Shown here piece by piece: positions 1 to 64,000 of a stretch of 64,000 nt of DNA. The position numbers and the translations under genes were made by a program. Positions within the stretch are counted from its first letter, which is position 1; each line of letters starts with the position of its first letter. Source of the stretch: Epithemia pelagica (lineage: Eukaryota > Protista > Bacillariophyta); assembly GCA_946965045.2 (NCBI GenBank), contig OX337232.1, positions 3,286,001 to 3,350,000 on the forward strand, given 5' to 3'. The notes below the pieces were generated by a model, which saw nothing but the letters and a program-made list of their open reading frames with translations, was not told the origin of the DNA and did no database searches.

Positions 1-241
1 TAGGATGTAATTTCTGGGTCTTAGACTGTCGCTTAGTTTTAAATTCAAGGTCATCCGCAAGGGTTTCAGGATCGAAGACATACAACTCAAGAAACTCAGA
101 GAAGTTTAAAAATTTGTGATGAGTAAACCAGTCTTGGAAATCACTAAGGCGATCTGGGGGTTGATTCAAGATCGTAGTAAAGATGTGCTGAAAAACTGGA
201 TCCTGGGAAAGATCTACTGCATTCTCAGTCGGTTCCGTCAT
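1..241 (-). CDS. gag: 5' part of a probable Ty1/Copia (CoDi-like) gag-pol ORF, running off the left edge
   Basis: ATG at 241 (minus) opens a stop-free frame to the window edge: MTEPTENAVDLSQDPVFQHIFTTILNQPPDRLSDFQDWFTHHKFLNFSEFLELY... It resembles diatom Copia gag N-termini and lies downstream of an LTR-like segment. Confidence 0.45.
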   Translation of the reverse strand, partial: MTEPTENAVDLSQDPVFQHIFTTILNQPPDRLSDFQDWFTHHKFLNFSEFLELYVFDPETLADDLEFKTKRQSKTQKLHP

Positions 242-1294
242 GATATCAGTAAACTAGGTAGAACTAGGTGAAAAACTTGAATATCTTGAGCGGAGATAGG
301 ATGAAGTTACTACTGAAGAGCCCTCTAAATCAAATTCACCAGGTAGTAGCCTACTTGTATCCGTCTCCAAAAACTTGAAAAACTTGAAAATAAAACCAAA
401 TAAAACACTTGAAATCAAACCGATTGAAAATAAAACTCCAAGCAGAGGTGCTATTCAGAACCGGGAGCAATGTCACGGGGCTCGCTGAGCGAAGCTAATT
501 AGAATGTGACGCGCTTCCACTGCAGTCTTTAGGCTAGGTTGCTACCCGAGGGTAACGAAGAACTAGCAAGATCTGACGGTGTCTGTTCTTGACTCCACAC
601 ACCGGGATTGCCAATCCCTAGCCCAAACTCCACGTGTAGGAAGGAAAAGAAGCGATCAAAAGGCGGGAAAACCAAGAACAATCGCGCACCAGGAAGGTAA
701 CGTCTGGCGGTTAAGCAATCTGTCCACAGCGCAAAGATAGAGAGCCTGATCGCTTGGCGGGCGACAGCAACAGATGCGTTGTTAGTAACGAGCACGTGTG
801 CCGGAGCACGCGAAGTAGTACCTGTTGAGTACCTTAACTTCGCCCCCTGACGGTATCCAGCCGGTCTGGCAAGGATCGCCCTCTTTTCGGCCTTGCGGCT
901 TACTTGTACGTAAAGTACGGGATGGGGATACGACAGTCTCGCGGGGACTGGGAGTTGGGTTGCCCGTGGGATTGGTTACCTCGGATAGTTCCCCCAACTC
1001 TGTTTTCGGACACAGACAAGAAACGACGAAAAACAAAATTCGATGCCGACAATGAAGATTTTTCGACAACGATAAGACGACAACCAACCGACCCAACAAC
1101 CAACCAAATGGATGAATCGATCGAATATGACGAGACGGAGAGGACGGGATATGAGAATCAATCCCTCTGAACGAATTTTACCTTCGGAAGTAAGAGTGAA
1201 CCGAACAAACACAAACAACGCAAGAGATCGGTCAAAGACAACAATCAACCAAACGATTCGGAAAGGAGACGAGAACAACAATCAACAGGCGTGC

Positions 1295-1871
1295 TGTTGA
1301 GACTGTTAATCTGACAAAGGATGAAGGACTCCGGTCGTTACGACACAACAATCAAAGATACAACAAAGCGTTAGACAATTCAAGGCACCAACCACGTAGC
1401 CAATCCCCCACGGGTCAAGGAAAAGGCCAACAACTACTAGAAGAGTAGGTAGGACACAAAGAGATGTGATGATGATGCTTTTTAGAATTGTGAGTGTTAT
1501 CGTCTATGTTAGTGCTCGTTGTTGTTGTTCCCCCTTTTTCATCCATTTGTACTAGGTACGTAGAAATCTACACGCAGCATTGCTGGTTCGTGTGCATCTG
1601 ACATCTAGATCGCATTCAATCGTCCCAAGATATCGCACATGTTCATGGATGATGTCTAGCTCATGTCCAAGGCCATTGAAAGCGCCTCCTATCGTATTCC
1701 CTTTTTCCCCATTGTCTAAACTACGATCTACATGTGCTAGGTGTTTGTATATTATGACGTCACAGCCAGATGAAACCACTAGGTATTGATCGTGACTCAT
1801 CGTACGATCAGTCACGGTCATCTACCTTGTGCGATTCCTTTTGGATACCGGATGGGCTTCCCTGCGGAACA
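1295..1871 (-). mobile_element. Putative 5' LTR (~577 bp) of the Copia-like element
   Basis: Bounded by TGTT...AACA. On the minus strand it starts TGTTCCGCAG and ends ...GTCTCAACA, upstream of a ~1 kb leader and the gag-like ORF. The second LTR and TSD are outside the window; no canonical TGG PBS. Confidence 0.4.
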
Positions 1872-2235
1872 GTTAGTCTGAAAAAAGGTTTGGATCTTTT
1901 ATCTTTTGCACTTTTTACGAGACACAGAGTGTCGTCGTCGTCGTTCTATTAGGTTCTCGGTCTCACTCATTTCGTTGGGGTTGCGTGTATTTTTTTTTTT
2001 GGTTCTTTGATAGAACCACACCGACGAGACTTGAGGTGCAATCCACTGTGGTATCTCATCCTTACCTTGTTTGTGTTGTTGTAGCATTGACATTGTCTTG
2101 TCGTCAACGTCGTCTCTTGGACCGTCAGTGAATTCATCTCTCTCTCTCGCTCCTCGATCGAGTTCCGTTCCTTGTCTCACACACACACAACGATTCACTA
2201 CCGAATTCATCCTCATCCTCATCCTCATCATTATC

Positions 2236-4188
2236 ATGTCCAAGGATCGTATTTTGATTGTCGGTGCCGGTCCGTCCGGCTTGTGTGCTCTCAAGGAATT
2301 GAAGGAGGTTGGGTTGGACGCCCTTGTGGTGGATGGTCGGAGCGAGTTTGGAGGCATTTTTGCGCCCCATTCCAATGTGACGCTCGACGACGACTTGTTT
2401 TTGACCACGTCCAACATGTTTATGGCTTATTCCGACTTTCCACCCGCCGACACGACCATAAAGTATTGGACCCAGCAAGAATATTATCAGTACTTGACGC
2501 AGTACGTCCAACACTTTGACTTGGAACCGCATTTGCAATTGCAAACGACGGTCCAACAAGCCGTCTTTCAAAAATCGCATCAGAACTGGCGCGTCACCAT
2601 GATACAAAAACCCAAGGGTGGTAGAACACCAACAACAGTCGTCGAAAGCTTTTCGTACCTGATTGTGGCGACCGGATCCAATTCCAAACCCGTGATTCCA
2701 CCCCTCTTTGATGGCTTTACCGGTACCGTGATGCATTCGCAAGATTATCGCGATCCAGCGAAACAGGTGCAGGGCAAGAAGGTGTTGGTGGTGGGAGTGG
2801 GCGAATCAGCCACGGATGTGGCCACAACGGCCGCCCGGGTCGCATCGTCCGTGACGGTCTGGGGTCGTCGGTATCCCAGTTTGGCACCCCGCTTTGCCCA
2901 TGATTTGTTGGACGGGCCCATGCCGGATGAATACCGATGCTTGACCAAATTGCAAACCAATTTGACACCGGGCCAATTGTTGGAAAGCATGACCACGTCT
3001 CGAATTGTCCGCAATTTGCCCCTCGGCTTGTGGTCCGCCTGTTTGCACTTGTTGCTCTTTGATGTCAAGACCAAATTTGGCCCAAAGTCGGTCCAACAAG
3101 TCTTGTATGACATTTGCATAGCCGCCTATGCCCCCGATCGACTGTCGAGCAACTTTTGTTTGATTCCCACCAAAACCATGGCACTCGCCATTGCGGCCAC
3201 CAAGGGGGAGATTGACTTTACCATTGCCCCGCGCATTTCCTGTCGGGGAAGCACTGTCACGTTGCACGAGCCGTCCTATTTTGGCAACACCTTTACCCAG
3301 GAACCCACCATTGAGTTGAAGAATGTCGACGTCATTGTCGCCTGTACGGGCTATGAATTTGAGTTGAGTTGGATCAAACCACCAACACCGATCGAGCCCA
3401 ATCCACGCCAATGGTTCAAGCATTGCTTCCCCCTGGGCAAGGCCACGGCCTCGACCAACCTGGCCAATCATATCGCCTTTTTGGGCTATGCCCGTCCGCA
3501 TACCGGTGGCATTCCGCAATGTTCCGAACTCTTGGCGCGCTACATTGCCCAATTGCGTCTGGGTGCCAAACAATTGCCCCGCAACATGGCGGAACAGACG
3601 CAACGCGATGCCGCCTGTGAAGACGAATTGTTTCATACGGCCCAACACAATTGGGTCACGGTCGATTACAATCCCTTTGTCATGTCCATTGCCCGCTTGA
3701 TTGGATGCACGCCCCAAATGCCGGCCAATCCCTGGCAGATTGTCAAACATTGGACCTATCCCCTATGGCCCTGCTTTTTTCGAACCCAAGGTCCCGGGGC
3801 CAATTTGGCGGCCCATGATGCCGTCCTCAACAAGTTTGGTCCCTACGATGCCTTGGCACCCATGCCCTTTTTGGGCATTGAATTGGTTGTGACCTTGACC
3901 ATGCCCTTGGCCAATCTCCTTTCGTATTGTTTGAATGGTTTGATTCATGTGGGTCGTAGCAAGACGGCCGGCTTGCCACGATTCTATCGGTGGCGCATGT
4001 CCATGGGATACATGATGTACAATGAATTGCCGGCCTGGCAATGGGACGATTTTCTGTTTGTCGGTGGTCAAGTCGTCGCGGCCGGTCTCATTGTCCAACA
4101 CTTGATCACGTCCCCCATTGTATCGCTGTGGTCCTCTATCCTGTCATCCCTGTCGTCGTCGTCGTCGTCGTCCAAGAAGCAAGCCTAA
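2236..4188 (+). CDS. FMO: Flavin-containing monooxygenase (FMO-like) with hydrophobic C-terminal region
   Basis: FAD-binding GAGPSG directly after MSKDRILIV, ATG motif (LIVATGSNSKP), FMO signature FTGTVMHSQDY, NADPH-binding GVGESATD, ACTGY. Start set at ATG 2236 because the upstream part of the ORF is microsatellite. Confidence 0.9.
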   Translation: MSKDRILIVGAGPSGLCALKELKEVGLDALVVDGRSEFGGIFAPHSNVTLDDDLFLTTSNMFMAYSDFPPADTTIKYWTQQEYYQYLTQYVQHFDLEPHLQLQTTVQQAVFQKSHQNWRVTMIQKPKGGRTPTTVVESFSYLIVATGSNSKPVIPPLFDGFTGTVMHSQDYRDPAKQVQGKKVLVVGVGESATDVATTAARVASSVTVWGRRYPSLAPRFAHDLLDGPMPDEYRCLTKLQTNLTPGQLLESMTTSRIVRNLPLGLWSACLHLLLFDVKTKFGPKSVQQVLYDICIAAYAPDRLSSNFCLIPTKTMALAIAATKGEIDFTIAPRISCRGSTVTLHEPSYFGNTFTQEPTIELKNVDVIVACTGYEFELSWIKPPTPIEPNPRQWFKHCFPLGKATASTNLANHIAFLGYARPHTGGIPQCSELLARYIAQLRLGAKQLPRNMAEQTQRDAACEDELFHTAQHNWVTVDYNPFVMSIARLIGCTPQMPANPWQIVKHWTYPLWPCFFRTQGPGANLAAHDAVLNKFGPYDALAPMPFLGIELVVTLTMPLANLLSYCLNGLIHVGRSKTAGLPRFYRWRMSMGYMMYNELPAWQWDDFLFVGGQVVAAGLIVQHLITSPIVSLWSSILSSLSSSSSSSKKQA

Positions 4189-5136
4189 AACGACAAACCA
4201 ACAAAAGCCTACCAATCGAAGCTCCACCACACCACACGAACAGGTCCTCTCCTGTCGAGGAAACGATCCGTTTGTTGCTACAATTGCTATACATCTGCAT
4301 GCCAAAAGAATCCGTCGGTCCAGGACCAGCAGCATGGCAATCCACATTTTGTGTCCATAACAAAGGACAACAACGAAAACTAAATATCAAGCGTGGAATG
4401 AGGAGATAAAGCCCAACAGATACTCACGCACCTAGCAGAGAAACGATTGCACACCCTATATATATTCAATCTTGATAGAGTACCGACAAAAGACTGTGGA
4501 ATACTAGTCTTTGTATGCGATGGAGCAACCCAAACTGCGATACAAACTACCTACTCCTAGGTCGATCCATCCGTGAGTCGATATTCCTTTGGACTCTCTC
4601 TCTCTCTCTCTGTCCGTTGCGGTAGAGTCTCGATTGACGATTTTGGCAGAGAAGACTCTCCTTCGTTGTGGTCCCCAAAAGGATCACAACAGAAAAAGAG
4701 GAGCTTGCAAAGGAATGATGAATGGGAGATGAGGCGTCGATCTACTCAAGTTTGAAGTAAAGTAGGAGTAGTTCGTTTCACGAGAGATGCTATAACTAAT
4801 AGTATGCGGTGCTTACATACGAGAGATGAAAGATTGTTTCTGGAGTGTGATCGTTTATCCTGTTCGAAAGAGAGGAGGAGTCCTGTGGACGTCGGCATTC
4901 TCCCCTACTCCTAGTAGGAGTAGGCAGGTACTTACTCCCCTGGGGATATCCGTACATAGCAGGGATAGATTGGGTCATGTCTTTCACTCTCATACCCGCG
5001 CCATTTGCCATTTGGTACAACACGGGGATGTGAGATGTGCTCGCGTTCCGAGAACGCCAGCGGGCGGCTCTCATCGGTGGCACACATCGTCCCATTTTTT
5101 GGATATTCCGGAAATTCTCGTATTATTCTGGCGGCA

Positions 5137-8088
5137 ATGGTGGAGCCCACGACAACAGCATCCGAGGCCCAGCTCGTAGACTCCTTTTGTCATGCATTTG
5201 ACGATCCTTGCAAGAATTTGAAGGAAATTCTCGGCATGCTAGGAGAAGAACAACAACAAGAAGAAGAAGGACCGAGCAAGACAATTGCCACCACACGACA
5301 TGGCACAACGGGTCAGTATGCGCTCCATTGGATATTGCAGTCCTCTCCTCGCAATGTGGAATTGGTTTCCAGTTGGGAGGGATATCAAATTGTGCGTCGA
5401 CTCATCAACTTGTATCCGGCAGTCTTGTTGCAACACGATGCGAAGACTGGCAAATTGCCCATTCATTTGGCCCTCGAGATTCGCTTTGTCCATCCACGCA
5501 AACGAGACCAGTGTTTGGTCACCTTGATGCTTCGCACGGAACCTCGCTGTGCCAGCATTCCAATCTCAACCACCACGACGACGACAACAACAAACAATAA
5601 CAACCACGTGGGACAGTTGGCGCTTCATGTGGCATGTCGAGATCGCAAATGTCCCACCTCCACCCTCATGACGCTCGCCACTCGGTATCCTTACGCCATT
5701 CTTACCCCGGATGAGTCTCCCCACGCAAGTCTTCCCATTCATCTTTTATTGGAATGCAATCCTCCGCGCCTCGATGTGGTTCGACTGGTGACGCATTTTC
5801 ATGGCTTGCAACCCACTTGTGTGTCCATTCCCACTCGGGACACGAAACAGCTCCCCTTGCACCTCGTTTGTGAAGAGGCCATTCGTCGTAGCAAGGCGTG
5901 GAGCACTGCGTATCAGGAACAAGTGCTGCGACTCTTGTTGCGACTGCATCCGGCCGCAATGACGCAACCGGACCATCATGGAAATTTACCAGTCCATATC
6001 GCGGCCCGGCACAACCCCAAGCTGGCGGCCCTCTTGCTGTCGTCGTCGTCGTCATGGAACACCCGGGACGAGGACTGTTGGCGCAACCGGCAGGGACAAT
6101 TTCCCTTGCACATTGCGTGCCAACCACAGGCTTTACGCTACCATCCTCATCATCACTCTGCTGCGAGTCATAGTCATGTGGATGGCATTGTGGCCCTGAT
6201 CCAAGCTCGACCGAATCACGCGGCACGGACCGAACCCTCCGGTCAGACCCTGCCGCTGCATTGGGCCTGTCAACACCGACTGGTGGGTGTCATTCCCGCC
6301 TTGCTCGAGGCATTTCCCGCAGGTCTCCACCAACCTGACCAGGACGGCACTACACCCATTCAGTACGCGTCTCGAACCACTCATCGGAATCGGGCCGTCT
6401 TGACCCTCCTCCGGCAAGCAGCAGCAGGAGGAGGTCCTTTGCAACAACAGCAAAAGCAACAACAAGAACAACCAAGCCCAGCAGAATCAGCAACAGCCGA
6501 CTTGGAACAAGGACCAACTGTCATGGAAGAAGAAGAAGACGAGGGATTCGATGCATCGTTCGAAACTACTACGGACGCCACATGCACCATGCGCCGGCAC
6601 GAACCCACCGTCGTGTCACCGGACGGGTGTAGTAGCTCCAGCTCCAGTCATTGCAGTAGCAACAACAGTCGTGACGAGTTGCCCCACACGGCCCGAGATT
6701 CTGCAGCTGGTAGTCCAATCGACGACCAATCTCCGACAACAACAACAACACGAACACCAATGATGACAACTCGACCTCCTTCCGTAGTGTTGGACAAGAA
6801 CCAGAAGAATCTCCATAAAAATGAAACCGACCAACAAGAATCCTTGCGTCAACCCATTGGTGGCATGAAAACAGAGATTGAGAGCCACAAGGACAAAATG
6901 GTTTGTGACGAAAAAGAGGCATTCGACAAGACTCTCGCGGAGACCAAGGAATTGCGACAGCAATTGAGCACACTCCAAAACGAGGCCGAAACCACAAAGA
7001 ACAAGGCTCTGGAAGAAAAACAAGCATTGCAGCAGCAAGTTTGGAAGTTTCAGCTGGAAGCAAAATCCATCCAGAACAAAGCGCTCGACGAAACACACGC
7101 ATTGCAGCGGCAAGTGTGTAAACTTCAACAGGAAGCGGAACGTATCAAGAGCAAGGCTCAATGTGAAAAAGACGACTTGCTGGAACGTGTTTGTACACTA
7201 CGGAATGAGGCAGATAAGAGTAACAAGGCTATGAAACAGGCTAGGGAGGAAACACAAGTTTTAAAGCAAGCGTTGAAGGTTGCCCAAGAGAAAAATGCAG
7301 CCTTGCAAGTGCTTTTGCAAACACAGATTGCTGGACCACGTCGAGTCCGTGGCCCACCACTGACACTCTTGGCACCCAGACCACCACCCGTACCATCTCA
7401 TAAACAACAAGAACAAGAACCACCACCACCACAACACGAGGAAGGTGAACCACCTCTCAAAGAGCTCGTCTCTGCCGCCACAAGATCCTTGGTCTCGTCG
7501 TCGTCGTCCAAGAAGAAGGACCCACCAGGCGTTTCACTCTGCGATTCCAAACGCCCGGCGACGCAGGAGCAGCAGCAGCATGGAGGAGGAAAAGAGGAGG
7601 AGAACACGAGTCCCGAACTTATAGAAAGGGGTATCCACAGCGACAAACCCAATGTCGACAGTGTACAACCTCTGGAACGACAGGATCGAAAGAGACGACA
7701 AGAACAAGAGAATGGCCCACAACACCACCAACCAGACCAGGAGGACAAGAACGGCGACATTAGCACCCACCAAGATCAAGACGATTCTGGGACCACAGCA
7801 AGTCGCCCCACCAAGAAACGGGCCACGGAGGCAACAAGGATGGCGGCAAACAATCCCGCTACAACGACAACGACAGCAATCCGTGCGTCCACGTTTCCAT
7901 CCTCCTCTCCTCGACAATCGCGGAATCTTTCCGCGTCCTTGGCACAACCACCACCACTTTTGTCGGGACAGTCTCCAGTTCCGACCATGGCAGTACCTGT
8001 TCCAGTTCCCTTCTTTGTCCCACCTCCACCACAACTCCTCCACCATATGATGATGCTCGCATCACAGCAACAGCCGTGGACTGGATAG
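5137..8088 (+). CDS. Ankyrin-repeat-like protein with coiled coil and low-complexity C-terminus
   Basis: Repeated G-x-LPLH/LPIH/LALH-x-AC motifs (GKLPIHLAL, GQLALHVAC, GNLPVHIAA, GQFPLHIAC, GTTPIQYA), then an E/K/Q-rich heptad region and Q/P/T runs; single long ORF. Confidence 0.75.
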   Translation: MVEPTTTASEAQLVDSFCHAFDDPCKNLKEILGMLGEEQQQEEEGPSKTIATTRHGTTGQYALHWILQSSPRNVELVSSWEGYQIVRRLINLYPAVLLQHDAKTGKLPIHLALEIRFVHPRKRDQCLVTLMLRTEPRCASIPISTTTTTTTTNNNNHVGQLALHVACRDRKCPTSTLMTLATRYPYAILTPDESPHASLPIHLLLECNPPRLDVVRLVTHFHGLQPTCVSIPTRDTKQLPLHLVCEEAIRRSKAWSTAYQEQVLRLLLRLHPAAMTQPDHHGNLPVHIAARHNPKLAALLLSSSSSWNTRDEDCWRNRQGQFPLHIACQPQALRYHPHHHSAASHSHVDGIVALIQARPNHAARTEPSGQTLPLHWACQHRLVGVIPALLEAFPAGLHQPDQDGTTPIQYASRTTHRNRAVLTLLRQAAAGGGPLQQQQKQQQEQPSPAESATADLEQGPTVMEEEEDEGFDASFETTTDATCTMRRHEPTVVSPDGCSSSSSSHCSSNNSRDELPHTARDSAAGSPIDDQSPTTTTTRTPMMTTRPPSVVLDKNQKNLHKNETDQQESLRQPIGGMKTEIESHKDKMVCDEKEAFDKTLAETKELRQQLSTLQNEAETTKNKALEEKQALQQQVWKFQLEAKSIQNKALDETHALQRQVCKLQQEAERIKSKAQCEKDDLLERVCTLRNEADKSNKAMKQAREETQVLKQALKVAQEKNAALQVLLQTQIAGPRRVRGPPLTLLAPRPPPVPSHKQQEQEPPPPQHEEGEPPLKELVSAATRSLVSSSSSKKKDPPGVSLCDSKRPATQEQQQHGGGKEEENTSPELIERGIHSDKPNVDSVQPLERQDRKRRQEQENGPQHHQPDQEDKNGDISTHQDQDDSGTTASRPTKKRATEATRMAANNPATTTTTAIRASTFPSSSPRQSRNLSASLAQPPPLLSGQSPVPTMAVPVPVPFFVPPPPQLLHHMMMLASQQQPWTG

Positions 8089-8603
8089 CCAAATTCCCTA
8101 CATTGTCCTTTGTGCTGGCCCAAGAATAACCACAGGAACCAAACCTGTGGCCTTTTTATTGTTACCATGTGATGAGCAAATTTCAGGGCGATGAAACCAA
8201 TGGTGGATTGTCTACCTTGCTCCTAGGTGGCTCCTTCGAGCAACTTGGATACAAAATAAAAAATGACCCGCTAGTCTAATATCTACTCCTAGGAGTAGCT
8301 CGAATCATTTACTCCTATATCTATGTGTGGGGTGTGGGTAGATCCCTAATCTGCGACCTTTGTGCGACGCCTGTCGCTCGAAGAATCCTTTCTCCTTCTC
8401 ATTTTTCTCTTTTTCGACGACGACGAGTTGACATCTCTGCAAGAGGACTCCGATTACATTCAATCTCTCCCATTGTACACAAGTGATTTCAACAAAACGC
8501 CAGTACTTTGACTGATTTGTCTCCATTGAATCATCTCTTCTTCTTGGTTTTGTGGGTGGAGTCCATTTTTCTGAGAAGACGACGACGAATCTTTGCAGTG
8601 AGA

Positions 8604-9728
8604 ATGGTGTTGCTGTTTGCTTCTAGAATCGGTGGTCGTCTCGAACGCTCCCGTGGGAAGATTGCTGCCTGTTTGTCGCAGAATCAGTCGGCATCACACT
8701 TCTTTGGTTCCCATGGCGCTGCTTCGGGTCATCGGTCCATGACGTCCTTGTCACGTCGTGCTGCCGCACTCTCAGTTGCCGGATGCAATCCCTTGCACTT
8801 GTTTCAACAAGAATGTCACGCACGAGGATTGTGCAATGAGCAGGGAGAACGCATGCCCAATGTCGATTGGAGAATTGTTCTGGCATCCTCTACCGAATCC
8901 AACCGGGTACGTGTCTAGCTAGATATCGTCACTACCAACCAGTGTGTGCGTCTGGTTCGGATCTGCAACCGTTTCCGGAATGGAACTGTCCGAGTTTACC
9001 AAATGTGTGTGAGTTTCTCCCCATACTTTAAGAGTTTCTCATTGGGAGTTTACTCTGTGTTGTTTCCTTCCTTTTCTTTTCCTCTCTCTTTTGGTTTCGT
9101 TATTACTACAATAGCCTCCTAATCTCCGTACCGTGGGTCTCTGTCGAGTTTCCTCACAGGGATTGGACTTGGTGGTCAAAAAGACGTCCGCGCAATCTAC
9201 CTTGTTGGAATCTCCCGTCTCGATATTGCATTCGCAAGGTAAATTTTTGCCGGGTCAATCGGCCGAACAATGGCGCTTTGAATCCATGGCAGGTGTCATG
9301 CCTTTGGACTGGACCCCCAGCAAATGGTCCAATCTGTACCTCTCTTTACCTTGGTGAGTTTTTTGGGATCGCATCGATTGTTACAGCAACAACAACAACA
9401 AGCGCAAGCCGAAACCAACAAATCCTCCCAAGAAGAACCGGCCGTGGTGTCGGCCAATCGCGTGGCCATGGGTGCCAACAAGAGTCATTTGGTGGAATTG
9501 ATGCAAACGGCACGCATGGAATTGGAATCCTCCCCGAAGCAAATTCCCGAAACGGAATTGCTTCAGTGTGTCCAACCCGTACGAATCCTTCCCGAACGAG
9601 TCGAATGCATGTTGGCCAGTCCCGATGCCAGTATCATGTGGGATCGATGGGAATGGTTGCGACGAACCACCAAACAAGGAGAAGCAGAGGAGGAATGGTG
9701 CCATCCACAACAATTGGTGCCGCATTAG
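8604..9728 (+). CDS. Probable intron-containing pyridoxamine-5'-phosphate-oxidase-like (FMN split-barrel) protein; exon structure approximate
   Basis: Consecutive exon-like segments NPLHLFQQ...PNVDWRIVLASST, GLDLVVKK...PVSILHSQG...EQWRFE and ILPERVECML...WDRWEW follow the order of PNPO motifs (DP..LF..W; NP.VSLLF..QVRIEG; L.PE.VEFW..HDR). GT..AG gaps near 8907-8942 and 9009-9159. Confidence 0.4.
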
Positions 9729-10278
9729 TATTAGATGGAACGAGTTTGCTTCATGGGAGTAAGTATCATGATTCACGATAGACTTGTGCGTGATTGCCAT
9801 GCCTCGTTCTACTTGTGTTGTAGTGCTGGCTCCAAAGAAACAATTATCCTAATATGATAGAGTGTTGCAAATGGTGAAATTATAGGTGCACATTCAATCG
9901 TTATGGTGTACAAAAGGCCCCATCCATCTACTCTTGATTTGGCTTCCTTTCATCCTTCATCTTCACTAGCTGGTTTTGATAGTCCTTGAATTGCAGGTCC
10001 TTCTGGTAGTGGCATGACTTTATCTTCATCTCCATGAAAGAATAAATGTATTCATTCAGATAAAGCAAAGGAACACAGGAAAAAGAACACACGCTAAATA
10101 CAATTGATTTCATTGTTTGGATATTCGATTTCTATACAAGGTTCATGCAAAATTTGTCGTGTACAATATATACACAATGTGCCCTCTCCTTTGGGATCAA
10201 ACACATATTCTTCCGGACCGACATTCAGTCTTGTGGTACAGTCCCCCCACCCATACTGGGCAAAAACGTCTTGAGGAT

Positions 10279-11970
10279 TCAAAAGGGCGTCTTGTTCTTG
10301 TGGACGTGATGGTGATTCTTGGAGCGACGTGCCTTGGAATGTGATGATGATGGTGCTTGCTGTTTTTTCTTGTCATACTTGTCATCGCGCAAAATAAAGG
10401 CACACAATTCCGGACGCCCTCATACAAAAAAGGGATTTTGAAAAGATCCCTTGAGGGGTCCATGTTTTTGAATCGGAAATCGATAGGAAAACAATTGTCT
10501 TCGAAAACAGGCCCATGTGCGACCTCGAAAGTACTTGGGCATGATGGATTCGACAAAGGTATTGGGGTCGTGAATCCACAAGCCTCCACCAATGTCCAAA
10601 AAACACATGATATGATGTTGACCGGACGCTTCCAAATCGGTCACAATGCGATGCAACTTTTGGGCAAAGGATTCGTGATTGTATTCTCGCTTGTGACGAA
10701 TGGGCGCCATGTCCACAGCCGGTGGTGGCGAGGGAGTACAACACAAGAGCGGGGGTGTCACCACCACTGGGGCAAACACACTGCTCATCATTCTTGGAGG
10801 AGGAGGAAGAGCGCACGTGGCAGTCGTTGCAGCGGAAGCCGCGCTCACAATGTCTTGGGGAACCCCCATACCGCTTCGTGGCATGATGGCATCAGGAGGA
10901 CAGGAGGAGGAGCTCTTGGTTGTAGTGACATCTTGTGGTGGCGCTTGCTTTGTATCGTTCTTGGTGGAGATGGTTCGAGGTTCGGTGATAGATGGCATTG
11001 ACGCTCGAGGATTCTTGAGGGTACTGGAACTGCTGGAGAGCATGGCCAGAACGTGAGCAGCTACCGATCGTTCTTCATTGGTGCCAGTCTTCGAGGCAGT
11101 GTTGTGAGAGGCCGAGACCATGGCTGGAGGATCCGAGGAAGAAGAAGAAGGAGGGGTGGCGGCCAAAGTGGTGGAGAGGTGTTGACCCAATTGTTCATTG
11201 GCCAAGACTGCGAGAAGTGGAGCCGCTCCACTCAAGGGAGCATGCGCCGGGAGGGCAACCGGTGCTGCCGCTGCAATAGGGGCACTGTTGGAGGAGGGTT
11301 TCCACAAGCTACTACTAGTAGAAGAGGGGGAAGGCGCAGTAGCCGTAGCAGGGACCGCTGTCGCAGTAGCCTTGATTTGATGGAGCATGTGCTCGAGAAC
11401 ATTGTTTTCGAGTGCTTGGCGTTCTTGATGATTCTTGAGGAGCTGGAGGAGAAGATGTTGCTGTTGTCGCAAAAGCGTAATGGCATTGGAAGAACTTGCG
11501 CCACTGTTGGAGGATGGCAGCATTGTGAGAGGAGAACTGCTGCTGCTGCCGTTATTTCCCAGGGCATTTCCATACCCTAGTGCGCTCAAGGTATTCAACC
11601 ATTCCATAGCTTGCTGCTCGGAAGAAACTTGGTTCTTGTTTGTAGCAGTAGCAGCCTGAGGAGGAACCATGAGAGAGGAAAATGTGGAAGGGGATGGCAT
11701 GGCTCTGTTCGTTGTCTTGGTGGAAGAATTCTGACAGGAAACAAGATCACCATTCCTACTACGCATTGGGTCCAAGTTGACACCACGTGTCGCTGGAGGA
11801 TGATGAAACTGCATGGTTGACAAGAGCGTGTCCATTGTCTTATTGATTCTAGTGTTGCTTGGATCACCCAGACTCTTCTGCCTTTCAACAATCGATTTGA
11901 GAGGTTCTTGATTGTCTATCTTTCTCTCGCCCTCTGCTTTTTCTCTCTTTCTTTTTTGTGTGGTTGCCAA
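10279..11970 (-). pseudogene. HSF: HSF-type DNA-binding-domain protein (DBD at C-terminus) with in-frame TGA at 10420-10422
   Basis: ESFAQKLHRIV...FVESIMPKYFRG..WACFRRQLFSYRF...NPFFV*GRPELCAFILRD. The frame continues after the stop to TGA at 10279-10281 and still matches the paralogue at 43395 (NPLFLRGRPELSKYIERD). Confidence 0.75.
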
Positions 11971-13122
11971 GCGTCTTCAATTATAAAAGAGTCAGAGACA
12001 TGAGTAGAAGCTTTCTTGGACCCGACAAACAACGCCGACAGTTTCTATGCGTTTTATCGGTGATGGATCTTCAATCATCACATTCTTGGAGACTTGCCAC
12101 TATTCGCTTTCTTTGCTCTTTTCTTCTTGAGGTAAGAAAGAATCTTTCTTCCGAAATTGTGTCGTAGAACCAATCTGATAGGTTTCGATTCCAGTTCTAA
12201 CCGTTGAACATGTCGTAGAAGGAATCTTGTAGGTTCCGGTTCCGTATTGATGAGCGACACGTGGTTTGCCATAAGTAAGGATGCGAACCGTCGTCTGGAT
12301 TTGAGTCATGAGTAAAGAGTCACGAATGATGCACAATCTGTGTTTCTTGTCCCACGGGAACTCTCATAGGTCTTCGAGTTGAATGTACCATGTAACCCTT
12401 GGTCAACGCGAACAGCCCCATGGCTCGCTCAGCGCACCAAGATCAACCTGGAGTCGTTCCGAACGCTTGGAGAAGTGTAAAGTGCAAAGTGCGAAAGATG
12501 AAACAACCAATAAGAAAAAATGATGCGAAATTCATAGTCTGTTCTTCAATATTCGATCGTTCGCGATCATTATCGAACGAGCATCATCATCATCAATCTA
12601 TCATCCACTCGGTCCCGAGCGACCGAGATGCGGTCTATAACAACAAGTGATGGTTTCGTCATCCTTTCCGACCATGGTGGGTGGTTTGTGGGTCTGCAGC
12701 AACAGCAACGGCGTCAATGCCGACAATCTTTTGGTTCTCATATCTTTTTTTGGTGGTCGACAGCAAATTCCGTTCCATTCCTGCCATCTCCCCATTCCCC
12801 ATGGCAGGCAAAAATTCTCTGTTACACTACCCCCACAAAAGTTTGTCCACCAACAGATGGTGCTTCTCATTGCCAAACCCCCCTGCAAACAGAATTGAGA
12901 ATGCGACATGCAACTACTTCCTGTGAGTGGCGCCGAAGATCCAGAGACGCAATGCGAAGCTTCGCATTTACATGGTGCACCTTTACCCTTTACCTCTCTG
13001 TGGTATTATTGTAGGGTGGGCGTCGCATCCACCTACCACCTTATCATGGTCTCTCTCCCTCCCGTGCTCTCTGCCCTCACCTACTACCGTCGTAGATATG
13101 AAGGATTGGCTACGCGTTACGC

Positions 13123-13224
13123 GTAGAAAGGGTTGCATCGCAGGCTGCATTTGCGAATCCAATTGAGAACCATGTAGAAAGGGTTGCAGCACGGGTTGCA
13201 TTTGCGAATCCAATTGAGAACAAT
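13123..13224. repeat. Two-copy 51-bp imperfect tandem repeat
   Basis: GTAGAAAGGGTTGCA...TGCATTTGCGAATCCAATTGAGAAC at 13123 and 13174. Confidence 0.85.
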
Positions 13225-13905
13225 GCATCAAGAATCAAGAAAATACAGAACCAACGACTGACACCAAGGGACGGGGTACGGGATGCGATTGTATCTTTTC
13301 GTGGATCTTTTTCTGCGAAGAGTGGATGCCATCACGTTCGAAAGAAAGCGCGAAACTACAATAGCTAGTAGATCAGCAAGATCCCAAGCCTATCACCAAT
13401 GCGAGTGACCTTGCCGTTCATAGCCACCCTCGGCTCGTACAGACCAGCATGGTAGCGTTCAAGGTGCCAAACATCAAGACCTTCGACCAGGAAGTGCTTT
13501 ACATAACCGTTCTCCAAGCCATGATGCAAGCCGATATTGCATTCCAGGCCACCTCCAAGAACCAAATCGGATACTGACGGCAGTCACGATGGATATCAGT
13601 GCAAGATAGTTGGTCAGCGACTGCGATACTCCGTAACCTCTCACTGGGCATCCGCTTCCATAAATAGAAGATATTGTCCTCGACAGTGGAAGCACCATCG
13701 GAGCGCAACTTATCCAACATGATCCTCGCTTGTTTCAACTAAGAAGCTCTGTCGCACTGGCGGTCGTGGTGGTTTTGGGATTGTTGGTGTATTGTTTGTC
13801 GTCGCCAACGGGCACTGCGCCTTTGTTGGTTGCCATCAATGTGTCTGGTTCCTTCGTTTCATCCGTATAAGGTTCGTCCTCATGATGTAAGGAAGAGGTT
13901 CCTTC

Positions 13906-15301
13906 TCATTCGGGTCCTGTACCTGGCGGATGACTACTGTGATGAAATTGTGATCCTCGACTTTCGGTATGGGTCGATGGTGCAGGACTTGAACCATGTC
14001 TACGGTTCCGGTGTGCATGTCGTTCAATCCAATGATTCACCAAAGGAACATGTTTCAAAAAGGCAAAACATTCGCCATCTTCCGTCAAGCGAAAGAAGCG
14101 TTTGTGCAAATAGATGTACGCATTGAAGAGACCCTAGACGAATAAGCAAGAATAATACATGAGAGGATAAAAATGTCACGGTCAGAGCAATCGTTCCACA
14201 CATCTTCCGTACCTGTATTGGAGAAAGGGCCTGGGCAAGCACAGCAAAGGGGAACAAGACATTGCTCCTTCTGTCGGGGTCATCCGTGGTCTCCTCTAAA
14301 AATTTGAGAATCACAAATGGAAGTACCGAGATAAAATAGCCAGCAATATATAAGAGGCCTTGAACGGACGTTTCTCGCGTCCGACGCAACCGACTTCGTT
14401 CGTGTCGATGAGGATTGGACGAAGGCGCTGTTGTTGTCCTTGTCGTCAAAGCGGTCGTTGTTGCTGGTGGCGGATTGGAGGCTTCATTTTGGTTGTTGGT
14501 AGAAGTAATAGTAGGCTGCGACGGCGTGGGCGTAAAGATGGTATACTTTCGCAATTGCAATTCCGTATGTCGTACCTTGAGAATAATCAACACCATGGAG
14601 ATTGCAATCAGGAGAAAAATGATATACAAGGAATTCAGGGCGACTCCACTGCTCAACCGGTTGTAATTGTCCCCCCGTTGACAGGGCACAGTACTGTCTG
14701 GTCGGCTGCAATAGGGCGGGTAATCACTGAACCAACAGAAACCAGGAAGAATCCGGAGTGGATTGTACAAATCATCCACCACCGCATAGATCCCAGTCGC
14801 AAGGGGATGGGCCAAGCTAATGAAATGAGCCCAAGGTTCGATATAGCGAGCAATGACGCGATCTTTCCATTCGTAGCGAACCAACAACAAGAAGTAGAGA
14901 GACAGAAACCCGGTATACCACCATGCCCCGAAACTGACATTGTTGAAAAAGCCGGCGACGGCGCAAGTCGTAAAGGTGCCTCGATTGAAATGGGAAAAAG
15001 AGTCTGCTTGCGGCGACGGAACGACCCATGGTCCCAAAACAATCAATGCCAGCGAAGCAACAAGGTCAAAAATACTGATCATGAACATGAGGCGATGGAA
15101 CATGCTTGTTTCCAGCAACTTTTCGTGTCGACTTGTGCGACTAAACAGGAACATCAAAATGGAACAAGATCCCACCACCGACAAGGCTGCCGATGGAAAT
15201 GGTAATAACTCCAACACAATTACTTGGGTTTGAGTATACATGCCCGTATCTCCTTCTCCTTGATAAACTTGCGAAGAAAGTCGGCGAACTTCATTGTTCA
15301 T
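13906..15301 (-). CDS. 7TM GPCR-like protein (cAMP-receptor/Git3-like); exons 15301-14213 and 14133-13906
   Basis: Seven hydrophobic segments, RGTFTTCAVAGFF before TM3, GFCWFSDYPPYC...C.RG loop. A 79-bp GT-AG intron (14212-14134) joins PIQ|GLFNAYIYL. Paralogue at 19918-21348. Confidence 0.75.
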
Positions 15302-16299
15302 GGTGCGTCACCTATGTCTACAGAAATTCTGGTGCAATGAACGCATTTTGGGGTCTTCTTTCGTTGGTCCCCTCCCCATTCTTCTCCATTTGGGGGCGCT
15401 CTGCTTATTTCCGAGCGATTTATGAGCGACTCGATGACGTTTCTCTTGAGTCTGAATGGATCTTTCTGTTGAGAAGATGGATGAGACGAACTCAAGTGTA
15501 ATCGTCCATGAACTCTGCATCATAGAGCAACGAGAACGATGAAAGTATCAGGAATTACAAAACCTTGCGACGATGGCTGCACCGAAACCATGGAACTCCA
15601 GCCTCGAAACAAGCCTTGTTGGTTTTTGGGAATCACTTGCACGAACCGTACATGTCTTTTTCAGCTTGTCATGACGGTACCTTCGACGCCACAAGTTGAG
15701 CGACTTGATTGATGACACCGTCTCACTTCCATTAGTTTCGTTGGTTGAATGTTGGTCTCGTGAAAGTGCCGAGCGTGCAAATATATTTCTCCTATCGAAA
15801 CAAAACATTCTCCTTGTTCCCCAGTCACCTACTCAAGAAAATTACAAGACGCTTGCAAAGGGCACTTGCTTATTATCCGTTCGACCAATTTCCGTTGAGA
15901 GTGTTTTGAAGACATGTGAGCATATTGTTTGTTATGCGGAGAAAAAGCGGCAGATCTTCTTCACACTCGCGGTACAAACCGTGATCAATTCCCTTTTCAA
16001 TGCTCCTATTGAAGGAGACAATCTTGATTCAACACACTCATTGCGGAAAGGAAACGCGCCTCAATGGCATTGCTCATAACCTCGTCCGAATCGATGATGG
16101 GGAGAAGTTGCTTCCCCGTTCTAAACACCTTTGTTCAATATAATACCTTCGAAAAAAGAATGGCTGTGTTCCCATTGAAGAATGGACCATCGATGTTGCA
16201 TGCTTTGATGCACAAGCTCACATTCGGGGTAATCCATAAGTGGAGAAGTATGCTACAGGACTGTGGAGCATAAAAAAAGCAACACGATACAAAATCATG

Positions 16300-18900
16300 G
16301 GAAATGTTGAAGAAGTATTCGCTATGAGACATATCCTCAGGAGAAGATTAACGCACGGGATCCTTTCCACAGTGACCTCGTTCAGTGACAACTTTTGCTC
16401 ACAAGTACAAAACAGACGTTGGTATGAATCCAGTGATGCAGCCATTCATCCATCTTTCAACCACAGAATCGCCAAACCCACAACGCCGCAAGAAGAAGAT
16501 TGACGCACATGCTCTTCCCCTCCATCCCTCTCCCATTTGCGGTAGCGTTGTTTTCTTGAGACTTCTTCTCTGCTCCGGAAATCAGTTCAAAGCAATCCTC
16601 TCTCGGATTCGTCCTCTACGAGAGTACAATACACCATACGGCGGGTACCTTTGTCTATATCTAGTCTTTGCTCTACTGTTCCCTGTGACTGCATCATCTG
16701 GAGAAAGCTGCTGTATCGCATGGGAAGACGAGAGGGATTCATGTGATTTCATTGTTGTGAAATAGTATTTTGAAAACGATAAGACAGGCAAATCCTTGTT
16801 TTCGTCTCTTAGATGCTCAAACAATGCAAAGAACCTCGATAGAGCTATCCTCCTCGCTCTGCCCCATACTATTAGGAGTAGCTTTTATCATCTATGAATG
16901 GGGATGATCTCCACCAGGTTCAATTTGTAATTTCGATCTAAGCATTGTCTAACAAAGAAGTGAGAGGAAACGAAAAGGCTATGCTTTCTCTATGTGTCGA
17001 CGACACTTGAGCGAGTGGTAGTTTTTTCGAGTCGTCGTCGCCGTCACCGCAGAGCGCAGAGATGCATGATGGGGACCGCCTTACAGCATATTCTCTCATA
17101 TTGGACAACGACTTGCATTGATATCGCCCTTGTCTTGATTGTGCATTCGGTAAGCTTGGTTTCCATGGCGCATATTCAGCGGGCGGACTATCCAAGATTC
17201 CCCTCCCGTTATGGCACCACACCGTGATTGTCCGCCAGATTGCCTCCCATCTAAAGCATCTCTCTAGTTGGATGCTGTGATCCTCTATTGACAAAGTGGA
17301 TGATCCAATGTGAGCAGTCGGTGGAATCTTAGTCTTGCAGTAGAGAAAGCCTCTGGCTCTTTCAGGAAAATGGTGATATGATGAATCAGGAGCGCGCTTC
17401 TTGTACGGCCTTTTTACACTCACGAACCAAACGATCGAATCAGTGTCCTCTTGTTTCCTTTCTGTGTTTGTTCACCACAAATGCCTGTCTTGATGTTGAC
17501 ATGAGGTGCTTCTATTCCAATTATCATGATTGGCTGCGACAAAACAGAAACGTATTATTTGTCATCCTTGTTATCGGCACAAATAAACTTGTTGGTTCTT
17601 TGTTGAACTTGGAACCCTGTTGCCGTACCTGGGAACAAGAGCCTGTTGGACACTTGAAGAAGACAAATCTTTGATTTTCTCTTGGAATTCGAGGCTTGTA
17701 TGAAAGAGACAAGACAATGACACCGGGCAAGGCCAGTACTGGAAAGGATTTTCTGTCAAGTTTGAATGATCGAGACCTGTTCCTCTTGTTGGATTGCGGA
17801 CGCAGCAGCAAATCATCATCCAAGAAAGCCCTCTTATGATACCGTTTTGGTTCAGGTATGGTAGAGTTCTGTCTTGAACAATGATTTGCGGCCGTTCCAT
17901 CAAACAAGAGAAGACAGAGCCGATTACTCCGTATTGTCTCCGAGAGCGAAGGAGGTGAGATTATGAAGTGAAACGATGACGCGGACTCTTTGAAGTTCAA
18001 TCAGGACCTGGGATAACTACGGCAGCAAATCATCATCCAAGAAGGGCTCTAAAGAATTCCACGACAGAGTTCAGGAACCTCATAATCCTTTCTTGAACAA
18101 TGATTTGCGGCCAAAAAGGAAGGTCATGAGGAATGGCCGGGCGATCTGTCGTTGTCTTTTGCAAGCCAATTCGCCCGTCGTCTTGGCTTTTCAAGGGACA
18201 GAAATGAGACAGAGAAAAGAGAAGGAGATGAAGAACAACGATGCAATCAGGAATTACGCGCTTCGTTCATCATCATAGAAGGCTTCAATATGATTTCAAT
18301 GATGTTTGCGATTCGTGCAAACTCCGCTTGTTGACAATGATTCGCTGGGGTTCCATCCAATTCGATGCACACCACAACTAGATGGCCATTCTCCGATGAA
18401 AGGCTCATACTCTCTGTAACCAAAATTTCATCCGATTGATTTTCAGGGAGGACACGAGGGATGAAGAGTTGCCGTGTGAACACGGGGATGGAGGATTTCC
18501 TTTCCGAGCTCACGTTCCTCTGTAATACCCTGGGCTGAAGAAGATGTTGCTCAGAGAAGAAGCGCCACAAAACTGTTAGAAACGCAGAAGACAGCCCCCT
18601 CTCTAAGAGAGTGTTGTATTTGTTTTGGTCTTGAAGTGCACAAGAGCAGAATGTGGTCGATATCACCAAATTTGATCTGCTTGGATGTCCTGACTGCCGA
18701 ACAAGGGGTAGAACATTGTGCAGATACTCCTTAGTGCATCAATACCGACCATTGGCACTCGTCGACGCACACTCAAACTCAAACGTCTCAACAAAATGCT
18801 CTGGTGATGCGGACGTTGCAAAACTGCCGCCTCAAGTGCTCGGTCGCTTCCATTCGAGAGTTGGTATTGCAAAAGCTAGCAATGACTTTGAAGTATTTGC
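16300..18900 (-). pseudogene. Possible degraded LRR/RNI-like gene relic (boundaries uncertain)
   Basis: Stop-riddled frames with leucine-periodic fragments (FLDDDLLP.LSQVL...SLHNLTSFAL; LRRLSLS...GIDAL) and a degenerate ~218-bp-period duplication (17805-17893 vs 18022-18112). Confidence 0.25.
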
Positions 18901-19917
18901 ACATGCTTTGCCTGATGAGAACACACACGAAGACCATCATGATCCTTGCAATTCGTCTTTTTGTCGCAGCGCTGCTCAGTGGTAGGAACGGAGAGCAAGA
19001 CTTACCGTTTTACGGTAGACGAACTATATCATCATCCCACTCGCGGTCACAACTGTCCGATGCCCAGGCTTATTCAGGGAGGGCTAGGGCTATCACTTAG
19101 GAGTATCGCCTACCGATGCTTTGTGCTTTGGCATCTATACCCGGACTTTTGCAGCATGCCCTGACGGTATTGTACTCTCTGGAGAGTAGATGCTGTTTTA
19201 GTCATGAGGTGGACATGTCCGACAAAGCTAGTCTATACACCCTTCACCAGCATCAGCCCACATACATTTTTTGGTTGTCAGAAGATACGAACAAGGCATC
19301 AGGTCAATCATCTATCAACAACAAGACATGTTTGACTTCGCTCAAGGACCACAGGGATACTTGAGGTTTCGGGGTGTAAGGAGAGCAGGTTCTTTAGCTT
19401 AGCTACGGTGACAGAAGGGAGCGAGTCAAGATGTCTTTTGACCCAATAATCAGCCGTGGTGGTTTGGTGCATCCGATTTGCGAAACCCTTTGATTCAGTG
19501 ATGATGAGCCACGATGATTTGTGTCTTGATTTGCGGACTTTGGATGCAGCAGCGCTGCCTGCATAGAATGGAGAACGAGAAAGCACGAAAAAGGATCGGT
19601 TCCTTGCTTTTTCTTCATCACTTTCGACTTTGCCGCAAGGGCATGCATGTGTAGTCTTGCACTTAGAATCAATGCAGGTATCATCGACTACTTGTCGCAA
19701 TTCGAAAAGACATCATTGACCACAAGTGTTCTCCAAGAAGAGACTGCCCATGTCCTCTCAACTGCGATACAGCTCCACCGGTGAGCATCACAGAACACAA
19801 CAAACGTTTCAGCAAGTCATATATGAATTCGTAATGCAGCAAATCTGATTGGTGGACATTCACACCTCCCAAATATGCTGAGATCAATTCCGATGCAGCT
19901 CTAAATATGCATCAAAG

Positions 19918-21348
19918 TCATTCATCAGTCTTGTGCTCTGTAATGGTAGTATTTGAGAGTGCAGGTTCATCCGAGAAAGAATCGAGTGTGGCTTTGCGAT
20001 TGTTGTTTGCTGGTAGTGATGCAAACATACCCTTTCCGATTGGATCAGGGTTTGAAGAGGCATCTGCTGGTAGTCCTCCAGTTTGCTCTCCGGCATCTGC
20101 TTGGTCGATATGCTGTCCTCTACTTTCCGTAATTATCGAGAGCCTTTGAATATTTTCCTGTTTCTGAATCCATCTTTTGACCAAAGGAACATGTCGCAAG
20201 ACGGCGAAGCACTCGCCGTCATGAGTCAATGGGAGAAATCGTTTGTGCAAGTAAATATAAGCATTGAAAAAACCCTGTGAAGGAACACGAGTGAGTGACA
20301 TGAGGCACAGGAAACCTCGCACAACAGCTATAGTTACCTGCATCGGAGAAAGGGCCTTTGCCAGTATCGCAAAAGGGAACAGAACACTACTCCGACTGTC
20401 TGGATCGTCACTACCCTCTTCAATGAATTTCAGAATTGCGACTGGAGTGACGGACGCAAAAAATGCAGCAATGTACAGCAGACCTTGCATGGCGGTTTCT
20501 CGAGTGCGACGCAACTGCCGCTTTCGGTGGTGAGGAGTGCTGGAGGCCAGAGTTGCATTGGAGCTTGATGCTTGCGGCACTCCTGGTGAAACGTCGTATT
20601 TTTGCAATTGCAATTCCGTCTGTCGTACCTTGAGAATAATCAAAACCATGGATACGGCAATGATGACGAAAATAATATAGACCGACAGAAGAGTGACCCA
20701 CGTGCTGAGACTGGTGTAGTTTGCCCCTGGTTGACAGGGAACGGTGCTATCCGATCGACTGCAGTATGACGGATAATCGCTGTACCAGCACCACCCCGGT
20801 AGAATCCGCAGCGGATTGTACAAATCATCCACGAGAGCATAAATTCCTGTCGCAATCGGATGCGAGAGACTAATGAAATGAGCCACAGGCTCCACGTAGC
20901 ACGAGAGTGCTCGCTCTTTCCATTCATAGCGAACCAACAACAAGAAATATAGAGACAGAAAACCCGTATACCACCACGTTCCAACCAGAAAGGTATTGAG
21001 GAAACCAAATGCAGCGCATGTCGTAAATGTGCCTCGATTGAAATGTGAAAAGGCGTCAGCTTCAGGAGAGGGAACGACCCACGGACCCAATATAATGGCT
21101 GCCAAGGAGGTTATGAGATCCAAGATGCTGATCATTAACATGAGTCGATGGAACATGCTTTCTTTCAATAGTTTTTCCTGGCGACTCCGTCGGCTGAAAA
21201 GAAACGTCAATATGGCAGAAGAGCCGAATACGGACAAGGCTGAAGACGGATATGGCAATAACTCAAGCAGAATCACTTGACCTTAAGAGTACATGCCACT
21301 GTCTTCATCCTCTTCTCCCACCAAAACAAAGCGGCTGTCGTCAATCAT
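19918..21348 (-). pseudogene. GPCR-like paralogue with in-frame TAA at codon 22 (21283-21285) and a 63-bp intron (20337-20275)
   Basis: MIDDSRFVLVGEEDEDSGMYS*GQVILLELLPYP aligns with GDTGMYTQTQVIVLELLPFP of the 13.9-kb copy. Same intron position (PMQ|GFFNAYIYL); high identity across the TM core. Confidence 0.7.
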
Positions 21349-21713
21349 TGTAAGAGGATGATAATCCCAATGATTATAGTGAAGGGCTCCCTCTCGCTAG
21401 ACCCTCTCATTGCCGAGTGTACACCATGGTGGTTGGCGCGTTGCTGCAGTTGTGAAGATTGCAGGGGACAGAAAAGACCCGGAAGCAGGACATTCTTTGG
21501 TCGCGTAAAAGTTCTTGCGACCACAACCATAAGAGCGACCTAGAGCGACCTAGAGCGACCCTTTATTCTTCTGCCCTTCACCCTACTACCTACTCCATAC
21601 TAGTACTACGTAGTGCGCAGCCTTACTTTTGCACCATTATTCATCGAAGATTCTCAAGTTTACACTCTACAATGAGTACAAGATAGCTACTCGTAGTGTT
21701 GTTCCAGTTTCCA

Positions 21714-22332
21714 GCAACTTCCGGTAATGGACTCAAAACGTACGAAATCTTTCTACTTCTCAGAGTATCGTCACGATAAAACAACCGTTTTCATATTGCG
21801 TTTTCACACACCAATAGCTCTGATATGATCATATTAGATACAGATTCTTTCGATATGAGGCAAGCATCCCGAGTCACGGATGTCGGGATGTCGTTTGATG
21901 TCTTTTGATGTCGTTTGATGTCGTTTCATGTCGTTTGATGTCGTTTGTTTTTTATCGCCAAAAGAAGCTTTACTCTCCAGCAGTTGGTATTCTTCAACAG
22001 AAAACACAGGACTGATTGACAGTAGTCCCATCGCTGAATCAACTGAATGAGCACCGCTTGATTTTGATTCAAACAATGTTTCCGCGTGAGCCCGAAACGA
22101 CATCAAACGACATCAAACAACATCAAACGACATCCCTCACGACATCAAACGACATCCCTCACGACATTCCCGTTTGTTCCATACTAGAGATTGGGAAACC
22201 ATACTCTATGGTTTCATAATACGTATTTTGTATTAATATCGATCCTTTGTCGAAGAAGTTCTTGGTCTTGTCCTCTGGGTATTGCTAGCGGATATGGGAC
22301 TCACGGACTCACGGGTAGTTACCGGAAGTTGC
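21714..22332. mobile_element. MITE/foldback-like non-coding element with 14-bp TIRs and inward inverted 10-bp arrays
   Basis: GCAACTTCCGGTAA (21714-21727) and its reverse complement (22319-22332) enclose (GATGTCGTTT)n at ~21887-21945 and (AAACGACATC)n at ~22096-22165. No TSD found. Confidence 0.4.
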
Positions 22333-22671
22333 AGTGTGGAGTAGAGGAGTAGTGAGTAGTACAACAATACTCGTAATATACCGCTGTCTTCTGACTTCTG
22401 TCTGCTTGTATGTCTGCGTTCTTTCTTCTTTCCGTCGTCAGTCGTCACTTTCGTCACTGGGCTTAAGGCTTAACGCCAATCGCCTTTAGGGCCTGTTGGC
22501 ACTTTTCGAGCACCTAATTAGACATAGTCGAGGTGCAAAGATCCTCATTTCGTGCACCTCGCCCTTAACCGGAAATTAGAAGAGCTTTTAGTAAGAGTTA
22601 AGGCGTGTCATTTTTTTCTCATTATCTCATTTCATTCATTGATCGTACCAAAGGATCTCCTTACCTACATC

Positions 22672-23238
22672 ATGTCGTCTTCTCCTGATCAAGTTGCATC
22701 CTCTACATCCAATCCAGAAGCCATCCCTGTCTTTTCTAGTGCCCCCGAGTTCTACAACAAGACTCGCGGTGAATCTGAAGCTGTGGCACTGATCATGTCA
22801 TCCGACGACGTGTGCATTGTGGACAACAATGGAGTTGTATCTCAGCAGCTAGACCGTGTTTACAAAACACGGTTCGTGAAGCAGGAGTCCTGTTTCGACA
22901 ATGATGATCAGGCTGTTTTCGATGCTGTTTCGAAGCATCTCGGACCCAAGCACGAAGGACGTCCTGTTTTCTGGCAGCAAGTTTGTTGCGACTGCAAGCA
23001 AGATCCTTGTTTGATTTTTCAGCATGGACAATTTATCTATTCGATCCACTCGCACCTGGAACGCCGCAACAAGTCGAACAGAGAAATCCGGTACTAGTTG
23101 TACCGTCGCATGTCATGCACTCTTCATGGCGAGCTTGGCCGTGGCAATCGTCGCCCTCTACCAGCCTGCTTGGTCGACTTCATTCGTGACATTTTCCCCA
23201 ATGAAGAGGGTGAAGCCTATGTTGGTTATCGCGCTTAG
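22672..23238 (+). pseudogene. piggyBac accessory gene: P2X7 cytoplasmic-ballast-like (P2RX7_C/KolX-like) Cys-rich protein, in-frame TAG at 23095-23097
   Basis: Reading through the TAG gives CCDCKQDPC...NREIRY*LYRRMSCTLHGELGRGNRRPLPACLVDFIRDIFPNEEGEAYVGYRA, matching the N..R..AYR......G.LG.G.R..LP.C....IR..FP....Y.GF pattern. Confidence 0.6.
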
Positions 23239-23276
23239 AATAGGAGTAGATATAAAAGAATCTTACTAGTACTACG

Positions 23277-26200
23277 TTACATTTCCACTACCTGTCCTCC
23301 CTCGTTACGATCATTTTCATTATGTTGTTCGTTTGTTGTGTCTTCATTCTCAACTTCCTCATTGTCCTCCACTTGTGAATCCTCGTCTTCATCCTCATTC
23401 CGTGCTCTTTTCCTCCTCCCTCGTCCAACTTCCTGTAGACCATGTTTCAATCGAACATCACAAATAACTGGATGAGCTTTGTTGATGGTATAGTCATACC
23501 GTCCACTGTTGCTCGTTTGGAAAACCTGTTGCCCGACTTGTGAATGTAGGATTTCGAAACATGTCAGTCCCTTGAAACTTGGGTGATCATGCATTTTCCA
23601 ACCCTTGGTCACTCTGTCTTTGGAATGAGCCAAATGGGCAACAAGGCCACATTTGGCGCATTTGCCAACATTCGTATACATCCCCCCCCATTGGCAATTT
23701 GCCCTTCATCCACCGATATTCGACCATGCACACAACACACCGGGCTCTACCTGTCATTTCGACTAGAACATGGCCGTCGACACACTGTGGATTGTCAGGT
23801 ATGGATGCTGTTGACTGCTCCATGTCATCACTTGTACCCTCGTATTGTAGTAGACACTGCGCGATAATGGTATAGAAGCCGTGTCTTGAAAGTCGCTTGC
23901 GTCTGCCTCTGACAGTTTGCTCATGACAAGAGAGATTCCATGCAATATATGAGTTCAAGAGCATGCAATCCACGACAGCCAGGTATATTTTCTCATACCA
24001 TTTTTTGAAATGCCCTTTCGTACCAAAGGATCCTCCTTGGATCCTCATTTGGTCTCCTTTGTCCACGGATCCCATGTTTTGTTGGTACACTATCAAAGGA
24101 TTTGGACAATTCAACTCTTTCTTCCTCGATCCAACTTGGCGCTTTACCACCCCGTGGCCAGTGTCCTCCAAACTAGAGACGAATGAGACAACCTTACTGT
24201 CAATCCACTGCCCACATAGGATTCCATTTACTGAGTCATGGATCAGTTTGAAAGTGCCACGGTTGTCCTTTGTTTTCGACAAGTTCATTAGGGACTTGTC
24301 CCATCCGAGTCGATTGGAACAAACCGTTCCAGTAGAGAAACAATGGAACCGTTCTCGAAGAATGACCGCAAGTTGTGGGGCCATATACCGGTTATCCATA
24401 CTGATATGGTGCATACCTTGTGTTTCTTTATGAAGGCCCAAACCATAGCAAGCATTCAAAACAGCTTTCATTGTAGTCGGAAAGCGATGAATACTAGGGC
24501 GGATATACGAGTTGGTTGCGTTAGCACCTTGATAGACATCAAGATGCAATATGGCATAACTGGAGGAAGATGCCATAATGAAAAAGTCCACACCCGAAAT
24601 TTCTGTGGCTTGTCTTTATTGAACTGGCGAACCGGGCACATTCGCGAGCGACAACCCACTCCCCCCTCGTCAAAAGCCATGTCTTTGGGTACGAAGAATG
24701 TCTTCCTCGATGTCTCGTTGAGTTGGTTCAATAGAGTACGAAACTGGTAGCATTTGTCCCCTCCGCCAGCAGCCGCAACCTTGTTCTCGGGGTGAAATGC
24801 CCCACGTATCTGCCGGAAGCGATTCAATGTCATGTGCTTCACGGCAAAACCCCGACTATCTTCAATCTCCACTGGAGGGACATCCGGTCCTAAATTGTAG
24901 GTGACGTTGTTTGTCTGGAAGTAAGCAGTGTACCCCCCACCATCAACCGGGTTTAGAGACATTGTAAGCTAGATGCCCAGGAACCGGTACATCTCTTGGA
25001 TTGTTACGTCTTTCCATCTTTGTGAATGGTAATAACCATTCCGAGACGCGTGCCGCAACTTCAAGTGTGAATGGTAGTACGCATTTGTGGACGAGGTAAG
25101 ATTCGAGACCATCTGATTGGTCATCCCACCACATCTTTGGAAACACTCAAAGGGCGTAGAAAACGTTTGCCAAATTCCTGGTCGTAATCCTTCCCCCCCA
25201 AGGTACATTGATTTCTGGCGTTGCTCTGTACCAACCCAGTTGTACCCAACTGTACTCTCGCGTTCCTGGTACTTGAATTCTAGACTGCGTAAAACTTCCA
25301 GTAGCGTCTTCTGGTTATTGTCGTCTTCCGCTGAACCATTGTCATTTGCCTGCTGTTCATTCGCCCGTTGTTCGTTTTCGGCCGCTAAGTCTTTCACAAC
25401 AACAGAGTCGTCGTCGTCAGAAGAGACACTTGCCTCGTCCAACGGATTGCCCAGCCTATCATCAACATCCGAATGAACAGATGCCTCTTCGTCGTCAGAC
25501 AAATCCGAGAGAATGTCGCCCTCGTTCGCTGCCAGGGATCTCCGCGTCACTATTCGGTTGGTTGGAGCCTCATTGGTTTGTGTGTTGTGTCCAGCGACCA
25601 TCGGTGAGTCGTCTGGTGGCATCGTACGAAGTATTGCCCGGCCTTGGGCCCGAAGGGTGTCCTCACTATTCGATTGGTTTCCCCCCACCATGTTTCCACG
25701 ACCATGTGGTGCGGTAGGACGAGCACCAGTATTCTCGGTCAATGGGCTGTTGACAGGAACTTGGTTGCCAACTCGAGTAGGGACCGCAGGAGCATTGTTT
25801 TGTTGTTGCTGAGGCTGTGTACCTCGGCTGTTAATGTAAGTCTTGATCAATTCCTTGTTTGTCTGACTGGAAGTGAACGACACAACTGACCATTCGATTG
25901 GAATATCGTCGCCATGTTGCCACTCAATGAGAAAGGTGTAATTCGTTCTCTTGGCAGGACAAGCAACAATTTGACCATTCAGCATGTATGGATTTGAGTC
26001 AGACTGTTGTGGAAACTTTGCAAGGAAGGCATCGTGAAAACCGTCTTTCAACCAAAACGTGTGTGGTGCTCGTAGTGGTTGTTTCGCGAAGGAGAATCTG
26101 TTTCTTGTTTGCTTCGGTGGTCGGTTCAAAGTCGTTAGTTGTTGTGCAGGAGGAGGACGGAGCTGTTGAGGAGGTTGTTGTTGTTGTTGTTGTTGCTGAG

Positions 26201-26327
26201 GAGGCGGTTGTGTAGGAGGGCAAGGTTCTTGTGGTGGAGGTGACTGCAAGGTTGGGGGGTTTGGATCTTGCGTAACGGCAATTGGGCCTTCTTTTTCAGA
26301 AGCATCTTCAGTGGCGTTGCCCGACAT
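23277..26327 (-). pseudogene. piggyBac transposase (DDD plus C-terminal Cys-rich domain), disrupted
   Basis: FSTPFECF, EMYRFLGI*LTMS, MTLNRFRQIR, AFDEG, SMDNRY, WIDSKVV, YQQNMGSVDKGDQ, KKWY, then C..C...C..C...H. TAG at 24969-24971, frameshift ~24590 (GTGTG), frameshift in C-run ~23680. Confidence 0.85.
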
Positions 26328-27055
26328 TGGACTATTAGGAACCCAATGGCTCGATCCTTCGAATACTTGTTGACTGGATTCTATACGTCGTGGTACTTCT
26401 AGTTCTTTTCATCAACCTCAAACAAGTGGCATCTGTCAGGGTATCAGATGACTGCCAAAAAATGAGCAAAACTGCCGATTCTTCTATCGAAAATTTGACG
26501 ATGATACAGTCATAATTGAACTATAGTGTCTTAAAATAAAATTTTCAAAATTTCACCAGCTTCCGTTTGGAAGTGTTCATTGTCCTCAATACAAGGTAGG
26601 AGAAGAGATATGATTGATCAAATGAAATGGAGGTGCGTATGTGAGCCTCATTTTGGAATTGAGGTACACATGTGATACTCGGTGTTGATTGGCGTTAAGG
26701 TCGACAATAAGCGTAAGGAGCACTTTGGATCCCATCCATTCCGACAAAACGTGCTTTTCGAGCCAGCCCGCCACACACGTGCACACACACGACCTGCCTG
26801 CGACAATAAATACCCCCATTTTTGCGACATAACTTCATTACCACTTTGGATTTTCTAATTAAATCTGTTTCTCAGAGAATGTCACACATTAGTTCCGAAT
26901 TCTTATACGGCACTTCTCACTCGGAAGCAATCATCCGTTGCTTGGACGATACCATGCCAATGGTGAAGGATGATTCTTGTTACTTCGTTTCCCTTTGTCC
27001 ATATACCCAAACGACTGCTTTGTCTCCCATTGATTGACCATAGAAACAAGGCATC

Positions 27056-28702
27056 ATGTTTGAAAAGGAAGGGCCGGTTTATGTTCCGCTATTCAACAAT
27101 GTCTTTCGTGTGGGAACTTTTGTGCATGTCAAATTGAGTGATCAAGATCAACACTCAACCACCGTATGCCAGCTGAACAAACATACTGATGGCAATGTCA
27201 TGCTGAAATTGTTCTACCCGTTATTCCCCCCAAAGAATCTAAAATGCCATCCCTCCATTCCGAAACATGATTTCGATCCCCTCGAAGAAGAAACTGGCTC
27301 TCGTCAAATCGAACTCTACGAATCATGGGATTCGATTCACCGGTACGAAGCTCAAGCACAAGATATTTCCATCAGATATCCTGCATTTTGTTTCACACCG
27401 AAGCAACTGGAATCTCCGTTGAACAGATGGGCGGAAGGCATCAAAAACGTGTACATAGTACGGTTCAAGCAAGTAGGGGGAACAAGTTAGTGCCAATTGA
27501 CGAGTTGAAATTTACCTGCTTCCCCATGGATCAAGTGAAACCAAACGAACAACTGATTGTTCCTCCACGCTGTTTCCACAAAAACACTTGGCACGGCCTG
27601 TTCCTACTACGCAAGGCTCTTATCAAGATTTTGAACAAGCGGGGCGGGCATGCAGAGAAACGTGACTTCCAGACAGTCACCATCGGTAACATCCCCTCTG
27701 AAACATTTAATTACTTGCATGTCCTTCTCAATTCTCACCTGAAATGTGTCTCCTGTCATTATATCGACGGATCCGAGAGCTATCAAGACTTAGATGCCAA
27801 ACTAACACGCCGTAAGATTCGGATGAGCTGTCAGAATGGCATCCTACGCTTCGAAACACAAGAAGAGTTGGACATTGTGCGTAATTTCCTAGGTTTTGCC
27901 GCAGTCTATGGTTCGAGTGAAGTTCGGCCAACTCTTAAAGATGGTGCTGCTGGTGTTACCCTCAAGCGAGGGCATTTCCTGACTGTGATCCGAGGCAGTA
28001 AAGAGAAGCCTGAGTTTAAGCGCCGATGCCTTGATCAACGCATCGACATTGTGTTCTCGCCTTTTCAAGTCAAGGTTTCCGTGAACTTTGAACGGTACCG
28101 TTACGACAAGAGTCGTGGGGGTAAATTCAAGGTTGATCCTCCCACGGACCATCTTGAAAGTGTGCTCCTAGCCAAGCCATTCCCATTCGATGACAAGAAA
28201 TTCCGTCCCTTTCCCGTATCAGCTGATGCACTCGTTGCTCCACAAGTCACGTCACCTGACTCGTCCACTGATCCATCGACAGCAGATAGCTCAGACCACA
28301 CCGAGATACGATACAGAGATACTTCACCTCGATCCATGGCCCCCCCCAAATTGTTTGGTATCTCTTGGTGACAAATATGAGCACGAAGGGACCACTTTCC
28401 AAGTCGCTGTCTATCTCCCACCGGCCGACAAGAAACACTACGTCCTTCGTGACAAATATGATGACACTATTTTCACGATGAATGATCCTGAGAGGTATGA
28501 CCGAGTTGGAGGAATCGAGGGTATGGAGTACGTTGGGACACTACTTCCTTCAAAGTCTTGGTCCATTGGATGTATTGTTATGAGCGGTGTTCGATTCAAG
28601 TCGGACGTGGAGGAAGGGAGTCAGGATATGGATTTCCATACGGATATTCCTCTCATTGCCAGTCTTGTGGAAGCAAACAATGACGCTCAAGCAACTAATT
28701 AG
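27056..28702 (+). CDS. Partner gene of the RAG1/Transib-like element (~548 aa if two homopolymer frameshifts are corrected); unknown function, N-terminus weakly BAH-like
   Basis: ORFs 27056-27490, 27325-28371 and 28190-28702 join by +1 G in the G5 run at 27476-27480 and -1 C in the C8 run at 28340-28347. Lies tail-to-tail with the transposase, 50 bp between stops. Confidence 0.55.
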
Positions 28703-28752
28703 TGTAATCAGTGAAACAAATCTCATTATATATTGAATACTAACTCTCCTAT

Positions 28753-31700
28753 CTACTCTGATTCGTACTCTTCCTCAGTAGTTGTTGAGTCTTCCGAGTC
28801 TACATCGAGATCCTGTGAATCATCCAACCGAGGATCATACAGAATCTCAACTCCCACATCCCAGTCGAACTCGTATTCCTTAACCCCTTCCTCATCTTCA
28901 TCTTCGTCATCCTTGGATTCGTCATTGCCTGTATTGTTGTGTCCTTCCTCATCTTCATCTTCGTCATCCTTGGATATGTCATTGGCTTTTTTGTTGTGTC
29001 GAACAAGCTGCCCGAATTCGATTGTTCCGCCATTGTCTCTCACCCACGTTTTGAACTTCTCTTCTTCTTCCGGAGTCCTCGCATCCATTTCGGCTCGCAT
29101 GGTTTCCAGGTCGTAACCTAGCATGAAAACCATGCGGCGTTGGATCCATCTTGCCATGGGACGTAGCCTTGAGCGTGCCCCTTTTCCTCTATTCACTGCT
29201 CCTCCGCGCTGAGTTCTATTGAAATAGAAGCTCTTAAAAGCGGAGTTGAACGCTTCCCAGCCTTGCTGGGAATGGTTCGTGAGGTTGCGCCAGTGTAGGA
29301 GATATTCCCCGATATGCCCACTACCAATGTAGTGGGCATAATTTGTGATCCCATCGTCACCATACAACTCTATCCAGTCGCGATAGAAGAGATCAGCATG
29401 CTTCTGGTAGTCAAATATTTGCTCGTTTGTCATGGGTTCCCGAATTCGCAGCAGTTGGAACGAGGCAGAGTAGTGTTCCATTGCCCTCTTCCATAAGAAG
29501 ATGTCATCCTCATCTACGATGCACTTGTCCACGAGTTTCTCGATGTCGACAATCAAACGTCGGATCTGTACATTGCTCATCTGAACCACCCCAATAGTCT
29601 TCGTGGTTTCCTCGAATGGAATCTGAAACTGGAACGCGAGATTTCCTGTTCCAAGTATTTCGGTATTGATGCAATGCTCGATTCCTCGAAGGAAGGACTT
29701 GCATTTTTTCTCGACAGACGAACGGTTGGATCGTTGAATCCAAGGAAGTAGATTGTTTTTGGCATTCATAAGCCCGGTCCGGAAGCACATGGTCAAAATC
29801 TTCTGCCCCATTCGCATCTCCATGTGGAGAATGCAGGGAATGGAATCCATGACCATAACAAGTGCAGTGCTGACCGTACCTTCCCCGAACAATCGGACGC
29901 AATCATGGCAATCAACATATTGCCACTCCGAAATCAGTTGGCGTCGTAAACGATCCTGTCGTTCCAACACATTGCCATCTACGGACAAATTACGTAAACC
30001 CAGATCCTTGTTCAGCCAAGAAGAGTACCTCTTCTGTAAAGTGTTTGACGCCTGAGCCACATCGAAGTGAATTGAAGAGACTGTTTTCAACTGAATCTCA
30101 TCGACCGGCATTCTAGGGTCCATTGTCTTGTTCATTGCAATTTTTGACTTAGCCCATATTTCTTCAATCTGGTCCTTGATCTGGGGTATGTCCTTCTCGA
30201 ACTTTTTCATTTCGTCCTTGCGGATTTGCACATAGTCGTCGGTGCAAATAGGAAAGTGACGACACATCCATCCATCTTCTGTAGATGCGTAGTCCATGTG
30301 ATCACACCATTTGCAGTCATCGGGTGATTCCAGGCCCTTTGTTAAGTTATCACTTGAAATGTGACACTTAGCACATGGATATTTCGCAACTTTAACCGCT
30401 CCTCCTTTGTCTGAAACTTTGAAATCACAGGACATATCGGCATTGAGTGGATTGTACACTTGTTTTATTCCGAACGCTTTCGGGAGTACAGTCTCGGCTG
30501 CTTCCTTGTTTTCTTTCAACATTCTAGAGAATAATCCGCGTACAGTGTTTTTCTTTTCCCGACCAATGACACAACAGGTTGGGACACAAGCTGCCTGGGA
30601 CCGTTGAAGTGGGTTGGAGATATCATTGTACTTGACCCCACCCAGTGTATGGTCCAATGATCTAGTAAGACTGGCTCCATCCATACACGAGGCCACTGTA
30701 TGTTCCCTTTCTTTCGCCTCACCTTCCAACGCATTATTGGATCTCAGAACACCTTTCATACTGTCGGCCCCCCGGAAAATGAATCCTTCCGAACCGTCTT
30801 TCGTATTGCGAATGGTATGGAAGGGAACTATCGTGTCAGCAAAGCGTTCTATTTCTTGTTGGGCTTTCTTCATGGCCGCGGAACTCGGGATCATTGTATG
30901 GGCTCCCTTCCTCCCGTCGGACTCGCACTTCCGCAAAATCTCAAGACCTGACAAACTCAGAACACCACCGGTCGTATCCATTTCCCGAAGAATACGGAAA
31001 GGTGAGAAACAAGTTTGCCTGAGATAGTTGGAAACAGCCTTAACCATTATGTCACGAACTTGCGCTCCATGCAAGTTGTCATTCATAAGCATATTGGTTA
31101 GCATTCTGAAAAACTTGTCGGACCTTTGGCTACCAACTTGATGGTTCTTCACGGAAGATTTAATGACTTCCTTGATGTGTCGGATAATCATTTCAGCATT
31201 TTCTTCCTTGGAACAGGTAGAGGGAAGAGAAGCCATCCCATCTGGGCCAGATTGTTCTGTCTTTTTCTGGAGATAGTATATACGATCCAGTCTCGACTTG
31301 TTTTTCGCCCGCTGTTCGGAAAGACGCCGCTTCAGAGTTGCATTTCTTTGTCCTTCTTTGGATAGCTTCTTTTTAAGGGACTTGACTTGCAACAACAGTC
31401 CATTAACCAGAGAAACAGTGTACTGCTTCTTCTCTTCTTCTTGTTCTTCGTTTGAAGGTGTGGTTGTTTCCGGGGGTGCGTCTGATTGATCAAGGATCTG
31501 TGGAATCGTTAGACCGCGATTGATATCCACAGGAGGGTCGTTTCTACTACGGGGAATTACAGTCTTATCTATTGTGTCTTCGAAGCCATCGTCTTCAGGT
31601 ATTCGGTCTGACTCAACCCCGTCGTCATCTGGTGGTGGAATGAGTGTCTGGCTGGAGGGAGCATCACTGGTTCCGGCAGGAGGGGGTTTCTTCTGACTAC

Positions 31701-32646
31701 TGACAAATTCTTGGTCTTCATAAGGATTGGGAGGATGCTTCATGGAAGGAGGGGGGACATTCGCCTCTTCAGATTGAGCCAGTGTGAGATTTGGTTCATT
31801 GGTGGGGACTGTCAACGAAATGGACTGTTGTGAAGGGGGTTTGCTGGATTCATCATATTTGTTGTCTTGAAGTGAGTGACATTCTGGGCCTTGATTCGTT
31901 GGAGAAGGTTCGGTGGAGAGATCGTGTGTTGATTGTTTTGATTCTGCTTCCAATAAATCAGGATTTGTAAGAGAACCAATCTCTTGTTGGGCGTCCTTGT
32001 CGGCTTTGGCTTTTTTCTGTCGCTGTTGTTCGGCAAGTTTCTTGAGTCTCCTTTTTTTCTCATCAATCATTCGGTCTGTTGGGTAAATACCATTCTTGTG
32101 CTCGGCAACACATCCGAAAAGACCAGAGAACCTATTGACCTTGAGTTGAGGTTGGGCACGTTCCTTGTTATCCGCATATTCGCAATTTAGACAGAAGAAA
32201 AAACCACCACGATATCGGGCCTCTCGTTCGAGACCGAAAACGGAACACGGCTTCTTGTAGTGGTGCTTGAATTGCTTACGAATCTTGGCAATCCTTTCCC
32301 TTTCGACATAACTGTTGGATATCGTCGTGCCTTTGTTCAGACGGGTGGCTCTAGTTTGAAGATTGGGAGATGGCGGTAAGTCTTCAGCAATTCTGGACGA
32401 TCGCCGAAGAGGGTGTGAAGGGGCGGGAGGTTCCTTGGGAGGGACAAGACGCTCTTTGGGAGGTGCTGGAGGATCTTCGGGAGGGGGTGGAGGTTCCTTG
32501 CAAGGGACTGGAGGTTCCTTGGGAGGTGGAGGGTCTTTAGCAATTCGGGAGGAGCGGCGAAGAGGAGGTGGAGGGGTGTCGGGTTCTTTTGGAGTGGTTG
32601 CTGCTTCTTTCCCTGGTTTCGTCGTGGTTTGAGATCGAGTTATCAT
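28753..32646 (-). CDS. RAG1-core/Transib-like DDE transposase, 1297 aa, uninterrupted
   Basis: In RAG1 order: SCMDGA (D, 30679-81), NADMS (D, 30436-38), YPCAKCH (CxxC), PCILHMEMR (LH), GITNYAHYIGSGH (cf. RAG1 KITNYFHKTLAH), SQQGWEAFN (E, 29254-56; cf. ASEGNESGN). N-terminus has Pro-rich repeats and a Cys/His cluster. Confidence 0.75.
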   Translation of the reverse strand: MITRSQTTTKPGKEAATTPKEPDTPPPPLRRSSRIAKDPPPPKEPPVPCKEPPPPPEDPPAPPKERLVPPKEPPAPSHPLRRSSRIAEDLPPSPNLQTRATRLNKGTTISNSYVERERIAKIRKQFKHHYKKPCSVFGLEREARYRGGFFFCLNCEYADNKERAQPQLKVNRFSGLFGCVAEHKNGIYPTDRMIDEKKRRLKKLAEQQRQKKAKADKDAQQEIGSLTNPDLLEAESKQSTHDLSTEPSPTNQGPECHSLQDNKYDESSKPPSQQSISLTVPTNEPNLTLAQSEEANVPPPSMKHPPNPYEDQEFVSSQKKPPPAGTSDAPSSQTLIPPPDDDGVESDRIPEDDGFEDTIDKTVIPRSRNDPPVDINRGLTIPQILDQSDAPPETTTPSNEEQEEEKKQYTVSLVNGLLLQVKSLKKKLSKEGQRNATLKRRLSEQRAKNKSRLDRIYYLQKKTEQSGPDGMASLPSTCSKEENAEMIIRHIKEVIKSSVKNHQVGSQRSDKFFRMLTNMLMNDNLHGAQVRDIMVKAVSNYLRQTCFSPFRILREMDTTGGVLSLSGLEILRKCESDGRKGAHTMIPSSAAMKKAQQEIERFADTIVPFHTIRNTKDGSEGFIFRGADSMKGVLRSNNALEGEAKEREHTVASCMDGASLTRSLDHTLGGVKYNDISNPLQRSQAACVPTCCVIGREKKNTVRGLFSRMLKENKEAAETVLPKAFGIKQVYNPLNADMSCDFKVSDKGGAVKVAKYPCAKCHISSDNLTKGLESPDDCKWCDHMDYASTEDGWMCRHFPICTDDYVQIRKDEMKKFEKDIPQIKDQIEEIWAKSKIAMNKTMDPRMPVDEIQLKTVSSIHFDVAQASNTLQKRYSSWLNKDLGLRNLSVDGNVLERQDRLRRQLISEWQYVDCHDCVRLFGEGTVSTALVMVMDSIPCILHMEMRMGQKILTMCFRTGLMNAKNNLLPWIQRSNRSSVEKKCKSFLRGIEHCINTEILGTGNLAFQFQIPFEETTKTIGVVQMSNVQIRRLIVDIEKLVDKCIVDEDDIFLWKRAMEHYSASFQLLRIREPMTNEQIFDYQKHADLFYRDWIELYGDDGITNYAHYIGSGHIGEYLLHWRNLTNHSQQGWEAFNSAFKSFYFNRTQRGGAVNRGKGARSRLRPMARWIQRRMVFMLGYDLETMRAEMDARTPEEEEKFKTWVRDNGGTIEFGQLVRHNKKANDISKDDEDEDEEGHNNTGNDESKDDEDEDEEGVKEYEFDWDVGVEILYDPRLDDSQDLDVDSEDSTTTEEEYESE

Positions 32647-34126
32647 GGCTCTGTCAACGCAATCAAACCGTGAGGCCCGTTATGATACAGAGAGAGACGA
32701 TTGATTGGATGGATGTGTCAATCGGGTCATTACGAAATCAAGAGACGTCTTGTAAAAGATGAGAGAGGCCCAATCTCATCGAGTCGAAGGGAGAGTTTGG
32801 AATTGTCGATTAACATGCGACTACTGCGTAATACTATATTCGTAGACGTAGAATTATTATTATTGTGAGTATGCCATCTCGGACGGAAGCCGAGCGTGAC
32901 ATGGGTTTTTTTCTCATAATTTGGAGGCACTTTCAGTTGGACTTACGGGCATGAAAGACAATATTGTAACTCTGATGCAAGGTCGGGGATCCAATTTGGA
33001 TACATAGAAGAAAGTTTTTGCATACTTACATCAGAGTTACATACATGATATGGACTCCGTTTTGGGCTTCCAATGGAGAAGAGATGCTCAAGAGTGAAAT
33101 TTGATGCCAAACGACCGTATTATTTAACCAAAAACTCTTTCCACTATTTGGCTTATAGTGAGTTTTTGGGTTTCTGAGATGGTCGCGACGGCATGAAAGT
33201 GGTGCATGCGTGCGACTTGGGATACGAAGTGCTCCTTACGGGATAATAGTTAGCACTAACAAAAGCTAAAAGCTGCCCTTTCTACTATTTGTTCCATTCT
33301 GAATTATTCGGGACTCGATACTCGATATGCTGGAACCGGGACTCCAAAACGGATGATTCCGAAAACACGTACATCAGTTAACAACAGGAACACGCGAAAC
33401 TATGTCGGCTATGACCTCACGCGCCCTATGCTAGCAGACAAGGCAGCATTTTAGCTTAGTACTAGCTAAACAGCTCTAGTCCTTGTCGTTTTGGCGATTG
33501 TCTCTTTTTCAAAAACCCGGGGCAATAAAAACGGTGCTCCCGGTATTAAGCCTCATGACCCACACATGATGAAATTTTTGTCTTGTAATGTCCTACTTAT
33601 CAATCATTAGCTAAGCCTGACGAATAATGTGGTGTACACTACATAACTTCTCAGTCTTGTGAGCCATCGGTAAATAAGGGCACTCCGACACCGATCTCAG
33701 ACCCCTCCTCGTAGCCATCCAAGCAAGAGATCCCTCGCAGCCAAAGATTGAGGACGAACAAACAGATGAGATGATTCAATAACTTAAACAAATTTAGATT
33801 CTCGCGATCATGATCATATGATTAGATCGTGTTGTGGGGGGAAGGTGAAACCTTCTCCACTCAGAGCCGGTGATCCAACACCAGCTAAGGGAACCGATCT
33901 GTTAGCCACGAGTGGATGAACCATGTCGAGACTCCTGTTTGTTCCCCTGAGCTCCCCCAACGCAATCAGGTAGCACCATGCAATCGCAAAGGGGGCAGGG
34001 GACAGCAGACTGAAACGGAACAAACCCATAAACCAACAATCAAGAAGAGAGAACGCTTTGCCACGTCGGCTTTCTCTCAACTTGTCGATACCAAAACCCC
34101 CTCCACCGAGAATCTCGACTGGGCGA

Positions 34127-35411
34127 TCACATGGACCAGGTATACCTCAGGAATGGTCCCACAAGCAAGTTCAAGTCGACCCATGTCTTGAGCCAGGCAG
34201 ACTGCGCGATTTATCCATCGTCTTATCTTTATTCCACTGCTGGTCTCATCGCAACATGGCAAAAGGTGTGAGCGTTCAATGTGCTCTCCTTTGAACTGCC
34301 CCCACAACCCAACCACGATACAGTTTCGTTGCCTGTAAAGATCCATGTATTTCACAAGCGCATTCAAGTCCAGCAGCAAACCCTCCGGGCCTCGCAACGA
34401 CAAAACGTATGACGTAGCAAAGAACGTGCCCGCAAGAACGAGAAAGAACGAGTCATGTTCTTCTCGGTTCTCCAGAATCTCCTCCTCGATAGAACCCAAC
34501 AAAGCTTGCATTAACTCGCTGGTCACTGCCTGGTCAGGGCGCCAATCTTGGCCCATTCGGCGTCGACATCCTTCGACAACTCTGGAGAACCACAACGAAC
34601 CGCTCTCATCCTGGCCCATTCTAGAGAAGGCCTTTCCATTGTTGTCTGTTAGCACCAAAGGATGGCCGTTCACTAGCGTAGAAGCCGTTGCTCTCACGTG
34701 ATTCGAATAAGTAGAACGAAATTTGCGTATCGTATCAAACTGCTTCCTGTCTCGATGATATTTTCCTTGATCCAAAGACGCGTCCAGCATAAGGAAGGCA
34801 ACTTGATAGCCACAATGGTCATAATTTGGGAACGGGCCTGCACTTCGAAAGGGGCCAAATGGAATCCCGACTTTCTTTGATTTCTCTATCATCAATTTTG
34901 CATTCTTCATGTTTTGAGTTACCGTGCTCGTAGCTCTGCTCCAAAAGGCGTCCAAGTTCATTCGCCGTATGCAAGTGAGCAGGTATCGATCTTTTAAATT
35001 TTCCGGATCCGGCTCCTCTTCTCGCAACTTCCCGAACACGCACAAATCGCACTCGAAAGGAGTGACCAGGTGGTCGCCTGCTCGCGCTTGGTTAAAATCC
35101 TCCCGACGGTCTCTTGTACGAATCCTCCAAGATTCGGCCACCAAACGAGCCTGGTCTGATTCTTCCACCAGAGTGTTCCGAGACGCAACATAAAACCGGT
35201 CATCGTCGCTCAAAGAATAACACCCGGGACACCATGCGCTCTGACATGGAGCGCATTTTCCAACACTGTACACAAAATTTCCGCAGAAGATCCCGTCCAC
35301 CCACGGGATCCTCTTTCCACATTTTGCACAGTTTCCGATCCATAGCGAACATCTTCGGTGTTCCTCGGAGTTGCCATGGCTGCGACCTGATAAAAGGAAA
35401 AGCAAGACCAA
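34127..35411 (-). pseudogene. Tyrosine recombinase, copy 1, with ~0.3-kb internal deletion
   Basis: Near-identical to the copy 2 YR up to CLAQDMG, then jumps to the last codons, losing RSFRRG, NRW and the catalytic Y region. Confidence 0.8.
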
Positions 35412-38400
35412 TAATTAGAGGTTCGTAATTTCCTTCGGGCCAAAACGAAGTACCGGCAGGGATTTCCATCACAAGATCGCATGCTTTATGAAGTTGTTTG
35501 AAGCACTTGGGAGTAAGTAGGCGCTGGCACATGAAGACGTGCATGGAAGACTGGCGCTTATGACGGGCTTTTCGAAGTTCTTCTAGTGCCACGTCTGCTC
35601 CTCCTGGAGGAGGAGCCCACACGAAGTGTCCTGGCCGAAGGATGGGCAGGGGCAAATCGTTGTGCTCAGACGGAAGCGTCCATCCCCTGATGTCGTGGCC
35701 GGTGGTAAACCAGTCCATGGGAGTCAGGAGCTCCGTCTTTGCACCCAGCCAAGATCGAACTCATTCGAAAAGAGTGTCCGACATTTGGATGGGAGTTTTG
35801 TGAAGGGGGATGTAGGAAAGCATGGGCGACCCCGCCATCACCCCTTCATTGAGTTGGCCTCTCGAAATCCCGTCAACCCCAACAGCGATCATCCGTTTGC
35901 CCGAGACGTGTGAAATGTGAAGTCGCAGGGAATGCCTCATTTCTAATCGCCTCAAACGGATTACGAGGTCTAGGAGTTTTGGGCTGGATGAGGACCCTTT
36001 ATAGAAACATCTTTCCACCGTGGAATTATCGGTGAAGAAGAATACCTCTGTTGAATCAAGCTGGCCCGTGGCCGCTTCTTCTTCAAGTGACTCGACACAG
36101 TTGGTGAATTCCTTCCAGTTGGAAGATTCTTCCACAACAATATTCCTGCCCCAGACGCCCACTCTGTAGGACAATTTCTTTTGTGGCAACTGGAAGGCTG
36201 CACCGAATCCGCATCCTGATGCGTCTCCACATCCAAACAAAGCGACATAGATGGAAGACGATCTGACTTGAACTTTGGGAGGCTCTTCTCCCTCAAGCAT
36301 TGCTGCCAATACTTTGACATCCGACTTGAGACGCGGAACCGCTTTCACTAACTTTGGTGGGTTTTTCCGGGAGAGTCTTTGCTTCACCATTCATTTCCTG
36401 CGCAGAGGGTTCACTTTCCTCATCCACGTCGAGAAAACCGCATAGCGTATTGACCTCGGCATCCGAGAGTTTTTCATGCAACTGCAATATCCATTCTCTT
36501 GCTGAAAGCTTCCATCCATCACCGTTCCGACCCGGCCGCCAGATGTTCATTGTCAAGTAAAAGCCCTTCAAAAACGGCATCATGGAGCTAAAAGTCAAAG
36601 CTTGGTGTACAAAGAATCCGACATCTCCTTGCATTTGCTTGTGATCGAAAGTCGGAGTGTCACTTTCCGCAAACGCCTCCACATATTTCTTCAACAAGTC
36701 CTTGCCTTTTTCCCACTTCTTTTGCGTGAGTGTTTTCGACACTGCTGAAGCCGAGATGTGATGCACGCTACCTGCCCAGGCTCCTGGAGTTTTAGAGGGT
36801 GGACGACGCTTCTGCGGGGCATCCTGAATACCGAGATATTGCAATCGAGACCCCAGACGTCTCGCGACTTGTCATGTATGTTCAGCAGACGATCCCACGG
36901 TTCGAAGGTCGTCCATATATGTTACGACGTCACCGGCGATGTTGTTGAGCTTGGAATTCCACTTCATCACCCATGGAAGTGTGGGGGTATAATCTGCAGA
37001 ACCTGGTATGTTGAAACGTACAGAATCAAACCCACATGGACTTGTTAGTTCTGACGGGGGTCCTTTTGCAACTTCTTCCGCAATGTAGTAGTGTTGCGCG
37101 GCGTGGAAAGGGCTGGGCAACATGCCCATAAACAACCGATTCCAGCGAACAACGCGGGGTTTGGAAGCAAGTGATGTAACCAAATGTTCCCGTAACGGTC
37201 CAAAATCAACACCAGCGAAGGGACGTAGACGAATGTCCATTGGAAAATTGAGAAACATTTCGCCCTAGTCCATGTCACCACAGTAGGAATCACACGTCAA
37301 AAAGCGCAATGCAGACTCAGAAGATTGTAGCCAAAAATTGGGGGCCCACAATGATGCGTTGAGGCCACAACTTGTGCCATTGTAAACCATTCTAATATCA
37401 CATTCCCCTTTGGGGACCGCAAAGTAGTCAGACATGCTCTCAATGGGTGCGTCAACATCGAAGTTGCCACGACTTAGGACGGTCGAAAGTTTGCCGCCAA
37501 CTTGTGTAAGCAAATCGTCCGACGGAGGTCGTTGCTTCCGGTGGTATGAGGGGAGTGCTCCTGAAACATGGATAGGTGTCCCAAACCAAGCGTCAGTTTG
37601 TTGGTCGAGACCATTCCAGCGCCAGAAAACGAGAGAAGAGCCGGCGTCCCAATCCCACCACGTGCTGGCCAAGAGTTGGGAAAGAACTTGGCAACCAGGG
37701 GCGCGCACAACGGGAGCGGATTGTAACGAAAAATCAGTCTTCCCCCCCCACCCCACCCCCCCCCCCCCCCCTAGAGTGTCGGCCCAGACACCAAAGAAGG
37801 CCATGCCATGCCAAAACGTAGACGTAAATAGCGAACAAAACTGCGATACAAGCGTCGACGCCACCAGCGGAGGGCAAGCAAGCGAAACCCAGCAAGAGCC
37901 CTATCCGAGATCCAAGGGAAAAGACCACGAATTTGACCGTTTCAAATCCAAAAAGGAGTGACCGCATCATCCGATTTAACGGCAATATCCGAAATTTTGG
38001 TGTCATCTTACCATGCAACGTGAGGCAAAAAGGCGGACACAGAAGCTATGGGCGTGCCCAACACCCCATCTCGCGTACATTCCGACAAGGCCGATAGCCA
38101 CCGACCGCGCTTGGCTGAACGCAGAGGCGACGGTGGGCCACCGTGTTTGGTACCAGCGGTGCTGAGATGATGGATCAGGACCGGCTCGAGGAAGGGGAGA
38201 GCAGTGTTCAAAACTTGTCCCGGGATCTTGATGGGCGTAAAACGAGGGGAAAGTACATTTTGCACCCACCTATCAAACGACTCATCATTCTGCAATATCC
38301 ACAAGGGGAGGTCGAAAGCAGCACCCAATTCCAAGGGAGTAAGCTTTCTCGTGCCGCATCCATTCTTATAGAAGCGAGTTTGAAACTTCACCGGCTTCTC

Positions 38401-39153
38401 CAACTGACGAGTATGCAACAGATCATCACTGCCGTAAAAGGCCAACGACACAGAAGGCGGAGAACACGGTTCGGGACGAATCGAATGGGTCAGTATGGAC
38501 CCAATGGTACGGCGAGAAGACAACTTGAAAAACAAGGGTGACAAACCACGTCGCCCAACGTGAGCCCGGGCGGTAGTGACGCCACCACACTGCTTGTGTG
38601 TGACGGCCAACCATTGAACTTTCGACAAATTGGGACGGGACCAGCCCGATGGAAGGAGAAGCAGGACAGGCCAACTAGGAGGGATAAGGGCCAAGGATGA
38701 AGCTAGGAAATCCGGGCCGCCTTTCATCAAAACAATCGAGATGATGCCACGGCCGAGTACCATGTCGATGCTGGGAACCAAATGTAGTTTGTCATGACAG
38801 TGAGCTAAGACGGCGCTCCAAAATGGGTCGGCCCGTCGGGCCTCATATTCCGCAGCCAGCATGTAGATACCATGCCAGTCTCCCACACTCAAGGCAAGAC
38901 CCCATGAGAGCCCTGATTGTCCAAGGGTCAAGCACGAAAGATCACTGCGAAAGCTTTTTGAGCCGCGATCAACCGGTCGAGCACAAGGACGCTTGGTTCG
39001 TATGGTAACGGATGCGGGAGGAGCTGAACGTTTGATACCAATCAACGTGGGGTCGGCAAGAGCACCACTGCTAAGGGAGGAAGCCATACTACCTGCGTCT
39101 AAACCAGATGGGTCACATGGAACATCATCATCTAGTTTAGACGCGGCACACCG
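35200..39153 (-). pseudogene. pol: pol (N-terminal MTase-like region, RT, RNase H, MT-like C-terminus), copy 1, with several stops and frameshifts
   Basis: YFAVPKG..IRMVYNGT, DMD*GEMFLNF, RLFMGMLPSPFHA, YMDDLR, GDASG, FTDNS, DGISRG, FVWAPPP. Stops at 38008, 37265 and 36872 among others. Confidence 0.85.
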
Positions 39154-41606
39154 TCACTTTTTGTCACCGCTTTGTCCATTGCGGCGCTGGGCTTGCTTCT
39201 TGAGTTCAGACACATCCTTCTTTACGGTGTCGATAGAGCTGCTAGCAGTGTCAGATGCCTTCTTGGCGGCTGTTACATCTTTCACCAACTGACAGGACGT
39301 TTTCTTCAAACTTTCAACTTGATCCTCTAGTGTCTTCAAAGATTCGAAGCCCGAATTAGTAGATAAAAAGCGAATGTATTCGCTAGAAACCGACGGGTGA
39401 TTTTTGAAACGGGCTTTGACGTATTCGGCCATGACGTCATGCGTGCGTAGAACCCCATAGAGGATCCATGCACACTGCCCCGCACTGTCGGTGGTGGACA
39501 AGGAGGAGTAAACCTGAGCCCGCACCTTGTACAAATCCATGAAGAAGCGGCGGACAACTTGCGTGACAAGGCTAAAAGCCTTACGGGTAGCAAACTTTGG
39601 CTTGATAGTGAGTTCATTCATGGTCTCGTCAAAGTAAGTCACAAGTTCGCGACAACAACCGACCGAAACAGATAGCATCGACAGGGCTAAAGCCCGCGCC
39701 TCAGGTTCAGCAGACATCGTAGTTGCAATCTGCTCCCCAAACATCGAGTTCATGTTGCCCAAACGATTGAGGATTCTATCGCGCACTCCTGTTTCCGGAG
39801 CCTCCCAGTCCGCAAACTCCTTCATTGCTGTAAGAAAGGAGGGGTCACGACCCGTACCAGGGAAGTCTTTGTATAACAACTGGGGGAATTCGTTCTTCAT
39901 GGAATAAATGGCTCTGGCTTCGTTCGTTGTTGCAATCTGCATCTTGTGACGCTTCTCCATGGTTGTAAGCATGGAGAGAACGTCGCCATTTTCTTGGGGG
40001 GCACACCATTCCAATACTAGGTTGAGATCAAACAAGAGACCATATGCTTGAGATCCAAACTTGAGAGCCACCCAAGCCTTGCAATCATCAACCGATGTGA
40101 CTCCAAGACTACCGAACTTGATGGCTGAAGTATCTACTTTGCTTTGAAGGCGTTGCATGGATGAATTGGCGCCCTTGACGAGAGTTTGGAGGTGCAAAAC
40201 CTCGGCTTCCATTGCAATGAACTTCGGGTCTTTTGAAATGTCAGAGCTGGGAGATGTGAGGTGTGACGGAGAAGCAAACATGGTTCGGTTCGCAGCTCGA
40301 TTCAACGCCATATCTTGGGCCTTCAACTTGCTTTCCAATTCCAGGATCTTCTCGATCGTGGAAGAATCGGATTCGATGGCTGACATCCTACTGAGCAGGC
40401 CTTCAAAGCCCTTCACAAACTGGGAGCGGAGTTTGTCTACACTGTTCCGAGACTCGACTTGTGCGGTTGACAACTTGGATGACATTTCAGCCCGCACCCG
40501 CGAAAAGAAAGTTGCCACTGAGGATTCCACTCCAGCAAGTCGACTGTTCATAGCTTGTTGATTAGCTTCAGCTGTGGACGGAGATGTTTCCTGGATGCTC
40601 CTGATCATGGAAGAAATAATTCCCCAAAGAGCAGGGGCCTGGTATTCTTCTGGAAGCTCTTCTCGGGGTCCAATTTCCATCGAGAGTTGGTCAAACTTGA
40701 TTCCAAGACCTTCAACAGCATCGCCCGTTTCCCGACCCATCTCCAATTGTTCCAGATAAAGAGCTCTGATGATGTCACCCACTTCCGTAACCAAATTTTC
40801 GGTTTCACGGATTGCGTTGGGGATGATCGTGGAGTCCGATGAGACCTGACGGATAACTTCTTTGAATTCGCCAGACAAAATCTTGTGATGGGGAGAGAAA
40901 TTCTCAACTAGAAAGGAGGTAGTTTTCGACTTGGCCTTCTGTAAAGTAAAAGGGGTGCGAAGCTTGTCCATGCTAGAGATTTTCTTTTCCGTTTCCTTGA
41001 GACTTGCATCCAAATTTCCTTCGTTTTTGACTTGATTTAAGCGTTTGATAGCAACGAATTTCTTCGTCCAGTCTTCCATAGAATGTTTCTCAGCTTGAAT
41101 TTCTTCAAGAGTCGATTGAGAAATGTCTTCTAGATGTACCACAGGGGTACAGAATGCGGAGGCTGGATTCTTGGCAATGAATAGACCTCCAGTGGGCCCC
41201 AAATCGAAGGCAGGCAGTCCAGTTCCATGGTCCCCGGCTTTGGCGCACTTGGGGTCGATGCAAAAGGTACTACCGCCTCGTTTGAGGCCCAAACACAACA
41301 ACTTTTCAGCGCACTCACTTGTACGTAAGGCAACCACTCCAAACTTACTTGCCGGTGTCGAACGACTGAAGGTCACCGAGGTAGAAGAAGGGAAAGTAGT
41401 GGAGTCCGAGACATGCATCATATCTTCCGCAGATTCCGTGGCAGAGGCAAAAGAGATCTGACCACGGTCCCCCCCCCCCTCCGTAGAGCCGACGTAGAAG
41501 AACGGGCGGCCCCAATGGCAGAGGGAGTGGCGATGGACGCCTGAGCGACGAGCGAAGCGAGGACGGCATCCTCATCGTCAGCAGGAGGAGGCGGAGGAAC
41601 AGACAT
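39154..41606 (-). pseudogene. gag: gag-like ORF1, copy 1 (frameshift in C-run ~41470)
   Basis: Highly similar to 51694-54126; ATG 41606 gives MSVPPPPPADDEDAVL. Confidence 0.8.
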
Positions 41607-42968
41607 GACCGAAAGCAAGCAACCGAGAGTAGGAGAGGGTGAGCGCAGCGAAACCGAAGTTGGAGATTCAGCTCTTCAGAGAACTCAGAACAACGCCAAA
41701 GGTGATCAAGCCTTCGCCGTCGAACCGTAGGAAATCCAAAGAGTGAGAGCTCCTTCTCCCTCTTGTCTTGTTTGTTGCGTGATTGGCTCAGTGGATCTGC
41801 TCGATGCTTGCGCTCCACTAGGGACCTCATTTTGGCGCATTGTTGACCAGTTCCATATAAGCCAAGGCTCTTGAACGGTCGAGTCCTTGGTTCACAAATG
41901 GTGACACTTCAGAAATTGAATTGCAAGTGTTTTGTCGCAGTAGAGGTGACACACATACTTTCTCAAATTCGACTTCCGAATTGCACGCCTGTTCTGCCTC
42001 ATTATTTCTGTTCGGTGGGCACGCGACATTCTCTGAGTCTCGCCCGGCTCTCTCTCTTCGGTCACAATGCGCAGGCTCCTTCTTGATCCCGCTTAAACTT
42101 TGATGTACATTGAGGACTACGAGTAGATAGCTGCTCACCACAATAGGCAACAATATTCTGGAATAGCCCAATTCTCATTATATGGTCTGTTTTACAGTAC
42201 ATTCTAGTACAACATTTTTGCAGAAGTACGAGTCGTGCTTCTATTTTGTCACGGTGCTCCCACTCCCACGGGATGGTTCTCGCAAACCACACAAAATGAA
42301 GCGGACAAGACGACAAGCGGACAAGATGAAGCGGACAAGAAGACAAGCGGACAAGAAGACAAGAAGACAAGACGACAAGCGGACAACAAGACAAGAAGAC
42401 AAGACGACAAGCGGACAAGCACGACTCGTACTTCTGCAATAATGTTGTACTAGAATGTACTGTAAAATAGACCATATAATGAGAATTGGGCTATTCCAGA
42501 ATATTGTTGCCTATGGTGGTGAGCAGCTATCTACGAGCTCGTACTCGTAGTCCTTATTTACCGATGGCTCACAAGACTGAGAAGTAATGTTGTGTACAAC
42601 ATTATTCTTCAGGCTTAGCTAATGATTGATAAGTAGGACATTACAAGACAAAAATTTCATCATGTGTGGGTCATGAGGCTTAGTACCGGGAGCACCGTTT
42701 TTATTGCCCCGGGTTTTTGAAAAAGAGACAATCGCCAAAACGACAAGGACTAGAGCTGTTTAGCTAGTACTAGGCTAAAATGCTGCCTTGTCTGCTAGCA
42801 TAGGGCGCGTGAGGTCATAGCCGACATAGTTTCGCGTGTTCTACTCCTATTTATGTGACGAAGAAGAAGCTAATTCTAGTACGTGGGATCCTTTATTCTG
42901 ATTGGTGCACATGGATGAGACGTGTGTGACGATGGAAAGCGTCCTTTGATTTTTTCTTTTTTTCCTAA

Positions 42969-43006
42969 CTCCAAACCCTCCAAACTCCAAACTCCAAACT
43001 CCAAAC
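42969..43006. repeat. (CTCCAAA)n microsatellite
   Basis: CTCCAAACCCTCCAAACTCCAAACTCCAAACTCCAAAC. Confidence 0.8.
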
Positions 43007-43394
43007 ATAACCATGGATGAGATTGGATGGCAATCATCTAATACACCTATATTATCAGATATCATTGTAGAGTGAATTGACTACGACCAACATCACAGAT
43101 GCCAGCCCCATAAACATTGTTATTGAATAACAAACTTGCAGATTGCAGATACAAGAGAGGAATAGAAAAAATACACCATACTGAATACGAATACACCAAC
43201 TAACATCCGTCTCCTTTCACATCATAGAGGGGCCAACTGCCAACGACCAACGACTCAACTCTCCACACCCATCAATAGCAACATTGTCCGAAGGGAATTA
43301 TCTTGTTCACATTCCTCTTCAAGAAGAATCCAACACAACGTTAAGGCATACTTTGGATGGATGAACTTTTCACAGAAAAGGGAAATCGAGAATT

Positions 43395-45365
43395 ATGAGC
43401 AACGGCCCCCCTTCATCTTTACCATTGTCAAGTCTCGTTGGATCGAATGATTCTCAAGCTGTTGCTGCCAGTACCAGTTCCGACTTGTCCAATTTGATCC
43501 AGAGAGCGTACGCCAATGCAAACCCAGATGAACTGTCTCAGCTTTTGCAGCTGCGAGCGTCAATTACCCAGGATCGAGCCGAACAGACAACTTTGCTGAG
43601 ATCTACTCAATCGTCGTCCTCCACTCAACGTGCAACACTGCATGCTGCGTTGCGACAACAACAACATTTGCCTTCGTCAGTACCACCATCAGCCAATAAC
43701 AGTCCTGAAGAAAATCCGAACCGTAGACCAACTCCTCGTACGATCAGACAGCAACTCCATGACCAGATAGTACAATCTCAACAACAAGGGCAAAATCACC
43801 AACAAGAAAGTGGCGGGTCGAACGACCTTCAAAGCGATCTAATACGAATACTCTTGCAGCAACGAGCCCATCAGGAAAGGCTGCAACAAGTGTCTATAAC
43901 AGGACAGAACAACTCCTTTTCAATTCGGTCGACAAGCCTTCCATCAACTTTCAGTGACTTACCACGGAGAAATGAACAACAACTTGTTCTAGCTTCAGCG
44001 GGAGTCCTCCCTTCCAGACAACAACAGCAGGCGGAAAGCCCTTTTCAAATGGATGGCACTGTCCGACAACAACTTCTTCTCGCCTTGTTACAAAAACAAC
44101 AGGAAGAAGAACGTCAACAAATTGCCCGAGCTAGACTCAGCTTCGAAGGTTCTGTAGTAAGTAATCATGACCAACTAAGTCTCATTGAACGGCACCTGGC
44201 TTCTGAAGAACAGCAGCACCGCCTTCTACAACAACTACCACAGAATCAGACAAGATTGGGGATTTCCGTTAATGGCAGCACACCGGTGGATCCCAGACTA
44301 CTAGTCCCCCTTGTGGACGAACTATCCGGGACCTCTTCGGACATTTCACGCAGGGCCCAACCGTACATTAACAGCACTTCCAATCCTCTATTATCTCTTT
44401 TGTCACATGATGGAACCATGCCTTTATCGTCTTCTGTCTCATCTCTACGAGAAATGACCGCAGATATTCAACGCAACGCAGTCATACGAGCTGCTCTTCG
44501 AAGTGATACTACAACAAGAATACCCAGCGGAACTACCAGTTCTATCACCGTAAGGCCGGGAGAAGCGTTAACACGGTTTGGAGCCGACTTGGGTTCCGAC
44601 AGACGAACATTGGAGTCCGACCTTGAAGGAATATCAAGCTATACGGGTGATTCGGCACGCATCGCCACCACCCCTCTACATTCATCCACAGTCCCTGCAG
44701 AGTCGTCGACCGCGGGTAGTATCACCGCCAATGATGGCGGGACTACCGCTTCTATCCTGGTGGAAGCTCTCAACCTAGTTCGCGCTTCCCATGACAATGC
44801 GAACATGCCCTCATCATCGAATCGTACCACTCACACACCAAGCATTCCCTTTGCCGCTGCGTCCACGCCCTTGCAACAAGAGTTGACTCTTGGTGCTGAT
44901 CCTGTTTCTGGCCCCCAAAGTGTAGCGAGGGCAGTTGCTGCTTCCGAAAAACAAGAAAGTGACGAGGAAGAATACAAGGAATCGTCTGCGAGCGATAGCA
45001 ACCAGAAGAAACGAAAGTACCATCACGAGACGTTTGCTCAGAAGCTTCATCGGCTTATAACTGACGCCGAGTCTGAAGGAAAGGGAGATGTCATATCCTT
45101 CTTAGACGATGGTGGCTTTCGTGTCTCAAAACCTCAGGTTTTTGTTCAAGATATCATGGGCAAGTATTTTCGGGGCAATTCATGGTCCTCGTTTCGTCGG
45201 CAACTCTTTTCATATCGCTTCCCAGTGGTGAAATACGGGCCGAACATGGGCGCCTACCGAAATCCATTGTTTTTGCGAGGCCGTCCCGAACTCTCAAAAT
45301 ACATTGAACGTGATACCAGATATGATCGAAACAACAAGGCCAGGAGTGCTACGAAAAACACGTAA
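43395..45365 (+). CDS. HSF: HSF-type DNA-binding-domain transcription factor (DBD at C-terminus), 656 aa
   Basis: Q/S-rich N-terminus, then ETFAQKLHRLI...ISFLDDGGFRV...KYFRGNSWSSFRRQLFSYRF...NPLFLRGRPELSKYIER. Confidence 0.85.
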   Translation: MSNGPPSSLPLSSLVGSNDSQAVAASTSSDLSNLIQRAYANANPDELSQLLQLRASITQDRAEQTTLLRSTQSSSSTQRATLHAALRQQQHLPSSVPPSANNSPEENPNRRPTPRTIRQQLHDQIVQSQQQGQNHQQESGGSNDLQSDLIRILLQQRAHQERLQQVSITGQNNSFSIRSTSLPSTFSDLPRRNEQQLVLASAGVLPSRQQQQAESPFQMDGTVRQQLLLALLQKQQEEERQQIARARLSFEGSVVSNHDQLSLIERHLASEEQQHRLLQQLPQNQTRLGISVNGSTPVDPRLLVPLVDELSGTSSDISRRAQPYINSTSNPLLSLLSHDGTMPLSSSVSSLREMTADIQRNAVIRAALRSDTTTRIPSGTTSSITVRPGEALTRFGADLGSDRRTLESDLEGISSYTGDSARIATTPLHSSTVPAESSTAGSITANDGGTTASILVEALNLVRASHDNANMPSSSNRTTHTPSIPFAAASTPLQQELTLGADPVSGPQSVARAVAASEKQESDEEEYKESSASDSNQKKRKYHHETFAQKLHRLITDAESEGKGDVISFLDDGGFRVSKPQVFVQDIMGKYFRGNSWSSFRRQLFSYRFPVVKYGPNMGAYRNPLFLRGRPELSKYIERDTRYDRNNKARSATKNT

Positions 45366-45929
45366 GGAGCGCAACATTCTTGCTTTCCCGTTCAACGTGG
45401 AAAATGGAGCTATGTTCTCCTAGAGGACAAGAAGAAACAGTACTTGGGGACAGTAGGAGTAGTCTTCATGGATTATCCTTTCAGCTTCCATCATGACTCT
45501 TCCTCTTCTCTAGGTGAAGTAGATACAATCGTAATAAGATAAATAATGCTCCTTATCAGTAGGAGTAGATGTCCTATTATGATATTTATGATGTCTCGTA
45601 GATCGGGAATCAGTCATGGTCAAGTCTCTTGCCTCTAGCTAGAGTGTTCTGTCTTCTTCGAGTCGTATGTGACATTTGTGCGCGGGTTCCGAGCGAAATG
45701 TACGCCCAAGCGCATTGAGAGGTCCGAATCCCGACAAAGAACATCTACTTCTTCTTGTTGCATCACTCCTTTCGTTCATTGGAACTCTTCTAGCCGCTAA
45801 GGCGTGTTTCTCCAAATACCACAGCACCACATCTCGAACGGTCAAGGCTTCCACGGTTCAGATCATTGAGAACGAGAGACTATACGATTACGAAAACAAC
45901 AATACGCAGAAGTATCTTTGTTTAGATCA

Positions 45930-46871
45930 TTAATAATGAACGGACGGAAGTGAACTTAGTGGCTGAAGGCTTGAAGAAGATCGGGCCCTACGGTGTGTCA
46001 AAATTCTGGATGAGCTCATCCAAAAGAGCATTTTCTTCAGCGGTCCATCCAGAAACTTCATCGAAGACGTCCTCCAGGGTGAATGGCGTTTCCGTGATTG
46101 TCTCTGAAACGATTGAGCTGGAGTAGGTCCAGGAGAAGGCACCGGGTGAACAAGAGCATCTCTCTCAGCGGCCAATCCAGAAGATTCAGCAAGAGTGTCC
46201 TCTGGGATGAATGCAGTTTGCGGCAATGTCTCTGAAGCGCTCCAAGCCGGAGCAGATCCAGGAAAAGGCACCGGATGAACAAAATCATCTTCTTCAGCTG
46301 TTAATCCAGAAGCTTCATCGACCATGTCCTCCGGGATGAATGAAGTTTCCGACAATGCCTCTGAATCGCTCCGAACTGGACCACAAGCAGGCCCCGGGTG
46401 AACATCAGCCAAGTTGATAGGAGTAGGCATCTACGCTGTTGCCATCTTGAACTCTTTGCGAAGGGGAGAGAACAAGAGCTCCTTACAGTCAGTCACACTA
46501 TCTGTGATTTCGTAGAACTCAGCTTCTCTCCAAGTCGCCTCTTTCAAGATGTCATTCGAAGCCCACACTTTGAAGGTGGCCTCGGAGTTACCGGTGCGAC
46601 GACGAGCCTCTTCATGGGCCAACTCGAGAATGGGTGCAACGGATCCATAAATCTTGCACTTTCCCTGTAGAAACTCAGGACCTTGCTCGAGAAAGTACTT
46701 ACGAGAGTCCTCTCGGAAAATGACATTATGCTTCAATGGGTCAAAGCCAGAACACCCAGTGACTTTATGCAAATGATTGGGGTGATGTGCCCCGATATCA
46801 CGACCAATGGTTGCCGGGCCCCTAAAGGCTCTTTTCTTCTTAAAGATTCGTCTCTTGTTTTGCGGGCTCAT
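45930..46871 (-). pseudogene. Unknown protein (weakly DUF6824-like), in-frame TAG at 46431-46433; paralogue of 49870-50517
   Basis: MSPQNKR...KEFKMATA*MPTPINL aligns with ...KEYNMAKAQLENAATVSINL. The C-terminus carries about three copies of a SETxFIPED..x.SGL.AE.D unit. Confidence 0.6.
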
Positions 46872-48121
46872 GGTTATGTCGTTTGGTTTGATTACTGTGC
46901 AGGTCTGATATCGATGTAAGCTTCAGGGATCTAGCGGAAATGTGAGACGTAAGGCATGGAGCATAATTGTCCTGTACCTCTAGATGGAGAGTGTTTCTTT
47001 TCTATCTTGTGGGTATATCTCGTTGATTTTGATGAAGCGTACTCCTCAGCAATCACAGGACCAACCATTGGGATGTTTCGTACCTCCTTGTATGACACAC
47101 CACGCTCGAAACCTCTAAATTGTTGACTTCATATCCATCTAGAGCTCCATCTGACATCCATTACCCCCGAATGATCAACGAGGTCCAAGTTGCCATTGCT
47201 ACATTCCTTGCTACTACTACTATACCGGTTCCTTCGAGTCGCGGAAAAAGATGCCCGAAAAACCACCGACTCTGCTTGTCCAGACAGCTTGTGAGATGTA
47301 AACGCGAACGAAGCAACAAGTTCAGCACCCCCGAAAATACAAACTTCCCATCCTTGTTCTCATCATTGTCGACCACCATTTTTCCACACGCAGACGAGTC
47401 CAGGTAGAGAGTCCACAAAATTTGGGCGGTCGCCTTCAGTCGCGATCAAAGACCCCCGAAACATCCCAGCAGAAGAGAATCCAGATGATGTGTGTGATGC
47501 GTTGTTGTCGTTGGTTCCAAATGCATCGACATTTGGGACATGTGTACATTCTGAGACTACACACTCGTCATCGTTTCCCCTTGCACGCTCGCCATGGTTG
47601 TCCGTTCCGGAGCTTTGACCATATGCATAGCAAAGGTAATATGCATAGAAAAAGGTAGCTTTGTCCATGCTTCGGGTAGTATCCTCGAGTATAACACAAA
47701 CAACACGATCACGTACCACCAAGAAACGACAAGAGGGCGACAACTCATGTTGCTACCTACAGGCGGCCCTGTGACAGGCGATTGTATCTTTCTTTTCGGA
47801 GTGTTGCCTCAACAAGCAACCTTCCGCATCGGCCAACGGCTTTTCCTGGACAGATTCCCTTCCCTCTACTTTCCACAAAACGTATGGAAGTGTCTGCAAG
47901 GCAATATAAGGGTTGGGTAACCTCAAACCAAACCAAGACTTGTATAGTAGCTCCAATCAAGAATACGATTCAAAGAATGTGGTCAAGGATGCTTGACTGC
48001 TCTCTGTCATCCATCCTTGAATCCACCGCCCTCGAGTGTCCCAACAAGAATGGATCCCACTTTCGTTCTTTACCGTGTGCTTCCAATTCCCTGAGCCAGT
48101 CTTGAGAAGAAGGAAAGTAGT

Positions 48122-48229
48122 AGTGGACTCACAAGCAGCATTTTCTCGTTGGACGATGACAGGGTCTCTTTGTAAGAGTGGACTCACAAGCAGCATTTTC
48201 TCGTTGGACGATGACAGGGTCTCTTTGTA
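48122..48229. repeat. Perfect 53-bp direct duplication (55-bp period)
   Basis: AGTGGACTCACAAGCAGCATTTTCTCGTTGGACGATGACAGGGTCTCTTTGTA at 48122 and 48177. Confidence 0.9.
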
Positions 48230-48340
48230 GTTTTCTCTGGTACAACCCGTGGTCAATGTCGTCGCTTCAAAAACAAAAACCAAGTCTGAATTGCATTTCT
48301 CAGTTTTTTTTGTGACCACGGGAAAAACAGCAGTAGTTCG

Positions 48341-48985
48341 CTAGTAGCACGTCCACGCCAACAAGACCGAGGTTGCCACGGCCAAGAGTGACACATCCTC
48401 TGGGTTGGCGAGATTGGGAGAGTTGCCTTCCAACAGAGCATGGCCAACCCCTACTTGCAAGGTCCACGACAAGGTCCATACCACCACCGATACACCCAGA
48501 AACCAATGCAGTTTGTGGAAGGCAGCACTGGTTTTGGTACCAGTCGTTGTTGGGATATTTTTTGTGGTGGTGATGATGGATTGAAGCATGAAATGATTAG
48601 CATGAACGACTGCCACATGAAACAATAACACCACCGAGCCGAGTATCCAGGACTTGCCATTGCTTGTGAGATATGGTGGTGGTGACGAGTTGTCCTGGTA
48701 GTCCACCGTCAGCACCAAAAATGACACGAGGCCCATGGTATATCCAATGCCATTGACAGCGACTGACAACCATTCCAGTAGAATCTTGGTTGGATTCCTT
48801 TGCGCCGCAACGCGGAGCCATAGCCACTGGATCATTCCTTGACAAAGAGCGACAAAGGAAGCGACCTCACAGGGAATCAAGATCCAATGCAACGCGCGAT
48901 TGTACCACTCTTGATGGGCCGACTGATAGACTTGACAATCCAACACATGTTGATCTTGTAACTGTATAGCTAGAGATGACAACAT
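48341..48985 (-). CDS. DUF962/Mpo1-like membrane protein (2-hydroxy fatty acid dioxygenase family)
   Basis: YQSAHQEWYNRALHWILIP and WTLQVGVGHALLEGNSPNL match the family's Y...H....N..LH.I.VP and W..Q..GH..FE...P motifs; hydrophobic helices between them. Confidence 0.7.
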   Translation of the reverse strand: MLSSLAIQLQDQHVLDCQVYQSAHQEWYNRALHWILIPCEVASFVALCQGMIQWLWLRVAAQRNPTKILLEWLSVAVNGIGYTMGLVSFLVLTVDYQDNSSPPPYLTSNGKSWILGSVVLLFHVAVVHANHFMLQSIITTTKNIPTTTGTKTSAAFHKLHWFLGVSVVVWTLSWTLQVGVGHALLEGNSPNLANPEDVSLLAVATSVLLAWTCY

Positions 48986-49869
48986 CCTCTCTTGTTGTTG
49001 AGACCAATCTTATGGGCATCCAATCGGCCTTAGAAGTTGCCGGCATCAATGCTCTCGTCATTGCTCTTCTCGTCATCGTGGGTGATTGTGAGGCGGTGCA
49101 CAGAAATGATACGCGACTGCAGAGTAGAAGTACCGACGCTGGTCAGACGTTCTAGCTAACAGGTTCTCAGCTCCTCCTGTTCCTAGCACTACTCCTTAAT
49201 CTCTAGAGAGCCCCGTCTTTCTTTCAACCTGTGTGCACAATGACGCATTCGGAAAGTGCCGATACATCTATCCCTCCTCCAAAAGTTCTCCTTCCATTCC
49301 CTCATAGAGGAATGGCCTGGATACTTGTTGCCCGTTCTACTAGAATTGTGCCGAACGAATCACGACTTTGCTACGGTCTCCTTCTTGTGTGTGCGTGTAT
49401 CTAGAGGGATGGTTTTCCGTCCGACAAACACAATTGCTCGTGTGCGATATTTTATATCCCCGGAAAAAGGCATCTTCTCTTTCTAGAGATGGCCGCCATG
49501 GACAATCCGCAAACCAAACAACGTGGTAGACACACCGACACTCTGACCACAAAGCGGGCACAAACAAAAGTCTGTCTGGGTGGCATCCACGTGTACAACG
49601 TGGAAAATGGAAGACGTAGGAGTAGCTAAAACGGCAGTTAATAGAACTAGAGTTGTAGCTTATGCTTTCATCTTATAGAATTGTAGCCTTCTAGCTAGTG
49701 TATCCGTTCGAAGTGATATGATGGCGATCTTCGAAATAGAGCATGCTCATCATCTCAAACGTTCATGCAAAGAGACACTACCATTTGAACAAGTCCATAT
49801 GTTGAGATCAACAATGAAGAACGAACGAAAGTGAACTTTGTGACCGGAAGGTTCGAGGAGGATCGATAC

Positions 49870-50517
49870 TTATGGGAAGTCAAGATTCTCGATGAGGCCA
49901 TCCAAGAAAGCATCTTCTTCAGCGGTCAATTCAGAAGCGTCATCGAAGATCTCCTCAGGGATGAATGAAGTTTCCGACGATGTCTCTGAATCCTCGCTCC
50001 CCGCTGGAGCAGGTCCCAGAGCAGGCCACGGATGAACAGCCGCCAAGTTGATGGAGACAGTAGCAGCATTCTCCAATTGCGCTTTGGCCATATTGTACTC
50101 TTTGCGCAGAGGAGAGAACATGAGTTCCTTACAGTCCGCTGGCCTTTTAGTGATTTCGTAGAACTCAGCTTCTTCCCAAGTGGCCTCTTTCAAGGTGGCA
50201 TTCGAGGCCCACACTTTGAAGGTGGCCTCGGCGTTACCGGTGCGAAGACGAGCCTCTTCATGGGCCAACTCGAGAATGGGGCCGACCGATCCATTGATCT
50301 TGCGCTTTCCTTGGAGAAAGTCATGTCCTTTCTCGAGATAGTACTTTCGAGCCACTTGTCGTAGAATCACATTTTGGTTCAATGGGTCAAACCCAGAACA
50401 TCCAGTGATGAAATGAAAATGATGAGGGTGATTTGCCTTGATATTTGTGCCAATAGTCGCCGGGCCCTTGAAGGCTCTTTCTTTCTTAAATAGTCCTCGC
50501 TTGTTTTGAGGGCTCAT
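49870..50517 (-). CDS. Unknown protein (weakly DUF6824-like), intact paralogue of 45930-46871
   Basis: Open frame from MSPQNKRG; strong similarity to the 46-kb copy supports coding status. Confidence 0.6.
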   Translation of the reverse strand: MSPQNKRGLFKKERAFKGPATIGTNIKANHPHHFHFITGCSGFDPLNQNVILRQVARKYYLEKGHDFLQGKRKINGSVGPILELAHEEARLRTGNAEATFKVWASNATLKEATWEEAEFYEITKRPADCKELMFSPLRKEYNMAKAQLENAATVSINLAAVHPWPALGPAPAGSEDSETSSETSFIPEEIFDDASELTAEEDAFLDGLIENLDFP

Positions 50518-51260
50518 ATGACTTTGTCGCTGGTTGTTGATGTTGCTTTGGATGCAATTTGTGAGACCACTCGTGCGAAATTGGTCCAATACTGGGGGGC
50601 CTAAGCCAAACAATACGAATACTTAGAGATTCCATTAGAATTACATAGGAGTACACATCTAGGAGCTTGGAGGGTTCATTTTGGTCAAACGTGCTCCGCG
50701 ACGGCAGTCGTCTTGTTTCGTCGGTCCTCGAAACAAGACGCTCCCCTCAATGTACATCAAAGTTTAAGCGGGATCAAGAAGCGGGATTGGACCACGTCAC
50801 GGAGCCTGCGCATTGAATGTGAGCGAAGAGAGAGAGCCGGGCGAGATCCAGAGAACATCGCCGGCACACCGAACAGGAAATAGATGAGGCAGAACAGGCG
50901 TGCAATTCGGAAGTCGAATTTGAGAAAGTATGTGTATCCCATCTACTGCGACAAAACACTTCCTGTTCAATCTCTGAAGTGCTATCATACAAGAACCAAG
51001 GACTCGACCTTTCAAGAGACCTGGCTTATATGGAAGCAGACAACAATGCGCCAAAATGAGGTCCCTAGTGGAGCGCAAGCATCGACCAGATCCACTGAGC
51101 CAAAGACGCAACAAACAAGACAAGAGGGAGAAGGAGCTCTCACTCTTTGGATTTCCTACGGTTCGACGGCGAAGGCTTGATCACCTTTGGCGTTGTTCTG
51201 AGTTCTCTGAAGAGCTGAATCTCCAACTTTCACAGGCACCAGCTAAGTGCCTAGTATTTT

Positions 51261-51658
51261 GAGAGCCGGGCGAGATCCAGAGAACATCGCCGGCACACCG
51301 AACAGGAAATAGATGAGGCAGAACAGGCGTGCAATTCGGAAGTCGAATTTGAGAAAGTATGTGTATCCCATCTACTGCGACAAAACACTTCCTGTTCAAT
51401 CTCTGAAGTGCTATCATACAAGAACCAAGGACTCGACCTTTCAAGAGACCTGGCTTATATGGAAGCAGACAACAATGCGCCAAAATGAGGTCCCTAGTGG
51501 AGCGCAAGCATCGACCAGATCCACTGAGCCAAAGACGCAACAAACAAGACAAGAGGGAGAAGGAGCTCTCACTCTTTGGATTTCCTACGGTTCGACGGCG
51601 AAGGCTTGATCACCTTTGGCGTTGTTCTGAGTTCTCTGAAGAGCTGAATCTCCAACTT
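51261..51658 (+). repeat. Extra 398-bp partial A repeat (A')
   Basis: Duplicates 50832-51229. Separated from A1 by a 31-bp segment (51230-51260) identical to 59434-59464. Confidence 0.9.
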
Positions 51659-51693
51659 CGGTTTCGCTGCGCTCACCCTCTCTTTTCTCGGTC

Positions 51694-54126
51694 ATGTCTG
51701 TTCCTCCGCCTCCTCCTGCTGATGATGAGGATGCTGTCCTCGCTTCGCTCGTCGCTCAGGCGTCGATTGCCACTCCCTCCGCTATTGGGGCCGCCCGTTC
51801 TTCTACGTCGGCTCTAAGGGGGGACCGCGGTCAGATCTCTTTTGCGGAACCCGCGGAAGACATGATGCAAGCATCGGACTCCACTACTTTCCCATCGTCC
51901 ACGTTGTCGACCCTCGGTCGTCACACGTCGTCAAGTAAGTTTGGAGTGGTTGTTCTACGTACAAGTGAATGCGCCGAAAAGTTGTTGTGTTTGGGCCTCA
52001 AACGAGGCGGTAGCACCTTTTGCATTGACCCCAAGTGCGCGAAAGCCGGGGACCATGGAACTGGACTGCCCGCCTACGATTTGGGGCCCAATGGAGGACT
52101 GTTTATTGCCAAGAACCCAGCCTCCGCTTTCTGTACCCCCGTGGTACCTCTAGAAGACATTTCTCAGACCACACTTGAAGAAATTCAGGGCGAGAAACAT
52201 TCTATGGAAGACTGGACGAAGAAATTCGTCGCTCTCAAACGCTTAAAACAAGTCACAAACGAAGGAAACCTAGAAGCAAGCCTCAAGGAAACGGAAAACA
52301 AGATCTCAAGCATGAAGGATTTACGCACTCCGTTTACTTTACAGAAATCCAAGTCGAAGACCACTTCTTTTCTAATTCAGAACTTTTCCCCACACCACAA
52401 GATCTTATCTGGCGAACTAAAGGAAGTTGTCCGCCAGATTTCGTCTGATTCGACCCTCATCCCCACCACCATCCGTGAGATCGAGGACTCAGTCACAGAA
52501 GCAGGTGACATCATTCGAGCTCTTTTCTTGGAACAAGAGGAGATGGCGAGGGAAACAGGAGATGCGGTAGAAGGTCTCGGAGTCAAATTCGACCAACTCT
52601 CTATGGAAATTGGACCCCGCGAAGAATTGCCCGAAGAATACCAAGCTCCCACCCTCTGGGGGATCATTTCTTCTATGATCAGGAGCATCCAGGAAACATC
52701 ACCGTCGACAGCTGAAGCAAACCAACAAGCAATGGACAGTCGACTTGCTGGGGTGGAATCGTCGATTGGAACCTTCTTCTCACGCGTTCAAGCTGAGATG
52801 TCATCCAAGCTCTCAGCCGCTCAAATCGAATCTCGAAATGGTGTGGACAAGCTCCGTTCTCAGTTTGTCAAAGGTTTTGAGGGTCTAATCGGTAGGATGT
52901 CGGCCCTTGAATCTAATTCCTCAAGAGAAGAAAGACTTTTGGAACTGGAAAGTAAATTGCAAGCTCATGACATGGCATTGAATCGGGTTGCAACTCGAAC
53001 CGCGTTTGCCTCTGGATCCTCTAGCATCCCAGCGCCTGACTTTTCGAAAGATCCAAAATTCATGGCGATGGAAGCTGAGATTGCACATCTTCAAACCATC
53101 GTCAAGGACGCAAACACTGTGATGCAACGTCTCCAAAGCAAAGTGGACACATCTGCTATCAAGTTCGGGAATCTTGGCGTGGCCTCGGTCGACGACTGCA
53201 AAGCCTGGGTGGCCCTCAAGTTTGGATCCCAAGCCTATGGACTCTTGTTCGATCTCAATCTTGTCTTGGAATGGTGTGCTCCTCAAGAAAACGGTGACGT
53301 TCTCTCCATGCTCACGACCATGGAGAAACGTCACAAAATGCAGATTGCAACCACGAATGAAGCTCGAGCCATTTACTCCATGAAGAATGAATTCCCCCAG
53401 TTGTTGTACAAAGACTTCCCTGGTACGGGTCGTGACCCCTCCTTTCTTACAGCAATGAAGGAGTTTGCGGACTGGGAGACTCCGGAAACGGGAGTGCGTG
53501 ATAGAATCCTCAATCGTTTGGGCAACATGAACTCGATGTTTGGGGAGCAGATTGCAACTACGATGTCTGCTGAACCAGAGGCGCGGGCTTTAGCACTGTC
53601 GATGCTATCTGTTTCGGTCGGTTGTTGTCGCGAACTTGTGACTTACTTTGACGAGACCATGAATGAACTCACTATCAAGTCGAAGTTTACTACCCGTAAG
53701 GCTTTTAGCCTTGTCACGCAAGTTGTCCGCCGCTTCTTCATGGATTTGTACAAGGTGCGGGCTCAGGTTTACTCCTCCTTGTCCACCACCGACAGTACGG
53801 GGCAATGTGCATGGATCCTCTATGGGGTTCTACGTACGCATGACGTCATGACGGAATACGTCAAAGCCCGTTTCAAAAATCACCCGTCGGTTTCTAGCGA
53901 ATACATTCGGTTTTTATCTACCAATTCTGGCTTCGAATCCTTGAAGACACTAGAGGATCAAGTCGACAGTTTGAAGAAAACCTCTTGTCAGTTAGTTAAA
54001 GATGTTACAGCCGCCAAGAAGGCTTCGGACACGGCTAGCAGCTCTATCGACACTGTCAAGAAAGATGTGACGGAGCTGAAAAAGCAAGTTCAACGCCGCA
54101 ATGGTCAGGGTGGTGACAAAAAGTGA
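51694..54126 (+). CDS. gag: gag-like ORF1, copy 2, 810 aa
   Basis: Long intact ORF directly after the A repeats; Cys/His cluster (CLG...FCIDPKC...H), coiled coils; ends AAG TGA CGG. Confidence 0.85.
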   Translation: MSVPPPPPADDEDAVLASLVAQASIATPSAIGAARSSTSALRGDRGQISFAEPAEDMMQASDSTTFPSSTLSTLGRHTSSSKFGVVVLRTSECAEKLLCLGLKRGGSTFCIDPKCAKAGDHGTGLPAYDLGPNGGLFIAKNPASAFCTPVVPLEDISQTTLEEIQGEKHSMEDWTKKFVALKRLKQVTNEGNLEASLKETENKISSMKDLRTPFTLQKSKSKTTSFLIQNFSPHHKILSGELKEVVRQISSDSTLIPTTIREIEDSVTEAGDIIRALFLEQEEMARETGDAVEGLGVKFDQLSMEIGPREELPEEYQAPTLWGIISSMIRSIQETSPSTAEANQQAMDSRLAGVESSIGTFFSRVQAEMSSKLSAAQIESRNGVDKLRSQFVKGFEGLIGRMSALESNSSREERLLELESKLQAHDMALNRVATRTAFASGSSSIPAPDFSKDPKFMAMEAEIAHLQTIVKDANTVMQRLQSKVDTSAIKFGNLGVASVDDCKAWVALKFGSQAYGLLFDLNLVLEWCAPQENGDVLSMLTTMEKRHKMQIATTNEARAIYSMKNEFPQLLYKDFPGTGRDPSFLTAMKEFADWETPETGVRDRILNRLGNMNSMFGEQIATTMSAEPEARALALSMLSVSVGCCRELVTYFDETMNELTIKSKFTTRKAFSLVTQVVRRFFMDLYKVRAQVYSSLSTTDSTGQCAWILYGVLRTHDVMTEYVKARFKNHPSVSSEYIRFLSTNSGFESLKTLEDQVDSLKKTSCQLVKDVTAAKKASDTASSSIDTVKKDVTELKKQVQRRNGQGGDKK

Positions 54127-56898
54127 CGGTGTGCCGCGTCTAACCTAGATGATGATGTTTCATGTGATCCATCTGGTTTAGACGCAGGTAGTATTGCTTC
54201 TTCGCTCAGCAGCCATCATCCGCCAGATCCTCCTGCTAGCATAAAGCGTTCGGCTCCTCCTCCATCTGTCACCATTCGAACAAAGCGTCCATGTGTTCGA
54301 GCAGTTGATCGCGGCTCCAAGACCTTTCGCAGTGATCTTTCGTGCTTGATCCTTGGTCAATCCGCAATTACCTGGGGTTTTGCATTGAGTGTGGGTGACT
54401 GGCATGGCATTTACATGCTGGCCAGTGAGTACGAGGCACGACGGGCTGACCCTTTTTGGAGCGCTGTTTTGGCTCATTGCCACGACAAATTGCATCTGGT
54501 TCCAAGCATCGACATGGTGTTGGGTCGTGGTATCATTTCTGTGGTATTGTTGGAGGGAGATGTCGAGGGGGGGGACTCTGAATTTTCGTTGCACTCTGCT
54601 CCTCTTATGCGTGCCGCTGGATGTCAAGTGCTTTCGCAATTGTTGGCAAGCACGTGGTGGGATTGGGATGAAGGATCTTCTCTCATTTTTTGGCGGTGGA
54701 ATGGCCTCGACCAACAATATGAGGCCTGGTTTGGGACACCCATTCATGTCACCGGTGCTCTTCCGTCCTATCATCGCAAGCAACGTCCTCCTTCCGACGA
54801 TATGCTCGCTCAAGTCGGCGCTAAACTTTCGACAGTTTTGAACCGCGGGTATTTTGATCTCAACGCGCCTATTGCAAGCATGTCGGACTACTTTGCCGTA
54901 CCAAAAGGTGACAGCGATATTCGTATGGTCTACAACGGCACAAGTTGTGGACTCAATTCATCGTTGTGGGCCCCAAACTTTTGGTTACCATCTTCCAAAT
55001 CTGCGCTACGTCTCCTAACGTGCGATTCCTACTGTGGTGACATGGACTTAGGCGAGATGTTTCTTAACTTCCCGATGGACATTCGCCTTCGTCCGTTTGC
55101 TGGTGTTGATCTAACTCCGTTACGTGACCATCTTGCTACACCACCATCTGAATCCAAACCCAAGCTCGCACGCTGGAACCGCCTTTTCATGGGCATGTTG
55201 CCCAGTCCTTTCCACGCGGCGCGGCATTACTACATTGCGGAAGAAATGGCCAAGGGATCCCCGCAAGACCCGACGAGCCCGTGTGGGTTTGATGCTGTGC
55301 GGTTCAACATTCCAGGGTCAACCGACTACACACCAACACTTCCCTGGGTGATGAAATGGAACTCGAAGCTAGACAACATTGCGGGTGATGTGGTAACCTA
55401 TATGGACGACCTTCGAACTGTCGGGTCGTCTGCTGAGCACGTATGGCAAGTGGCAAGACGGTTGGGCTCTCGATTACAATACTTGGGCATTCAAGATGCT
55501 CCTCGAAAGCGCCGCCCACCGTCGAAAACACCAGGAGCTTGGGCGGGCAGCGTCCATCACATTTCAGAGTCAGCAGTGTCGAAAACGCTGACGCAAAAGA
55601 AATGGGATAAGGGGAAAGCCCTGTTGAAGAAATACGTGGAAGCGTTTGCCGAAAGCGACGCTCCAATCTTCGACCACAAACAAATGCAGAGAGATGTCGG
55701 TTTCTTCGTCCACCAAGCCCTGACCTTTAGTTCCATGATGCCATTTTTGAAGGGCTTTTACTTGACGATGAATGTCTGGCGGCCGGACCGGAACGGGGAT
55801 GGCTGGAAGCTTTCGACAAGAGAATGGATATCTCAGTTGCAGGAAAAACTTTCGGATGCCGAGGTGAATACCTTGTGTGGTTTCCTAGAAGAAGACGAGG
55901 AAAGCGAACCGTCCATGCAAGATACAAAGGAGACGAAAGTGCGTTCGGAAAATCCACCGAAGTCAGTGAAAGCTGTTCCGCGTCTCAAGTCGGATGTCAA
56001 AGCGCTGGCAGCGATGCTCGCGGAAGAAGAGCCTCCAAAGGTCCAAGTGAGATCTTCGTCCGTTTACGTGGCCTTGTTTGGTTGTGGAGACGCGTCGGGA
56101 TGCGGATTCGGCGCGGCCTTCCAGTTGCCACAGAAGAAATTGTCCTACAGAGTGGGCGTCTGGGGAAGAGACATTGTTGTTGAAGAATCCTCCAACTGGA
56201 AAGAGTTTACCAACTGTGTTGAGTTGCTCGAGGAAGAAGCAACAACAGGCCAACTTGATTCCACGGAAGTATTCTTCTTCACCGATAATTCCACGGTGGA
56301 AAGGTGTTTCTATAAGGGGTCGTCGTCCAGCCCAAAACTCCTAGACCTCGTAATTCGTTTGAGGCGACTAGAGATGAAGCATGCCCTGAGACTCCACATT
56401 TCTCACGTCTCGGGTAAACGGATGATCGCTGTTGGAGTTGACGGAATTTCAAGAGGTCAGTTGAATGAAGGGGTGATGGCAGGATCGCCTATGCTGTCCT
56501 ACATCCCCCTTCACAAAACTCCTATCCAAATGTCAGATACCCTCTTTGAATGGGTCCGATCTTGGTTGGGTGCCAAGACAGAGCTCCTAACCCCCATGGA
56601 TTGGTTCACCACTGGCCATGACATCAGGGGATGGACGCTCCCGTCGGATCATAACGATCTGTCCCTGCCAATCCTTCGGCCAGGACATTTCGTATGGGCT
56701 CCTCCCCCGGGAGGAGCAGACGTGGCTTTAGAAGAGCTTCGAAAAGCCCGTCATAAGCGTCAGTCTTCCATGCACGTCTTCTTGTGCCAACGCTTACTTA
56801 CATCTAAGTGGTTTAAACAATTGCACAAGGCTTGCGACCTTGTGCTGGAAATTCCAGCGGGAACTTCGTTTTGGCCTAAGGAAACTTTGAACCTCTAA
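54127..56898 (+). CDS. pol: pol (RT, RNase H, MT-like), copy 2; in frame with gag, ~0.95-kb N-terminal deletion, 1-nt frameshift near the 3' end
   Basis: Stop-free from 54127; DMDLGEMFLNFP, YMDDLR, GDASG, SSNWKEF, FTDNS, DGISRG, FVWAPPP...KWFKQL. A frameshift at ~56878 relative to copy 1 truncates the C-terminus. Confidence 0.88.
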   Translation, partial: RCAASNLDDDVSCDPSGLDAGSIASSLSSHHPPDPPASIKRSAPPPSVTIRTKRPCVRAVDRGSKTFRSDLSCLILGQSAITWGFALSVGDWHGIYMLASEYEARRADPFWSAVLAHCHDKLHLVPSIDMVLGRGIISVVLLEGDVEGGDSEFSLHSAPLMRAAGCQVLSQLLASTWWDWDEGSSLIFWRWNGLDQQYEAWFGTPIHVTGALPSYHRKQRPPSDDMLAQVGAKLSTVLNRGYFDLNAPIASMSDYFAVPKGDSDIRMVYNGTSCGLNSSLWAPNFWLPSSKSALRLLTCDSYCGDMDLGEMFLNFPMDIRLRPFAGVDLTPLRDHLATPPSESKPKLARWNRLFMGMLPSPFHAARHYYIAEEMAKGSPQDPTSPCGFDAVRFNIPGSTDYTPTLPWVMKWNSKLDNIAGDVVTYMDDLRTVGSSAEHVWQVARRLGSRLQYLGIQDAPRKRRPPSKTPGAWAGSVHHISESAVSKTLTQKKWDKGKALLKKYVEAFAESDAPIFDHKQMQRDVGFFVHQALTFSSMMPFLKGFYLTMNVWRPDRNGDGWKLSTREWISQLQEKLSDAEVNTLCGFLEEDEESEPSMQDTKETKVRSENPPKSVKAVPRLKSDVKALAAMLAEEEPPKVQVRSSSVYVALFGCGDASGCGFGAAFQLPQKKLSYRVGVWGRDIVVEESSNWKEFTNCVELLEEEATTGQLDSTEVFFFTDNSTVERCFYKGSSSSPKLLDLVIRLRRLEMKHALRLHISHVSGKRMIAVGVDGISRGQLNEGVMAGSPMLSYIPLHKTPIQMSDTLFEWVRSWLGAKTELLTPMDWFTTGHDIRGWTLPSDHNDLSLPILRPGHFVWAPPPGGADVALEELRKARHKRQSSMHVFLCQRLLTSKWFKQLHKACDLVLEIPAGTSFWPKETLNL

Positions 56899-56901
56899 TC
56901 G

Positions 56902-58496
56902 TTGGTCTTGTTTTTCCGTTTATCAGGTCACAGCCATGGCAACTCCGAGGAACACCGAAGATGTTCTCAATGGATCGGAAATTGCGCAAAATGTGGAAAG
57001 AAGATCCCGTGGGTGGACGGGATCTTCTGCGCAAATTTTGCGTACAGTGTTGGAAAATGCGCTCCATGTCGGAGCGCATGGTGTCCAGGGTGTTATTCTT
57101 TGAGCGACGATGACCGGTTCTACGTCGCGTCGCAAAACACCATGGTAGAAGAATCGGATCAAGACCGTCTGGTGGCTGAGACTTGGAGGAGTCGCACCAG
57201 AGACCGTCGGGAGGATTTCAATCAAGCACGAGCCGGCGATCACATGGTCACGCCGTTCGGATGCGATTTGTGCGTGTTCCGGAAACTACGACAAGAGGAG
57301 CCTGACTCGCAAAACCTAAAAGACCAGTACCTTCTCACTTGCATAAGACGAATGAACTTGGACGCCTTTTGGAGCAGGGCTACGAGTACGGTCATGCAGA
57401 ACACGAGGAATGCAAAAATGATGATAGAAAAATCCAAGAAAGTTGGGATTCCATTCGGACCCTTCAGAAGCCCTGGTCCTTTCCCTAATTATGACCATTG
57501 TGGCTATCATGTGGCTTTCTTAATGCTGGATGCGTCGTTGGATCAAGGAAAATATCATCGAGACAGAAAGCAGTTTGATACGATACGAAAATTTCGCTCT
57601 ACCTATTCAAATCATGTGAGAGCAACGGCTTCTACGTTGGTAAACGGCCATCCGTTGGTGCTTACAGACAACAATGGAAAGGCCTTTTCCCGAATGGGTC
57701 AGGATGAGAGCGGTTCGTTATGGTTCTCCAGATTTGTGGAAGGATGTCGACGTCGAATGGGCCAAGATTGGCGACCTGATCAGGCTGTGACCAGTGAACT
57801 AATGCTAGCCTTGTTGAGCTCAATCAAAGAGGAGATTGTGGAGAACCGAGAAGAACACGACGCGTTCTTCCTTGTTCTTGCTGGCACCTTCTTTGCTACG
57901 TCGTACGTTTTGTCGTTACGAGGCCCGGAAGGTTTGCTGCTGGACTTGAATGCGCTTGTAAAGTACATGGATCTTTACAGGCAACGAAACTGTATTGTGG
58001 TTGGGTTGTGGGGGCAGTTCAAAGGAGAGCATATGGAACGCTCACACCTTTTGCCATGTTGCGACGAGACCAGCAGTGGAATAAAGATAAGACGATGGAT
58101 AAATCGGGCAGTTTGCCTGTCCCAGGAGATGGGACGATGGTCGGGACCACTGATGCTCAATCGCAATGGGACCCCCATCACATCAAGAGCTTTGGACGAC
58201 ACTCTACATCGTCACTTGATAAAAATCTTCGTTGAGCGGAAGGACCTTTTCCCGCTTGCGCCATCAAAGACGAAGAGGACATTATATCAAGATACGCAGT
58301 CTTTCGATCCTTCCGGAGAGGATCAAATACGAGAGCCAAAGAAATTGGCGTTGCCACTCCAGACGTTGATACAGTCAACCGCTGGAGAACGAAAGAAAAT
58401 GCGGGCACAAACAAGCCAGGAGCCAGGATAGACCACATGTACGCCGATCTAAACTTGCTTGTGGGTCCGTTCTTGAGGTACACTTGGTCCATGTGA
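56902..58496 (+). CDS. Tyrosine recombinase, copy 2 (frameshift ~58258)
   Basis: N-terminal C..C...WC..CY and CDLC clusters, LSLRGPEG (catalytic R). After the frameshift: FRSFRRG, TVNRW, DHMY (catalytic Y), ending ...RYTWSM*. Confidence 0.85.
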
Positions 58497-60522
58497 TTGT
58501 CCAGTCGAGATTCTCGGTGGAGGGGGTTTTGGTTCCTACAAGTTGAGAGAAAGCCGACAGGGCAAGGCGTTTTCTCTTCTTGATTGTTGGTTTATGGGTT
58601 TGTTCCGTCACAGTCTGCTGTCCCTTGCCCCCTTTGCGATTGCATGGTGCTACCTGATTGCGTTGGGGGAATCCAGGGGAACAAACAGGAGTCTCGACAT
58701 GGTTCATCTACCCGTGGCTGATAAATTGGTACCCTTAGCAGGTTACAGAACACCGGCTTTGGCCCTGAGTGGAGAAGGTGTCGCCTTCCCCCCACAACAC
58801 GATCTAATCATATGACTATGATCGCGAGAATCTAATTTGTTTAAGTTATTGAGTTGTTTCATCTGTTTGTTCGCCTTGTATCTTTGGCTGAGAGGGATCT
58901 CTTGCTTGGATGGCTACGAGGAAGGGCCCAAGGTCGGCGTGCGAGTGCCCTCAATGTACATCAAAGTTTAAGCGGGATCAAGAAGCGGGAGTGGACCACG
59001 TCACGGAGCCTGCGCATTGATTGTGAGCGAAGAGAGAGAGCCGGGCGAGATCCAGAGAACATCGCCGGCACACCGAACAGGAAATAGATGAGGCAGAACA
59101 GGCGTGCAATTCGGAAGTCGAATTTGAGAAAGTATGTGTATCCCATCTACTGCGACAAAACACTTCCTGTTCAATCTCTGAAGTGCTATCATACAAGAAC
59201 CAAGGACTCGACCTTTCAAGAGACCTGGCTTATATGGAAGCAGACAACAATGCGCCAAAATGAGGTCCCTAGTGGAGCGCAAGCATCGACCAGATCCACT
59301 GAGCCAAAGACGCAACAAACAAGACAAGAGGGAGAAGGAGCTCTCACTCTTTGGATTTCCTACGGTTCGACGGCGAAGGCTTGATCACCTTTGGCGTTGT
59401 TCTGAGTTCTCTGAAGAGCTGAATCTCCAACTTTCACAGGCACCAGCTAAGTGCCTAGTATTTTCTTTTTTCCCTCCCTTCCCGCCCTGGGTTTTGGTTC
59501 CTACAAGTTGAGAGAAAGCCGACAGGGCAAGGCGTTTTCTCTTCTTGATTGTTGGTTTATGGGTTTGTTCCGTCACAGTCTGCTGTCCCTTGCCCCCTTT
59601 GCGATTGCATGGTGCTACCTGATTGCGTTGGGGGAATCCAGGGGAACAAACAGGAGTCTCGACATGGTTCATCTACCCGTGGCTGATAAATTGGTACCCT
59701 TAGCAGGTTACAGAACACCGGCTTTGGCCCTGAGTGGAGAAGGTGTCGCCTTCCCCCCACAACACGATCTAATCATATGACTATGATCGCGAGAATCTAA
59801 TTTGTTTAAGTTATTGAGTTGTTTCATCTGTTTGTTCGCCTTGTATCTTTGGCTGAGAGGGATCTCTTGCTTGGATGGCTACGAGGAAGGGCCAAAGGTC
59901 GGCGTGCGAGTGCCCCATTTTTTGTCCAACATTGTACAATGGGTGTACACCAGTATAGAAGAAGATTTGCTACTCTGCGAACGCGACTGAAATTTCAACG
60001 GATGGTCCCCCCCATGGGCTAGGGGGGGGAAAGGCGCAGAGGGAGGGGGGAAAGAGGGGGGAAGGAAGGGGAAAGAAAGAAGAAGAGGCGAGGGGGGAAA
60101 GGGGGAAAGATTCACTCCCAATCACTCCCAACCCAAAGCCACCCACAGCACGTCGCACAAGGAATCGAATCAGTACAATTAAGACTATAGTAAAAATTAC
60201 GAACCACTCAACAAAATGATAGAAAAACGATAGGAATAGAAAATTAACCAATCAAACCCATCCATAAAAATCGTGACACAAACCGGTCTAATAGGTTTAC
60301 ATGAAAATCGCTAATTTCAACGTGAAAAGCCTACCAGTATCACGTATGTACCTAGGTACGTGAACCAGTACCAGAACTGTCACACAACAAAATAGTGGAA
60401 GCAATCACTCACACACAGTTCGTTTACAAATTGAGTCACTGCGCCCAACGTTGCAAGTAACTTCTCACCATTCCCATACCCACCAGTGTTTCCCATTGGA
60501 TCCTACTGGTGTTCACTTGACC

Positions 60523-61839
60523 ATGGCACGTGAACGCAAAGCCGCTCCGAAAAGGCCTCCCGCTGCCGCCGCTTCTAAGGAAGATGGCACGCAAAAGGAT
60601 GAGCCCCTTGACACGATTCCCAAAAAGAAGAAAACCCGTGTTGAGAAACGCGAGTCCGACGCTTCGGATGACACTGGAGGCTCCTCCGTGAGACTCGTAG
60701 AAATCCGCTCCCCTGATGGCGTCGTCAGGAAAGTGTCGAAGGAAGAAGCATCCAAAGCACTGAAGGCGGGGGCATTTTCCTCAAAAGAGGAAGAAAAGAA
60801 ACCAGCTCAGAAGCTTGCCGAGATTTTGATCGACGACGATGATTCCCAGGGAGGCGATGGCGAATCAACCGACAAGAACATGGTTTTTGCCAAAATCCTT
60901 GACCGCCATATTCCCCGAACAATTTCCTTCCCCTCTACGGTGAAACGCACTTGCTCAGCGGCCTTCGGGCTTGCTTCGGCAATGGACGATTGCTTGTGGT
61001 TTTACAAAGCGGACCGTGGCGGAGGCTCCATGATTCCGGAGCTCCAAAACCTACGCGACCATGGAGCGAAGAAGATTGCGGATCGTTTGAACCTCCTACA
61101 GAACGTGAACAACGTGATCCAGCACACACTACAACCCTTTTATCAATGGGTGTGCTTGACGGAGCCCATTAACATTCTACACAAAAGCCCCGTCTTGCCG
61201 ATTGTGGTACTTCTTCCTCCTGGTCGCCGCAAGGATGACCCAAAGAAGTTTCTTCCGAACAAGTTCCATGGTTTTGCCGTGGTCCAAAACTGGATCTACG
61301 ATGCACAGGAAACGATCAGCCGGGAAGTGACGGAAGACCGTCTCGTCCAATACGGCTACCTCGAGGAAGGTGTATGGGGCGACGAGTCCGAGTCCTCTGA
61401 AGAGGAAGCCGAAAAGGATGAATCTCCCAAGAAGAATTCCATTATGGAGGATGAGGCGCTTTCCTCGGTAGACAAAAACGCTGAGGAACCGGCTTCACTC
61501 ACCCCTGTCCCACAGCAAGAATGTGAGCCGGCGAAGCCAACGCAACCATCGAAACCGTTTATCAAACCACCGTTGGTTGTGGCTGAAGGTGTAAAGCATT
61601 ACGCCGTGGTAATCAACGGAGCTTGGGTGACAAGCATGGCTACGGAAAAGATGGCCGATCTCAAAGAAGGTGGGGAACCCACTATTCCCACTCACATTGA
61701 AACGGGCTCCCGAGCCGGTACGACTCAGGTTCACAGCAACACGGCCCATCGTGGTTCCGCTGCTCCCCCTCGTGGTAGTGGATGGGGAGCCACACCAGCT
61801 CCTTCCAACCGCCGCTCTTCTCATGGGAGTCACCACTGA
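60523..61839 (+). CDS. Hypothetical protein, convergent with the downstream transposase-like gene (possible accessory gene)
   Basis: 438-aa open frame from MARERK; K/E-rich N-terminus, globular-looking core (CLWFY...FYQWVC...FHGFAVVQNWIY), low-complexity tail. Confidence 0.6.
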   Translation: MARERKAAPKRPPAAAASKEDGTQKDEPLDTIPKKKKTRVEKRESDASDDTGGSSVRLVEIRSPDGVVRKVSKEEASKALKAGAFSSKEEEKKPAQKLAEILIDDDDSQGGDGESTDKNMVFAKILDRHIPRTISFPSTVKRTCSAAFGLASAMDDCLWFYKADRGGGSMIPELQNLRDHGAKKIADRLNLLQNVNNVIQHTLQPFYQWVCLTEPINILHKSPVLPIVVLLPPGRRKDDPKKFLPNKFHGFAVVQNWIYDAQETISREVTEDRLVQYGYLEEGVWGDESESSEEEAEKDESPKKNSIMEDEALSSVDKNAEEPASLTPVPQQECEPAKPTQPSKPFIKPPLVVAEGVKHYAVVINGAWVTSMATEKMADLKEGGEPTIPTHIETGSRAGTTQVHSNTAHRGSAAPPRGSGWGATPAPSNRRSSHGSHH

Positions 61840-62069
61840 GAAGCACCATATGCACGTGGATGGCCATTTCCCACGGCTCCCTAAGAGATGGATATGAGTG
61901 AGTCTCTCCATTCTGCTATTCTTCTAATGGGCAAGTTTGAAACTTGACTGTAACCATGATAGAACATGTTGGCAAACACTACTCTGTCTTTTATCGTTCG
62001 TATTACTATCGCAAATGGCAAACAGTCACCGCATGAAACACAACGCGGAGACGGCCGTAATCCAGTTTC

Positions 62070-64000
62070 CTACTTTTTGGCTTTGCTCGACTTTGGACAA
62101 CTCTTGTCATGAGGTGGACGGCCATTTCGGTTGGGACGACAGGCCCACTGAAGAAATGGCTGACAGCATACCTGATGCTGAGCCTTTGGACGGGCCGTTT
62201 CTGCAATATTTCCCCATCCCCATCCTTGTGCTTGTGGATACTGAGGCACTGGTCCGCCAAACATCGGGTAACCACCTCGAGGAACAAGGAACGGCGGATG
62301 ACTACCCTCCATCTGGGCGGGCACGCAGTAAAGCTGGTTACTCCAACCTGGAATATCAGGGGAAGCTTTCACAGGAGACAGTTTTTGCGGCGATAGAGGA
62401 ACAGGAGACAGGTCAACCAAAGTTGGAGACGAATCATCGCAACTGGGTGTGGACGATGCCTTTTTGGAGGAACTGGATGGTGATGCCTTCTTGGAGGAAT
62501 CAAACACAGCCTTCGTAACGACATCCACAGATGAGGGCGTCTCTTCGTTCTTCGATTTGACTGGTGTCGCGATAAGAGGGGAGGACCAAACACTGTCCGC
62601 TTCCTTCGAAGATGGACCATTCTTGTTTGGGAGCAATGGCGATTTCTTCTTGTCATGAACAAGAGGAACCGGATTATTTCCACACTGATCACAGTAACAA
62701 CGATCATTTAAGGGAGACGATTGGAAAGCAGCCTGCCTTGCTCGCTCCTGAATCCAATACTCTGAAAAGAACCGCTCGCCGTTGTCTTCAGGCAACTCAC
62801 GAGCATACTCGAAAGGAATTGTTGGATATCCGGACTCCTTTGCGAGATCGTTGATGTAACCGAGCTCGGAATGGTTGTAAAATGTGGGATTATTGGCCCA
62901 ATATGCTGGAACATTCGGCCGTTCATCGACTGGTGTTGCAGCCATACGAAGCCGATGACGGATTCTCGTGTTGTACATTGTTGTACCTAACAAGTTGACA
63001 TTGTCGCACAAGGAAGAACGCATTCCAACATTACCGAAGTGAGCAAGGTGATCATGGAACCCCTCGAGTTTCGATTCACATCGCAACGAACTGTACTCGG
63101 CCAAACCATGACGAGTCGTCTTCGTGGGTGGGATAACGCGATACATATCCTGAACAGGCACAATGTCCTGAATATGTGCCGCATTCTTCTTCTGCTCTTC
63201 CACGGCGGTCTTGGTATCGACGGTGAAAAGCTTCTTTCCTGTAATGGGATCGGGGCGTCTGCGACCAGGTCGTTCGATGGGATCGGAAGAGTCAACCTTG
63301 TAATTACAGAACCATTCTTCAAGCTTCTGTCGAATGACATCAGGGGGCCTGATTTTCTTCATGAGGAACTTTCCATACTTCTTACGGAAATCCTTGGACA
63401 TTTCGATGTCAAGGATATCTTGATCAGACAATGGTTTCTTGTCTCGACCCATATTTCCTGCACGAAGAGCCTGTACCAATGCCTGGTACGTTTCGGGCTC
63501 CCACTCATAGATGCAATGGCAGAGTTCTCGCAAAGCTCTATGATAATCGATGTGGCCCTGACGAAGCGTTTTGATGATCCTTTGTTGAAAATGGTACAAA
63601 CCGAGTCGCCCAGTCAGTACCGCACCGAACAAGATCTTCCAGAACGCGTCCTTAGCAGGGTACGTGTCACTGTACATGGCAACCGGATTGAAATGTGGTC
63701 GACGGGCCAATTGCTCGGCGGCATGCGCAATATCAGCCACCCCAGTGCCTCCTGTCAATACAACGGAAGCGATTTCACCGGTTTCGGTTGCTGTATCCCA
63801 AGCGGCCGCCGCTCCAAGCTTCTTGGTGTAGTTCTTGACCATCTCCATTGTATGGTCTTGGGCAAAGAAAGCGTTGGTTCCAACTGATTGCATCTCGCGA
63901 ACACACCGATCATGATCGCTTACCCCATAAGGTGTAAGGTTCGAAGCGCAAGCTTCATCAAACAGATCTCGAATCGTATCACCAGCTGGGGGCATGGTTG
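62070..64000 (-). CDS. Putative DDE transposase (Mutator/ISL3-like fold; DUF6729-associated type), 5'-partial
   Basis: AQDHT (D), YSDTYP (D), RLGLYHFQQRI (DxxH-like), CIYEWE, HIQD, YSSLRCESKLEGFH (E), MYNTR, and a C-terminal CxCxxC plus CC/H cluster. The frame is open at the window edge. Confidence 0.55.
   Translation of the reverse strand, partial: TMPPAGDTIRDLFDEACASNLTPYGVSDHDRCVREMQSVGTNAFFAQDHTMEMVKNYTKKLGAAAAWDTATETGEIASVVLTGGTGVADIAHAAEQLARRPHFNPVAMYSDTYPAKDAFWKILFGAVLTGRLGLYHFQQRIIKTLRQGHIDYHRALRELCHCIYEWEPETYQALVQALRAGNMGRDKKPLSDQDILDIEMSKDFRKKYGKFLMKKIRPPDVIRQKLEEWFCNYKVDSSDPIERPGRRRPDPITGKKLFTVDTKTAVEEQKKNAAHIQDIVPVQDMYRVIPPTKTTRHGLAEYSSLRCESKLEGFHDHLAHFGNVGMRSSLCDNVNLLGTTMYNTRIRHRLRMAATPVDERPNVPAYWANNPTFYNHSELGYINDLAKESGYPTIPFEYARELPEDNGERFFSEYWIQERARQAAFQSSPLNDRCYCDQCGNNPVPLVHDKKKSPLLPNKNGPSSKEADSVWSSPLIATPVKSKNEETPSSVDVVTKAVFDSSKKASPSSSSKKASSTPSCDDSSPTLVDLSPVPLSPQKLSPVKASPDIPGWSNQLYCVPAQMEGSHPPFLVPRGGYPMFGGPVPQYPQAQGWGWGNIAETARPKAQHQVCCQPFLQWACRPNRNGRPPHDKSCPKSSKAKK

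Follow-up and report, generated by a model that had tools for sequence, protein, structure and literature searches.

Studies of how V(D)J recombination arose have long asked how the ancestor of RAG1 gained a second subunit that reads chromatin. A distant RAG1-fold transposase that is always accompanied by an unrelated partner resembling a chromatin reader would provide a natural second case of such a partnership. A 64,000-nucleotide stretch of Epithemia pelagica DNA (contig OX337232.1, positions 3,286,001 to 3,350,000; hereafter the window) contains a two-gene transposon copy of 6,529 bp at 26712-33240. A sequence-only reading of the locus had placed the element in a lineage between the CMC and Transib/RAG families. 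We consider it likely that the window element represents a cut-and-paste DNA transposon with two genes, which is present in the diatom in multiple copies, was recently active, and belongs to a new CMCT (CACTA/Mirage/Chapaev/Transib) lineage nearest to Transib/RAG1 and Chapaev.

Copies and termini of the element

We compared the element with copies at other loci. Copy L006 was 99.2% identical to the window across exactly 26712-33240, and its flanks were unrelated. Because this highly similar copy ends precisely at both ends, the ends are exact and the movement was recent. Homology to copy L001 (90% identity) likewise ended at the element termini. The multiple copies and the recent movement agree with the earlier suggestion that the element is possibly still mobile. 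That the long ORF is instead a domesticated single-copy host gene is already refuted and practically excluded, as multiple copies, delimited by inverted repeats, occur at loci unrelated to each other.

The terminal inverted repeats of 23 nt are located at 26712-26734 (forward strand, partner-proximal, starting CGTAAGGAGCAC) and 33218-33240 (reverse strand, transposase-proximal). Both were delimited by inverted-repeat pairing together with the L006 comparison, and the former also by the end of the L001 homology. The two ends, which the sequence-only reading had recognized, paired at 21 of 23 nt; the pair had no further match in the window and was found in 0 of 100 shuffles.

Nine copies were read at their ends and flanks. 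A single flanking base was duplicated in all nine (chance about 4e-6), the ends of three of them (L001, L003, and L009) having been set by aligning the family end motif and not by a perfect inverted repeat. In the window, the duplicated base is the G at 26711 and 33241. Nothing longer than 1 bp was consistent among the nine copies, which rules out a 5-bp duplication; none had been visible in the initial reading either. The 3-bp ATA duplication that it had offered as an alternative, with both ends extended by 2 nt, is ruled out by the L006 comparison, which fixes the ends at 26712 and 33240. A 10-bp repeat, AGTGGAAATG, which lies 21 bp upstream of one end of L001 and directly after the other, was rejected as a long duplication because nothing similar was present at any other copy. 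A literature search on 1-bp target-site duplications found no paper.

The family end consensus was C-R-W-T-A-R-G-R-G-C-A. All 18 termini of the nine copies began with C, had A or G as the second base, and mostly continued with A/T-T-A (CGCG in L004); CA was present at 10 ends and CG at the remainder. None of the 18 started with CAC, as had been read from the window. The termini were CG..CG in the subfamily of the window and 5'-CA..TG-3' in several other subfamilies. In regards to 12/23-like spacing, both ends of each copy aligned without offset over 22-30 bp, a comparison that covers the outermost 30 bp only.

Transposase gene and conserved motifs

The transposase gene (28753-32646, reverse strand) encodes 1297 amino acids without interruption, which confirms the ORF reported previously. 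An ENA assembly that covers this locus (L010) encodes the identical protein; it equals the window letters save one poly-C base and is not independent. A coiled coil and a Cys/His cluster precede the RAG1/Transib-fold core (residues 520-1190; 29077-31089, reverse strand). The cluster (C134, C152, C155, C179, and H183; 32098-32247, reverse strand) is conserved in the family alignment and probably forms a zinc-binding module that would bind DNA. Repeat analysis detected two tandem units of 57 bp in the acidic C-terminal tail (28886-29000), and public-run contigs carried one 57-bp unit fewer (their joints skip 57). The Ka/Ks of the transposase was 0.10-0.11.

The motifs SCMDG, NADMS, CxxC, LH, NYxH..H, and QQGWEAFN, listed in the sequence-only reading, were all found in the RAG1/Transib order. 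Assignment of the catalytic residues below relied on the order and spacing of the motifs and on secondary structure, as opposed to residue-level superposition, and all codons are on the reverse strand. The proposed first catalytic Asp, D656 of SCMDG (30679-30681), was invariant in 26 homologues and lies in the first strand of an RNase H-like sheet; integrase cores aligned to the transposase from model residue 129/130 onward, which supports this site. The proposed second Asp, D737 of NADMS (30436-30438), was kept in at least 90% of the homologues. At +21/+24 from D737 lies the invariant C758-x2-C761 (30364-30375), the counterpart of the RAG1 ZnC2 motif. In RAG1, the second Asp is D708 and the Cys residues are C727/C730, a spacing that resembles that of the transposase. 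An LHME motif contains H941 and E943. The invariant H1105-x5-H1111 (NYAH..GSGH; 29314-29334) is the counterpart of the RAG1 ZnH2 motif, and the proposed catalytic Glu, E1131 of QQGWEAFN (29254-29256), is invariant and lies at a helix start 20 residues past H1111. The order D, D, C(2)C, H(n)H, E was thus matched by residues that were all invariant or at least 90% conserved among the 26 homologues, with a His spacing of 5, not 3-4.

Structural relationships of the transposase

We searched the transposase model against known structures using Foldseek. The best 49 matches were all RAG1, BbRAGL, or HzTransib (E 2.5e-9 to 5e-3), and the first match beyond these was Hermes (E 0.045); neither a hAT nor a P element transposase was the best structural match. 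The PDB matches included no CMC-type transposase structure. In the ESM Atlas shape search, DUF1280 (Chapaev) clusters gave TM values of 0.52/0.60, Transib 0.51, and Transposase_21 0.50. As the last two values are nearly equal, shape alone is unable to tell Transib from CMC. By language-model features, RAG1/Transib clusters scored 0.91-0.94 (182-188 shared features) and DUF1280 0.93, whereas Transposase_21 clusters were clearly lower (0.85, 122-127 shared features).

Sequence searches gave no comparable signal. No RAG1 domain model, DUF1280, DUF1258, or Transposase_21 matched any of the 26 transposase members at E<=1, and Pfam scans of the transposase, of the partner, and of every aligned member returned nothing but coiled-coil noise. 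At E<=10, the family profile retrieved neither a RAG1 nor a Transib chain from the PDB sequences; the full-length profile gave coiled-coil matches only, and the core profile nothing relevant, so that neither yielded an alignment to RAG1 at residue level. A word-indexed protein search using the core alignment (E<=10) retrieved family members only, with no Pfam-labelled distant relatives.

These results bear on whether the element is a divergent CMC member (Chapaev, Mirage, or CACTA) whose RAG1 resemblance arises only from PDB matches that lack a CMC structure. The Atlas values of DUF1280 and Transposase_21, on par with that of Transib, are compatible with such an origin, as are the C(2)C and H(3-4)H motifs, which are common to all CMCT lineages (Kojima 2025). 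We nevertheless regard it as unlikely: the corresponding Pfam models were unmatched, the language-model features of Transposase_21 fell below those of RAG1/Transib, and CMC elements (CACTA/EnSpm, Mirage, and Chapaev) have CAC(TA) termini and duplications of 2-4 bp, neither of which the diatom element has. Chapaev, with a duplication of 3-4 bp, is among the nearest to the diatom transposase by both shape and language-model features; however, it differs in the length of the duplication, in its CAC termini, in the DUF1280 match that 0 of 26 family members showed, and in the conserved second gene, which the diatom element carries. DUF1280 has been grouped with RAG1 (Majorek et al. 2014).

Membership in the true Transib superfamily, or among the RAG-like (RAGL) transposons, appears very improbable, even though RAG1, BbRAG1L, and HzTransib were the best structural matches, the convergent two-gene layout is common with ProtoRAG, and RAGL is known in another stramenopile. 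The diatom transposase is predicted to have the RAG1-type multi-domain DDE core fold of this group without sequence-detectable homology, Pfam RAG1 domain models included. Its His motif is H-x5-H and not H-x4-H, its termini are C-A/G with a 1-bp duplication in contrast to CAC termini with a 5-bp duplication, no 12/23-type asymmetry was seen in its first 30 bp, and its partner is BAH-like in contrast to the kelch+PHD partner of RAGL. The Aureococcus anophagefferens RAGL, also an active RAG1-type two-gene transposon of a stramenopile alga, carries RAG1L and RAG2L genes, CAC-type asymmetric TIRs, and 5-bp TSDs (Tao et al. 2022), all of which are missing from the diatom family.

The element probably represents a new CMCT lineage whose nearest neighbours by shape and language-model features are Transib/RAG1 and Chapaev, with Transposase_21 further away. 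This placement accords with the intermediate position proposed earlier. CMCT termini are mostly CA..TG and the duplications are 2-5 bp (Kojima 2025). The diatom transposase has the C(2)C and H(n)H motifs of the clade and several diatom subfamilies have its CA..TG termini, whereas the CG..CG ends of the window's subfamily differ and the 1-bp duplication falls outside the range. As in the diatom family, similarity of ESTA to RAG1 is found only by structure-aware methods (Kojima 2025). The 1-bp duplication and the non-CAC ends widen the known range of CACTA, Mirage, Chapaev, and Transib, and the geometry of target capture would need to account for them.

Partner gene

The second gene (27056-28702, forward strand) is tail-to-tail with the transposase gene, as first described from the window, and consists of three ORF pieces that match the partner HMM in order (6-142, 145-435, and 448-558). 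The partner is intact (548 aa) in L001 and L006. Relative to L006, the window copy has a base missing in the G run at 27476-27480 and an extra C in the C8 run at 28340-28347. Contigs from three public runs (DNA contigs of one study, none recorded as RNA) carried L006-type letters at both frameshift sites. As these are the letters of a sister copy, the contigs are silent on whether the frameshifts of the window are real or assembly errors.

In the predicted structure, residues 1-160 matched BAH domains and residues 430-545 matched small beta-barrels, giving a layout of a BAH-like N-terminal domain, a middle domain, and a small beta-barrel C-terminal domain (Tudor/KOW-like). The partner model had no propeller (kelch/RAG2) match, and a Pfam BAH match was also absent. 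The model predicts a BAH-like protein, not a kelch or RAG2-like one, consistent with the earlier remark that the partner does not look kelch-like. The literature examined contained no description of a BAH-like partner gene for CMCT-clade lineages.

A convergent partner was present at the same position in 9 of 9 diatom loci read, although the transposases of the diatom copies compared were down to about 40% identical. A distant metagenomic member, whose transposase is 34% identical, had a weak partner match (E 9e-7) in the same place. Judged by its Ka/Ks of 0.18, the partner is under purifying selection. These observations make it improbable that the partner was captured as a passenger and plays no part in transposition, a view that the broken partner tolerated by the window copy would favour. 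Since sister copies carry both genes in intact form, the pairing of a RAG1-fold transposase with this partner is open to direct test.

Proposed transposition mechanism

The transposase would act as a DDE enzyme with a multi-domain RAG1/Transib-fold core, in which D656, D737, and E1131 are the putative catalytic residues and C758/C761 and H1105/H1111 may form a RAG1-like zinc site. It would bind the 23-bp inverted ends, excise the element, and insert it again at a stagger of one nucleotide, from which the 1-bp duplication would result. If RAG1 and Transib are a guide, excision probably involves a nick followed by a hairpin on the flanking DNA. The partner is most likely a chromatin-binding accessory subunit, a functional parallel of RAG2 that is unrelated to it. 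The window copy has an intact transposase and two intact ends, and its partner is broken by the two homopolymer frameshifts, so that a sister copy may have to supply the partner protein.

More tentatively, and with slightly less than even confidence, we suggest that the family is an unnamed superfamily-level RAG1-fold lineage, still active in diatoms, that acquired a chromatin-reader subunit (BAH plus Tudor-like barrel) on its own, in parallel to the acquisition of RAG2 and its PHD finger by the ancestor of RAG1, and that uses a one-nucleotide stagger not known from any eukaryotic cut-and-paste superfamily. Such an element, if active, could also be put to use as a genetic tool in diatoms.

Distribution of the family

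The transposase family comprised 3,949 protein clusters, mostly of unannotated marine sequences, and the cluster of the window transposase at >=90% protein identity contained seven members. Because the family is invisible to Pfam-based annotation, diatom annotations list its proteins as hypothetical; an uncharacterised protein of Seminavis robusta is one family member.

Architecture and termini of the element

The transposon (window 26712-33240) carries two genes. The first is an uninterrupted minus-strand ORF of 1297 aa (28753..32646) that encodes the transposase and contains every motif quoted in the sequence-only reading: D656 (SCMDG), D737 (NADMS), C758-x2-C761, LHME, NYAH..GSGH, and E1131 (QQGWEAFN). 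The partner gene, described there as tail-to-tail with the first, was found on the plus strand at 27056 to 28702 as three overlapping ORF pieces. The inverted repeats (26712-26734 and 33218-33240) are 23 nt in length, with 21 positions paired, and with three mismatches allowed, no further site was detected in the window, nor any site in 100 shuffles.

We located the ends of the window copy and of eight other copies of the family (L001 and L003-L009), nine in all, with the minor caveat that the ends of L001, L003, and L009 were positioned by alignment to the family motif and not from a perfect repeat. In all 18 termini, the first base was C and the second A or G, and most continued with W-T-A-R-G-R-G-C-A. 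None of the 18 started with CAC, in agreement with the earlier description. The inverted repeats of the nine copies were 22-30 bp long, with a conserved box at the terminus and, separated from it by a short variable stretch, a second box specific to the subfamily; the left and right ends of each copy aligned without offset across this span. The outer flanking base was the same on the left and right in 9/9 copies (G, T, A, C, T, G, A, T, and C), for which the chance expectation is approximately 1 in 4^9, and no duplication longer than 1 bp was consistent across the nine. Collecting further copies, as had been suggested, defined the ends and a 1-bp target duplication. The 5-bp duplication reported as not visible is indeed absent, and the 3-bp ATA duplication considered as an option is ruled out by comparison with L006, the sister copy.

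Copies and mobility

L006 was 99.2% identical to the window copy over exactly 26712-33240 (47 substitutions in 6.5 kb), and its flanks were unrelated. Homology to L001, which is 90% identical, was also lost at the element ends. These results indicate that the ends are base-exact and that the last movement was recent, which bears out the suggested mobility. The copies demonstrate inverted ends, a one-base duplication, and a recent increase in copy number.

In the window copy, one base is missing beside the G run at 27476-27480 and one extra C is present in the C8 run at 28340-28347 relative to L006, and the partner frame is therefore broken; the transposase differs by an in-frame 3-nt insertion. 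Contigs of three public DNA runs from one study (X1-X3) contained the in-frame version only at both frameshift sites. Because they carried L006-type substitutions there as well, they leave undecided whether the window frameshifts are real. The terminal ~57 bp (26712-26768) was 3-4 times deeper than the interior in these contigs, some of which part from the element sequence at 26768. This suggests shorter, possibly non-autonomous derivatives with common ends. In one contig, a different flank was joined directly to 26713, with T in place of the first C of the element; this represents a separate insertion from the subfamily, altered at its first base.

A word-indexed search gave 26 transposase homologues. 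At E≤0.001, an exhaustive profile search retrieved 3,949 clusters, of which 618 remained at E≤1e-30; the members include an uncharacterised protein from the diatom Seminavis robusta. Seven proteins, encoded on different contigs of a single ENA assembly, make up the 90% cluster of the window transposase. L010, the version of the window locus in that assembly, differed from the window by a single poly-C base across 19.9 kb; it is the window locus itself and provides no independent evidence. This mismatch, at 37755 within a long poly-C tract, points to homopolymer lengths as the weak point of these assemblies.

Two copies had further repeats at their flanks. In L001, the 10-mer AGTGGAAATG was present twice (9378-9387 and 15891-15900), once 21 bp upstream of an element end and once directly following the opposite end, and the adjoining end was atypical (CATAGGCAGCAC); this is possibly a local target repeat or a rearranged end. 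In L006, a 9-bp inverted repeat (TAGCCCGTA / TACGGGCTA, 7627-7635 and 14187-14195) surrounds the insertion point, and the insertion may lie inside another small palindromic element.

Structure of the transposase

Pfam scans of the transposase and its 26 homologues gave no match, leaving the core without a Pfam label in all 26, and the family profile retrieved no RAG1 or Transib chain from the PDB sequences at E≤10. We compared an AlphaFold2 model of residues 520-1190 (mean pLDDT 81.7, pTM 0.70) with the PDB using Foldseek. The best 49 matches were all mouse or zebrafish RAG1, amphioxus RAG1-like protein, or HzTransib (E 2.5e-9 to 5e-3), followed by Hermes (E 0.045). Exhaustive structural alignment to 48,161 chains, performed without Foldseek, gave the same ranking. 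In the predicted structure, the tie to RAG1/Transib is clear, whereas sequence comparison gave nothing. The alignment with retroviral integrase cores spanned model residue 129/130 to about 659, which by arithmetic, rather than superposition, would put the first Asp of integrase close to D656 and its Glu close to E1131.

Counting from the second Asp, the two Cys residues of the CxxC motif come 21 and 24 residues later, and the Glu follows the second His by 20 residues; we take these distances to resemble those of RAG1. Compared with RAG1, the insertion domain is longer, the His pair is spaced H-x5-H, and there is an additional conserved cluster (C778/C781/C795/H797) with no counterpart in the RAG1 motif list. 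This C-x2-C-x13-C-x-H cluster (residues 778-797, window 30256-30315) lies inside the insertion domain and may form a second zinc site. The N-terminal half contains a conserved Cys/His cluster (C134, C152, C155, C179, and H183), a coiled coil, and proline-rich repeats; near the N-terminus, about five units of a 21-bp repeat (window 32419-32532) encode PPKEPP-type heptads. The acidic C-terminal tail includes a 57-bp unit in two tandem copies (28886-29000). Contigs of the public DNA runs skip one unit, which indicates that the number of units differs among copies or strains.

Partner protein

Intact partner proteins were 548-594 aa in length, and all 18 homologues were unannotated; a Pfam scan of every member gave no match. 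The AlphaFold2 model (pLDDT 77.4) contained no propeller detectable by structure search, consistent with the earlier view that the partner is not kelch-like, and residues 170-380 had no structural match. In every diatom locus read, the partner HMM matched a gene that is convergent with the transposase and lies immediately downstream of it; a similarly placed and oriented but weak match (E 9e-7) was present in a metagenomic member with a transposase only 34% identical. Comparison of the window/L006 subfamily with the L001 subfamily gave Ka/Ks values of 0.10-0.11 (transposase) and 0.18 (partner); therefore, both proteins have been kept functional. The family has conserved DDE and zinc motifs and a conserved partner.

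The element would move by cut-and-paste via a RAG1-like active site, with flank hairpins probably formed during excision and integration through a one-nucleotide staggered attack. The partner probably acts as a chromatin-binding accessory subunit.

Placement among known groups

The PDB matches included no CMC-type (CACTA/Mirage/Chapaev) transposase structure, and the PDB ranking on its own therefore cannot distinguish Transib from CACTA-type enzymes. Among ESM Atlas clusters, unnamed eukaryotic, DUF1280, Transposase_21, and arthropod Transib clusters matched the model about equally in shape (TM 0.50-0.55). Language-model features were more selective: scores were 0.91-0.94 for RAG1/Transib clusters (165-188 shared features), 0.93 for DUF1280 (182-183), and 0.85 for Transposase_21 (122-127). 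DUF1280 corresponds to Chapaev, DUF1258 to Mirage, and Transposase_21 to CACTA, and RAG1 and DUF1280 have been placed in one group (Majorek et al. 2014). Members of the CMCT clade (CMC plus Transib) have C(2)C and H(3-4)H motifs in common, mostly CA..TG termini, and duplications of 2-5 bp, and some lineages show RAG1 similarity only via HHpred (Kojima 2025). The diatom family agrees with this clade in motifs and partly in termini, whereas its 1-bp duplication is outside the stated range; it lies closest to the Transib/Chapaev side. The RAG-like element known from the stramenopile Aureococcus has a RAG2-like gene, ends in CAC, and makes 5-bp duplications; it is clearly distinct from the diatom family. 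The diatom family is a new lineage in a known broad group, outside Transib, RAG-like transposons, and CMC as these are currently defined. The observation of the sequence-only reading is confirmed, and its interpretation as a lineage between CMC and Transib/RAG is supported.

Neighbouring features

A 444-aa ORF on the minus strand (window 34077-35411) has a Cys-rich N-terminus, no Pfam match, and no exact sequence in the protein collection. A piggyBac-type element (22474-26694) terminates 18 bp away from the transposon's left end. Its minus-strand ORF (24969-26327) has a weak DDE_Tnp_1_7 match at the C-terminus, and ENA gene calls at this locus carry PF13843.
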